Assembly (NCBI GenBank): GCA_904063045.1
Contig: CAJFCJ010000004.1
Span: 2,039,713 to 2,103,712 of the forward strand
Reading direction: 5' to 3'
From: Dimorphilus gyrociliatus
Lineage: Eukaryota; Animalia; Annelida
Length of the DNA: 64,000 bases
A program made the translations under genes and the position numbers. Positions 1 through 64,000 of the stretch are shown here, piece by piece. Position 1 is the first letter of the stretch. Every line of letters begins with the position of its first letter. The notes below the pieces were generated by a model. That model searched no databases. It had not been told where the DNA came from and saw only the letters and a list, made by a program, of their open reading frames with translations.

Positions 1-92
1 CCTTTAATTTGGGATATTTTTAAATTTTTTGTTTTAAATGAATTTTAATTAAAAATTACTTTAAACTCAGCTTTTAAAAAATTACTACTCAC

Positions 93-731
93 GCTTTTGT
101 CTTTTTCGGATCGATGAATATCAATACTAGCTTCTCTGTTAAATGATTGATCTTCCGCGAAAATGTGCTTACCGCCTTTTCTGCACGTTAATTGAAACTT
201 TGACAAGCACAATATGCAAACGCTTTTCGTACATTTTGTACAAGTTAAAGTAGGCTTTGGGTGACTTTTTTCCTCTGATTCTTCAGTTTGAAAAGAGCAT
301 TTATGTTCAGTTTTCTTTTCAGTCTTCCTGACCGAAGGTAGTCTGTAATTTGACGTTGCTTTCCCTTTCCTTACAGTATCCACCAATTTCAGCATTGTTA
401 AATTGAGCGATAATTTTTCAGCTCCGAACTTTACCTTGGTCTCCCGACTACATATTGGACACTCTATTATTTTCTTCCTTTCATCGTTTACCTTTTTTTC
501 CAGACTGCTGGCGCATTTCCTGCAAAAAGTATGACAGCAGCCAAGGTTGGTAGGTTCTTTGTAAATTTGATGGCAGTATTTGCATACTATAGCCGAATTA
601 TCAAAAACTTCTCGAAAGATTGTTTTATTGTCCAGCGGAATAAGACAATTTTTTGTCACTGGATGGACAACGATTGGCTTCTCGTTCTCTTCAGTTTTTA
701 TCTTTGAATAAAATTCTGGCGAACCTTGCAT
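93..731 (-). CDS. RING-finger (C3HC4) protein, TRIM-like; one coding exon, gene continues beyond the left edge
   Basis: CKYC..LGCCHTFCRKC..ECPIC is a C3HC4 RING; a second Cys/His cluster CTKCTKSVCILC..TC..H is B-box-like. A GTGAGT donor at 92-87 (minus) follows ...KDKS in phase 0, so the ORF-track tail 45-92 is probably intron. Confidence 0.8.
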
Positions 732-3700
732 AATTGACAGATATTTCCTTAGTTTTAGTTACTGTGTTGCTAAGTTCGTCTAGTCAATAGTGACAATGAG
801 TTAATCCCGTAGACTTGTTGCCTATTTATTCAATAAACTCTTTCTATTCAAAAAGTTTCGATTCGTGTGTATTTGGCCTATTATTGCAACTGTTGAATTG
901 TTTAGATATATCGCCTATTGGATCTATTGAATAAATAAGCTCTTGAGAAATTTCTACGCAATAATAATAACGAAAACAAATATGAATATTAATTTATTTT
1001 TAATATTTAATGAACTTGTTAAGTGACTATCTTGAAAATATGTATTAACAATTTAAGAGTTGAGAATTTTATCGAAGGAGACTAGCTTGAATAAATAATA
1101 TACCATCAATTTTAATGTCATTTGAATTCCCTACTGATTCTTCAATGAAGCCTATTTTTCAGTTATTTAGGTCTTGAATTAAATCGTTTTCATTCTCTTT
1201 CGTTCCTTCTATAAATATTTCCATCTTTTCCGTTCGTTCATTCTTTTACTCACCCTATCATTTACATTTTCTGTCTATCTGTCTCTCCTTCCTTCGAACC
1301 GTTTCCTTATTTTTTTATAATCTGTATATATATATATATGTATTCTGCCACCTTAGAATTGTGTTATTTCAAGGAAAAAGTTGCTAGGATAAAGAAAATA
1401 TAATCCAAGAAATGGGACAGATAGTGATGGAAATGGAAAGAGAATAGATAGAATAAAAACCAGAAACTTAAATATGCTAATTCATCTAATTCTTTAAACA
1501 AGTAAATTTGTCTTCCTAGAATAAGTCTTTTTGAGAAATGGTAAAATGGTTAGTTACCTTAAAAAGACAGAAGCATTAAACGCTTGTTAAACTATACCAG
1601 TTTTTGTAAAACAATTGTATTAATTCACATATTAATATATGCATTATGTGAATTTCTTTTCGAGGAAAAATAGCTTTCCCTCCAATGGAATACTGTATGT
1701 GATACAAGTTTAGCTTAAATGCTACTGTCGTTTGCTTCCAAATACAATAGTAAATATCAAGCTACTTCGGCTATATGAAGTTATTATGTTTAGGCTCATT
1801 TACTAAAGATAATTAGGTAATGGAATTGACACCTACGCTAAAGGCCTCTTTTAATGGCCCATAGGCCTAAAAAAGCTTAAAGGTAAATAAAATTTTGGCT
1901 GAACAATAAAGTGAAGCTATTGAATAATGTAACAGAATTTGTAAATTATTCATTTTGTCATAAAGAAGATTTTCAACTAGATTTATGCAGACAGAGTGAA
2001 AAAGTGTGAATAATCGTACTTGACATAGACTTCCTAACTAATGTATCATTGAGTCAGTATACATTTAAATTTTTGGGACAATTTTCCACTGTTTATTCAA
2101 AACATGCAAACTATGTTCATAAAACACTTATTTCGTATGATATAGAGGATTATTTACAAACCGAGGATGCTTTATGAAAAGTCTTTTATATCAATATGAA
2201 AATTGATTGTTTTATAACATAATCATTTAATAGAAAAAACAAAATTATAAAAGAATAAAATCTAGATAATAAATTTAATTTTCCAAAAAATTGCTTAAGG
2301 TGCATCCTGCATCGTGACAAGCGTAGGCAGCTTTCTTAGAGGGCAATAGCAAATAAAAACAATACAAAATTCTACACAATTTCTTAATGATAGCGTGAAC
2401 AAATATTTTTTATTATATATATCTTAAAATTTAGTTTATCTTTTAAAACTTCAAATTACAGCTAAAGGAAAATACATTGTAATTTTATACTTTTTATGAT
2501 AAGTATATGCTATGTCTACAGTATACAGCAATAATATACAGTATATATATATACAGTATATATATATATTTTAGCTAAATTATCTCTTTTGTTCTATCTT
2601 CTTCAACTGCTGTTGTATGTATAATAATATTTATATATAGAATATACTATGCAAAAAATTCCTTTCTTAAGATGAACACTTAAAATTTGGACAAAATAAT
2701 TCCTGGACGGATGTAACCGTGGCACAAATGTGTCAGCAATAATCGGATCTGTAATGATGAACGGTACAGATCAGATGTTTGCTTCACTGCTAAAGATTGT
2801 TTATATCGATTAATTCTTTATATATTACTTAAGAAAACGCATGTAAATCTTATTGAGAAAAGCTTAACTATAGTAAAGAAAAGTATTTATGTACATTAAA
2901 CTATAGTCAAACGTAAAAAAGGAAGAAAACCTAAAGTTTCATTGAGATAGTAATGTTTGAAATAAGATGCAATACTAACACTTTTTAAAAGAAATAATAG
3001 AAAACCAGACTAAGGATATTTAGTTATACATCAGTATTAATATTTCTTATACCATTATATTGTATACAAGCAATATATTATATATATATATATATATGTA
3101 TACAGTATATATATTAATGCAATACGTACAGACAAGAATATATATAAGGATATTAAATATGTATAATTATTATATTATTACTCGTTTTCTTTATTTCAAT
3201 TTATCAATTTTAATATATATATTTTCATCGATCAGTATAAACTTTTCTTGATTTAATCTCTTTCTCTACCTAAACTGATTTCAGAGATAAATTGAGGGAT
3301 GTACCATAAAAAAAGTTATTCCTTTTCTTTTTAGCATTTATTCTTTTTTTCTCTCATTCTCTTCTTTACGTTTCCTTTCTGGTCTTTTCTTTGGCCTTTC
3401 TATCTGTTTCTGTTTCTCTGTTTCTCTGTCTCTCTCTCTCGCTCTCTCTCAAACCTGCTCTCTTTTTTTTCGCTTTCGCCTCCTCTCCTTTACTGCCAGT
3501 ATCTCTTTATCTCCATCAAATACCAGATGTTTTGTTAATTTATTAGTTTCTACAAAGATCAAAATTTCGTCTGATTAATGTTATAAGATTAGTGCAGAAA
3601 TTTCCTGTTTCTTATCGTATTATTTATTCTTAAAATTAACATTAAAACTATTTTGTGAAAACATAATTTTCTGTTCTGTTTCTTATCTGAGAGTCTTCAA

Positions 3701-6040
3701 TTTATATATGTATATATATACTGTATATTGGCAAGGGAAATTATTCATAACCATGTATATATAGACTGTATAGTCCTTGTGAGAAAAAATATGTCATGTC
3801 TGCAAAACAAGTAACGCTGACCAATTGTCTTAATGAAAACAAAAGCAAAGGAACTTTAAAAGTTTACAAAGATTCTAGTATTCGAATGCAAATAGAAAAG
3901 ATGAAGACAAAAATACTGTTAAAGCCTAAAAATGGGCTAAAAAAATAAAAGAAAGATTGGCTTCTATTTTTAGACAATTATTAATATTGTATGTATTCAA
4001 TAGAGTAACAATTTGTTATTCACAGGATATATCCATAAAGCCTTGTTGAAACTAGCATTTGGTGAAAAGATGTAAAGATAAGGCATATTTACGTTATACG
4101 CATGCATAATTAGGCAGAGAAAATCCTTCGAAAATATATTTACGCACCGCCACCCAATTGGGACGTCTAAATAATGGCTAAGGAACAAAAGAAACGAAAA
4201 CTGCATTAGACGCTCATCCGACCGTTTATAATCAGAACTGTTTCAATTTTTACTCTCAAATAGTCAAATATTATCTAAATTATTTTAAGATGGTTATCAA
4301 TTAACTTTGTTGTTTTTTTAACTTTTCACTTACTAACCTGCATTGTTTAAAGAGGAAACAAGTCAATTCACTTTATATCACAAGCTGTGTTGTTTTTTTT
4401 TCTTCTATATTGAGATTTCACAGGGAAAGTAAAAGACAAAGAAGAAGACAAGAAGTAATGATAAAAATGATGAATCGACACATTTAAAGATTTTACTCAA
4501 AGTTAAGGCAAATGGAGGAAAGCAAGCTTATCCGTGTAAAAAGTTATTATCAATCGAAACTTCATTAAAAGAGTTCTTGTTGTCTTTCTCCTACTCTGCC
4601 TAGTACAGCATAAAGAGATTATGGCTTCTCATAAAGACTCATAAACAAGACAATGAATTTGTTTTGCAGCAAAAAATGGCCAGTATATCGTTTAGTTTAC
4701 TGAAAGGCTAGTAAAGTTACTTATAAGTTACATATAATGAAAAAATTTCTTCTAAAATAGGAGAATAATAATTAGTAAGACAGTCAGCTAACAAAATCAC
4801 GCCCTTGTCCTAGATTTTGTACTAATATACTCTTTCTCTTCGAGTCAAATATCATATTACTTTATCCTTGGTGACATTTTCATACAGTCCAAAAAAGAAT
4901 ACCTAAGAAAAGCGTATATTTGAAGTAATATACAATATACTGTACATAAATTTTATGTATATATTATCTACATTTTTGTAAATACATGCTGTATATTCAT
5001 GCTGTACATTTTTAAGTATATCTAAAATTTAAAGGGTTTACAGCTTATGTGAATGCAGCATAAGGTATATAGAGAAAAAGAAATTCTAGAAGGAGAAGGG
5101 AAACTGAGTAAATTAATGTCTAAGCATAGTTAAATACAGTATAAACGTAGGTATGTAGTAGCAACCGCTCATCTTGTTTACCTATTACAGCCAAAAAAAT
5201 ATTCAGAACTATACATTCTTTATTTTCTACACTTGATTCTATTTTTGTAGGCAAATCGGAGAAGGCTCTTTTTATTTTCACGGTAAACAAAAAATACTAA
5301 TATCATAAATGAAGTATTATTTCTAGGAAACTAAAAGGTTCATTTAAGGCCTTATGTCTCGTATCTAATACAGTTTTACTACAACTCCTTAATGATCGTT
5401 TAGCGTCCATAATTATAAAAAAAAATAGACGGAAGAAAGAGGGAAGAAAAAGTAAATGAGGATGAAAAAGCAAGTAAATAATGATTGATAAGAAAAGAAA
5501 GAAATTATATAATAAAAATGATAGGATAGATATAAAGAAAGGAATTTAAACTAAAACAAAACAAAAACAAATAAATAATTTTTCTTATCCAATTTCCTGT
5601 TCTCTTATCTTATCAAGAGAAAAGAATTTTTATGAAGAGTAGAAAAATATGTTTACTAAGAAACAAGAAAGGAAAGAAGACAGTGTGTAATATATATATT
5701 TTTATATTTATATATATTTTGATAGAGCTAATGAAGATAAATTAGTAAACAGAATTAAAAGATAATTACGAAATTGTATGTAAACTATCCTCAGATTTTC
5801 TCTCCTTCTATCCGTCTATCTGTCTTTTTCTCTTGTTTTCCTCTAACTTTTTTCTATTTTTTGGCATATTTTTTCATTTCTCTTTAGTTTTATTCATGCT
5901 ATTTTATTTTTCGCCTTTGCTTTTGAAATGAATTGAGAAAAAAGGGAAACATTTACTCGGTTGATAATTTATTAAAAACCCATAAACGTTTTTAAATGAA
6001 TTATTAATGCTTCGTAATAGAGAGACAGAAATGTATAAAG

Positions 6041-6044
<4 letters not shown>

Positions 6045-6080
<36 letters not shown>
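6045..6080. repeat. (TA)n microsatellite
   Basis: Perfect TA run. Similar runs at about 21866-21894 and 26555-26580. Confidence 0.95.
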
Positions 6081-6081
<1 letters not shown>

Positions 6082-6448
6082 CTATATATATGTATACAGT
6101 ATAAAGGAATATATTAAGCCTAATTTTTCACTTGTTAATTAACCACTTGGAAGAAATAGAAGAAATAGGTCGGCGTACAATTACAAATATATTCTATATC
6201 CGTCTTGTTTACGTCATCCTTTGATGAGGAATATTCAAAAATATTAAATCGTATCCTTCAGTGAACATACTCTTATGTTCAAGAATAAATATATTTAAAC
6301 AATATTAATTATTAAACTAGTATATCAGTTTAATTAGTTGTTCTTAATAAAGAATGTGTCTTATCAATAAATTCGAGTATAGCAGCTTGAAAACAAAAAG
6401 CTATTGAAGCTTAGTGCTCCAACATTTCTATTTCACATACATATTTAC

Positions 6449-6481
<33 letters not shown>

Positions 6482-7399
6482 TTCTTTTTATATCTTATCC
6501 CTATACAATTATAAGATTTAATAGAGAAATTACACAAGGGTTAGAATTAGGTCCTCTTTTTGTTTTTCTTCATACCCTCTTCACATTCCCTATATATCCT
6601 CTATTACTCGAAAGCAAATTGATGTAACGTAATATTAATTGGAAACATTTTCCATGTTTTTTCAATTTAAAATCATAAATTCCAATAAAAGAATGATAAG
6701 GGAAAGGAGAAGTTCTCTAATTCGTAGTTTAATATAATGAATTCTGTTTCTTTTCCTTACATTTTCTCGTGTAACGTTTTGTATTGCTTTAAGCTATTGT
6801 ATTTTGTTTCTGTGTCAATCTGCATACTTTTAAGGCATAAAATATACTGTATTACGGTTCTTTTTGAGTTTTGAATTAGCATTACTTCGTTAATTAACTT
6901 TAAAAAATCTTAAGAAGTTTTATTGATAAAAAAGTTCCTCTATGCTTAAGCAAAGGATTAGGTTTTTTGTATTTTAGATCAATATTTAATTACTAATTTA
7001 ATAATAATTGTAAATACGCTACAACAGGATTAGGCTGAAAATACGAAATGTCTATTCGCTAAAGTTGAATGAAAAAACAGAGAGAGAAAAGACAGAAATA
7101 GAAATTCTTCACGATGGAGATGGAAGAATTGCTTTATTTCCCTATTATGGAAAAGTTTGCTATCTTTACCCTCTTAAGTATATCATCAAAAAAGGACAAG
7201 GTTAACACCCAAGATATCTCTGTGTTTTACTTTTGGGACGGTAATTGACCATATTTAAATCCTGAACTAGATTATAAGACAATTGAAGGATAAAAAAAGT
7301 TGAATTGTTACAATATTCGTAAACCAGAAGCTTAGATTAGTAAACGTTATCTAGATTGCTACCACTGACAAACTCCTTTCCTATTAACTGTTTATCGAC

Positions 7400-7611
7400 A
7401 CTGTCAGACGTTACTTTCCTAATTATTCTGATGCGTTTGACGACGCATCGACGGCGTCGATCGTGGATCGGTTCGTTTATATGATTTGACATCCGGCGGC
7501 CAAATTCCTTGTCTTTTCACTGTCAAATTACTTGTAGACGCTTTTGCGTTGAATATTTGGTTACGCTGTGAAATGCTATGTCTCTTATCAAGTAACAAAT
7601 TGCTTTGGTAG
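7400..7611 (+). promoter_or_regulatory. CpG-dense patch and candidate non-coding first exon, possibly the 5' UTR exon of the SPR/MIPR gene
   Basis: CpG cluster at 7430-7500 in AT-rich DNA and an AG|GTAAGA donor at 7611/7612. The next strong plus-strand coding acceptor I found is at 18278. The linkage is inferred only. Confidence 0.35.
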
Positions 7612-10600
7612 GTAAGAAACTTGGAAATTCGCTTTGATTTTCATCTCTCAAGGTTATTTTTTAGGGTTTGAGAGTCCAACTTCCTCTTCCCAGGAATTTT
7701 ATTCTATTTCCTTATTTACTATTCTCTAGATATATTTACATAAATACCTCTTTTATTGTATCAGTTTAAAAGTTTGATCGACTTTCTATTAACGATTTTC
7801 TACTCTAACAGAGATAATAATTGAATTACTACTACCAGTTTTAGTAACAAGTTTTTAACTGTTTCTTGAAATTGAATAAACAAAAGATTGTTTTATAGGT
7901 AAACAAGACAAGTGTGATATGTTTATTGAAAATATAATAGGGCAGAGAGGAAATTGGTCTAGATTTTTCTCCTTTTCATTTAAATATAATAGTAGCAATA
8001 ATAATTTATTAAAATACAAGTAATATTTAATATATAATTTCTTCAATTTTACTGTTTATCTTTCGCACTTAGTTTTTGAGGCACTAGTCTGCTTATTAGT
8101 AACCGTAATTAACAAAGTAGAAAAAGGATTCATCTTGTCCTTGACGTTCTATGCAAATCTTTAATACCTGTTAAACGAACGCCAATGCTATGTATTACAT
8201 AAAAGTCAGCGGCTTACTTAAGGCGAAAGGAGGTGTGGGAAATTAGCTTTCGGTAGTTCGGAGGTATACTTAGAAATGACACTCGCCCAATAGGCCTGCA
8301 CAAATCTATTCTTTCCTTCAATAATGATCCAATTTAAAAGATGTCACGAGTGAAGAGGCAGGAGACCATGGTTTATATTACAGGCTTTTTTATAATTGTT
8401 ATTACGTTTCTGAATGCCATTTGACCTAACTAAATCCGAATCGTAGATCATTTGATCCGAAGGAATGGAAATTATATTACCCCCTCCCCCCCACTTCGAA
8501 TCTCCTTCTATCTTTACATTTCGTGTGTTTTACGCCTTAGTAATTCAGCAAATAAAAATATTTCAGAGGTGAAAAGCACAGAGAATAAATATTTTAATTG
8601 TATTTAAGTTTAATAGAAAAGTTTAAGTAACTTCTTATCAAAAGTTTACAAAGTTTTAGGGACTTTATTCCTTCCATCGAATTATTGTTGATAATTTAGT
8701 ACCATTTTTCTATGAAAACTATTTAGTCTGAGGTAATATCGTTCTACTATTCTTTCTTTTTTTTGCAGAGTTTCCTGTCAAACTGTACCACACTATCTAC
8801 TATTATAGAGTTGTATATTGTACAGTATTAAATAATAATAAAATTTTTAAACAAGTTAGAAAGATACTTATCAGCGAGTTTATTTAAATTGAAGATAAAA
8901 GTGTAAAAGTAATGAGTACAAAGTTAATAAATAGCGTATTTAATTTCTTTTGCTATAAGAGATTATATATTTCTGTAGGAGTTTTGAAATATTAACAAAG
9001 ATTTAGATTGTTCTGTCTTCTGGTTTCACCTGAAAACCTTGTAAAGAATCAGTATGATGTATTATAAAAGTTCATAAGTCTTTAGCTGTGAAGCATCCAG
9101 GGAAAAGTCAATCGAGGAATATAATTTGTATGCTGCTCGAAAGAGAACCCGGAGACCAATTATTTACTCTTATGCAGACGGAGCATGCTCTTTTGAAACT
9201 GAAATAGTGTTAATGAATTCATTTGCTTATTGCTTTTACCATTATATAATTACAATGATAATTACCAAACAGGCATTGTAACTACACAGTAATTAGTAGA
9301 GAATTATTGAAATCCTCATTAGGTTGTTATTATCTTTTATTTTCTAATTTAATATGCCAAAATAAGATTTTCAAAAAGTCAATAACCTTGGTATCTTTTT
9401 TAAAGAGACGATTATGGCGAATTTTAGAAATATTTCCGGTACTAAGCTCTTTATTTCTACACAGATATGTTTGTTCTAATACAGTACCCTAGAATTCTAT
9501 TTATTCATAAATACGTAGTGTAAAACTTGGTAAATTGTCTCTTTGTTTTTTTTCCTTATACAAGCAGAACGGAAAACCGTATATAGTCTAAATTGAATAG
9601 TAGGTGCATAATATGTTATATCTACAATATACATGTATATATATATAGAAAAAATGCAGTACAAAAATATAACTTTACCATATAAAGGATTTTTCATATT
9701 ACATAAGACATGTATGAATATATATGTATATTAATATACTGTATATATATATATATATTTATGTGTGCCTGCTCTAAATATAGGCTGTTAAAAATTATAA
9801 TAATAATCATTTCAAAGATAATTACATAAAATACTTTTGTATAGATCTCTATCATTGTAGGGGTAAAAAAATCTAAAAAATGATCATGAAATTTTTAACG
9901 AATGCGTAGTATAGAGAGGGGAAGCTATTTTATACATATTCTGGGATATAAATGTATTTATATAGAATAAATATAGTTTGATTATAAGCAAGAAGAAAAA
10001 AAAATCACTTTGCAGTATATTAGAATCATAATTGAAATTTATTTTATCTTGGAAAAGTTGTGAAAGGAATTATTCTATTTTTCCTTTCAATTATATACAT
10101 TATCTATATAAATTTTCAAGTAATATATACTTTATTCTGTTTAGCGAATTGAATACTTTTCTTTCTCTTCAAAACGGAAATATTTGTCTTTATTTTCCAT
10201 TATTATTTTTGCTGTACATTCTTGTTTTTCTTATTTATGGAATATTCAAATGAGAAGAAAAATCTCTGGCTTTGTATATGAAAGAACACGTAAAATAAAC
10301 TCAAGAAAAAAATTGAAAAAAGGGACGACGTCTTAAAAAAAAAGTAGAAAAAATAGTTTTTTCACTTTTCCAGTTTAGCTTTTTTCTAGTAAAGAAAGTT
10401 GATCTATTAAGCAAGTGTCAAATTTTGATTATTAGTCCTTAAAACATAATTAAATTTTTTACCAACATCAGTTCTCTAATAGAGCCATAACAAAAGCAAA
10501 CTAAAGGTTTGTCGCGAAAGAAAGGTGCCAATACACCTATAGGTGTCGCTCCGGTATGTAAAGAACGAACGCAGTGGACGTCAGAAGAGCGAAGCAGTGA

Positions 10601-13600
10601 ACTACTACTCTAACTGAAAATATAAACGATACATTTTTAAGCGGTACGTACAAATTTTTTTAACTTTTATAAATTAAATGGAATATTTTGACTAAAACTA
10701 GCTAATTTATTACTTTATTATCATTTCTCTTTATGATCTAAATCATCTTTTTCTACTATTAATTAAATAAATGGAAAAAGAAGTATCATATTTACCACCA
10801 AAGTTTAGTATTTTCCTTAGAAATAACTATATCTTAATCAATAGGGAAAATATTCATTTCTAGACATACGATGAGTATGTAAAAGAAAATTAAAGCAGGT
10901 GTATGTAATGATATACAGTTGTACATGAGCCTTTTCCTACTATTTACAGGTAGGACTAGTTTATGATGTTTGTCAACCAAATCGGTTTTGTTTATAAAAT
11001 GATATGGAACATGTTGTATGAAGTTTTCTCAGAAGGCCTAATGGGAAACTGAATACGATATAATTTAATAGTTCTCTCCTTGCTGTTTTCTTTTTATTCA
11101 AGAAAACTTTTCAATAAAAGTTGATTTTATATCATTATCTTTTATCTACTAACCTCTTTACAATTATGTTACAAATATTCATTTATTGAATATTTAACAG
11201 CATAGAGTTTGACGAGTTTGTCATTTCTTCAATATAACTGTAATTAAATCTTAGACCTACAAATTACCTAAGCATTACCAGTAACCGTAATAGTAATTGG
11301 ACTTTATTCAAACAAATTGAAAACTCTTAGATAAACAAAGAAATTGTTAAAGAGTTTATAACCTAAATTATATAATATATATATAACAAATAATTTTTGA
11401 AATAAATTAGGTCAGACTTAATTAAATAGGTTTTTTTTGTTGTAGTAAGTAGTATTTTCATATTAAAGTAATAAAAAGATAAAAACAAAAAAGGGACATG
11501 CGAAGTAGTTATCTTATTGATAAAAAGGAAATAAAATCATTTTAAATTATTTATTCTATAAAAGAAAATTCTAGGAAATCCAAAAAAGAGGAAGGTTCGA
11601 TGATTGAAGAAAAATGTGAATTATCAATATCTAATAGGATTCTCAAAGGTCCTACAACATACTGTACTTTCGGACCGGTTGATTATATTATTTTATATAA
11701 AGATTAATTGATCCAAAGTAAATGGAATAAGCACTGGAGAAACTATAAGGGTAATAGAAGAAATACATTATTCTCTTGACATTAATTTTCCGAGAAAGTA
11801 ATATAGTTAAATAAACGTATTACATCTTAATCTTAATAAAAATCCCTATATACAGTAGTTTACCTATAAAAATTTATTATAACACGTGATTGCTTCTTAA
11901 GATATTTAATCAATTTGCTCATAAATGTTTAATTAATTCAAAATCATTATCATGATTATAACTACCTCTTTTACTACCATAAATCAATTATATTGGTTTT
12001 TATTATGACCCACTTTCTGTTCATCCTAAACCACTGTTCCCACTCTCATATTTTCGTGTCTCTCTCTTCCTCCCTCCCTTCCTCCTTCCCATATTTCATG
12101 CCTCTCTCTCTTTCACTATTATTGTTTAGCTTTTCTCTCTCCCCATATGATAAATGGAATGATAAATATAGATAAAAAAAAGAGATAGAAAAGAGAAAGG
12201 GTATGGGCAAAAGGCCAAAGGGGATGAAAAGTAGAAAGACAGGATAATTTATTAAAGTTAATCCTTATCTTATTTGTATTTCTAATATTTATAATCAAAT
12301 CAATCAATGCGAGTTAACGTCTAGTAATAATCTTAATACGGTTTAATACTATCTTTTTGGCTTTGTCAAGATTTTAATACTGGTTATATTTAAGCAAAAC
12401 ATAGCTTTGATTGCATTATGTGATAATTCAACTAAACACCTTTCATCTTTTGTTAGTATTACATTAGCCTTAGCCTTAATAACTTTTACTTTAGTTGGAA
12501 AAATACAGTAAAAGGTATTGGTTACCTCCCCTTTACCCTTTATTACCAATTCAAATAGAAAATGAATCATAATCGCGTCCATTCTAATACTACTGATGAA
12601 AAAAGTCAACTTTTAGATAACTCCGTCAATTAACTATGTAAAGTAAGCAATAGCTTCGCCTATAATAAATATTTAAAGTAAATGAAAGAAAACAAAGAGA
12701 TTAAAGGAAATAGTATACCTTCCAGTCACGATTTTTAGACCCTAACGGCTTTTCTTGACATTTTCGAATGCTCCATTAAAGGAAGGTCAAAAGAACGGCT
12801 TAATTAGGCCCAGGAGGTTAAAAAGTAAAAAGAATGTTTAAAAAAAATGAGAAATTATAACTGAAGTAAGTGAAAAAGACAAAAGAGGCGAAAAAACTGA
12901 ATAATCGGGAGAAGGAAAACTAAAATACTATTATAAGTATCATCTATATAAGCAATATAGCTTATTTATATCATGTACATTTGGCACATTATATGGCAAT
13001 AAATTGTACGAGCTTAACATAGAAGAGTTTCCATTTAGCATTGGACTGTAATGTATACAACTTTTTGTAAAGTGGCTCGAATTATATCAATAATTAGATC
13101 AATATTTAGCTTTAGAGAAACAAGGGATCCATATCTATGTTTAATTTGGTTCATTTTTCGCAGGAATCGTATGCATATAGCTTTATACTTTTTCAATATT
13201 ACTTTTACAAAAAGGTTGTAAATGTTTGCAAGGAAAACAGTTTTATCCCTTAACTTTAATAAGGATAGCTCGTTTTTAACGTAAATTAACATTCTCTAAT
13301 CGTTTTAACTCTATAAACAGTGCTAAAAAGTATTTTGTTCATTAGCCCTTAAAAATAAATTCACTACATAGCTGTTATAATATCAATAAGAATCTTTAAT
13401 AGAATATCTATATAGGTCCGGAAAGAGAATTATTGAATTAAAAAGATACTAAAGTCCTTGTTAATTTTTGCCTTGTGAAGGAGAGAAAAAAATCACATTA
13501 GCAGAACACGAATCAATTTATTTAGACAAGAATAAGCTGGTTTATTGTCTATCATCAATAGCTTAACCAATACATCGTATTTCATCTTCCCAATAGTAAA

Positions 13601-16600
13601 CCTTTCATTCTGTATTGTATCTTTTTGCTTCTTTTACTTAAAAAGAACTGATGTAACGTAGATTTTGACTTAATACAACTCCAATGCATTAATATATTAC
13701 ATTTCTCGTTTGTCTACTTTGAAAGGTATTAAATCATCGCATTACCTTGGTATATAGTTAATCTTTACCAATGTTTTTTTGCCTATATGAACCAGAAAAC
13801 CCAACTTTTCAAATATTTTATCTATCCCGTCTCCCCTCTTCCCTCCCCACATCACCCCCTCCCCCACTTCTTTTACTCATTCGCTCTTTTTCTCGTCGTT
13901 AACGTTCTGTTCCCCCTCCCTTCCTCCCCCTCTCTCTCTCTATCTCTCTCTTTCCGACCTTACTACTAATTTATCCGTCTCTCTGTTGTTTCTCTCTTTC
14001 ACATATAGCATAAGAAGATGAGTTCAACTATTTACGCATTCCCACGTGCTTATTAATTTTTTTATTGTTAATATTGATATCATAGCTAAAGTACAAAGAT
14101 TAAATTTCTTGTGATCAAACCTCCATTAGCAATAAAAAAAACAAAGGAATATAGCAAAAGCGGATTAGACCTTAGCTGGAAAAATTTGAAAAAGCCTCTT
14201 CTTTATTGAAAGAAGTCTTATCGTAAAAGAAATGTTTCATTTATTTTTAGAAAGCAATACACATAAAGAACCAAATTACTTATAAAACCATACAATGTAC
14301 TCTAACGCTCAGTTATTTATAAAAAAGACACTATTGGAAAAATGAGCGACCTTAAGCCTATACTTAACTATAACGGTAAACTTCAATCCTAGAACGTGAT
14401 AGTTTTTACTGAGAGCAGATGAATTTACATATTTTTTGTTTTTATCCAAGCTCCTGGGAATTCATCCCTAATTCTAGCAATAAAACTGCATGGCTTGCGG
14501 CTGAAAACAACTTCTACTACTGTAGCAAGTTTCTTACAGTTACATGTTAACACAATAGACATTCTTCATACCTCCTCCTCCCCCCCTTAACGGGAAAACA
14601 ATCGAAACATACTTAAAAGCGTCATTTAGAACGTCCTTAGTAAAAGAAAAGTAAGAGAAAAAGTATATTATTAAGAAATGAGATCACTTCCGGTAAAAAG
14701 ATTACTATCAATTGAACATTTGGCTTATTTGTGTTTAATACAATTTCTATTAGGGTTAATAGATGCAACTTTGATATTATATAGGCTTAGTGAAAAAGTA
14801 GGATGAAAGTGAAAATCTTAAGGTTAAAGTACTATACTATAACGGAATATTATAACAGAATAAGTTGAAAAAGAATTTTCCACTTTAGAATTACGATGAC
14901 CTTGCACTCCAGATAAAAGTTAATTATAGTACTGTATATGTAATATTTCCTTACATTAACCTATTTCATTACCTACATTCTTCTATGAGCATGTAAGAAG
15001 AATGTCATCTTCGTTAAGTAATAGTTTATAAGATATCATGAATACAATACTATTAATTTAAAAAGAATGTCAATCAAGTTTTGTTCGAATGTAGTATAGG
15101 CTAAAAATCTGCAGAGGATACAGTCTGTAATCTTGTATTATTACAGATACGATCAATGGAAAGTAAGGATTATGTTTTTCGAATGGTCACAGATTATCAT
15201 AATTCCATAAAGAAATTACTAGAATACCTTTTATTTATTTCTTTCATTTTCGAAAGTTTTATTATTCTTGTCTATCTTTTTTTAGATTCTTATATTGATC
15301 ATTAATAAATATATTTGCATCTAGGGTTTTATATAAATGTAATAGGAGGGTGGATTACGACCTACTTTCTCACATACTCCATTAAATAACCTACTTGGAT
15401 CTATCTAACAAGATTTACTTAGACCTTGAGTTAAATTCACTTAAAACTCTCAAATATCTATTGTCAGAGAAGGAAAATCAAACATTTAGAGAAGCAAATA
15501 AAACTAATCAGAAATAGAAGTAGTCAATTAAAAAACCGTCTATCAATATATCAGCCTTTCATCGCATTCCAAGTTTTTGATTGATAAAATAATAGAATGT
15601 AAGCATGAGAGAATTCTGTAGAAAAAGTCTTACTATAGAAGATGAACCTCGGGGAATTGCACGAACAAATTGTTGCGGAAAGCTTGTATTTTTTTTGTGT
15701 TGATCAACAATCCTATTTATAATATACTCTTTCCCCTACTTTTTATACTTATACTATTGACCTATAGGCATATCTTTTACCTTTTCTATTTTATACAAAA
15801 AGTAAGTATATATGTATGTAGAGAGCATATAAATATTAAATATCACTATTTATCGTTGCTATATATATCTATATATTTACATTTATAAATATATAAATAA
15901 ATACAGGACATATATATATATATATATATATGTATATACTAATATATATATATATATGTACTGTATATATATAAATTATATACCGGACGTATAGTAAACG
16001 TGCAATTTTATACCTAAATAACTACTTCTAACATTCTAAATCTGAGCGAAAATGTGAGGTTGTGTTAGTTTGAAAAATTCTTGAATAACCTCAAAGAAGA
16101 ATTTGCAAGCTTACACGGCCTCATAAATTGGCTACAATTCTACATATTTCATCCATTCATTCATTCATCTACTCTTTTATTTTTGATTAATTTGTCTTAT
16201 CAAATTTGCTTTATCGGTATATTTAAATATTTTACATTCAAAAATAGCTTTGTAAGTAACTTCTAAATAAGACTGTGATATGTAGAAATATATCTAATTA
16301 TCTTAATATTAGACCGCAAAGGGGAAAGAATACTGAAAGTTCTAGTATTCTCCTTTTTCTGCTTTTTCTTCTTCTTTTACTTTTTTCTATTTGTATTCTT
16401 TTGAGCCTTTTCTTTCTCCTTTTATTAATTGATCAATCAGACAATAACTAAAGGACTAATAAACCGCTAATTTATGATGCTTAAATATTTATCCTTGGAT
16501 GTATATTAGTTTGATTTAATAGAACAGAAAAGTATGGATAATACTTTCTAATTTTAGATGCTATTTTCTAAGAACTATATCATCCCTATTTAAGAAAGTT

Positions 16601-18278
16601 AAATATCTTTCTAAGAATAGGTTACGAAATTTCATATAACGACATTGATTTTTCAACCGGGAAATATGAATCCATGAATAAAATTACAGAGTGTTTTGTT
16701 ATTTTACTCTCGTCCAACCATAATTGATCAACTATCTATTTTTATTAATGCTCTCTGTATAGCCAAGCAGTCGATTATATTAGTATTTGTACCTCAATTC
16801 TTTTATATCTTTGAACATATGACAAGAAATATTTAGAATACAATATGTAAAGTATATTCTCTGTATAGTTTATTTATTTATCTATAAACATGATAAAAGA
16901 GATAGTTTGTCTTTTCTTTCCCTTTCCTTTAATTATTTTACAAATTCTAAAAATCAAAAAAACATACACAAACTTTCATATAGAATTTTCAAAGTTTTTA
17001 GGGAATGATATTTTCGTAGAAATTCATTTAGCAACTCTATAAAGTTTCTTACTTGAAAACAAAATAAGAAACTACAAAGAGAAAGGTAAAAGGCGTGTAA
17101 TGTTTCTTCAATTGTACTTGACATTCAGCTCAATTTAGGGAAATTCTTAGCCTATAATCTCTTTTTAACTCTGACATTGGGCAATGTCGTTAAAAAATAA
17201 AAGGCCTGAAAAAAAGTGTAACAATTATTATAGAATTTCATCGAATGATTCATTTTCATTGATAACTAGGTGAGTGAGAAATTTACTGTAGGACAACTTG
17301 GCAACTATTTTACGTTTTAGGGAGCTTAACATACAAATTACGATAAAATTGAGAGGAGAAGTTTGTAATGCTGATAAATATTCGTTTGCATACCTATATT
17401 TGATGTATGGAATAAAAGTCATACAAGGAATTTGCAAACTTAAGACTTGGAAACTTAGTCAGAAAAAAAAAGCTTTTAACCTTACGTTTAAGTTTATACT
17501 GTTTAAATACACTTAAGCTATTAGTAAGATACTTTATTGTGTTTGTCAAATTTATACTATGGGAATTAATATTCCATAATTATCTCTATATTGAACCGTT
17601 TCTTTTGCCTCATTAAATAATAAGAAATGTAACCTCAAAGGTACAAAATAATAAATCTGAAAGGATAAAAGGAGAGCGAAAAAAGAAAAATTTAATCTAT
17701 TCATACAGTCAGAATAATATTATGACTTTGATCTTCTATGGTCCAATAAGTCTTTGGTCTGACTGGAGGAATAAATAAAGGTTGAGCACGCGTCAGTTTA
17801 ATACTCATTGAGTGAGAGAATATGACTATATTTATATACTTTTTCCAAGAATTTCCCTAAATCGAACAATTTTTGCTTTTCTCTTTGTAAATAGGAAAAA
17901 AACAGAGTGTACTTATCATTTAAGATATTAATTTATTAGAATTCTGTACCTTTTTCATTTGTTTATTTTTGTTTACTCTCGGAAAAGCTACAGAGAGTGC
18001 GCGGTACTTAATTACGCTTGACTTGACCAACATTTCAAAGGCTATTGCATGCTTCATTTCATTACTTAAGTTAAAGGCCTGCATGATTAAGTTGGTGATG
18101 TTTATCAAGGCTTCAATGCACGTAATTGTAGCTCACTAGTCTATTATGTAGTTCATTAAACAAAGAGAATACATTTTACTGCTATGATAAAACTGCTAAA
18201 AATACAACCATTTGAGTAATTTTATTATCTATAACCATCTCCTTTCTATAAATAACAAGTTTGGTCAATTTTTTTCAG

Positions 18279-19436
18279 ATGGCAGCGTCTAATATGACGC
18301 TTACGTACGAAGAATATGAAGCAGCGCAACTAAACAATCCTCCATTTTCTTTGACTGAAATGCTAACTGATTTCACCATCCCAATATATGGTTATATTAG
18401 TCCAATAATTGTTCTCTTTACTCTCTTGACAAATCTACTTCTCTGCTGCACACTTCTGAAAGCAAATATGAGAACACCAACGAACTTACTGTTATCTTCT
18501 ATGGCCATCGCAGACACACTCACTGGTTCAACACCTATACCTGCTTTTCTATATTATTATACGTTCGATAATTATAAAGAACCTATGTCCTGCAGAGCGG
18601 TAGTAATTTACAAATATACAGCGGATATGATACCAACCATATGCCATACCGCCTCCATATGGCTAACAGTTGCCTTGGCCGTTCAACGCTATGTAACGGT
18701 TTGTTTAGGCCTCAGAGGCAAAAAATGGTTTACAATTAATTCGACGTTATTGTTAATATTAATTGTTACATTGGCATCGATATTAGTTCATTTTACAACT
18801 TTCTTGGAGCATAAATTTATTCCAGTAAAACTGAACCATACGTCAAATGCTACTGAATCATGTGCTTATTACTTCCGCTATTGGGTATGGTCAGCAACTC
18901 AACTTTATTTTAATTTCTACTTTTGGTTTAGAGTAGTTGCGATTCACGTAGTACCCTGCATTCTTTTAGTCATATTGAATGCTCTTCTTGTACAGACAAT
19001 GCAGAATGCAAGAAAGAAAAGGCGGCAGCTATTGCAACAGAACCGAAAGTCTGAATGTAGGAAAATAAAAGAATCGAATTGTACAACGTTACTTCTCGTT
19101 TTGGTTTGCAGTGTATTCTTAATGGTAGAATTTCCGGCTGGAACGGTTTTTACATTGCATATTATCTCCAATACATTTTATTCGGAGAGGAATCCGCTGA
19201 TAAGCAGTGCGGCATTTAATAACGTCTTCATAATTTTTAATTTGTTTATTTTACTCTCCTATCCGGTCAATTTCTTTCTGTATTGCAGTATGAGTAAACA
19301 ATTTAGAGAAACTTTTAAGAGAATGTTTATTCCTGGAGCTCCACCTTTGGCCAGAGAACACTCACAATACCATTCATTAGCAACGGAGAATGGAGGAACG
19401 GGTAAGACTTTGACAACAACAGAAACTGCAATTTAG
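18279..19436 (+). CDS. SPR: Sex peptide receptor / myoinhibitory peptide (MIP, allatostatin-B) receptor, class A GPCR; CDS in one exon
   Basis: 7 TM segments. Motifs MRTPTNLLLSSMAIAD, CHTASIWLTVALAVQRY, FRVVAIHVVPC, NRKSECRKIKESNCTTLLL and YPVNFFLYCSMSKQFRETF closely match the Drosophila SPR family as I recall it. The ATG at 18279 directly follows a TTTTTTTCAG acceptor, so the TTG start at 18261 is an artefact. Confidence 0.9.
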   Translation: MAASNMTLTYEEYEAAQLNNPPFSLTEMLTDFTIPIYGYISPIIVLFTLLTNLLLCCTLLKANMRTPTNLLLSSMAIADTLTGSTPIPAFLYYYTFDNYKEPMSCRAVVIYKYTADMIPTICHTASIWLTVALAVQRYVTVCLGLRGKKWFTINSTLLLILIVTLASILVHFTTFLEHKFIPVKLNHTSNATESCAYYFRYWVWSATQLYFNFYFWFRVVAIHVVPCILLVILNALLVQTMQNARKKRRQLLQQNRKSECRKIKESNCTTLLLVLVCSVFLMVEFPAGTVFTLHIISNTFYSERNPLISSAAFNNVFIIFNLFILLSYPVNFFLYCSMSKQFRETFKRMFIPGAPPLAREHSQYHSLATENGGTGKTLTTTETAI

Positions 19437-19749
19437 AAGTTTTCTTTAACGTAGCTAACTCTTTACTTTCTGTTTAACTTTTAAGATACTATAAATATTT
19501 TTAAGTTAATGTTATATTTTGTGGTAGAAGTATATACTGTATATTTATATATTAATATAGCCCTATACATATATTGTTTATATATATATGTAAGAGGTTA
19601 TATGTATAGATACGTTCATATATATACTGTATATATATTTATCCACTTAAGTGCTTTGGCTGGCTCTTCAATAACAGAACTGAATCATTACTTTAAATAG
19701 CCCATGTATTCCATATACAATTTATGGAAAAGCATTATTATTTAGCTAT

Positions 19750-19960
19750 CAAAATATTTTCTTAAAATATATGTATATGTATAAGTATATGAATATACAT
19801 GTATATATATGTATATGTATATGTAATGTATATATACATATATATACATGTATATATATGTATTAATATATAAATATATACATCTACATATAAGTTATAT
19901 GTATTTATATATACTTTATATTGTGTACATATCAATATGTATATAAGTAAAAAGTATATA
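19750..19960. repeat. Degenerate (TA)/(TATG) low-complexity tract
   Basis: Repeated tatatg/tataca units downstream of the GPCR stop. Confidence 0.8.
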
Positions 19961-21296
19961 TTGTTTGTTTATATACATTCTATACATTGAGACATTGAGT
20001 ATAAAACCATTGCCCTATCATGATTGGATGATGCATGTCTATAGTTTCAATTTGAAAATCCTAGTTCAAAGATTGAACAGACAGAGAATGTCATATTTTT
20101 TTTAAATGTAGCTTTTATCGGTTATTGATTCGTAATTTTATATTTTGAACAGGAAAAATTTCATAAACTGGCCATAAGCCAGAGTCAATTTCACAATGCA
20201 GCTATTTTTAAAGTACACAAAAAGGCTATTGTATAAAGAAAGATAATCATCTTTTTGAAGGATATAAGACTAGCCAGGATGTTGTGGAAAAAATGAATAA
20301 TTTAATATAATTTATTCGAATTGGAAGATATTTTACCAAGGTTTTCCCAAAATTATTAGCTAAGTGATAGTGAAGTAAATATCAGCTAAATTGCGTAACA
20401 TCTGAGCCATTTTCTTTAACGGATCAACCCCTATAAAAAAAACAGAATTGTTAAGCTACAAACCATTGTATGCTAATTCGACTGTTCGTTTTATACCTTC
20501 AAAAATTTATCTCAAAGTAAAAATATTAAGAACAGAAAGGGAGAAAGAGAAATGGAAAAATAGTCATCCCCTTTTTTAGACATGAAAAGGGAATCGTATA
20601 GTATATTAAAGCCTTTTTGTAGTTGGTAAGAAAATTAAATTCTGCTTTTTGTTAACAAGCCTCTTCAAAAGCCAGAAGTTTATAACTGAAAAAAATAACG
20701 TGTAATTACAAACGGAAATGAGAAAATATATATGAAAATAATTTCCAGGAAAGCTAGATAAAAAATGTACTAGAGACTTCTATTCTAGAACAGGATGCCA
20801 CCTGTTGAAATTATTTATGTATCAAAAGATCTCTGTAACCGATAAGACATGGTTTTACATCTCCCTAAAGGCAGATGTTTGTAGTTAAAATATAAAAATC
20901 TCTTACTGCAAACTCTTTAATATACTTCATTAATTAGTTTTCGAGTTAGGTTTACAAAGATGGTTCAAAATTAAGAAATATCTTTAACATTAATTTATTA
21001 ATCTATTCTTTTGAGAACGACTTTTTAAAATTCTAAAGAAAGTAAAATATTCGAATAGAATCTAATTGAAACTTTCTTTAAGTTAAAACTTTTTTGTACT
21101 AGATATAATTTAATTTTTTCTTTATTCTCTCCTTTTTTTTGTTTGCGCACGCAGTATGTTAACATCAAGAAAGGAAATATTAATTTTATAAATTTCTTCT
21201 TTGAAAAACCTCTACAAGAATAATTAATTACTTTTTTAATTTATATCGTTTAAGGGAAATAAAAAGAAAGTGAGAGAGAAAGAAAGAAAGAGAGAA

Positions 21297-21298
<2 letters not shown>

Positions 21299-21332
<34 letters not shown>
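21299..21332. repeat. (AG)n microsatellite followed by a G-rich stretch
   Basis: Perfect AG run, then GGAGGGGGGCGAGGGG. Confidence 0.95.
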
Positions 21333-21335
<3 letters not shown>

Positions 21336-21862
21336 GGGGGCGAGGGGAGTTACTGAGTGACTATGTGCATGAGTAAAAGAGAATAAAAACAGGGGTTAAA
21401 AAAATTGGCCATAGCGTTTTTGTGCTAAAATGATTAGAAAAATGGCGGAAAAAGAAAATTATATAGATTTTGTTGGATACTTTACAAGAATTTTTTTGTT
21501 TAAAAACATTTTCTAGCCTATGCAATTGATTAGTAAGTTTTAAGGTAGCTAATAAAGGAAAAAGAAATATATTCTTGTGCCTTGAAATAGTTTGAGAGGA
21601 GAAATAGAAAAAAAAGTAAAATATAAGAAAGAATATAATATTATTAATTAAAACTATTAGAAATAAGGAGAAAAATGAAAGGATTTGGGCGTCTGCTGTT
21701 ATTTTCTTTTAATTTGATTTCCTCAAGGACATATCGTGTTTAACGTTCGATAAGAAAGTGATTATTCCTCTTTTCTCTACATATATTATATATATTTTTT
21801 ACTCATACTTTCTTTATGATAAAATAGAAATACATTTTTACAGTATATACTTATATATATAA

Positions 21863-21898
<36 letters not shown>

Positions 21899-24160
21899 AA
21901 ACTAGCAAATGCATTTCTTTTTATAAATCTACATTTACATACATTTTTTTCTCTTAAGGTATATGAAAGACGGAAAGAGTAATGTTTTGATTATTTTCAT
22001 ATACAGTCTTATAGAGTATAAGAAAAAAATCTCTCTTTGTTTCCTTTTTTCTTTTTACTATTATTAATATTTTTTGCTGCGTAGAAAATATACTAAAACT
22101 TTTCTCTAAAATAGAAAATTACAAGGTGACAATTTAGTTCGATTCATTCAAAACTGTTAACCCACTTGACCTATATAGAAAAAAAAATGCAGTTCCATCA
22201 ACTTTTATTACAAATCTCTGTGTGACTATTGAAATGTTTATGGTGTAATTTTTTTCTACTGTTTACCTCAAAGCTAAGTTAAAAAAGACAAAAAGGAAAA
22301 AAAAATTGCAGAGTTATTTAATTTACTCTTCTTCTACTCATTCTTATTCTTCTTCATTTTCTTCTTCTTATTTAAGTCTAAAATGATGTAAAAATAAGTC
22401 TAAGCCTTATTATTTATCATTTAAATTGTAGATAATGTATTTTAAATATTTCTTTATATATACTTTTAATAATTTATAAATCTGATATGAAAAATCTTTC
22501 TAATTTCTTTTTCAAATGTATTCATAAATTAGTATGAATGTATATACTGTATACACTATATATATATATATATGTCAGCAATATATAAGGGAAATTTAAG
22601 TTTACTTGGTAAATTTTTTTAGTCAATAATTGATTTTCTTTAAAAGAGTGAAAAAAAATCGAAATTGTTCACAACTTGTTTCGTTTGTGTTTTTCATTTC
22701 TTTGAAAGTTTTCCAATTGTTTGAGTTTAGTTTTTTAACCTTTGTTTAGTATGTTATTTATTAAGAAATAGTATTAAGTTTTTAATGAAATTTCTCTTTT
22801 GACAATGTATAATAAATTGTATCTTTTTTCTTCTTCCTTCCTTTATCTTCTTATCTTTCCTCCCTTGTGAATTTGTAGAACACAAAAGTATCAAAACACA
22901 TTTTTTCTAGACAAACGCCACCTTTTGCTAAATAAGTTAAAGAATAAATCCTGTGTCAAATATTGTACAGATTCTAAATTTTTAAATCGTTTTGTTTGTT
23001 CGGAGCAGCAATTGCAGCAGTCATATAAAAAGTTGTATGTATCTGTTACATAATTATCGTAATTATAGCTAATTATTATCGACTTACCTAATATTTGGCT
23101 CTGTGCTAAATGTATAACATGTAAAAATGGAAAAGAAGGAAAAAAAAAACATTATAGTATATTAATTGTTATTTTTTTTGGACATCTGCTTGCTTCTTTT
23201 GTCAAAAGATAAAAATGATAATGTAAAATACACTTTGCTCTATTCAAAAAAATACATTATATTGTAATTATAAAGAATAAAAAATCTATTAGATATGCGT
23301 TCTTTTCCGGCTCTGTTTAGCGTTTTAGCAGATAAGACAGTGTAATTTCCGGTAGACTTTAGAAAAACTTGACGAAAAACTTGAGAAGGCTTTATTTTAA
23401 TTATTAAAAGATTTTATGCTTTAACTGGAGAGGATCACTTTTATTGCATTTTTGGTAAATATTTTCCGCTACTAATCAATAAATGGATGTGGATAAATGT
23501 AAAGTAAACTGCGTAATGGCTTTTAAGTTTTATTGTTACAATTATTGTTAAAGAATGGATTTATATGGTCAATAGACAAAAAAAATATAGAATACGTTCA
23601 AGCCTTGCCTTTTCATTCTAAATTCGCTTGCTCTCGATGGACAAAACTCTGCTAACTTATTCTCCCTCTTTTCTTTTCATAATGAATGCATTTTAATCTA
23701 ATATCATATTTTCGATATCATTTTCTTTATCCAAATAACAAATAGCAGGGGCTAAGTATTCAATTAAAACTTACTTATTATTTATAAAATATATTATACT
23801 TTATTATCTTTTTAAAAATTAAGGTACTCTTTTAAGGTACTCTTTTATTACAATAGCATTTTCTGTTTATTTGTTATATTGTGATAATCAACATATTGAT
23901 TCATAATAGTTCATTTTTTATGATTTGGCAAAGTTCACCTTTAATAATCAAAAAAAGTAAATTGAACAAAAATTGTAGGAAGTTTAGGTATTGGGATTTT
24001 ATTACTCTTATATATGGCCTATTAAAATCAAATCATCCATCTTCTTACTATTCATGGAGATGATTATTTTGTCGTTTTGTTTCTATTGTTAAGTCGCTTT
24101 TCTAAATAATAAATTGCATCAATAAATGTAATAAATTGTTTCACTTAATGTTGTTTTCAG

Positions 24161-24242
24161 ATTTATTAGTGGGGTCTATTGGTAGAGGGGAGTTCTCAAT
24201 AATGGTAAGCACAATTTTTATGGCTTTTCAAGAACCCTTAAG
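24161..24242 (+). CDS. Weaker candidate upstream variable exon of the multi-first-exon gene (MVSTIFMAFQEPL-S)
   Basis: TTGTTTTCAG acceptor at 24160, open frame with in-frame ATGs at 24202 and 24220, AG|GTAAAC donor in phase 2. Confidence 0.3.
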
Positions 24243-25584
24243 GTAAACTCGACTAAAAAGTTACTTTAACTGTATGAGGCCTAGAAAAAAAGAAAGAAAG
24301 AAACTTTTAGTCTTATTGACTGCAGAAGACTAGCAACGACACCCAGGGCCAATTAATAAATACTATTAACTTTTCCCACTATAGTCAATAATTCAGGTAA
24401 AGCAGTAAGCGTTTGTTGCCTTTTACTGCACATTATTTCAAGTAACCAACTACCTAAATGCGTACCTCAAAAAATGTATTAATTACATATTATCTATTAG
24501 TAATTGATCAATATTCAAAAGATAGGAAAGTGATTTCTATCCTTTTTAGGAGTACACACACAAACTCGACTTGCAATGAATTACTTTCAAAATACTTTTT
24601 AATATTAAAAAAAGAGAAACAGAGAAGGAAAGCTGTCTTTTTTAAAGATATCCATTGTGATTTGTCATCATAATTAATCGAATAGTTAACTGTTAGTTAA
24701 GAGGGAGAGTGGTAGCAAGTGGGAACAGACAGAAAGAGAGAAAGAGGGGTAATATTGTATACACACTGTATATTATACAGTATATATATATATTTGCACA
24801 GCACATATGTGAATGCTTGTAGACAGAAAACTAAAATTACGATTGACTGCTAGCACCAATTAACATAAATACGAATTGAATTGTTCGTTGCATCTGATTC
24901 CAGACTGAAAATGTTCAATAAAATTGAGAGGGAGGGGGAATCCGAGGATATATATTCTGTAGGTCTGTATTAAAATGGTCTGTCTTTAAACTAGATAGAA
25001 TATTCTCATATTTGCATGAAAATTATCTATTATCTTGCTCTCATTATGGGTTATATTAAAATTTCATAAGGTCATTTATTAATATTTAATCAGTCTGTAC
25101 TAACTCTATTCAATAGTAGATACAAATTTCTTTAAAAAGACAGATAAACAATAAATTCTTTATGAAAGAAGCAAATATAATTTCTTTTTTTCGATGAAAG
25201 CCGTTTTAAACTACTAATATACTGTACTTGGATATTATTTATTTTTCCGATAGGTAGCGTTCTGTATTCAACTTTGAAGATTATAGGTAACATTAGGTAA
25301 TATTAGTAATAATTATCTATATTTTATATGATAGAAGACATGGAATAGCACTGTTTTTGTATTAGAATTAGAAATTTCCCTATATAATTCTATACTTGTA
25401 CACATAAAGTGTTAAGATTATAGCTGTATATTTATTTTTGAACGTAATGTCTATTTAGAGCATTCAATAATAAAAAGGAGGTGTAATAATAAACATCCTA
25501 TTTCAATATCATAATATAAATGAAAGATTAGCAGAGTATTTTTAGGATGGAAAAGTAAAGAATGTAAATATTTTTCTAACAAAG

Positions 25585-26469
25585 CTATGCACTAAATCCT
25601 CGGAAACCACTTGGAATTTTGTAGATAATGTCTTTACGAGCAAAAATAGCTTCCTTTTTGTTTAATGTTCCAATAAATTTGTATAGATGAGTATCTAATA
25701 GTAATTTTTTAATATCATCTAATTTCCTTTCTGTTTGTCGATTGTAGTTGTATTCCACGAGTATTACATCAATAGGAACTAGTGTATAATCTATACTACG
25801 TAATGCTTTAACATTAGCTTGTTCTTGTTCGATAGAGAGAAAATTCACTCTCTGAAATGGGGTTGCTTGTACTATTTTGTTGAATGGAAAAGATTGAACT
25901 TCTATAATGTCTCTTTTCTGTTTTCTTGAATCTTTTAAACTCATACCAGCAAAAGTAGACCTTGGTTCGTAGATTACTGGTCCTGATTTGTTGCTTAAAC
26001 TAATTGCCGCGTTAATTAGATAAGCATTTCTATTTCTTTTGTTTAGTAGTTTGAATAAAAAGGGATCAACTTCCATCAAAATACCAGTCCAATGACGTTC
26101 TCTTTCGAAGAATATTGTCTTTGATGAAACAAGTCCATCCGCTGCTCCACACTCAATGAATATGCCATTTTTCTTACCCTTTAAAAGTAAATCAACAAAG
26201 GTTGATTGTTGATTCCTAATAATATTTATAATTTTCGTATGATGTAATCCAATTCTCTTCGTAGGTGGAGCTTGTAAATATCTTTCCCTAATATAATCAA
26301 CCAAACCTTTAGTACTTCTTCCATTTTCTAGGTCATATATTATATCCGAAGACCACTTCAAGTTTTGTCTATTTCTTTGTTTCAAAGTTGTTCTTTGATC
26401 TGCTATGAAAAAGATTAGTAGGAAAATGCAGGTAAATAACATGAAAACTATTTTATAATTCGCTTTCAT
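25585..26469 (-). CDS. FkbM (Methyltransf_21) family, Star-like type II membrane protein, intronless CDS
   Basis: N-terminal anchor IVFMLFTCIFLLIFFIA and motif GIFIECGAADG..FFERERHWTGILMEVDP typical of animal FkbM/Star proteins. First ATG is at 26469. Confidence 0.85.
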   Translation of the reverse strand: MKANYKIVFMLFTCIFLLIFFIADQRTTLKQRNRQNLKWSSDIIYDLENGRSTKGLVDYIRERYLQAPPTKRIGLHHTKIINIIRNQQSTFVDLLLKGKKNGIFIECGAADGLVSSKTIFFERERHWTGILMEVDPFLFKLLNKRNRNAYLINAAISLSNKSGPVIYEPRSTFAGMSLKDSRKQKRDIIEVQSFPFNKIVQATPFQRVNFLSIEQEQANVKALRSIDYTLVPIDVILVEYNYNRQTERKLDDIKKLLLDTHLYKFIGTLNKKEAIFARKDIIYKIPSGFRGFSA

Positions 26470-26549
26470 GTTGAACAAACAACTAGTTTGATTAATTCTA
26501 AGTGATCCTCTTTTTTTATATGTATATGTTTTTTTTTTACATTAACGCT

Positions 26550-26584
<35 letters not shown>

Positions 26585-27447
26585 ATCAATATCTATATAT
26601 ATGTATATAAATTAATATATATGCAGATACATGTGATAATAATATTAAATGTATCTATCTATAAATATACATGAATTTAATTTATGTATCGTCATTGAAC
26701 AATAATAAATATATTTGTATAGTCCATACATATACTTTCTTTATCTCTATCGATGAAAATATATATACAGTTTACATATATATTCACATATATATATATA
26801 TATAAATTGTATTTATATAGGTGCGTATGTCTGTAAGTATGTAAAGTATATGCCAAAGTCTCAACGCAACTCTGGCAGATTTGATAAAACTACTCATCTG
26901 TCTGCAAATAAACAAGTTCATGTATACATCATAGGCGAGAGACTATACAAGTTAATACTATACATATGCTTATATAAAAAATTTAATATTATTAATTTTT
27001 TATTTTTAACGTTCTTAAACCTATTTTGACTAGCACAGTAGCGACATCTATTAACTCTTATTGCAAGTATCTGAAATAGTTATAGAATAGGGCTAATATA
27101 TCTAAAATATTATAAGAAATTACTTTATGGTTTTATAATAGATTTTAGTGTAAGAATACCGAACATTAAAAGAAAAAAATCGATTACTACTCTTTCATAA
27201 TTAGAATTTAGCAAAAAAAAAGACAAAACTAGGTAAAGAGAAAAAGGAAATTTGAAACTATTAAAGGCAATTGGTAATTAAATATTATTTCATTAAAATA
27301 TTTAATATCAAGAATAGATAAATTATTAAGTTAATTGTAAACTTTAACACTATATATACTAAGTTATTCTTATTATATTAATTATAATATGTACTCAACT
27401 TTTTTCTTCTTTTACTTATAGGAGTCTTATATTAATTATTCTGATCA

Positions 27448-28340
27448 TTAACATATTTTTTGAATAGCCTGCCGAATTTCTTTTGTAGATTTCATATCCA
27501 CTTTCTTATATATACTTTCCAGGTTTTCCAACAGATTATCGACTTTTTTTTCAGAGTTGATATCAATACTTTTTTCTTAAACCTTTCAAATTCCTTCGTA
27601 ATACGACTTTTGCAACTTGTTCAAATCTTATCTTCGTAAAATAATCGCAAATATACATTACATACTCTATTAATAGTCTTACTGATAGAGCAACTCTTTC
27701 TACATTTCGACAAAGAACTAGTAACATAATGGGCAATGGTAAAAAAATCTTTCAAAGAGGCTATCTGATTGCTTCCTGGACTAAAGCGATTCATTAGTAA
27801 AAATCCTTATTATTTGATAGGCTGATATCTTCCCAGAACTATTATATAATTTGTTACATTGTCAGCTATTTGTATTCTTTAGCGGATTATTCAAATATCA
27901 AAATATCTGAATAATTAACATTTTATATCATCTTCTGCCATCTTTTAGTAGAAAGAGATATTTGTGTCTCAGTAATTTTTATATTACGAACCGATTCATA
28001 ATCCATAATATATACTTAGTCAAACTCATCTATCTTTCATTTTTCTTCCTTAATGGGTGTTACTATCCTGCACATATTTTCACCTTCTTTTCCTTTTTCA
28101 TTATTTACTTTGACAAATAAAATCATCCAAAATTGTCCCTGGCTGTTCTAAAGAGTCTTTCAGGAGTTAAATTAAAATATCTATCTCTTTCTAAATGGCT
28201 AAAATAACTTTAACCTTGTTTTCTAATGCATTAAGGCATATGTTTTCTAAATATTCCTTACATAAAAATTCCCATCCATATGCCATTCTAGCAAAACCCT
28301 TAAAAGTTTTAGATTGTATCTGTCTTCATAAAAGGTCAAA
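27448..28340 (-). pseudogene. Possible heavily decayed coding relic, unidentified
   Basis: Short protein-like frames (e.g. DINSEKKVDNLLENLESIYKKVDMKSTKEIRQAIQKIC at 27564-27448) broken by many stops and frame changes. No family recognised. Confidence 0.25.
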
Positions 28341-28719
28341 GTGAACGTTCATGTATACATAATTATTATATATATACATACACTCTATGTATATAATAAA
28401 TCATTCAGTTTATATGACCAAATTGCAGGAACATTGTAAATTATTTACCGTGATATATTCCATACTAATAATATGTAATAAGAAAAATAGTTAAGCTATA
28501 AGAATACTTTTAAATCAAACGGATCAAAGGAAAAGACAATGTAATATTTGGAACTTACGTCCCTAAAGGTTAAAATAGGAATTAGTAGGCCTTGCATTAC
28601 CTTGTATAAATCGTTAAATACTCCTGTCGATAAGGCGCGTTCAACGCAAATAAAATACGAAGCGAACAAATGTGTACGGGGGATTATATTGTCCACACTT
28701 TTCATTATACGAAAAAAAA

Positions 28720-28910
28720 ATGCCCTGCTATGATCGTTTTGCAAGACTCGAACAAAAACATGTAAGACCGAGTGGGAGGACGCTGTCATGGAATTCTTGC
28801 CTTTTGCAATTATTACCCCGAAGGTTAAACTTCCTACATCAAAAATCCTATACACTATCTACATTTAATCTCTGTGCTAGAAGAAAAATCATGGGTAATT
28901 GTCAAATTTA
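28720..28910 (+). CDS. Variable first exon V1 (MPCYDRF...RRKIMGNCQI-Y)
   Basis: ATG 28720 (second in-frame ATG at 28891 in a good context), open to TA|GTAAGT in phase 2. Confidence 0.65.
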
Positions 28911-29652
28911 GTAAGTATTCATAATTTACTTAAACCAAGCAAAATATGACAATTTCAATAAGTTAAAAAGAGGGAGAGAGAGAGAGAAAGGGGGGAAAAT
29001 GACATTATTTTCAAGATTTTTGCTTAAAATACTTGTTCTAAATAGGATTAATAAATCGTGCTTTATACCTCTTTACTTGAATAATTAAGTTCATTGATTA
29101 ACCCAATTTTAATCGTTTCAACTAATAAAATTCTAATCGTGATTCTTACTAAGGAATCAGTTCGATTAATTTGCTATATAAGAGTAAACAAAAGGAAAAC
29201 TTGAAACTATTAAATACTCTAGTTAAAAGTTAAAATCATTGCATTCAGTATTAGAATCGGTTGAACTATAGCATTAGAATCTAAAGTGTACTCTAGTCGA
29301 ACTGAAGAGCTTTGGTTTTCTACGAATAATGTATTTAAAATAATATAGTAAATTGTTAAAATAGGATTAAATAAAGAATTATATATATATTATTTATAAA
29401 TATGTAATGTTTAAAGTTAACCTTTAAACAAGACTTGCGTGTAAAAATGGACTAGACGACTAGACGATATCAGCATTATTTTATGAATAGAATAGGAAAA
29501 ATGGAATTTTCTTTTGAAAATAATCTCATTAACAAATTCAACGACTACTGTTGAATATCAAGTATAATATATAATATCTAATAAATTAGATATATCATTG
29601 GAATTTCATATAATAAAATAAAAGTCATAAAATATATAGACTAATGAAATAG

Positions 29653-29665
29653 CCTGTAGATGGCA
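29653..29665 (+). promoter_or_regulatory. CTCF-like motif
   Basis: CCTGTAGATGGCA matches 12 of 13 positions of CCASYAGRKGGCR, about 110 bp upstream of V2. Confidence 0.4.
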
Positions 29666-29774
29666 TTCTAAATCGTTAGTTATAAATATTACATTTGGTT
29701 TTAAAAAAACTATGCAAAAGGATTAAGAACGAAGTATAATCCCTTACGATAAAGATTGTTTTTGAGTTATTTTA

Positions 29775-29950
29775 ATGTTCACCTCCAAAAACATGGCAAA
29801 TCAGTTCGCCTTACCACCGCTAATTAGACGTCAGAGAAGTAAAGCAAATGATGCACAGTCGAATTTTACCGAAATGTATAGAAGTTTCCTAAAGTATCGT
29901 AAGAGAAGATTCCAATCGATTTTCTCAGCTATATCGACTATGGATATTTA
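29775..29950 (+). CDS. Variable first exon V2 (MFTSKNMANQF...FLKYRKRRFQSIFSAISTMDI-Y)
   Basis: In-frame ATGs at 29775 and 29793, 58 open codons, TA|GTAAGT in phase 2. Confidence 0.7.
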
Positions 29951-30479
29951 GTAAGTTCCGTCTTGTGACTTTTTCCATTATATAGAAACTTAAAAAATTA
30001 ATTAAAAAAGTCATTTTCCTTTTATAATAATTCTAAAAGGAGAAAAGAATATTTCTTAAGAAATTTTCAACAATTTCTTAATTAGTTTTTATGTATGAAG
30101 GCAATTAATTCAACTTTTTAAATTCTTAATCACCATTCAATTTTATAGAAAAAGAGTGAAGGTATATTTTAACTTTAATTATTAAATAAGTTCTCCCTTT
30201 TTATTGGAGTTATCTTTATTTTATTAGGTAAAATAAAAGGACTTTTAATAATTTTTTCCTCTTTCTTTTTCTTTTCCTTCTTTTTCTCTAAGATAGATCA
30301 ATAGCGATCGTTTAAAAATAAATTCTTCTATTATAGTTAAGAACCTATTCAAAATGTATAAGGGTGGGGGTGAAGTGACGAGTGCCTGTGCTTGTGGAGC
30401 TCGAAGGGGGGCGGGGAAGTTGGGGGAGGTAGACTAGATGAGGTTAGTGGCCATAGAAAGACAGACAGATTGACGGAAA

Positions 30480-30502
30480 ATGGACAGAGAGATAATAAAA
30501 CA
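30480..30502 (+). CDS. Variable first exon V3 (MDREIIK-H)
   Basis: ATG 30480, CA|GTAAGT in phase 2, downstream of a G-rich promoter-like stretch at 30360-30430. Confidence 0.5.
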
Positions 30503-30561
30503 GTAAGTGATACTAAAAGTAAAAAAAAAGTACTTTTTTTACATAAGAAAACAAGAGAAGA

Positions 30562-30623
30562 ATGAATAACTTCCGACAGCTTACGAATACTTTGTCGTCT
30601 TATCAATTTACTCCTTTTAATAG
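30562..30623 (+). CDS. Variable first exon V4 (MNNFRQLTNTLSSYQFTPFN-S)
   Basis: ATG 30562, AG|GTAAAT in phase 2. Confidence 0.55.
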
Positions 30624-32032
30624 GTAAATGAATTCAAGTATTTGAACTAGTTTATTTTTTATATATAATCATACTTAAACTTTTATTAAGTTTTAATATA
30701 AAAAGGTTTAGGGACCTTTAACCTCTTATATTTTCTATACTGCTCCCGAAATAAGTGCAACGAAGTTGGAATATAATGAACATATACAAGTAAATGCTTA
30801 GTATTATTTTTTAATAATTAGCAGTTGAATCTGGCTTAAGTAAAATTATATTATTGCATATAATTCAAATCTTCATTGAATGGGATATTTTTAATAGTCT
30901 CTTATTTATTGATTTTGATATTTTAAATAAAAAATTAATATTGATAATTTTATAGATTGTAATTAATTCTAAAAATTAAATACAATAAAACAATAAAGAA
31001 ATTTTGTTAATTGAGGTAAAAATTAAAGTAGAAATTATTGGAAAAATATAGAGGACAAAAGGTCAAGAAATATTGTTAAAACTAGTTAAAATTTATAACT
31101 TTTTATTTGTACTTAATCTAATAAATAACTTGTAAAACATAAAATAAATTATTATTTTTAACGTTCATTCAATAAGTCATATATTAGTATATGTAATTGT
31201 CTATAATAAGACGTTTATGGTATATTTATATAAGCATGTACAAGAGAGAAGTTTACACTATAAATATATATTTGGATACTTTTATTACAGTAGGTACTTG
31301 TAAACACGGAATTAAACTTAAAATAATAATAACTATATTAAATTTATTAATTATTCACTAATTAACGATTCACTAATTACAAAAAAATAACTAAACATTT
31401 CCTTCCTTTTATAAAATATGCGTAATATGATTATACGGAATATACTATATATACTAATATACAGTATATACAATATATTTGTTTATTTTATATAGACTAT
31501 TATAAACATAATGAGTCGATTCAAGATTGATTATCTTTATATATACATTATAATTTCTTACTGCTAAAATAGAATATATAAGAAAGCACTATTTTAATGA
31601 TAATAATAACAATGATAAAGGTTTCTTTTCCATGCTCAAAAGCTGGTATTGAACAATACAAAATTTATTATTTCAAGGTTAAAATATCGGATACGAGTTC
31701 AGAATACGTAACTAATCAAAACAAAAAGAGAAAAAAAGACTACATTTTTTTTACATAGTTGCTTAAGAAAATCAATTATTTTTTATATGCAACTTATAAA
31801 TATTCTTAGCTAATTTCAACAATAAACTTTAAACATTCCTTACTGTTACATAATTCAATTCTCTTGAAAAAGCTCTAGCCAATGAGCAAACGAACGGAAT
31901 GGTTACTATACCTAATTGATTGAATGTGATGCACTATCGCGCATTAGTTATTGCACAGTGCAGCTAGTCGTCAAAGTTCGATTTTCGTTTTCAAGCGTTT
32001 TTTTGAATTTGCCACCAAATCGAATTTTATGA

Positions 32033-32130
32033 ATGAAAAAACAGAATTCAAAATTCGTTTCAATCAGTTCACTTTGTCAAAAATTTCAAAAATATCGAAA
32101 AGAATCGACAACGATGATATTCGGACTTTT
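32033..32130 (+). CDS. Variable first exon V5 (MKKQ...QKFQKYRKESTTMIFGL-F)
   Basis: In-frame ATGs at 32033 and 32113, TT|GTAAGT in phase 2, CpG-rich promoter-like DNA upstream. An out-of-frame ATG at 32029 would give phase 0. Confidence 0.55.
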
Positions 32131-33108
32131 GTAAGTTTATTTAATTTACATTATATTTGTTTATAAACAATAAGAAAATTAGAGAAAATTGAATTAATTT
32201 GCTTCTGATATAAAGAAACTCTTTTAAGATGTTTGAGAAAAAAAATTGATTTACGAGTAGGTGTATAGCTGTTGATTTTAACTTAATTAGTAATTGGCTA
32301 TGTAATTTGATCAACAAAGAGAAAGTGCGAAAGCGCGATAACTTCATTAATAAATTCTTAAATATCGATCATATTTTATTGGATTTAACTTTTAGCTTGG
32401 AACTGTGACATGTTTTTTTCTTATAAAGTTATTCGACGATTATGGTAATTTGTAGTTTTTTTTATCAATCTCATTGAAATTCATTATTGATTGTCAAAAT
32501 AAAAACGGTATTAGTTTTTCATAATCTACTTCCTAACCTTTTTTTAAACATATCTTCTTGTTTTTATTCCCTTTTTAGATTTTCTATTATTATATTATTC
32601 TCTTTTGTTATCCTATAAAAATCTGTCTTCGTACTCTGAACTTGCTTTTAAAACTTTGAACAGCGAAATAATCAGGGAATTAATGGCTTATATATAATAA
32701 TTGTTAAAGGAATTAGCTAAAATTTCTATTTTTAAACGTAAAATGTTTTTAAAAGTGTTAGAAAGTGGTTAATGACATTAACCTAGGGTAAACGAAATTT
32801 GTATACGATAATTATTTATCAAGGGAACGGTACAGCTCCCTTTTCAAGATATCATTTAGCATTCAGTTTCCTATACTATTACTTTAACATTTATATTAAT
32901 AATAATAATTAGTAATTAGAAAGTTTTTAAAAATAGATTATAGTTTTGCTATAGCTCAGTAAAATTGACAGTTTCTAAGATAAAGGAATTGGAGACTTTT
33001 AGTTATTCATTGCGGGCTGACATTCACTCCGAAAAAAAATATATTTTTAATTTGATTTAAAGCAGACGACAATAATTAAAATGATACGACATTGATATTT
33101 TTGTCGCA

Positions 33109-35077
33109 CTATTGTGTGACCGAAGCAGCCAACGGAACCATACCAGCTGCTTGGGTGGCAACTGATTCTTGCTCCTTCCTAGCCGGTTGAACCTGCTTGA
33201 CAGTAGTTAAAGAATCGACTGGGACTGGAGGAGGACTTCTCGGTTGATCCTGATAATCGGAGAATGATGTTAACGTTGTATCGAGATCAGGGGGAGGCGG
33301 CTCCTGCCTTGGTACCACTATCGTAGGCACTAATAGCGCTACCGTTAACGTTAAACCTCCAATGCAAAACAAGATCAATCCGACTAATTTGCAAACATCA
33401 AGATTCATATTGAAATTGATGGCTTGATTATCTAGTATGTCATAATCATCTTCAGTTTCGGCTACTATAACGGTTTTTTGGGGAACTAAATAGCCAACTA
33501 GAACTCCAACAATGCCAAAGATTAATAGGTTTGCGCCAATCCAAACGAAAACTTTCCACCATATAGAACTTATACACCGACGCCTTCGTGTTGCATTTTC
33601 TTTCAAAAGAAGTCTAAAAAGCGAGTAAGAGAAATATAAATTGAACAAATGCAACTAAATTGTATACAGCATAGAGTAAGAAGACTGTAAATGGGGAGGA
33701 TATACTTGTATATATATATATACTTTATATATATAAACAGTATAAATAATACTATGCCTTTATTATTCTATAATAATGAACATCTCGAAAAAAATCATTT
33801 GTACTTTACAATGTCAAATCTGTTATAAAGCCTATTAACTAATTGATTATAAAGATATTTCTCAAAACTATAAAAATAGAAAAAATATCCTAACAACTTG
33901 ACAACAGTCTTTTTGGTTATTGATCAGCTTGTTCGTATTGTTAGACAGTTTAGATTTGTTCAAAAAGAAATCTTTAATGATTATACTATTACATCGATGT
34001 TCTTTTTATGCATTATATGTATTTATCAAAATGATAAAATTAAGCGTTGGTAAGAATAGATAGTACGTCGTCTACCTAGTATTACAATTGACAATAGTGC
34101 TTAGTTTGTAATAAACATAAAGTAGGGTTGTTTGAAAAATTTTAATAATGTAAGTTGTAATTTAGGTATTACAATTAAAATAGAGGGAGGTGGGAGGAGG
34201 ATAAATCATTCAGTTAGATTGTATAAATATTAATTGTTTCGTTTAATTAATTATTGAGATATTAATGAATGTTGTCATTTTCATTAAATTGACTTTTAAA
34301 AAATCATTTCTCGGCATTTAATATAAACTTTAGGCAGTATATATACTGTATATACACCTATATGTTTATGTACTTTCTCTCTTGTGCTATTTATATACTT
34401 GTTTAATGCTTTTGTCCAACGGAAATTACATAGAAAAGAAAAAATACTAAAAAGTCTGGACGATAAATGCAATGATAAAAGAAGGCTAAAGAGACCACAT
34501 GTTGAGGGGAAAATCACAGTTCTAATTGTATAATATTTAATCATAGTAAGCATCAGCTATCTGATTGAGAGAGGATTAATTAAACTAGGACTAAATTTAC
34601 CTGTTAATAAAAAAATATATATACTGTATATAATATTTATACTGCATATATAGATATATTGTAAATCCTACTTCAGTTACAACTTGTAAACTTTCTTAAA
34701 AATGCTATATTTATTATGAATTTGTGGCTAAATCTTACTTTAAATCATCATCTTCGTAAACATCTGGATCTTTATATGTGTGAATAGTATCGTAGAAGTG
34801 GTGTAAATAACTTTTAACTCCAAAGAAATCGTTCGAGTTCTCCTCTGTTACTTTTTCTAATTTAGGATCCTTTTTTACTTTTCTCCATTTGCCGAAACTT
34901 CGTCCTCGTCCTATCGTTTTAAAAATAGTTAGGTAACAAATCGTTATTAATCAAACATAGGGGGTATGTTTTTTACTCTTATTCGATAGCAGGCTGAGAA
35001 TAATAGGTGAAATATGTTTGACAATACGAACCTGAACCATTATCGCCAGGAGTTTTAGATTTATCCTCCTCCGTCAT
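33109..35077 (-). CDS. NRSN: Neurensin, two-TM vesicular membrane protein, about 240 aa, three coding exons
   Basis: Exons (minus) 35077-35032, 34910-34739 and 33613-33109 join in phase (1, 2) at GT-AG sites. Hallmarks FGVKSYLHHFY, WWKVFVWIG..GYLVP and FNMNLDVCKLVGLILFCIGG. Candidate 5' UTR exon donors lie at 35324 and 35362. Confidence 0.9.
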
Positions 35078-35645
35078 TACTGGACTGAATCGATCATTAT
35101 ATTTGCTCCCTTTCAATTCATGGTCTATGAGCGGGTAAAATAAACAAATAAATTACAAATCAATGGAAAATTCGTTATGTATTCAAATAGGACCAAATTT
35201 TTATAGAAAAATAAGATTTTTTTGATTAAAGTATAGGAAATTAATTAAGGATTAATTTATTATTTTAATTTTTTGATAAAGATGTGTTAATATAAGTATA
35301 AGTTAAATTATAAAAAATACTTACATCCGTCCCTAACGCCACCAGGGGCGCTGTGAACTCACTCCTACATCTTTCTGAATAAATTAGTCGCCAGGGTGAT
35401 CGATTTATTGACGTCTCTACGTGTTTCTTGTTTGGGAAATAGTTTGACTAATATTGAAAAAAATTAGCCTAACTTTATCAATAAGCCTATTCTGTTAAAA
35501 ACAAATTTAATTTAATTTAAATTCTTTAATAAAAAAGCGCCATCTTATGTCTAAAATTGTCCTTTATAATCTTTTTGTATGGGAAATGGATTACTATAAT
35601 CTTTACTTTTCAATGGAAGGGCAAATTAATTTTAAGTTTTCAAGA

Positions 35646-35770
35646 ATGTCCTTAAGAAAGAGTCATAGCCAACTTGGCTCTTTTAAATTGGATGATTGGT
35701 TCTCCCCCGAAAATTATGAAACGTTTAATGCTTATAGGACCAGGCAGAGGTCGTTTTTTTCTCTTAGAAG
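35646..35770 (+). CDS. Variable first exon V6 (MSLRKSHSQLGSF...FNAYRTRQRSFFSLR-S)
   Basis: ATG 35646 (further in-frame ATGs back to 35547), AG|GTATGA in phase 2. Confidence 0.65.
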
Positions 35771-35979
35771 GTATGAAGTTTTATATCAGCTACTGCCATC
35801 TATAATTGCGGTATAAATATAGTAATTACAGCTAATTTCCAATAGAACTCTACTATTAATAGACTCTTTTGTGAAATGTACAATCACTTGGGCTACAAGC
35901 CAATTCATTTGCGGATAATCCCCTAGCGATAATCCAACCCTTTATAGGGTGGCACTACACTAACATATTGTAGAATGGC

Positions 35980-36086
35980 ATGGAGCCTTTGAGTGTAATA
36001 AAACAAACTTGTTTGAAATCGTCATTTAAGGCAGCACGATCAAGAAATTTGACCGTTATCGGATTAAAATTTCCTAATACAAACGA
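35980..36086 (+). CDS. Variable first exon V7 (MEPLSVIKQTCLKSSF...KFPNTN-D)
   Basis: ATG 35980, 35 open codons, GA|GTATAA in phase 2 (weaker donor). Confidence 0.5.
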
Positions 36087-37476
36087 GTATAATTTTTATT
36101 ATTAGCTTTAGTTTTAAAAATATCGTTTTAAATATGAGGTTTTTTAATGAAATTACTTTATATTCTATATCTATACGTATGACTATAAACTATAAAGAAC
36201 TGTAAAAAGCTTTATATATAATATAACTTAAACAGCATAGAAGGTAATGTCCTTCATATCTAGATTATTAAGACATTAGTACAATCTTATGCTTTTCCAA
36301 GAAACTTAAGGTAACTTTAATACATAATAACTTTTTGTTCATTTTTTAAATATAATAAATATAGGGTGAGAAAACTGAAATATAAACTTACTTGAATAGG
36401 ATTGAATACGTGGCCATGTGTGCTTTGTTTATCAATGTACTTTTAAAAATAATTTAATTATTGAAAAGGAGACAGAGAGAGAGAGAGAGAGAGAGAAGAA
36501 GAAGAAAGAAATGATTATTCTTTTAAAATTTGGTCGGTTAACATTTTTCTTTATCATAATTGTTTTATGTTCATATAGGTCTTCATATACATTCATAATT
36601 TAAGCCAACAGTTTTATTTATCTCTTTAGGATTGTATAATGCCATATACATATATATTTTATCAATCATTTCTAATAATAATATTTATTATAATCAAATA
36701 AATCAACTTTTAGAAATCAATATATTATTTTTAATTGTTGCTTAAATCTCCTTTATTATCTTTTATTTTGTTCTTGATCTTATTCAAATTAAAAATTTTT
36801 GCCCCTTCACTCTTTGATCTTCTCCCCACTTTACTCACTGTTTTAAAATATTCTCATTAATTAAACAAATTATTTAAACATGTACGCCATCTGTAGGGTA
36901 TCTTTGGCATGGACATAGAAAAAGAGAAAGAGAGAGAGAGAGAGAGAGAAATATACAGAAATTAAAAAGTTTTACTAAATTTATATAGGATTTTCCAAGT
37001 GAAGAAGCAACAAAAATAGCTCAAATAGCATAACTAATTATCGCGTATTACATGATAATGACAATAATATCGGGCCAGATCATTATCTTGGTTTTTAAAA
37101 AAAATGCATTGAATACTGAAATAAGAGTAGAACACTATATTTAGAAAAACGAATAATTATTAACAGATTTTTCTCATTTGGTATAAGGCCTATAGTAAAA
37201 ATATTGGAAAATGTATGAAACTTCTTATAGAAGAAACCGTGTTAAAACATTAAAAAGGCATTATCGGGAATATTTAACAATAGTATACTATTAATTATTC
37301 ATCTTAACCTCGATTAGCAATGTTAGGTGATCTTAAAATCTTCTTTTTGGTTTTGCTTCCTAATATTGAACGCAGCAATACTTGTTTTGTTTCGAATTGT
37401 CTCTTCTTACAAAGCCTTTAGAATTGAATATTTACCTGATCAATTCTCGCCTTGGCATTCGTTCATTGCGTTTCGA

Positions 37477-37607
37477 ATGGTGCTTATCAGTGCTGATAAA
37501 AGAATGGAGTTAGGAAAACCTAAGACGATATTTCAAACAAAAATATCCGTACCCTCTTGTCCTTGGATGTTTCCTGTCAGGGTTTCAGCAGTAAAGTTCT
37601 ACAGAGT
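37477..37607 (+). CDS. Variable first exon V8 (MVLISADK...SCPWMFPVRVSAVKFYR-V)
   Basis: ATG 37477, GT|GTGAGT in phase 2; paralogous to V10. Confidence 0.75.
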
Positions 37608-39774
37608 GTGAGTTTTTGTTTACTAAGTAATTTATAGAAACATTGGAATATTTATTGATAAAGTATATATTGTTATTTACATATGTTAGAAAGAGTAATA
37701 AATTAATGAGGTTGAAAGAAGCATGTATAGATCACATACAGTCTATTAGAGTGTAGTGACCTTCTTTTAAAAGTAATTTCCAAGTAGACAATTTTCCAGG
37801 AAGCTTCCTTTAACTCTTATCTTTCTGGAAAGGATAAAAAATTTATAATAATCTTTATTAAAATAAATTTTCTCATCCATTAAAACTTCAGCAATTAGCA
37901 AAAAAAACTTGCTTTAATTCTTCCTTATCACATAAAACTTAAAATGGATATTTGTAGTATATATAGAGGAATTTAGAATAACATAATACATATAGATTGT
38001 GAAAAAACTATTGCTAAAGTCACGATTACTTTGTCTAACTCTTGCATTCTTATTCTTAGTTGAAAAGCAATGTTAAATTTACCTTCTGCCCTTCTTCTAT
38101 AAAAATGAATATATATATATATATATCAAATAAATCTCAATTATAAAAAATTATTATTTTCCATATTTATTTTACTATTATTAATCCTTTATTTCATTTC
38201 TCAACTCTTATCCTTCCCACCGTGTTAAGGAGAAATTAATAACACAACATATATCTTGTATTGTTCTCTACCTTCAATTCTTATTTGAAGATAAATAATA
38301 CTATAATAAATTTGCTGTTAGTATAGTTAATTAAAGTTTAAGTAAGATATTGTAAAGAGTTTATATTTACTTAGATATTTGACTTTTTTCTCTTGTTTCA
38401 CCTTAAAACTATCTTTATTGAATATGAAGGAAATAATAATAAAAACTAAATCAATTGAAACCCAACGTGACTGATTGGGTTTGCTATGATTTTATTTATT
38501 TCGTGATTAGATTAGTATTGTAAAAGAAAACTTGGTATTTAAGATATTACTTAACAATTCGCTTAACTGACTCGTCTTTCTTTTCATTTTTCTTTTTTGA
38601 AAGTTTATACGGCTTGAAAGGAAAAAATAGAAAGAAAATAACCTTTAAAAGTTTATTGTTATGAATGAATTGGATCAGTTTACTTTGTTGTTTTTTCTTT
38701 TCTCTCACTCCCAACACCGTATATTATTTCTCTAATCTTTATGCCTTCTTTTCTCTTTCGAGTGCCACTACAATAATCTCTTAAATAAGGTAGTTACATA
38801 GAAAAAAAAGTGAAATATTCAATACGAAAATAACTTTTACAAACATTTCAACTTGAAATTTATATTATTTACTTTTTTTCTATAATAAACAATTTTTTTT
38901 GTCGATAGTATTATTAACTGTATTAACTGCATTTACTGTATTTAACATTAAGCTACTTGTTTTTCATTGGTTACTAAGTTTGAATAAAAACTCTTTAAGT
39001 AAAGAAAAGGTATTAATATCCGTTAATTAACTGGTAGTCTTTTAACCGTTTTAATTGTCCGATAAATCGATCAACCTTTTTGACTCGCTATTAGAAAAAG
39101 AAAGATAAAGGTCATAAATCAACAAGTCAATATAAAGCGATTGTAATTGTAAAATGCTATAGATTGTGCCGCCATCTTTCGGGTTTATCTTATATACACA
39201 ATATATATTATATATAATTTTTTCGTTTTCGTGTTTACCAATTAAGACAAATTGGCCATTCTTTAATAATTTAAGATTCTTATGAGCAAAATTGGCTATT
39301 TTCTATTAATTATTTCTATTCTTTTTAATGATCATCGATTAACGTGTTATTGTACCTAAAACTTTTGTTGATGATGAACAAAAACAGAACAATTAACCAA
39401 CCATATAATGTTCAAAATCTCCAATAAAACAATAGTAATCCTTGTTTAAGAATGTTCAACTGGTATCTATTGTTTTTAAGGTTTTCATTAATAATCAAAT
39501 AATTGTTTACACGTTCTAAATATTTATATACCGAAGATAACGCGATTGTATATAAAAAAATATATTCCTTATCGTGAGAATTAAACTTTTATCCGATGGT
39601 TTAATCCTTGACTGAAAGGTTTCTTTATAGAGTAGAGTTCGATAAGAATCGATTTTAATGATTTAATGGTCGTTTTATTGTCTAAGCTATCAATACATTT
39701 TTAATTGAATTCATTATAGTTTTGCGAATATCTTTCTACGTTTGTCAGCTTTCCTCACGCTATTCTTGAGCAAT

Positions 39775-39866
39775 ATGAAATTCTGTTATAAAAGTTTTCA
39801 CTATAAGAATTTAGAGGCTAAAAATGAAAGAAAGCCTGGAATATTTTTAAAGCCAATTAGTAATAA
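39775..39866 (+). CDS. Variable first exon V9 (MKFCYKSFHYKNLEAKNERKPGIFLKPISN-N)
   Basis: ATG 39775, AA|GTAAGT in phase 2. Confidence 0.65.
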
Positions 39867-40273
39867 GTAAGTTTATTTTGCTCTTTCTTTTTATTATTAT
39901 TCCTTTTACCAGCAGCTATCTTGTAGAATATCTGTTGATTAAGCTTAATATTCTTTAAAACATGCACAAATATATATATACATATATATCTATATAGATA
40001 TCTTTATATATATATATATAAATTTATATACTATATATATTTCTATTGTTAATTTATATTTGATTGATCTTTTTTCCATTGTCACGTCTGCAATCAGATT
40101 TTAGGTAACATGTTTCATCATTTGTCAAGTTATTTTTTTTTCGATTGAAACAAATCAAACCTGACTTTGCTTAGTCATTTTTTTTTCAAGTTTAGATTTT
40201 ATATTTCAACTCTCCGATAAAGATAAATTCACTATTATTATCAAACATTTTAATAATAATATCAAATAGCAAT

Positions 40274-40377
40274 ATGAGGTCGAATAGAGATGGGACTATC
40301 ATCTTGAATAAAGCCCTTATTTCCACTTGTCCTTGGATACTTCCTGTTAAAATTTCTACTTTAAGATACTTCAAAGT
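40274..40377 (+). CDS. Variable first exon V10 (MRSNRDG...TCPWILPVKISTLRYFK-V)
   Basis: ATG 40274, GT|GTGAGT in phase 2; paralogous to V8. Confidence 0.75.
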
Positions 40378-40653
40378 GTGAGTTTTAATCATTTTGCTAA
40401 TTAATTGTCTGTAATTAATTTGTCACATAAACTTAAATGATTTGTTACTTTAAAAATAACAAAAAAGGAATGAAAAAACAACGACAAAACTAATTTATTA
40501 TACAATCTGAAGGAAACGAAATGATCTAGTTTTCAGACAGATTTCATTGTATTTAGTCTTCATTAATTAGGTATTTTATCCTTTACGAAGAAGGATTTTT
40601 ACTTCTCAGTCTTATTTTAAAACAAATTGGAGTTAAGTAAAAAGGCCGTTTTT

Positions 40654-42018
40654 TTAGTCTTTATAAGCAATTTCAAATCTATCTTTACAATTATTTTCTT
40701 GTTTAGTACAATTTAGAAATGATAGCTTTTTCTTAAACGTTGAGGTTAACAGTAAAAGAATGTTTGATAGGCCAAAAACTAACGCAGCAAATAGAAATGT
40801 ATAAAAGTAGGATCCTGTCAGATCCCTAAGAGAACCTCCAATGAACACGCCTATCAAATTGCCAATACTCTGAAAGAATATTGAAAATCCTGTGGCTTGA
40901 GAAATTTCATCAGGCTTTACAATCTCTAATAGGATTGTTGTTCTTTGAGAATGAAATCCACCTTCAAATATTCCCCATACGATACCTATAATCATCAACA
41001 GCCAATATTGCGTTGACAGGTGAAATAATGCTGCTGTAATAGAAATAACTATCCCTAGTAATGATTCAAGTTTAATCAAACCAAATCGTCTAAAGAATGC
41101 TAAATCAAAAAGGAAGCCAAAAAAGAATCTTCCTATCATATCGGATAATCCTGTAATTGATAAGAGGAGTGAGGCTTTTGTTCCACTAACGCCACAGTGT
41201 TCTTTTATAAAATCTGCCAAAAATGTAAGAATGGTTTGTATCATAATTGGCATTGAAATGATGACGAGAGCATAAACTATGAAATAGATATTCTTGAGGA
41301 TTGAAAAGTTAAAAAGCTTTGATGTGACTTTTTTCGTATTTATGTCCGTATGCAATGGTCTGTATAGTGCTGCCCCTACGCAACAGTTTAATAGAATTGC
41401 CGATGTTATTAGCATAGCTCCTCTGTATGAATACGTGTCAAGGAGGTAATTGATAAGGTTGGCCTGGACAAGCATTCCAAATCCACTGCCTATTGTAGCC
41501 CATGCCATTGCTTTACCTCTTTTTTTGTCGAAATATTGCGTCAGAATGAGATAAGATGGCGTGAAGATGAATGCACCCCCTATTCCTCCTAATATTCCAA
41601 AAGAGAGATAAATCAGCCAAATATTTCCAACAAAAGATGAAAGGAAACAGCCAAGAAATTGAACAAGGCTACCGATGAAAACAACTTTTCTAATTGAATA
41701 TTTAGAACAAACAACGGAGGCAACAGGACCAAGTGTCATTCTGAATACGTTAAAAGTAGATATAATCCCACCGGTTACTGCAGAGCTACTTTGAAACATT
41801 TCACTTAAATCCATATAGAAAACTCCAAAAGATCTGGCTAGTCCAACTTGAAGCAGATGCATCAAAAAACACCCCAAAAGTATAAACCATCCGTATCCTC
41901 CATCTGGAGCATTCCGTTCAGTTGTAACATTGTTGCTCGCCACTTCCTTGAGTTTTTCTTCTTCCGTAATGCCGTTGATTGTTTCGTCCTTTACATCACA
42001 TTTAGACGTTTCCTCCAT
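40654..42018 (-). CDS. Monocarboxylate transporter (SLC16/MCT family, MFS), intronless CDS
   Basis: APDGGYGWFILLGCF N-terminal motif, YFDKKRGKAMAWA loop motif, about 12 hydrophobic segments, short central loop. Confidence 0.92.
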   Translation of the reverse strand: MEETSKCDVKDETINGITEEEKLKEVASNNVTTERNAPDGGYGWFILLGCFLMHLLQVGLARSFGVFYMDLSEMFQSSSAVTGGIISTFNVFRMTLGPVASVVCSKYSIRKVVFIGSLVQFLGCFLSSFVGNIWLIYLSFGILGGIGGAFIFTPSYLILTQYFDKKRGKAMAWATIGSGFGMLVQANLINYLLDTYSYRGAMLITSAILLNCCVGAALYRPLHTDINTKKVTSKLFNFSILKNIYFIVYALVIISMPIMIQTILTFLADFIKEHCGVSGTKASLLLSITGLSDMIGRFFFGFLFDLAFFRRFGLIKLESLLGIVISITAALFHLSTQYWLLMIIGIVWGIFEGGFHSQRTTILLEIVKPDEISQATGFSIFFQSIGNLIGVFIGGSLRDLTGSYFYTFLFAALVFGLSNILLLLTSTFKKKLSFLNCTKQENNCKDRFEIAYKD

Positions 42019-43433
42019 CTTTTGAAATCTTTAAACAAATAAATGAAATAAATTTCTATGACATAAACGAATATATTGCCATACAACAATGAAATGGCAA
42101 ATATACTAAAGTAAAACATTCTATTCTATATATAGAAATTAACTCCCGGTAATCTATCATAGCCTATTTGATACTTGATTGTTATTTGGTGGATAGAGAG
42201 AGAGTTGTTAAAGATAACTAAAGTGAAAAGAAAATATCGTTTTTCTAACTTTTAAACTAAACTATTCACTCATTTAGAAATACAATTAGATCTATATTCT
42301 ATAGTAGGTTGTTTGTTATCAATATAAATATGATTAAAATATGTCTAAATACACGTAATATTTAATATACAATAAAAATTAGATATATTTATTTATTTAA
42401 AGAGAGCTATCAAGTAGAAAACATTATGAGCTATTTAGGAGCTAAAAATAGAAAAAAAGAGTAGAAAATGCAAGTGTAGGAATGTCGGAAATTGATTCTA
42501 GTATATGTCCTTTACTTCCATTCTTTTTTTTATAACTATAAAGGACATACTTAGTTTAAAGTTTATTTTACATTCCATGTTGCTCTGGTTAACGTGTTAG
42601 TTGTTATGTAAAGTGTAATAGATTATACAAATTAGAAGACTACGTAACAATGTATTACGATAGAACCTAAACTTGTTCATATTCTTCATTTAAAAGTCAA
42701 TAAAATTACATTAAAACATACAAAAATACTAAATTTTAATGATATAATTACAAAATCAATTCTATATTGATATTTTCCCCCTTTTTAATAGGTTTTTTAT
42801 CAAAGTAATCATTTTCATTCTTTTTAAAAAATGAGGCAAAATTTTAATACTAATTACCTCTCTCTTTCTCTCTCTATTATAGCGAATACACTCTTTTTAA
42901 GCTGTAATATACAGTTTATATGTATAGAGTAATGAATATTTATTCAAAAGGTACTGTGTATAATGATAATATAGTGTACAAATAGTATTCTGTTACATCA
43001 TTCTTCTCTACAAAAAAGCTTTTTAATATTATTCATTCAAGTTTAAATTACATACTTATCAATGGTTTTGCACTGTATGATATAAGCATATATACAGTGT
43101 ATATATATATATATACAGTCTATATATGAATATAATCTATTTTTTCCTGTTGCAAGTAGCGTCTCCGTGCGGAAAGAAAATAGTAAAATTATTGATGTGT
43201 TATTATTTACCATTTCCATGGTTTAAGGTTAATGTATGTACATAAAATTAACTTCTCTTTATGTACAGATCATTCTTAAATGTAACTCAATAAAGTGTAT
43301 TTTAAGTAAAACTTTAAAAAATAAATCAAGAAGAAATTACTATACTCGAGGGCTATTGAATTGATTGTATTTCCTTTTGAAGTAGGTTTACTTAATAAAT
43401 TACTTTATTTGTTTTTCATTTCTCCATGTTCAG

Positions 43434-44217
43434 TGCAACATCACCGGGGGCTACAGCGCCTTATTCAAGTACTGAATTAATAGGTTCTTTCAATAACGAT
43501 TCGAGTAGGAATCAACAACTACAAGAGAGGGAGGCAAAATTGGAAACACCTCCTCCTCAACCTCCTCCTCCTCTTCAACCGTCAACGTCTTCTTTGAGTA
43601 AACGCAACAGAAATACTAATAATACACTTTATCTTAATCTTAGAGAGAAATGTAAATATGACATTTAATTTATTAAATATCCGATTAATATACTATTTAT
43701 TAACTCTTTTAGCTAATGAAAAGCAAAAAGTGGAGCAAACTGAAATCTCCAAGCCTTATACTTTTAAACCTTTTCAAAAGCATGGTCTTGTAAATGGTCA
43801 ACAGATGTCGTCACTAACTAGTCAAATAAATCAAAACGAGGAATTAGTTGCAACGAGTGCTTTATGGACCTCTCAGCCTAAAATACGCATTCAACCGTTC
43901 AATAGCCAATCGATGCAGATAACAGCTCCTCCTTCCTATCAAAATAGGAAGTTAGCTACTAGACAACCCATATTGAATGCCCATAGTAGCAAACTCAACA
44001 ATTCAAGTAAGTTAATTTCTGTCTAATTTTGAACTCTTAAAAATATCCAAATTGATTGAAATCAGATGATTCCAAGTACCCGGATCCAACGTTTGGTGCT
44101 CCTGCATATTTCATGCAAAGAGTGTACGATATATCAGCAGTAGAGGCAGATACAATCAGGTGGGAAAGAGCTAGAAAATTTCGAAAGAAAAGAGATCAAA
44201 ATAGTAGCTCTAATTAA
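43434..44217 (+). CDS. Constant region (3 exons, about 203 aa) of an unidentified gene: Pro/Ser/Gln-rich linker plus a conserved-looking C-terminal motif
   Basis: Exons 43434-43597, 43713-44006 and 44066-44217 join in phase 1 and 1 across GT-AG introns of 115 and 59 nt. The first exon opens in phase 2 after a long pyrimidine tract and CAG. It ends DSKYPDPTFGAPAYFMQRVYDISAVEADTIRWERARKFRKKRDQNSSSN*. AATAAA at 44311. Confidence 0.85.
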
Positions 44218-44816
44218 CTGTAAAAGTAAACATTTTCGTTCCATATTACAAATATACAACTATATTATTCTAAATATAAAGAAGCATATTAATGAATATA
44301 TTGCACAGTAAATAAAGTATTGCCGCATAGTTGGAGTGTCTCTGACTAATCTCTTAAAAGAAGATTTAACGATTAAAAATATAAGTCTTACGGCCTATAA
44401 CAATTAAACAGCTCTCTGAAAGAATAACGGTTTATTTTAATCGCTGTTTTTTTATGTACAAGTTTGAAGTAAAGAAAAAAGAGACTATGCGTTGAAAGTG
44501 GAACAATTTTCTTGTTTCTTTGCTAGTTTAGATCTTTCTCTTTAATAACAGAGATAATTTTACTTCCAACTTGAAAGAAGATCGAATACTTTTGTCTTTG
44601 ATTTGAGATTTACTCGAAAAAAATTTGTAAAATAAAGTAGAATAGCTTAGGATATAAGGAATTATTTTTTTTGCTTCAATTCTCATGTTTTTACCACATC
44701 TTTCCCTCTTTATTTCCTCTTCATCTCTGTCCCCTAGTGAAAAGATAACGATATTTCGAAGCAATTTCAATATAATTTAGTAAATATTTAAAATGTTCCT
44801 CCTTATTAACATGTCG

Positions 44817-46818
44817 TTAATAATAAATTGCACTGGAATCTTGAGAGTCATATAGACCTGTATTGAGGCTTGTTGGATCCGCCTGTTTCTTATGTTGAAT
44901 ATAAAAAGCTTTTGGAAAAGTCGGAAAATTTGTTCCATCTTTTCCACCTATTTCCCAAGTTAATTCCGTTTGCTCAGCTTCTCCTGCATTTCCATCAGCA
45001 TCTTGACGACTTGTCTCTGTAAATTCTACAGATTCTATAAAGTTATTGCTTGAAATATTGTCACGTTTTGATGTTTTTGACTGACAATGTCTCCACCATT
45101 CGGAGAAGCCTTTTGCTAGCAGAGCAATAATTATTAACCCTAAAAGGGATATAAAAACTATAGCAGCTATTTGTGAAGGAGGTAAATCAGATGAAGCAGT
45201 TGTAGATGGTTTCCAAAAAAATGGAGGAGTAGATCGTACTAGAACAGGAGTAGACTGATTGTACAATGAATAAGTCGTATCATCAATATAAACAGTCGAA
45301 ATAGACGTTTTTACAGCAACATGAAGCGTTGTAGTTTCTGCTTCAGGTTGTTGACTAGCAGTTGATTCTATTTCTGCATGAGTTGATATTTTTCTCCGAG
45401 TTGTTTCATATATGCTCGTCGTAAGTAGTGAAGATTCTAGAAATATTTTTTATTAAGTTGTATACAAAATATATCTGGAATAAATATTTTACCCTCATCA
45501 AGCTTAATGGCAGAGTATTTACTTAATTCGGATGAATAAAAATTGTGACCATAAAGGCAAGCATTCCCATTTAACTTATCTTGTATGTTAAATGAAAGAA
45601 ACCAAGTACCATTTACTTTGAGGTATCTCTAGAATGGTTATAAAAAGAAAAAAAAGAGAACATCTATATTTTTTTAACTATGAAAAGAATATTAAAAAAA
45701 AGGAACATGAAAAAAACTCAAATTACAACGCAGTAGTAAACAGAGGAAATTTGAGAATCCAAGTTATCAACTGTCATTAATAGCAATAAATTTCCATTAG
45801 CATCAGAGTCGAAAAAACTTCCGTTCACCTCACTTCTACATTCGAATTTTCTATTATAAGGAAAATCTAAAATGGGATAGAAAGTATTTAAAATTTTAAT
45901 ATAAGTGGCCAAAGAAATTATATTTATTTATACCAAAATGTATTGAATCATTTTGACAAGAACTAAATTTCATGTTGCTCCCTTTAATAGATACGTTTGG
46001 CATATTTCTACAATTTGTAATAGTACCACTGCCGATAAATAAAATATCGTAGTTGCCTTCTGGGATAGGACAGTTAATTCTAGAATGTAAACTTGGATCT
46101 GTAAAAATATTTTTCTAGTCTTCAAACTATGATATGAGGTTTTTCTAGAATTACTCACAATTAACAAACCATATAGCTGCATATTTTTTAATTTTTAATA
46201 GGTTAAGTTGTAGTAAACAATGCGATGCCTCCGTTGTTACAATGTCTATTTGTGAAATATTATTCATTATATTATTCATGCTTTTTAATAAAAATGTTGA
46301 GTAAATTGGTAATATTTACTATTAAAAAATATTTTTCTATCTCCTATTTAAATAATATCCTCTATATTATGACAAACTGATATCGATTGTCATCAGTATT
46401 ACATTCAAACGTTGCTATTACATATTTGCATATTATTTCGTTCTTTGAAGCTATTTAAATACTTACCATTTTTGAAAAATACTACAAACAAATGTAAATC
46501 GTCCGCTTTTATTATTTTCATACAACCGGAAGGGAATCCAGGTTTCTCTTCTTCATAGAAGATGTAATATTCCTTTATATTTCCATCAATCGTATATGTC
46601 ATATCTCTACAGGCATAGCTATTACTTTTCCATGTAAAAGAGTCCTTTTGAAATTCTAAAATATTTTCATTCTGTTCTATATAGCCAGTAAACCATTTTA
46701 GAGGCCAGTTCTCATTTCCGTTATAAAACGTAAAACGCCAAGAATTAGGAATATTACAGTAGGAAGTGCTTAATGATATTAAACATGAAAGGAAAAATAA
46801 CCGTGTCAGTAAAAGCAT
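44817..46818 (-). CDS. Type I membrane glycoprotein, about 499 aa, Cys-containing ectodomain, six exons
   Basis: Exons (minus) 46818-46467, 46245-46159, 46098-45934, 45866-45727, 45628-45493 and 45436-44817 join in frame at GT-AG sites. Signal peptide, Cys motifs (CNIPNSW, CPIPEGNY, YYCVRY), Ser/Thr stalk, TM IAAIVFISLLGLIIIALLA, Tyr-ending tail. Confidence 0.8.
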
Positions 46819-49800
46819 AACTGTCCCTCTTTAGAATATCACTTCATATAAGTACTATATGCTTGTATATTATTTACAATTTACCATAATTTGTAAAATG
46901 ATACTCCTTCACTTATTATCAAAAAGTAAGGAAAGATATTAAACTAAATAGGCATAGTTTTAGTATTAAAATTTCCATGTCTTGTAAAAAAAAACTACTA
47001 TACTTCACATTAATAAGACTTTTTATTCTACAATTAAGTAAAGCATTTGATTTTATCCTATTTTTATAAATATAAGTAAAGGTAAAATTCACAATAAAAC
47101 TACTTCAAAGGAGAGTAAATTCATTTTGAAGAGGTCTCCTTTTTTTGTCTTTCATTTATTTTATTTGATTTTTTATAATCAGCTTAAAACTAAATTGCGC
47201 CATATATAATGTTACAGAAAATCAACTTGTATTTTCTAAATATAGTCTTACATTAGCTATTAGAAAGATGCTAATCTGTAATAAGTTATAATACCAAAAA
47301 AGTAAATTTTCTCAAGTTAGGGGACAATTTAATAAATGTTCCATGCGTTTACATATAGACTAACACTCTATATGTTTAAATACAAATGTATATTTTTACT
47401 TATCTTTCTAAATATTCTATCTGGTTATCGATCAACAAAACTATCCATCCTTAATACACAATAAAAGACTTGTAAAGCTGGTTGGCTAACAATGTATTGA
47501 CATTAAAAAAAGATTAATTAGTATGTTGGGAAGAGATTAAAAAGATTCTATCATAATCAGATAAATTTATATTCTTATAAACCCTGTAATTTAACCGATC
47601 ACTTATTAGTTACAAGAACATTTGCTTATATAATAAGACGCCAGATGGCAATAAAACATTAATTGTTCTATTAGATTAATTTCATTATGTAGCGTTAAAA
47701 CGTAATGTGTTGTATTATACAGATATGACTAAAGAATATTATACTGACTTAACAATATAAACTGAGTGCATCAGTCTGCTAACGAGAAAAAATAGCAAGT
47801 TCTTGAAGATATTACTTTCAAGAAATATTTATTGCTGTCACAGCTGTGTAAAGAGGTTTGTTAGATTTTTAAATGAAGAAAAAGAGATAATAAAAGATAT
47901 AATTATATTATGATAAATGAAAACTAATATCTAATACAAAATATTTTAAGAAATGGAAAATATAGTTGTTTTATTATAATAAATTTACAGAAGATGGAGG
48001 ATTGTATTAATTTATGAAAAAGAGATATAAAAAAAATACATATAGGCTTAATTAGGTTTAATCTTTGTCTGACGTAAAAACATTAGAGAAAATCTTCACT
48101 TAATGTTTAAATTAAAAAAATACAGTATAATATAATTATACTAGTGTTTCTCTTTCTTTGGCGTTTATTCTACAAAGGTTGAAGGATAGGCGCAAGTTAA
48201 TAGAGAAAAAATAGGAAAATTAGACAAGATATCTTGGATATTAGCCGGTTTTCCAGCTATATGAATTTATAATAGATGGAAAAAACCTAGATTTTAATGC
48301 TGTATCGTCAGAAAATAGAACAGAGTCCATCGAGAGAAGAAACACATTACATAGGGAAAAAGTATACATTTAGGCAAGACTTGAAGTAAATAATTCCACA
48401 AAAGATAAGTAAGATGGTGAATATCTAATTGTACACCCGGTAAAATGTATTTTTGCAAACATTTCCTACGAATAGATTATTTAGAATTCTATGGCAATTT
48501 TTTTTGCAACTTGTATTTTCTTGTAGCCTTATCCTCCTTTTTTCTTGCACAATACAATGTTTATTTTTTTTTATATCGAGTATGTCTTGAATGAAAAATC
48601 TTTTATACTAAACTCCAAAAGCAACAACTACTATGTTTCGCAAAAGAGAAGCATTTCGTGACGGCAGGAGAAGCAACGCTTACTTATTTTTTTTCTCATT
48701 AATACTTAAAATAAATTAGGAAAGTTAAGACTCAAAAAATACAATTTCGTTGATGTGAATAACGTAGTCTTATGCATAACTTAGCAAAATTATTTTTTTC
48801 CTAATAAGATAATAATAATTTCTGTGTAGCATATTTTTTCTTCGTCAAAGGGTAAAGAGAAACTTGACAATTATTCCGACATATTTACTTATTCTTATAA
48901 TAATCTACGCATCTATCAAATCTGACATGCTTTGCTTATATGTAGAGATATATGCTTTTGCTTGTAATAGAGTGAGAGAAAAAAAATTGTCTTTTACAGA
49001 ATATTACTATCCAATTATGTCTATAGAATTATTTATTGTTATTTATGACAAATTATTAATAATATTAAGGTGTCTTTCAAAATTTTATCTTCTCTTATTC
49101 TCTTAATAGCTTTTGTTACTAAATTCACTATAATTAGTAATTCATTAATCTCTATTCTCCATTTGTACGCAATAAATTCCTAGAAATATTGAAATTCGAT
49201 GCTTAACCCTCAAATACTAACATAGAACGATAGATTTAAATACAGGCTAGAACATCCGAGCTTATTTGAGCGTCTAAATGAGACCTTTTCTACCTTGTTA
49301 CAACAATTTTTTTACATTGAATTGTAGACGAGCTTATAGTTTAGATAATATTGTATCATTATTGTATATTGTATCAGTAATACTAGCGTAAGTAAAGAAA
49401 AGATGTACAGTTCTTTAAAATCGGTTGAAAAAGAAATACATTGAGTTTTTGTTCAGTTGAAATATGAAAAGGCTATAAGTTGCACGTAACTTTAAATCAT
49501 GAAATAGGAACTTTCTCTTCTTTCGCTATTGAAATTAAAAAAAAAAGAATATTTGTTTTTTGGACTTTATGCTTTTCTAGGAGTCTTTTTTCATCTTAAA
49601 AGATAACTTTTGATAATTTGATAAAAATGAAACTACACGTTTCTTCTACAATTTCTATTACATTTTTAACTTTTTAATTTCTAATTTCTGTCATTCTACT
49701 CATTTATATGACATTTTATTATATAGTACATTCATAGGTATAGACCAAAATACTCAAAATCAGATATATTTAATTAGATTTGAAATTTATAGCATTCATT

Positions 49801-51325
49801 TTCCCCTTTCTCTATATAGCATACTGTATATACTGTATATAAATATATTATTTAATCTAAGTTTTTAAATAGTAAACATGTATTAACAGAGCAGAAAATT
49901 AAATTGCTAATACTGTTGGATTACTTCAACATGTGCATCATATATACAGTATATACAGTATATATAAATTTTTATATACAGTATATTAGTCTATATACAT
50001 TACAGTCATATAAACTAATAATTTATATGTTATATTTAAGTGTAATCTATTTAATATCCATGAAGAGATCATTAAACTATGTTATACATTAGTCATTCTA
50101 TTTTTATAACTTTTTCATAATATATAACTAAGAGACTCCTAGCATCGAGAGAAGTCTATAAAGTAAAAAACAGAACCTCTTCTCATAGGTCTACCACTAA
50201 AAGTTACTTCTTTATATTTGAAGTAGAAAATTAATTAATTAATTAATAGCTAATTTTTGAAATTGTCCCTTTTCTAACCTTTTATTATAAACTAATTTTG
50301 AAATTACTAGAAAATAATTATTACATAAATCTAAAAAGAAAAGAATCTTGTTACTATCAATTTTTTAGCTTTAAAACGCTTTGTTTGTCGAGACTGATTA
50401 TATTATCATAATACTTTATATTAATGATTTTTTATTTCAAAAAATCTCCATGACAGTTATCTACTGTATGAATATAGAAATATAGTTTTTAACATTTTCT
50501 TCTATTAGCATAGCTTCTTTACAGTATTCCCAATTCGTCGCCTTTGAAAAAGTAGCTTTCAATGTACTATACTTCTCTTTTGCTTTGTTCACGTACTTCT
50601 TTTCTTGACTCAGTCAGGGGTTACCTGGTAAAGAAATTCCGCCAAGTAGAAGAGAAACTTATTCTTTTTAAAGTAAGAAAAAGATTCCTGAAAGTGAGTA
50701 GTGTAAAAATGTGAAATTTCGTCTTAAACATACTTTTAGAAAGAGAAATAAATAGATAAAGTAAAACACGATATTTTAAAAGTAACTTAAAGCCCGGACA
50801 CGCAATCTTTCAGAGTCTATGATATATTACAAATTGTACAACATGAAGGGGTCGAGTTTTTAATATTTTACCATTCTATAACTATTTATCTATCTTTAAT
50901 CTACCATTAATGACATCGACTTTCAATTGCGAAGAAAATCACGATAACACATTAGAGGTTAGAAGTGGTCGAAAAAGAATACAAAACAGAACAAGAGAGT
51001 TTAAGTGAATAAACGTGAAAAAAGGTAAAAGAATTCCATTCTTAATTAACATTTACAATTTAGTTCATTTAATAAATAATAGTAGACGGATGGTTAACAT
51101 GTTAAGAGAAAAAATCAGAAATTTTAAGAAGAGTTGATATTTTTTCATTAACAAATTTTATAGAATGAAATATGATTTATTCATCTTGTTAACAAATCTT
51201 ATTATCAAAAAAGGAGGGAGGAGCTTGATTTTCTTCATATTTTAATATATATTCTATCATTTTGGAAGATAATTAATAAAAGTAATGGAAACAAATATTA
51301 GTAAAGTTAAATTTTGGAAACGTAG

Positions 51326-52496
51326 AAATTTAAAGATAAAATTCATTTAAACATTTTTTTTAGTTTCCAGTAATTTTTATTGACAAATTTTTGAAAAATG
51401 GAGGAGGTAAAATTTCCGGCAGGATGGCTGTTTCTGAAAAAAGTTAGATGTTAATCAGATAGAAACCCATTTTTTAAAATTTTTATGACATTCCTGAGTA
51501 CTATCAGACCATTCTTCAGAACAAATTATTGCAAAACTTTGAAAATGGGTAAAATAAGCCTAGAAATGCGAGAGAAAATTGTGGAACTGGACAGAAGAGG
51601 GTTAAGCCAAGTAAAGATCTCCAAAGAGCTAAAAATTGCTCGCAGTGCTATTCAGTACAATCTAAAAAAGAAAGCAGAACATTTTACTATAGAGGACAGA
51701 TTCAGGTCTGGCCGCCCCAAAAAGATTTCAGAAGCAGACAAGAGAAATCTTATTATGATTCAAAAAAAGAATCCCTTTTATACAGCTAGACAAGCTTATA
51801 GCCAATGGGCCATAGCAGATAAGCTGAGTTTATCTTCTTATCAGAAGATATTATTCAATAATGGATTAAAAAGCTACATGGCAAAAGTAAAACCTTTAAC
51901 AAAATTGGGGAATCGAAAAAAGAGAATTTTTTTTGCAAAAAAAACCCTTAAAAAAAAGGAGGATCAGTTTGAGAGTTATATTTTCTCTGACGAAACAACA
52001 TTTGACCTGTTTCCGAAACAGAGAGTCAGAGTCAGATATAAATGGGAGGACAAGGACAAGACAAGAAACATCAGGAGCAGTTTTAAGACCCAAGACTGTA
52101 AGCTGATGATCTGGGGAGCCATCAAATATGATAAAGTATCTAAAAGACTGGCCAGCACAGAGTTCAGACTTGAATATAATAGAGAATCTCTGGGCAGTGC
52201 TCAAATGGAGAGTTTACAAGAGAATTCCAAAAAATCTGGAGGATTTGAAAGCTATCATAGAAGAGGAATTTTTTTTTATTTCTGATGACTATATAAAACA
52301 TTTATATAGCTCCATAAAAAAGAGATGCCGTCTTGTCATCCAAAATAAGGATATGCGATAAATTATTGACTTAGGTTGAAATTTTTACATTATTTGAAAT
52401 ACCTGCCAGAAATTTTACCTCAATTTTTGCAAAAATTTGTCAATAAAAATTAATGAAAAGTAAAAAAAATGTTTAAATGAATTTTATCTTTAAATT
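51326..52496 (+). mobile_element. Tc1/mariner (DD34E-type) DNA transposon, internally deleted, non-autonomous
   Basis: Imperfect inverted repeats at 51326-51423 and 52402-52496. Transposase from ATG 51545 has HTH, GRPKK, FSDET and IWGAI, then jumps with a frameshift to WPAQSSDLNIIENLW; the segment carrying the second catalytic Asp is missing. Confidence 0.9.
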
Positions 52497-52820
52497 CAGT
52501 TGTATAAATGTCTTATCCTTCATTCTAAACAAAAAAAAATAATTAAGCAAGTCCTTTTAGGTAAATATTTCACTTTTTCCACTTTAAGGACAACCCTGTC
52601 CAAGATTTTTTATAGGGATTGTATATATATACTGTATGTGTAAAATATATATATAAACCTATAAATATGTACTGTACAATGTACACAAAGTGTAAGCTCT
52701 AATTACAGACGCTGATTTCTATTGAAAGATTATTTCGAAATATCAATTTTTAATAATTCCCAATGGTGACAAGAAATAAATATAGAAATTGTCCTCTATC
52801 ACCTTTAACATTTGCTCTTT

Positions 52821-52835
52821 AGCGCCACCTAGTAA
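52821..52835 (-). promoter_or_regulatory. CTCF-like motif
   Basis: AGCGCCACCTAGTAA (reverse TTACTAGGTGGCGCT), between the transposon and the orphan GPCR ATG. Confidence 0.45.
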
Positions 52836-52874
52836 AAGTTTTATCACTATATAGACTTTATTTCGAATAAGGCA

Positions 52875-53801
52875 ATGTCGGCGAACGAATCCTCAACCGT
52901 CTCTACATATTACGCTTTAGAAATTGACTACGTACCTATTGTTATCAACTCTATAATTTGTATATCTTCATTTTCTATCAACATTCTGCTACTTCATATG
53001 GTCATCAAAAAGTGTGAAAATAAGCCAATATCTTCTTTACTAATATCTTCAATTTGTATTACGCACATAATAATATCAGTTACTGTCGTTCCGACTGGTC
53101 TAATAGCCAGCTATTCTGTTGAATTTACGGTGCTGATTTGTAAAATTCATAAATTCTCTCAATCATGGTCAACTTTATCATCAATATATATTATCTTGTT
53201 GCTCTCTATTTATGCTACTTCTGTGAATTTTCATGGACGAGTTACTTTTTTTCTGTCATTTGTTTGCTTTTTTGCAGCTTCATACTCAATTTGGCAAGTT
53301 TTTTTATATAATCCGTCGACAGTTCATTATACCTACAAGATGAAAAATAGGACTAGTCTCATATGTTTCAGAAACGATGAATTAGAAAATATGCATATGG
53401 GTTTCATTGCTCCTGATGTGATTATATATTTCCTGATTCCATTTGCCACAGTTTTATTGAGGATTAGAAAACGTCAAACGGTGGAGAGGAAGAATCCTGA
53501 GTGGAATTTATCACTCTACTTGGCCATCTTATATTTTATCATTCACTTTCCAATGGAATTTTATTTAAGATATATTTTCATCACAAGAGAAGAAAACCAT
53601 TATTTAACCTTTTTTCCAATTTTACAAACTCTTGTTAATTGTAACGGACTAGGTAACGCTCTCGTTATTGTCCTTCAATTTAAGAAGGTTAGAAATTCGT
53701 TTTGTTGTAAACAAACCCAAGATTACGATAGTCATCAAATAACTATGGGAAGTTTACATGTATTTGTAAATGAAAATACTATTGGTGCTGAAGATGTCTA
53801 G
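52875..53801 (+). CDS. Divergent orphan 7TM receptor (class A-like), intronless
   Basis: Seven hydrophobic segments, TM1 Asn (FSIN), TM3 Cys (LICKI), ECL2 Cys (LICF), TM5 and TM6 Pro. No DRY or NPxxY. Confidence 0.75.
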   Translation: MSANESSTVSTYYALEIDYVPIVINSIICISSFSINILLLHMVIKKCENKPISSLLISSICITHIIISVTVVPTGLIASYSVEFTVLICKIHKFSQSWSTLSSIYIILLLSIYATSVNFHGRVTFFLSFVCFFAASYSIWQVFLYNPSTVHYTYKMKNRTSLICFRNDELENMHMGFIAPDVIIYFLIPFATVLLRIRKRQTVERKNPEWNLSLYLAILYFIIHFPMEFYLRYIFITREENHYLTFFPILQTLVNCNGLGNALVIVLQFKKVRNSFCCKQTQDYDSHQITMGSLHVFVNENTIGAEDV

Positions 53802-56800
53802 TATTAGTATTATTTTTACAATTAAACGTTATTTTTTAGCATTATTCCTATACATTTTAAATGTAATTTACGATAAATAAGAAAGAATACTAAGAACAAT
53901 ATTAAAACAAACAGGAAGAAGAGTTAATAAATCGTTTATTTATTTTTTTCTTTTTTTTTTATTGAATACAACTTTCATACAACCTTTTTTATTTTATTAA
54001 TAGTTCCTTTCTCTCTCTCTCCTTTCTATTTATTTGTTAAAACTCTTGAAAAATTAGTATATAGATAAATTGGAAGTAGTTTCTATATTCTCTACGTAGA
54101 CACCCATAGATATATATATATATTTGTTAATGAATGGGTAATAAGTGAATTAATTGCCCTTTTTAATATATTAAGAAGACAGCGTTGAATGGAAATAAAA
54201 GAAAAGAAAGAAAGGAAGGGCGAACATGCAAAAGAAAATATTAAAAGAACGAAAGAATGTCACATTTTTCTTTTATTTCTTTTTTATTATAGAAAAAAAA
54301 ATTTTCTTTTTTAATTCAAAATCAAAGAAAATTATTGTTTAAGGAATTCTGCACGTTTAAAACGAAAATTTCGAGAAAAATTTTATTATATTGCCATATA
54401 TATTTATTAGGTTGTGATTAATATTTGACAATGGATCAAGGTAAAGTATGAATAATGTAGAAAAAAAATTTATTTATCGTTTCTCTATTGTTTGATCTTA
54501 ATTTGCTTTTGTTGTTTTTTCCTTTATAGGTCATCTTTTTAGTACTACTATTAAAACATGAAAAAATGCTTAACTTACCTGTTATTCGTGTTTAGATAAA
54601 CACAAATTTTTATGCTAGTCGATTTATTTAATATTTATAACTCTTCATTTAGAGGAGAGATGAACAGAGAAATAGTTCATTAGTAACGACAATCGTTTAC
54701 TCTTTAAATGATGGAAAGAAGAAATTTAAGTTCAAACTATGTTGTCAAACTCTAGTTTGTTGATCGTGGTATGATGAACAAATCCTAGAATGTGGTGAAG
54801 AAGCGGATACCAAAGAAGTGCCCATAAATCTAAATATTAAGTAAATGGACGAAAAAATATAATTATACCTGGTAATATACAGAAAATAAGGGATACTAAA
54901 GGCTACATTAGTAGACGACTATTATCATGAATTAATAACAGATGTATTCTTCCGATTTAAAGAACCATCGAAGGCTTTATGTTTTCTTTTTTGACAGTCA
55001 CATTTTTTCAAAGAGAAACGCATTGAAGGCGAAAAGAAAGGAAAATTTTCTTATGTTAACTTTTTTCTCATTTACCTGATGGAAAATATATATGTGTAAA
55101 TAAAACTAGATAAACGATATTTTCTCTATTCAATTGTATCTATCTTACGAAATTCTCTTCTTGTTTATTTATAAAAATTCAAGATAGTCTTGTTACTAAT
55201 TACAAAAAATAACTTAATTATTTGACGGTCTATCAAAGGGCAGTATAAATTTCAATGATAAATTCATAATTTCTATCATTTATTTTCATAATATAATAAT
55301 TTTTAGGTCGAATTAAAAAATATAAACAATTTATCTCCGTAAATGTTAATTTATTCAATTATTAACTAAATTATTAGAGATAGGTAAACTCTGTTATTAA
55401 TAATACCTATCCTCTTCTGCTTATAGTTAGTGAGAAAAGTTTTCTCACGTTCGCATGAAAACGACAGAAGTAATTAAATACAGAATGATGTAAAGCTTCT
55501 TTTTGTATATTTTTTACGAATAATAAATCATTTAGAGAAATAGGATGAAAATTTTACAGCGCATCACTTGGTAATTTATTCCATTCCGTTGCTATTTCCT
55601 CTTGTTGCTATATCCTTTAATGAGTTAAAAAAAGAAACTAGTTGACAGGTATAAAAAGGACTTTAAATAAAGAAAATGAAAGGGAAAATGCTAGTTCATC
55701 TGTCAAGTTGAAACGATTATATCTAGCATACTTAGATCTAGATTTTATACAAATTTTAATGTTTATTCCGCGTTTATTTTCGTTTATTACATATGTATAT
55801 ACTGTACTTTAACGTTATTTTCTAGGACAAAATAATCTTCCGAGCAGAAGTCTATTATATTTTATTCCATAAACGACACTATACACGTTAAAAAACAATT
55901 TTTTTGTTTTTCTAATGTACTTAACACTAGCAAATCTTAATATGGCATTTTACCTTTTGAATATGTATTATATTTTCCGAAGCATATGAAGTTTATCATC
56001 AGAAGCATTTTTTATTTCGATTGAGTGTACTTCTTTTCATGTCTGTTAATCAGTTGATTCTTATGATAATTTTCAACTTTAAAGTCGGATGGAGAAAAAA
56101 TAATATAACCCGTCTATGAAATATTAGAAAGATAAAAGTTTAATAATAAAAACTGGGCACTGAAATATAAAACTTAATTGTCTCTTAATTACAGTCTGTT
56201 CTCTTCTTTCAATTTTATATCATTAAAAACATTAAAATATAAAAAGAAATATCAACAAGTATAATGTTTTTTTTTATTGTTATCTTTAATAAGTTGGTTT
56301 AATATACCTAGGAAGTCTTTATTCTATCATATGTTTAATATTAGTGATACGTTCACTGATATTTGCTGTTACTTTATTTAAGAAAGAGGGACAATTTTGT
56401 CTAGTGTCATGTAATTTGAAACTGGTAAAATACTATTGCCTCTGCCTGGTGAACATAAAACTTTCGATTTTTTAACAAGAAATAAACTTTAACATATAAA
56501 AAAACAATCGCGATTTACTGATACAAAAGACTGAATTAATATCCGTATATGTTTAAAAATATACAAAAGGTTAGCATCAATACTCGTTCTTGTCTTTATT
56601 TAAATAAGAAGTCATATTACTTTAAAGGGAAGAAATAAGTACAAGATTTTCACTTTCGAGCAAAGCAAATATTGTAGTTAATTGTTGAATAGAGGCAAGT
56701 ATTCTCCTCAGGTCTGTCCTCATTAGGTAACATATATTGAAGAATATGGTTTACACTGACCCTTCATAAAAGAAAGAGAGGTAATTTCCAAAGGGATATC

Positions 56801-57789
56801 CAAATAAATGTGGGGAGGAACGATAGATAAAAAAAGTTCATTAAAGTACACAAGTCATTATTAAACAGAGCTCTGTACCGAACTGAATGAATGACTCTAA
56901 ATTATAGCTTTAATAAAGAAAACGTTATTGGCAATTACTGGCTCTTTTTGCTAATGAATATGGTATGAAAAAAAAGACAAGATTTTGGAGAAATAGTTTC
57001 CGTGTCAATGAAGGTAAGAATATGTTGTAGATCATAGATAAAATTAGACAAAACTCCTTGATAAATAGTTTATCATCAGAGTAACCATGATTGCCCCTAA
57101 AAGTAACAAGATATAATATAAAACATTTCATTGTATCTATATAGATTATGACATATATTAGTTTATACAGCATACATTAATTTAGTATTTGTTAAAAACC
57201 AGCAATATAGTTGTGCATATTGGAAATATAGTGATATATGCAGTTTGGAATATTTACAAAAAGGATTTATATGCAGAGAATTAATTCTTTTTTCTTTTTA
57301 TCCTTGGTAAATTAAGTCTTTAATGAGTTCGCTTCAGGAACAAATGATTACGTTATGCGCATAAATGTTTTAGGTTAATTGTCTGTATATGTTAAACTTA
57401 GTCATTATTATCTCTTACTGATCTTTACTTAAGCAGACTGAGAACAATATATCAAATAGTAATTAAATTAGTAGTAAGCCTTCTTAACTTTTTGAGTAAG
57501 TAACTGTATTCTCTTGTATCTCTTTTTATCTGTCGTGATGGTTAATACATAATATTGTACAAGAATTAAAGGAGGGAGAGTGAAAGACTATTAGCCATCT
57601 TTTAAAGGTTTTAGGAGATGGAAAAGAGCAAAGGTAAGTAGAAAATCTGTATTTTCTTTTTATTTTACTTAAAATTACTTTAAAATAAGAAAATTTCTAC
57701 GTGTGTTATTAATATACAGATTGAAATTGTTACGACTTATACTATTAGTTGTCTATCTATACATTTCTCATTGTTTGCTTACTTGTCTT

Positions 57790-57880
57790 TCTCTCTCTCT
57801 CTCTCTCTCTCTCCGCTCACTCACTCACTCACTCACTCACTCACTCAATCACTCACTCATCCACCCACCCTCCCACTCAC
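57790..57880. repeat. Compound (CT)n-(CACT)n microsatellite
   Basis: CT run at 57790-57813 followed by CACT units. Confidence 0.9.
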
Positions 57881-58945
57881 TCGCTCAGTCTCTAGTTACA
57901 CAAAATAAAGACAAGAAATTTAGAATGAAAAACCGATATATTAAATCAATTACTTTTAAATAATATATCTAAAAGAAACAAACTGTGTTTTATTCGAATA
58001 ATACGTATCTTATTCAACATATTTCTATGCTGACAGATCACAAGACGGTACAAGAATTACTTTACATTATTTGCTTACTTGTTCCTTTTTTCTACGATAT
58101 TCTCTGCTTCTTTTCTTTTACTTTGTCACTTTATCTCACAGATTAATACCTTCCTGTTATACTATTAATACCTTTGAATTCGTATTTGATTTAGAAAATA
58201 ATTAAAGGTATTTTTCTATATTTAATTTAATAATTATATAAATCGTATATCTATCTTCTTAAAAAAATAAAAAAAGCTAAATAACAATTATAATTGAGGA
58301 CAAACTTGTTTTCTTTATTTACATTCTCTACGTTTGTCTATTATTATGTTATTCTTAATTGTGTCATTGCATTTTATGAAGCTGTTTCGTGTATGTTTTG
58401 AAATGATAGTTAATAGAAAGACATAAAAATCAGCTTAATAGACAACAATAGAATAAATTTGATACATTTCCCATCTCTTGTTTACTACGAATCGCTATTC
58501 ACATAATCGTTTTACTACAAAATTACACTACAGATGGCAGTTAATAAAATAGAATTGATTCATAATATTGAGTTTGAAGAATTTTTCTTTTAACATGTCA
58601 AAAATAGCCCAAATTCACGAATATTATCCTTTAACGCTAATAGACTTCTTAATGAATTATAAACAATTAAGCATAATTATAAGTTTATAATAGTAGGTAA
58701 TTTCATGTTGCTGGTAAATTTTCTTCAGATTGCGGCCGAAATTTTCCTATTAGTAGAAATGAAAAACCTAATTTTTATAGGTATTATTACAAATTTTATG
58801 ATTGAATATCACGTCTTAACGAGTTGAGGGAAAATCATGAAATTTTCCTTGAAAAGGGTAAATATCTTTTTAAATTTATAAATGAATGTACTTCTTTTAT
58901 GTAAAACTTTATTGTCTCTTTTAGCTCGTCATTTATTTATACTGA

Positions 58946-59958
58946 ATGAGAAAATGTATTACAGTTCAAAGTTCAAGTTTACATATTACTGATATCGATG
59001 ATTTTGAAAAAGTAAATTTGAAAAATGTTAATAGCTCTATATTTAAAATGGATACAAAACATCAAATTATAACTATATCTAATAATAAATGTTTGGATTT
59101 GATCGGTCATCTTCCTTATTCTCCTCCATTACCAAAATTACAAACACATTACATATGTGAAGAAAAATCTTTGTATCGTACAACTGACCAATTGTGGAGA
59201 CCTGAAAGTTTACCATCTCATCGATTCAGTCTCATTTTTTTCCTAATTTACTACAGAGTAATCTGTTTGTATTAAATACTTACTTTATAAATACTTCTCT
59301 TTAATCGCATACAACTCTAACTTATGTAATGTTTTAACTGCGACGAATGATATAAAACTCTCTTATCAAAGTATTCCTGAACTAGATGAATTTTGGTCTC
59401 TCAGGTCCGTTTGCTTAGGTCAATCATTACAAATTGGTACCTTTTTTATTGCTTTATCACTTCCATTTTAATTTGTTTAACAGTGAACAATAATAACAGG
59501 CATTTTTTGGATCCTTTACATAGTAAAATTTTACAACAAGCTTTCATTCATTAACTTTTTTTCAGAATATATTCTAGCTGAGAGCAGTGCTATTACTAAT
59601 AAAGATAAATTAGTTGATGGTAGTTCATCAACTTGCCTGAATATACTTAATGAAGAAACGGTCACGGTTTTTTCTATACGTCTTGGTTATAATCTAATTT
59701 CCAATTAGACTCAGAATGGAATAGCGAAATGAACCGGTCAGAGAAAATATTCATTTCAACAGAAGTTAAAGAAGACAGTTCATATCATGAATTAAAATTA
59801 TGTACACAGATTAATAAAGTTTATTGAGTTCTATCTGTTCTTGGATTTGTTCATATGTAATAGAACAAATGTTAATTGGAGTATGCATGACTGTTATATT
59901 ACACATTTGGCCTGAGCCAAGCGACAATTTACAATTATGTGAATTAATTTTGAAATAA
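58946..59958 (+). pseudogene. Decayed lectin-like gene (galactose-binding/F5-8/F-type-like last exon)
   Basis: After the TTTTTTTCAG acceptor at 59565 the frame reads KDKLVDGSSSTC, then a stop at 59706 and two frame changes, ending HIWPEPSDNLQLCEL at 59958. The upstream ORF has NNKCLDL...HYICE. Confidence 0.45.
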
Positions 59959-61132
59959 GGAAAGATAACAGATAAACAATGATGAAATATAATCTGAGCA
60001 TCTGAAATAGTACTATTACTTGATCGATCTTTAAACTCTTTTTCCCTTATGAATAGCTATTGAACAAGATATAGTTACTAGTCATTTAATAGTAAATAGA
60101 TTTAAACATTAATTGTTAATATAGTTAGAATGAGGTGATATAAGGGTATTCTTTTATATTTACAAGTTATTGAATTATTAATCAAGTGTAATTAGTATTG
60201 TCCAGATAAGTAATGAACTTTGAAAGCGTATTTAAATAAACCTTAGATACATATTTACAATTAGCATTTTCATTATCTTATTTCTTTTTATTACAAAGAA
60301 AGGAGTCTACTGTCTTTCTTTTGCCATTTTGAATAGAAGAATAGAAGAGACTTTAAATAATCTTGAAATATAATCTACTAGCACAAAGTGCCACATTTTG
60401 ATCTATAAGTTCTTTAAACAAAACTGCCCTCTACTCTATTAAGTTATATATAAGGTATTGAACTAGTTAACAATCATAAATGGAGTTTGTAAGAGCTTTG
60501 GTACTAATTTTCATTTTATTATTTAGCATACAGATACATTCTTTAAAATTTTAAATAGATTAAGCACACTAATCTTTCTCTCTGTCTAAATTTTCTCAAA
60601 TTAACATCCATTAGTTAATAAAAAAGAATGAGCCTAAATCCATATTCTCTATAGATATAAAAGAATTGCTTAAATTTTACTAAGCTTTTAAGGTAATAGT
60701 ACAAATATTTTATTATAGATTTAAATGATATTGAAAAGAAAAACTATAACTAATTGATACAATCAAACTTTTTCTTTCTCTTTTTACCGTCATGTAACAT
60801 TAAGTTGATAAGAAAGAAGTATTTTAATGAGGAAATCTTCTTTAGACAGCTATTGATTTTTCAAATATTATATATTGACTATTATATAGAATCAATAGTT
60901 TCTTTTACTTCTTAATTATATTCTAAACGTTATTAATTAAAATAATAACTAACAAACCTATGATAATTAGTTAATTATTAATATTTGTTATAATTTTAAA
61001 GTTATTACAATAAATGTTGATTATACATATTACATTTACTTAGGAATTTGATTTCGGTTAGTTAAAGCAGTCTGTATAAAATGATTTTATACTAGAAAAT
61101 AAATACTAAAGCTAGGAATATAAATCCCTAAT

Positions 61133-61948
61133 TCACATAGAAAGTTTACTGAGTTCATTCAAAAAATGAATTACAAAGAATAACGAAATCAAACACAGCC
61201 GTGGATAACAAACAGCCAAAGAGGAATTTGTCTCTTTGCCAAAAGCATATTCTTCACGTGAGCAATTATGGAATTTTGTTTTTAGACCGTAGTCATAAAT
61301 CTTGCATAAGTCCTTACAACAACAGTTAAAAAATATTTCTGAGTAACCGTATGGTCCTGGACCTTTTGTTCTTGATTGTCGGCATAAATGAGAATGCTTA
61401 CAACCCATCTTATAAGTAATAATTGCTGGCCTTGGATCATTGTGAAATGATTTTGTTTCAGATCTTTCCGAAAAACAATAATGATTCGTACGGCAAATTT
61501 TGGTATTTAAATAGCAATCTTCTGCAATGAAAAAATCATTTGTTTTAAAATTTAATCAAGGAAGAGAGAAAGAGTAGGATACTATATTTCTATAAGTAAT
61601 CACATAGAATGATGAACTTTTCAGATTCGATGAAAATATATAGAAAGTGGACTTTTGATCAAGATAAAACAGATTAAGTACTATGGTAATTTTGTCAATT
61701 GATAATTAATTATCGTATTATATAATAATGATCTAAAAGTCTTGACTCTTCAGTATTATTTCTTGTTTAAGGAAATAAGTTAAAAGAACAGGAAGGAAGA
61801 TAATATTTTAACTATTAAGTTTAATAAAAGTACTTTATATACATATCGACTTACTTATATTCTCGGCATGGTGACAACTATAACACTCCAAAGTGTCGAC
61901 ATTTCGAGTAAGAAAGAGAGGGAACAAAATCGAAGTGATCAGCTTCAT
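61133..61948 (-). CDS. Ly6/uPAR (three-finger) family protein, probably GPI-anchored, 160 aa, two coding exons
   Basis: Exon 61948-61855 (signal peptide, LECYSC; A|GTAAGT, phase 1) joins exon 61521-61133 (DC..C..C..MGC..C..CCCKDLC, hydrophobic C-terminus). Confidence 0.88.
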
Positions 61949-63624
61949 ATCGGAGGTTTAAGTGGCGCCTGTCAAGCACAAAAAGTGCTAACACTCGATT
62001 GATTATCGCAGCAGAAGAACGCCTGCTGGATGTTGGGTTAAATAATAGTAATCCATTGAATAATTTTCATCCTTAATTACAATAATCGATATGTAAGAAG
62101 AAACGTCGGGTTTCTATTAGATTCTTCTTAATTAGATAGTATTTAACTTCCTCTTAAGAATTTTAATTTCATTGAGTAGTAAGCCCTTTTTTTTCTGATT
62201 TTGCATTCACCTCAAAATTTTTATTTATTAATTTCTCTTTTACGTTTTCTTTATTTTAGGTCTCAAGTGAAATTAAATTAATCATAATGAAATGAACGAA
62301 TATAAAAATGTTAAACCTTAATAATGTCTCTTATCGCTGTTATATTTATTTAATATGTATTTTTTTTTTAAAAAAAATAATTTTTATAATATTTAAAGTG
62401 TACTTTGATTTCTACAACAGTATATTAAAGGAATTCCTTATTTTTTTGCCTCTTCTTTTAATGATTAACTTTGAGAAATTTTAAAAGATTTACTATTAAA
62501 TGGTAAAGTATGTTAGCTATTTAAAATCTAATCTGATAGGTGAAGGATATTCCTAAGAAAAGGAAAAACAACTTTTTCCTAAAGGAAAAGATCTTGTAAC
62601 TATATACATAAAAAGAAGAAGAAAATACTATATAAATAAGTATCTAACGGTAGAGAATTTACAATAATTTATCTATAAATTGATAGTAGATTTACTGAAT
62701 AGTAGCAACATTTGATACCGTTTGCTTTGCTGTAATCGAATAAGACTAATTAATTAAATCAAGGGTATGTCTTTACAGAATCTTGTAGAATCAGATTCCG
62801 ATAATCAATAGGTTTAGAAATTATTTACTGGCTTCTCTATGCTTTAATACAATTATTAGTTCATACGCTTATATAAACAGTTATAGGCTGTAATGATAAA
62901 AATTCGAACATATTCATCTAACGTTAGTTACTCTTCACTGAATCCAATCGCTCCTCTGATAGATTTTTCCGAAATGATATTTATTACTTAATTGATTTTT
63001 TGTTTCGTGATAATGCCTAAAACCTCCACACTTGTAAAATGTGTACATTGTGTCTTAAATGTTTTGTGTTTCGTGTTGTTTTATTTGAATAATAAGAAAG
63101 AATGAACTTATTTTATACTATTTGTCAAGTATGATAAAAACCTATTTTTATTTGAGAGATGTACTTTATAAAAAGGAAAGAAAGTTTTTTCCTCTTTTCA
63201 TTCATCTCTCTTCTCACCTCTTTCTTCAAGGGGTTTGTTATAATCGAAGAATGGCTTGCCAGCCTCCTTTATAATTTTGTGGCAGATATTACTGAAAGGA
63301 GTATGTCAGTGGCACACCAGATAAAACAGTAAAAATAAACTAAACACTTTTGTAACCATAAGATGAGCCTTATTTTATATATTAGTTCCAAATGATATGT
63401 CATCTTTAAAAGCCTTTCCTTTCTTCATATTTAATTAATTAGTAAATTTTACAAAACTGGCTAAATATAACGTAATATATGTATAATGTATAAATTTATA
63501 CTTGTAGATATACATACACACATATTATAACTATGAATATCTTTGTATGATATATTTTATATAAAATTTTGCTTGTAGGGAAATATATTGACTCTAAACA
63601 TCGCTTATACTGTGTCTAAAGTAA

Positions 63625-63810
63625 GAAGAGGAGGCAAAGCGGGTGGTAATTGTGCAATCAGTTAAAAACTTTGTACATTCAGATAAAGGTAAAGAAACAT
63701 ATTTTTGTTTCATAAGTTCTAAAAAAGGATATAAAGACTTTTTGTTAAGGGCAAATGACAAAGAAAGGTGCAGCCAGCTTATTACTTTTGTTAAAAACAC
63801 TATGAATTAA
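63625..63810 (+). pseudogene. Possible PH-domain-like fragment
   Basis: EEEAKRVVIVQSVK..ETYFCFISSKKGYKDFLLRANDKERCSQLITFV resembles the C-terminal half of a PH domain. Upstream frame is broken and the usual Trp is absent. Confidence 0.25.
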
Positions 63811-64000
63811 ACTGTGCAATTATTAGACTGAGGTGTTTTATGTACAGAAATCCAACTATAAAGAAGTGATAGATGAACAATGATAGACAAAGAAATTGTA
63901 TAAGAAATTGTCACAGAAGGGTAGTCTTGCACTAAAATTAGTTTAACATTAAATATGACAATTAGTAACTTTCTAAAAGATCAAGAAAATTATGGAATGT

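Follow-up and report, generated by a model that had tools for sequence, protein, structure and literature searches.

How is the N-terminus of a protein encoded when the exon that opens its shared part begins in the middle of a codon? This question is raised by the exon at position 43434 in a 64,000-nucleotide stretch of the Dimorphilus gyrociliatus genome (the window; all positions are those of this stretch). An earlier note proposed that a hidden gene lies here, in which coding first exons scattered over the preceding 15 kb, all ending in the same phase, are joined to one constant region and yield about ten N-terminal isoforms. The gene is not hidden, because it has already been annotated with four isoforms (DgyrCDS3099-3102). 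The reading that we prefer, to which we assign a probability of about 0.72, is that an orthologue of DUF5537/C8orf89 carries a 15-kb array of alternative first exons upstream of a single three-exon body, that these are spliced directly to 43434, and that a fifth, unannotated first exon is very probably used as well.

The constant body and its family

The constant body (43434-44217) consists of three exons and encodes 220 aa.

43434-43651, plus strand: constant exon 1, with the common acceptor that all four isoforms use
43713-44006, plus strand: constant exon 2
44066-44217, plus strand: constant exon 3, which encodes the conserved helix at the C-terminus (DUF5537) and closes with the stop codon TAA at 44215-44217

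The acceptor before 43434 is rated good (ttttcatttctccatgttcag followed by T), and the exon does open within a codon, as had been claimed: its single first base, T, completes a split codon, and ATSPGATAPYSSTELIG... is encoded next. Judged by its sequence, the gene is an orthologue of the uncharacterised bilaterian family DUF5537 / C8orf89, and the region under study is its 5' part. By Pfam the C-terminal family match is borderline, since the full protein scores 27.5 bits against PF17690 and the last exon alone 28.4 bits, a value equal to the gathering cut-off. However, a phmmer search with the 49-aa last exon gave 91 proteins at E ≤ 1e-3, many of them with a precomputed PF17690 match. Two further motifs of the family lie outside the Pfam match, namely S/T-S-P..PYS-T/S-x-D/E-I/L, with which the constant region begins, and DDLVAMGTxW, which lies in the middle, and both have counterparts in Dimorphilus (ATSPGATAPYSSTELIG and EELVATSALW, respectively). 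The start of the mollusc constant region, SSSTPTVPYSTADILY, is homologous to the start of Dimorphilus constant exon 1. In the AlphaFold model, residues 228-261 form a helix with a pLDDT above 90, and the remainder, the N-terminus included, is disordered. The vertebrate members, such as human C8orf89 and zebrafish si:ch211-171b20.3, are shorter (139-295 aa), and the fish proteins so named match the C-terminal helix motif. Literature searches with DUF5537, PF17690 and C8orf89 found no functional study, a feature search of the ESM Atlas returned unrelated disordered proteins only, and a metagenome scan with the 30 nt that open the constant exon gave no match.

Four annotated first exons spliced to one acceptor

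Four alternative first exons are present in the public annotation, and their coding parts are as follows.

28720-28910, plus strand: alternative first exon 1, 63 aa and two bases, donor TTA/GTAAGT; exact in DgyrCDS3099 (P0102, 284 aa)
29775-29950, plus strand: alternative first exon 2, 58 aa and two bases, donor GTAAGT; exact in DgyrCDS3100 (P0093, 279 aa)
32033-32130, plus strand: alternative first exon 3, 32 aa and two bases, donor GTAAGT; exact in DgyrCDS3101 (P0092, 253 aa)
37477-37607, plus strand: alternative first exon 4 (the 'CPW' class), 43 aa and two bases, donor AGT/GTGAGT; exact in DgyrCDS3102 (P0001, 264 aa)

When joined to 43434-43651, 43713-44006 and 44066-44217, these exons give DgyrCDS3099-3102 residue for residue, and the introns that separate their ends (28910, 29950, 32130 and 37607) from 43434 measure 14,523, 13,483, 11,303 and 5,826 nt, respectively. 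Every public protein contains one variable exon, directly followed by the constant region, and the direct splicing of several ATG-bearing first exons to one acceptor in one phase is thus borne out by the four isoforms. According to the genome paper, PASA was used to add alternative variants to the annotation on the basis of aligned transcripts (PMC7854359). A word-index search with first exon 2 returned nothing, and exact look-ups of P0093 and P0001 gave no record; the public locus was found by way of the nested MFS gene. Sequencing run X4 was considered as spliced mRNA (share 0.75) and rejected; it is DNA, because a mostly intronic stretch of 6 kb is present in it as well, with a share of 0.71.

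If the exons were instead internal to one long, serially spliced mRNA, or were trans-spliced, their shared phase would permit serial joining, and nothing else speaks for such an arrangement. We give it almost no credence, since no public protein joins two variable exons in series and the species is without trans-splicing according to the genome paper (PMC7854359), a finding on which trans-splicing at 43434 was rejected.

Under the preferred reading, each first exon of the array, which spans 15 kb upstream of the constant body, would carry its own ATG and end after the second base of a codon; the chosen exon would be spliced directly to 43434, where the T would complete that codon. Because transcription would start at different first exons, the resulting proteins would differ only in an N-terminal peptide of 33-64 aa, and a separate promoter for each first exon is to be expected. 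Six CTCF-like cores (AGRTGGCR) lie within the array, upstream of its last first exon. For three of the annotated first exons out of four, such a core is found upstream at a distance of no more than 800 nt, a proximity that is not significant alone.

Two genes unrelated to the host gene are located antisense within its long first introns.

33109-35077, minus strand: neurensin-like gene of 240 aa, with a Pfam Neurensin match, called in the public record
40654-42018, minus strand: intronless MFS transporter gene of 454 aa (Pfam MFS_1, 1.7e-37), whose exact product is public

The median intron of the Dimorphilus genome is 66 bp (PMC7854359), and the retention of first introns of 5.8-14.5 kb in such a genome argues that the first-exon array is functionally needed.

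Phase-2 donors and the remaining candidates

Ten phase-2 ends had been proposed for the array (28910, 29950, 30502, 30623, 32130, 35770, 36086, 37607, 39866 and 40377). All ten were confirmed: each is followed by GT, and in every case an ATG-initiated frame stops two bases into a codon. The counts given for the GTRAGT hexamer were also reproduced, with seven of the eight plus-strand copies in 28,500-43,433 fitting the pattern (the misfit being 34149) and none of the four (11444, 12865, 15801 and 16251) in the control region of 11-17 kb. A GTRAGT in phase 2 is itself a stop (G-TRA-GT), and the length of the upstream frame is unbiased by this. When the scan was extended to the whole window without selection of sites, the proposed enrichment held for consensus donors, in that an ATG frame ending in phase 2 preceded 7/8 hexamers within the array and 7/39 elsewhere on both strands (Fisher p = 3.7e-4); when the same hexamers were examined in phases 0 and 1, the count was 1/16 (p = 1.8e-4), and the shorter GTRAG gave 10/19 inside against 17/116 (p = 5.8e-4). 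It did not hold for all GT dinucleotides (133/675 versus 407/2229, p = 0.21), and the signal is therefore confined to consensus donors.

The five candidates that have neither a public isoform nor a homologue are listed here.

30480-30502, plus strand: 7-aa frame, donor GTAAGT; frame and donor verified, without annotation or homology, unsupported
30562-30623, plus strand: 20-aa frame, weak donor GTAAAT; comparable chance sites exist, unsupported
35547-35770, plus strand: 74-aa frame, donor GTATGA; without annotation or class-HMM match, unsupported
35980-36086, plus strand: 35-aa frame, poor donor GTATAA; unsupported
39775-39866, plus strand: 30-aa frame, strong donor GTAAGTTT; without annotation or homology

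A 23-nt frame such as 30480-30502 is expected fairly often by chance, and open frames as long as 35547-35770 are not rare within the window. With relaxed donors (GTAAA, GTATG), more than 10 further sites fit the pattern, and in eight of these the ATG frame measures at least 38 nt, so that 30623, 35770 and 36086 are no better than background. The ends at 30502, 30623, 35770 and 36086 thus most likely belong to chance frames. The end at 39866 adds to the residual enrichment, in which three of the four unannotated hexamers fit (p about 0.02-0.03); it is plausible as a first exon, and may be the sixth.

It is improbable that every one of the ten or more candidates is a genuine alternative first exon. 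Eight or more first exons are found in the Patella and Owenia orthologues, and, because some mollusc isoforms have one or two residues only before the constant region, short coding first exons like 30502 are possible in principle. However, 30623, 35770 and 36086 combine weak donors with a lack of annotation or homologue, equally good chance sites are present, and 35770 sits in the stretch upstream of the antisense neurensin gene. The figure of about ten isoforms is an overcount, because four candidates are indistinguishable from chance and one is only plausible; with four first exons annotated and a fifth (40377) conserved, the number is nearer five or six.

A second copy of the CPW exon

The fifth exon has no entry in the public annotation.

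40274-40377, plus strand: putative fifth first exon, a second 'CPW' copy, 34 aa and two bases; donor AGT/GTGAGT, the same as that of first exon 4

The exons ending at 37607 and 40377 are paralogues, and both encode a 'CPW..PV' peptide that is conserved in the mollusc and Owenia orthologues. With a profile built from mollusc CPW-type N-termini only, they ranked best (37607, E = 1e-4) and second best (40377, E = 0.013) among the 3,563 ORFs of the window. In tblastn searches, 37477-37607 matched Mya P0105 and Mytilus P0070, and 40274-40377 matched Mya P0105 (93-121). Comparison of the window with itself detected one similarity only, of 64 nt, between 37553-37616 and 40323-40386; it extends across the donor and shows 75% DNA identity. 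The substitutions between the two copies are mostly synonymous or conservative (V/V, S/S, R/K, V/I, K/R, F/Y). On this evidence, 40274-40377 duplicates the conserved CPW exon in tandem and is very probably used as a fifth first exon; it appears to be under selection, and we infer that it is expressed.

An alternative is that the four annotated first exons are the only real ones, the six others being chance frames and 40377 either one of these or a dead, unspliced duplicate. This would agree with the search of 5.8 billion proteins, which returned the four annotated isoforms only, with the many chance sites that fit under relaxed donors, and with the weakness of the enrichment left once the annotated exons are removed; the fifth exon could then be a decaying copy. 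We regard it as unlikely, although less so than the opposite extreme of ten genuine exons, since 40377 retains its ATG, its open frame, the CPW..PV motif that it shares with the mollusc and Owenia proteins, and a donor (GTGAGT) that is intact, and its pattern of substitutions fits purifying selection rather than decay.

Orthologous arrays in other animals

The orthologous loci of Patella vulgata (LOC126819117), Owenia fusiformis (CAH1773455.1), Mya arenaria (LOC128214315) and Branchiostoma lanceolatum (Hypp1212) were compared with the Dimorphilus gene. Such a comparison had been suggested in the earlier note, and the layout of several first exons ending in phase 2 is indeed present in amphioxus as well as in Patella and Owenia. 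The latter two have seven conserved classes of first exons, all with an ATG, which follow one another in the order E-F-B-H-D-A-C over about 70 kb ahead of the constant exon, and a clear phase-2 GT donor stands at the end of the frame in all classes except H in Patella and A in Owenia. The mollusc orthologues have at least 10 N-terminal types, which share one joining point in the protein. In amphioxus there are two 5' routes, which have the same phase and first base. The constant exon opens with T in Patella, Owenia and amphioxus, as in Dimorphilus; the junction is used by NCBI isoforms in the case of Patella and amphioxus, and by the gene model in that of Owenia.

These data bear on the possibility that the four isoforms are assembly or annotation artefacts and that a proximal promoter in 42.0-43.4 kb is used, with the ATG at 43426 as the true start of the protein. 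That ATG is in frame, lies 8 nt upstream of the acceptor and would permit initiation independently of the variable exons; but four independent first exons that are all in frame are unlikely to arise by chance, the junction, its phase and its first base are the same in the animals just named, and the CPW exon is conserved across phyla. A start at 43426 is thus very improbable, and the array of alternative first exons remains the reading that we adopt.

The orthologous loci and the Dimorphilus gene have in common the PF17690 family, the junction in the protein, the phase of the split codon and the first base T, and in both the CPW-class exon is the nearest to the constant region. They differ in size, the orthologous loci spanning 37-75 kb whereas the Dimorphilus array is packed into 15 kb, and in content: seven classes in a fixed order are recognisable in Patella and Owenia, whereas in Dimorphilus the CPW class alone is recognisable, in two copies. 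When the other Dimorphilus first exons were compared with classes E, F, B, H, D and A, using mollusc profiles, Patella peptides and profiles to which Patella and Owenia had been added, no match stood out from the noise; resemblances noticed by eye (DgyrCDS3099 to class F, 3100 to class B through IRR...EMY, 3101 to class H through CQKFQ, and 35770 to class A) were dropped for this reason. Nor was any counterpart of the distal first exons in Owenia, gastropods or amphioxus detectable in the window. On balance we lean, with less confidence than for the preferred reading of the window itself, to the view that the DUF5537/C8orf89 locus is an ancient alternative-promoter array, with at least seven classes of coding first exon, each for a conserved short peptide of its own, whose order E-F-B-H-D-A-C and phase have been kept since the annelid-mollusc ancestor, and that the version in the miniature Dimorphilus genome is compressed and largely rewritten, with the CPW exon duplicated.

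Comparison with known systems

For the window itself the result is modest, the gene and its four isoforms being publicly annotated and alternative first exons being a familiar device. Two findings go beyond the annotation, namely a fifth first exon, unannotated and apparently under selection, and an ordered array that an annelid and a mollusc both have, with the splice phase identical, and whose junction is shared by a cephalochordate; the arrangement is not a quirk of one genome. We found no paper describing a promoter array of DUF5537/C8orf89. The N-terminal peptides may serve as alternative short motifs for interaction or targeting on a common disordered scaffold, and, if the array is ancient, they would represent a conserved set of alternative N-terminal 'addresses' on it. 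The array offers a concrete entry point to the study of the N-terminal peptides of the DUF5537 protein.

The variable exons of UGT1A and of the clustered protocadherins are large, are paralogous to one another and encode whole domains. The Dimorphilus gene resembles these systems in having an array of first exons upstream, from which the chosen exon is spliced directly to the first constant exon. Its variable exons, however, encode peptides of 33-64 aa in which no Pfam domain was found, and only those ending at 37607 and 40377 are paralogous. Of the three analogies that had been drawn for this locus, those with protocadherins and UGT1A are therefore loose, the exons being short, mostly unrelated and domainless, and that with plectin is closer. 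Plectin (PLEC) has many short, unrelated coding first exons with their own ATGs and one common second exon, and N-terminus-dependent targeting of its isoforms has been shown experimentally. Although plectin belongs to an unrelated protein family and the Dimorphilus gene has fewer first exons (four to six), the first exons of Dimorphilus likewise encode short and mostly unrelated peptides, and in both genes the isoforms differ only by a short N-terminal peptide.

The constant exons and the annotated isoforms

Three constant exons of the DUF5537/C8orf89 orthologue were read from the sequence of the window, which is AT-rich (about 28% G+C).

43434-43651, plus strand: constant exon 1
43713-44006, plus strand: constant exon 2
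44066-44217, plus strand: constant exon 3, with the stop codon TAA at 44215-44217

The introns between them are 61 and 59 nt, a typical size for the D. gyrociliatus genome, in which the median intron is 66 bp (PMC7854359). A pyrimidine tract precedes the acceptor at 43434, and the first base of this exon, T, finishes a codon started in the upstream exon (the phase 2 of the earlier note); an in-frame ATG is found at 43426, within the end of the preceding intron.

With the last coding exon (44068-44214) as phmmer query, DgyrCDS3102 (264 aa) was retrieved, at 100% identity across the exon. The 90% cluster around this protein includes DgyrCDS3101 (253 aa) and DgyrCDS3100 (279 aa), and among 5.8 billion proteins searched DgyrCDS3099 (284 aa) was the sole further member from D. 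gyrociliatus. The public gene call extends from 44217 to past 30654, and its longest product is 284 aa. Each of the following four first exons, combined with the three constant exons, gives an exact copy of one of these proteins.

28720-28910, plus strand: first exon of DgyrCDS3099; intron to 43434, 14,523 nt
29775-29950, plus strand: first exon of DgyrCDS3100; intron to 43434, 13,483 nt
32033-32130, plus strand: first exon of DgyrCDS3101; intron to 43434, 11,303 nt
37477-37607, plus strand: first exon of DgyrCDS3102; intron to 43434, 5,826 nt

The gene described as hidden in the earlier note is already annotated, with the four isoforms DgyrCDS3099-3102. Because every isoform has a single variable exon joined straight to 43434, serial splicing into one mRNA, which would have contradicted the proposed promoter choice, is excluded for these exons. 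The alternative variants in the D. gyrociliatus annotation were made by PASA from aligned transcripts, the transcription start sites were refined with CAGE, and the species has neither trans-splicing nor operons (PMC7854359). On the basis of the PASA account in that genome paper (PMC7854359), the four isoforms are taken as transcript-derived. Sequencing run X4 (share 0.75) was rejected as spliced RNA, since 0.71 of a mostly intronic 6 kb was also present, as in DNA. Both strands are open across the most distal annotated first exon: 28499-28858 on the minus strand (120 codons, without known match) and 28654-28908 on the plus strand (85 codons).

The last exon matches DUF5537 of Pfam with a score equal to the gathering cut-off. 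Relatives of the gene were found in the annelids Owenia and Capitella, and also in molluscs, nemerteans, hemichordates, one sea urchin, amphioxus, one tunicate and fishes; the fish proteins carry the names si:ch211-171b20.3 or C8orf89 homologue. A literature search on the DUF5537/C8orf89 family found no functional study. The AlphaFold model (37 homologues) contains a single confident helix, at residues 228-261, which corresponds to the conserved motif, and the remainder is disordered.

Phase-2 donors in the first-exon array

A single common acceptor accounts for the strict phase, since the reading frame is kept only if each first exon stops after the second base of a codon. Ten candidate ends had been proposed (28910, 29950, 30502, 30623, 32130, 35770, 36086, 37607, 39866 and 40377); at all ten the next two bases are GT, and an ATG-initiated phase-2 frame leads up to the end. 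The plus strand of 28.5-43.4 kb contains exactly eight GTRAGT hexamers, roughly the number predicted by composition, and seven of them fit this pattern, as originally counted by eye; among all other GTRAGT hexamers of the window, both strands taken together, 7/39 fit, in agreement with the roughly 0.18 predicted from ATG and stop frequencies. An unbiased phase-2 scan of the hexamer thus upheld the enrichment inside versus outside the region (Fisher p=3.7e-4), and for the same hexamers phase 2 differs from the two other phases (Fisher p=1.8e-4). With the looser GTRAG the fit is 10/19 inside and 17/116 outside (p=5.8e-4). No phase-2 enrichment was found over all GT dinucleotides (inside versus outside, p=0.21), so the signal is limited to true-looking donors. 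Under relaxed donor patterns more than 10 extra sites fit by chance, and in eight of these the frame has at least 38 nt; the weak candidates 30623 (GTAAAT), 35770 (GTATGA) and 36086 (GTATAA) therefore carry no statistical weight.

A probable fifth first exon at 40274-40377

Self-comparison of the region gave a single similarity, between 37553-37616 and 40323-40386 (75% identity over 64 nt), which extends over the two donors, both of them AGT|GTGAGTTT, and continues about 20 nt into the intron. When family proteins were compared with the window by tblastn, exactly two exons were matched, those ending at 37607 and 40377: peptides PECPWMFPVRVRTLR and NKASFIYPECPWMFPVRVRTLR of the Mya arenaria protein P0105 aligned with PSCPWMFPVRVSAVK and NKALISTCPWILPVKISTLR, respectively, and the counterpart in the Mytilus protein P0070 is 'PQCPWLYPVRV'. 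A profile of this CPW-type N-terminus ('CPW..PV', class C), built from molluscs only, placed 37327-37608 at the top (E=1e-4) and 40196-40378 next (E=0.013) out of all 3,563 open frames on both strands of the window. The changes between the two copies are mostly synonymous or conservative (V/V, S/S, R/K, V/I, K/R and F/Y). From these comparisons we conclude that 40274-40377 represents a real coding exon under selection, and it is very probably a fifth alternative first exon.

The candidate frame ending at 39866 is 30 aa long and its donor (GTAAGTTT) is excellent; other support was not found. After removal of the four annotated exons, three of the four GTRAGT hexamers still fit (p about 0.02-0.03), which is consistent with one or two more real exons. 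The frame at 30502 encodes seven residues only, and that at 35770, upstream of the antisense neurensin gene, has 101 codons, an unexceptional length for the window. No homologues of these and the other remaining candidates were found with Patella peptides or with profiles of the first-exon classes of other animals. The interpretation of the earlier note is right in kind, and its multi-first-exon layout stands; the number of about ten N-terminal isoforms is an overcount, as the weak-donor candidates are at chance level.

Mechanism and promoters

These results are best explained by the ordinary use of alternative promoters, in which transcription would start at one of several first exons. Splicing would then remove the long first intron, and with it any first exon further downstream; when a distal first exon is used, the removed stretch would also include both antisense genes (neurensin and MFS). 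The selected N-terminal peptide would thereby continue in frame into a shared protein body, disordered apart from its C-terminal helix. We infer a separate promoter for each first exon. The CTCF-like core AGRTGGCR, an 8-mer that is also YY1-like, occurs 14 times in the window (1346, 18277, 20796, 22916, 27936, 29658, 35538, 35794, 36885, 39170, 41554, 47643, 52823 and 58532), about ten times the 1.4 copies expected from shuffles. Seven of the 14 are within the first-exon array (27.9-41.6 kb), and several lie shortly before gene starts, such as 52823 ahead of the ORF at 52875 and 29658, 110 nt ahead of the ATG at 29775; taken alone, the closeness of the cores to the first exons does not reach significance. 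The over-representation agrees with the published finding of CTCF motifs at promoters of D. gyrociliatus (PMC7854359).

Neighbouring features

18261-19436, plus strand: intronless seven-transmembrane-like ORF, matching Srw and rhodopsin-type GPCR families
25585-26478, minus strand: intronless ORF with an FkbM-type methyltransferase domain (PF05050), immediately upstream of the most distal first exon
51455-52358, plus strand: Tc1/mariner-type transposase remnant split across two frames, with HTH_Tnp_Tc3_2 and Sleeping Beauty HTH matches in 51485-52285 and the rest in 52110-52358
52875-53801, plus strand: intronless seven-transmembrane-like ORF of 308 aa, with no Pfam match

The first-exon array in other animals

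Many NCBI isoforms exist for the mollusc orthologues. Five of them, from Mya, share an identical C-terminal part of 278 aa, preceded by N-termini (56-204 aa) that are unrelated to one another, and the same pattern is recognized in Haliotis, Pomacea and Ruditapes. The point at which mollusc isoforms diverge is always followed at once by SSSTPTVPYSTADILY, the counterpart of ATSPGATAPYSSTELIG in the Dimorphilus alignment. The mollusc N-termini are of at least 10 recurring types. Annotated first exons were mapped, and class profiles searched, in the 75-kb gene of Patella vulgata (locus L002); the same profiles were searched in the 74.5-kb gene of Owenia fusiformis (locus L004).

Order of first-exon classes (letters) and constant exon, in kb
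Patella L002, plus strand, distal part: X1 exons 10.0 and 11.9; E 24.1; F 31.4; B 48.5
Patella L002, plus strand, proximal part: H 61.3; D 66.1; A 73.2; C (CPW-like) 78.2; constant exon 81.87
Owenia L004: E 34.2; F 47.2; B 55.9; H 66.3; D 75.9; A 78.6; CPW exon 81.5 ('ICPWIYKLRV', donor GTGAGT), shortly before the constant exon at about 82.27

Each Patella first exon has an in-frame ATG, and all but H have a clear phase-2 GT donor; in Owenia six of the seven classes (not A) have a consensus phase-2 donor at the frame end. The constant exon begins with T in both. The order E-F-B-H-D-A-C is common to the mollusc (L002 10001-85019) and the annelid (L004 10001-84530), and this conserved array has apparently been undescribed so far.

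CPW is the class closest to the constant region in Dimorphilus, Patella and Owenia, and the only conserved class recognizable in the Dimorphilus window. Even with profiles enlarged by Patella and Owenia, classes E, F, B, H, D and A gave no match above noise in the window, and the distal first exons of other species gave none, so the annotated first exons of DgyrCDS3099, DgyrCDS3100 and DgyrCDS3101 are either very diverged or lineage-specific. Resemblances of these exons to conserved classes seen by eye were unsupported by the profiles and are not claimed.

In the amphioxus Branchiostoma lanceolatum (locus L003), two different 5' routes lead into the homologous exon ('TTSPSS...'); phase and first base are again the same. 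Its isoforms also contain either 45238-45375 or 45425-45526, adjacent internal exons of the constant part that seem to be mutually exclusive.

The comparison of orthologous loci suggested in the earlier note thus revealed a phase-2 first-exon array in Patella and Owenia and the same junction in amphioxus. Two results are new here, the probable fifth exon and the array's deep conservation: judged by these sequence comparisons, the first-exon layout of the Dimorphilus gene is ancient.
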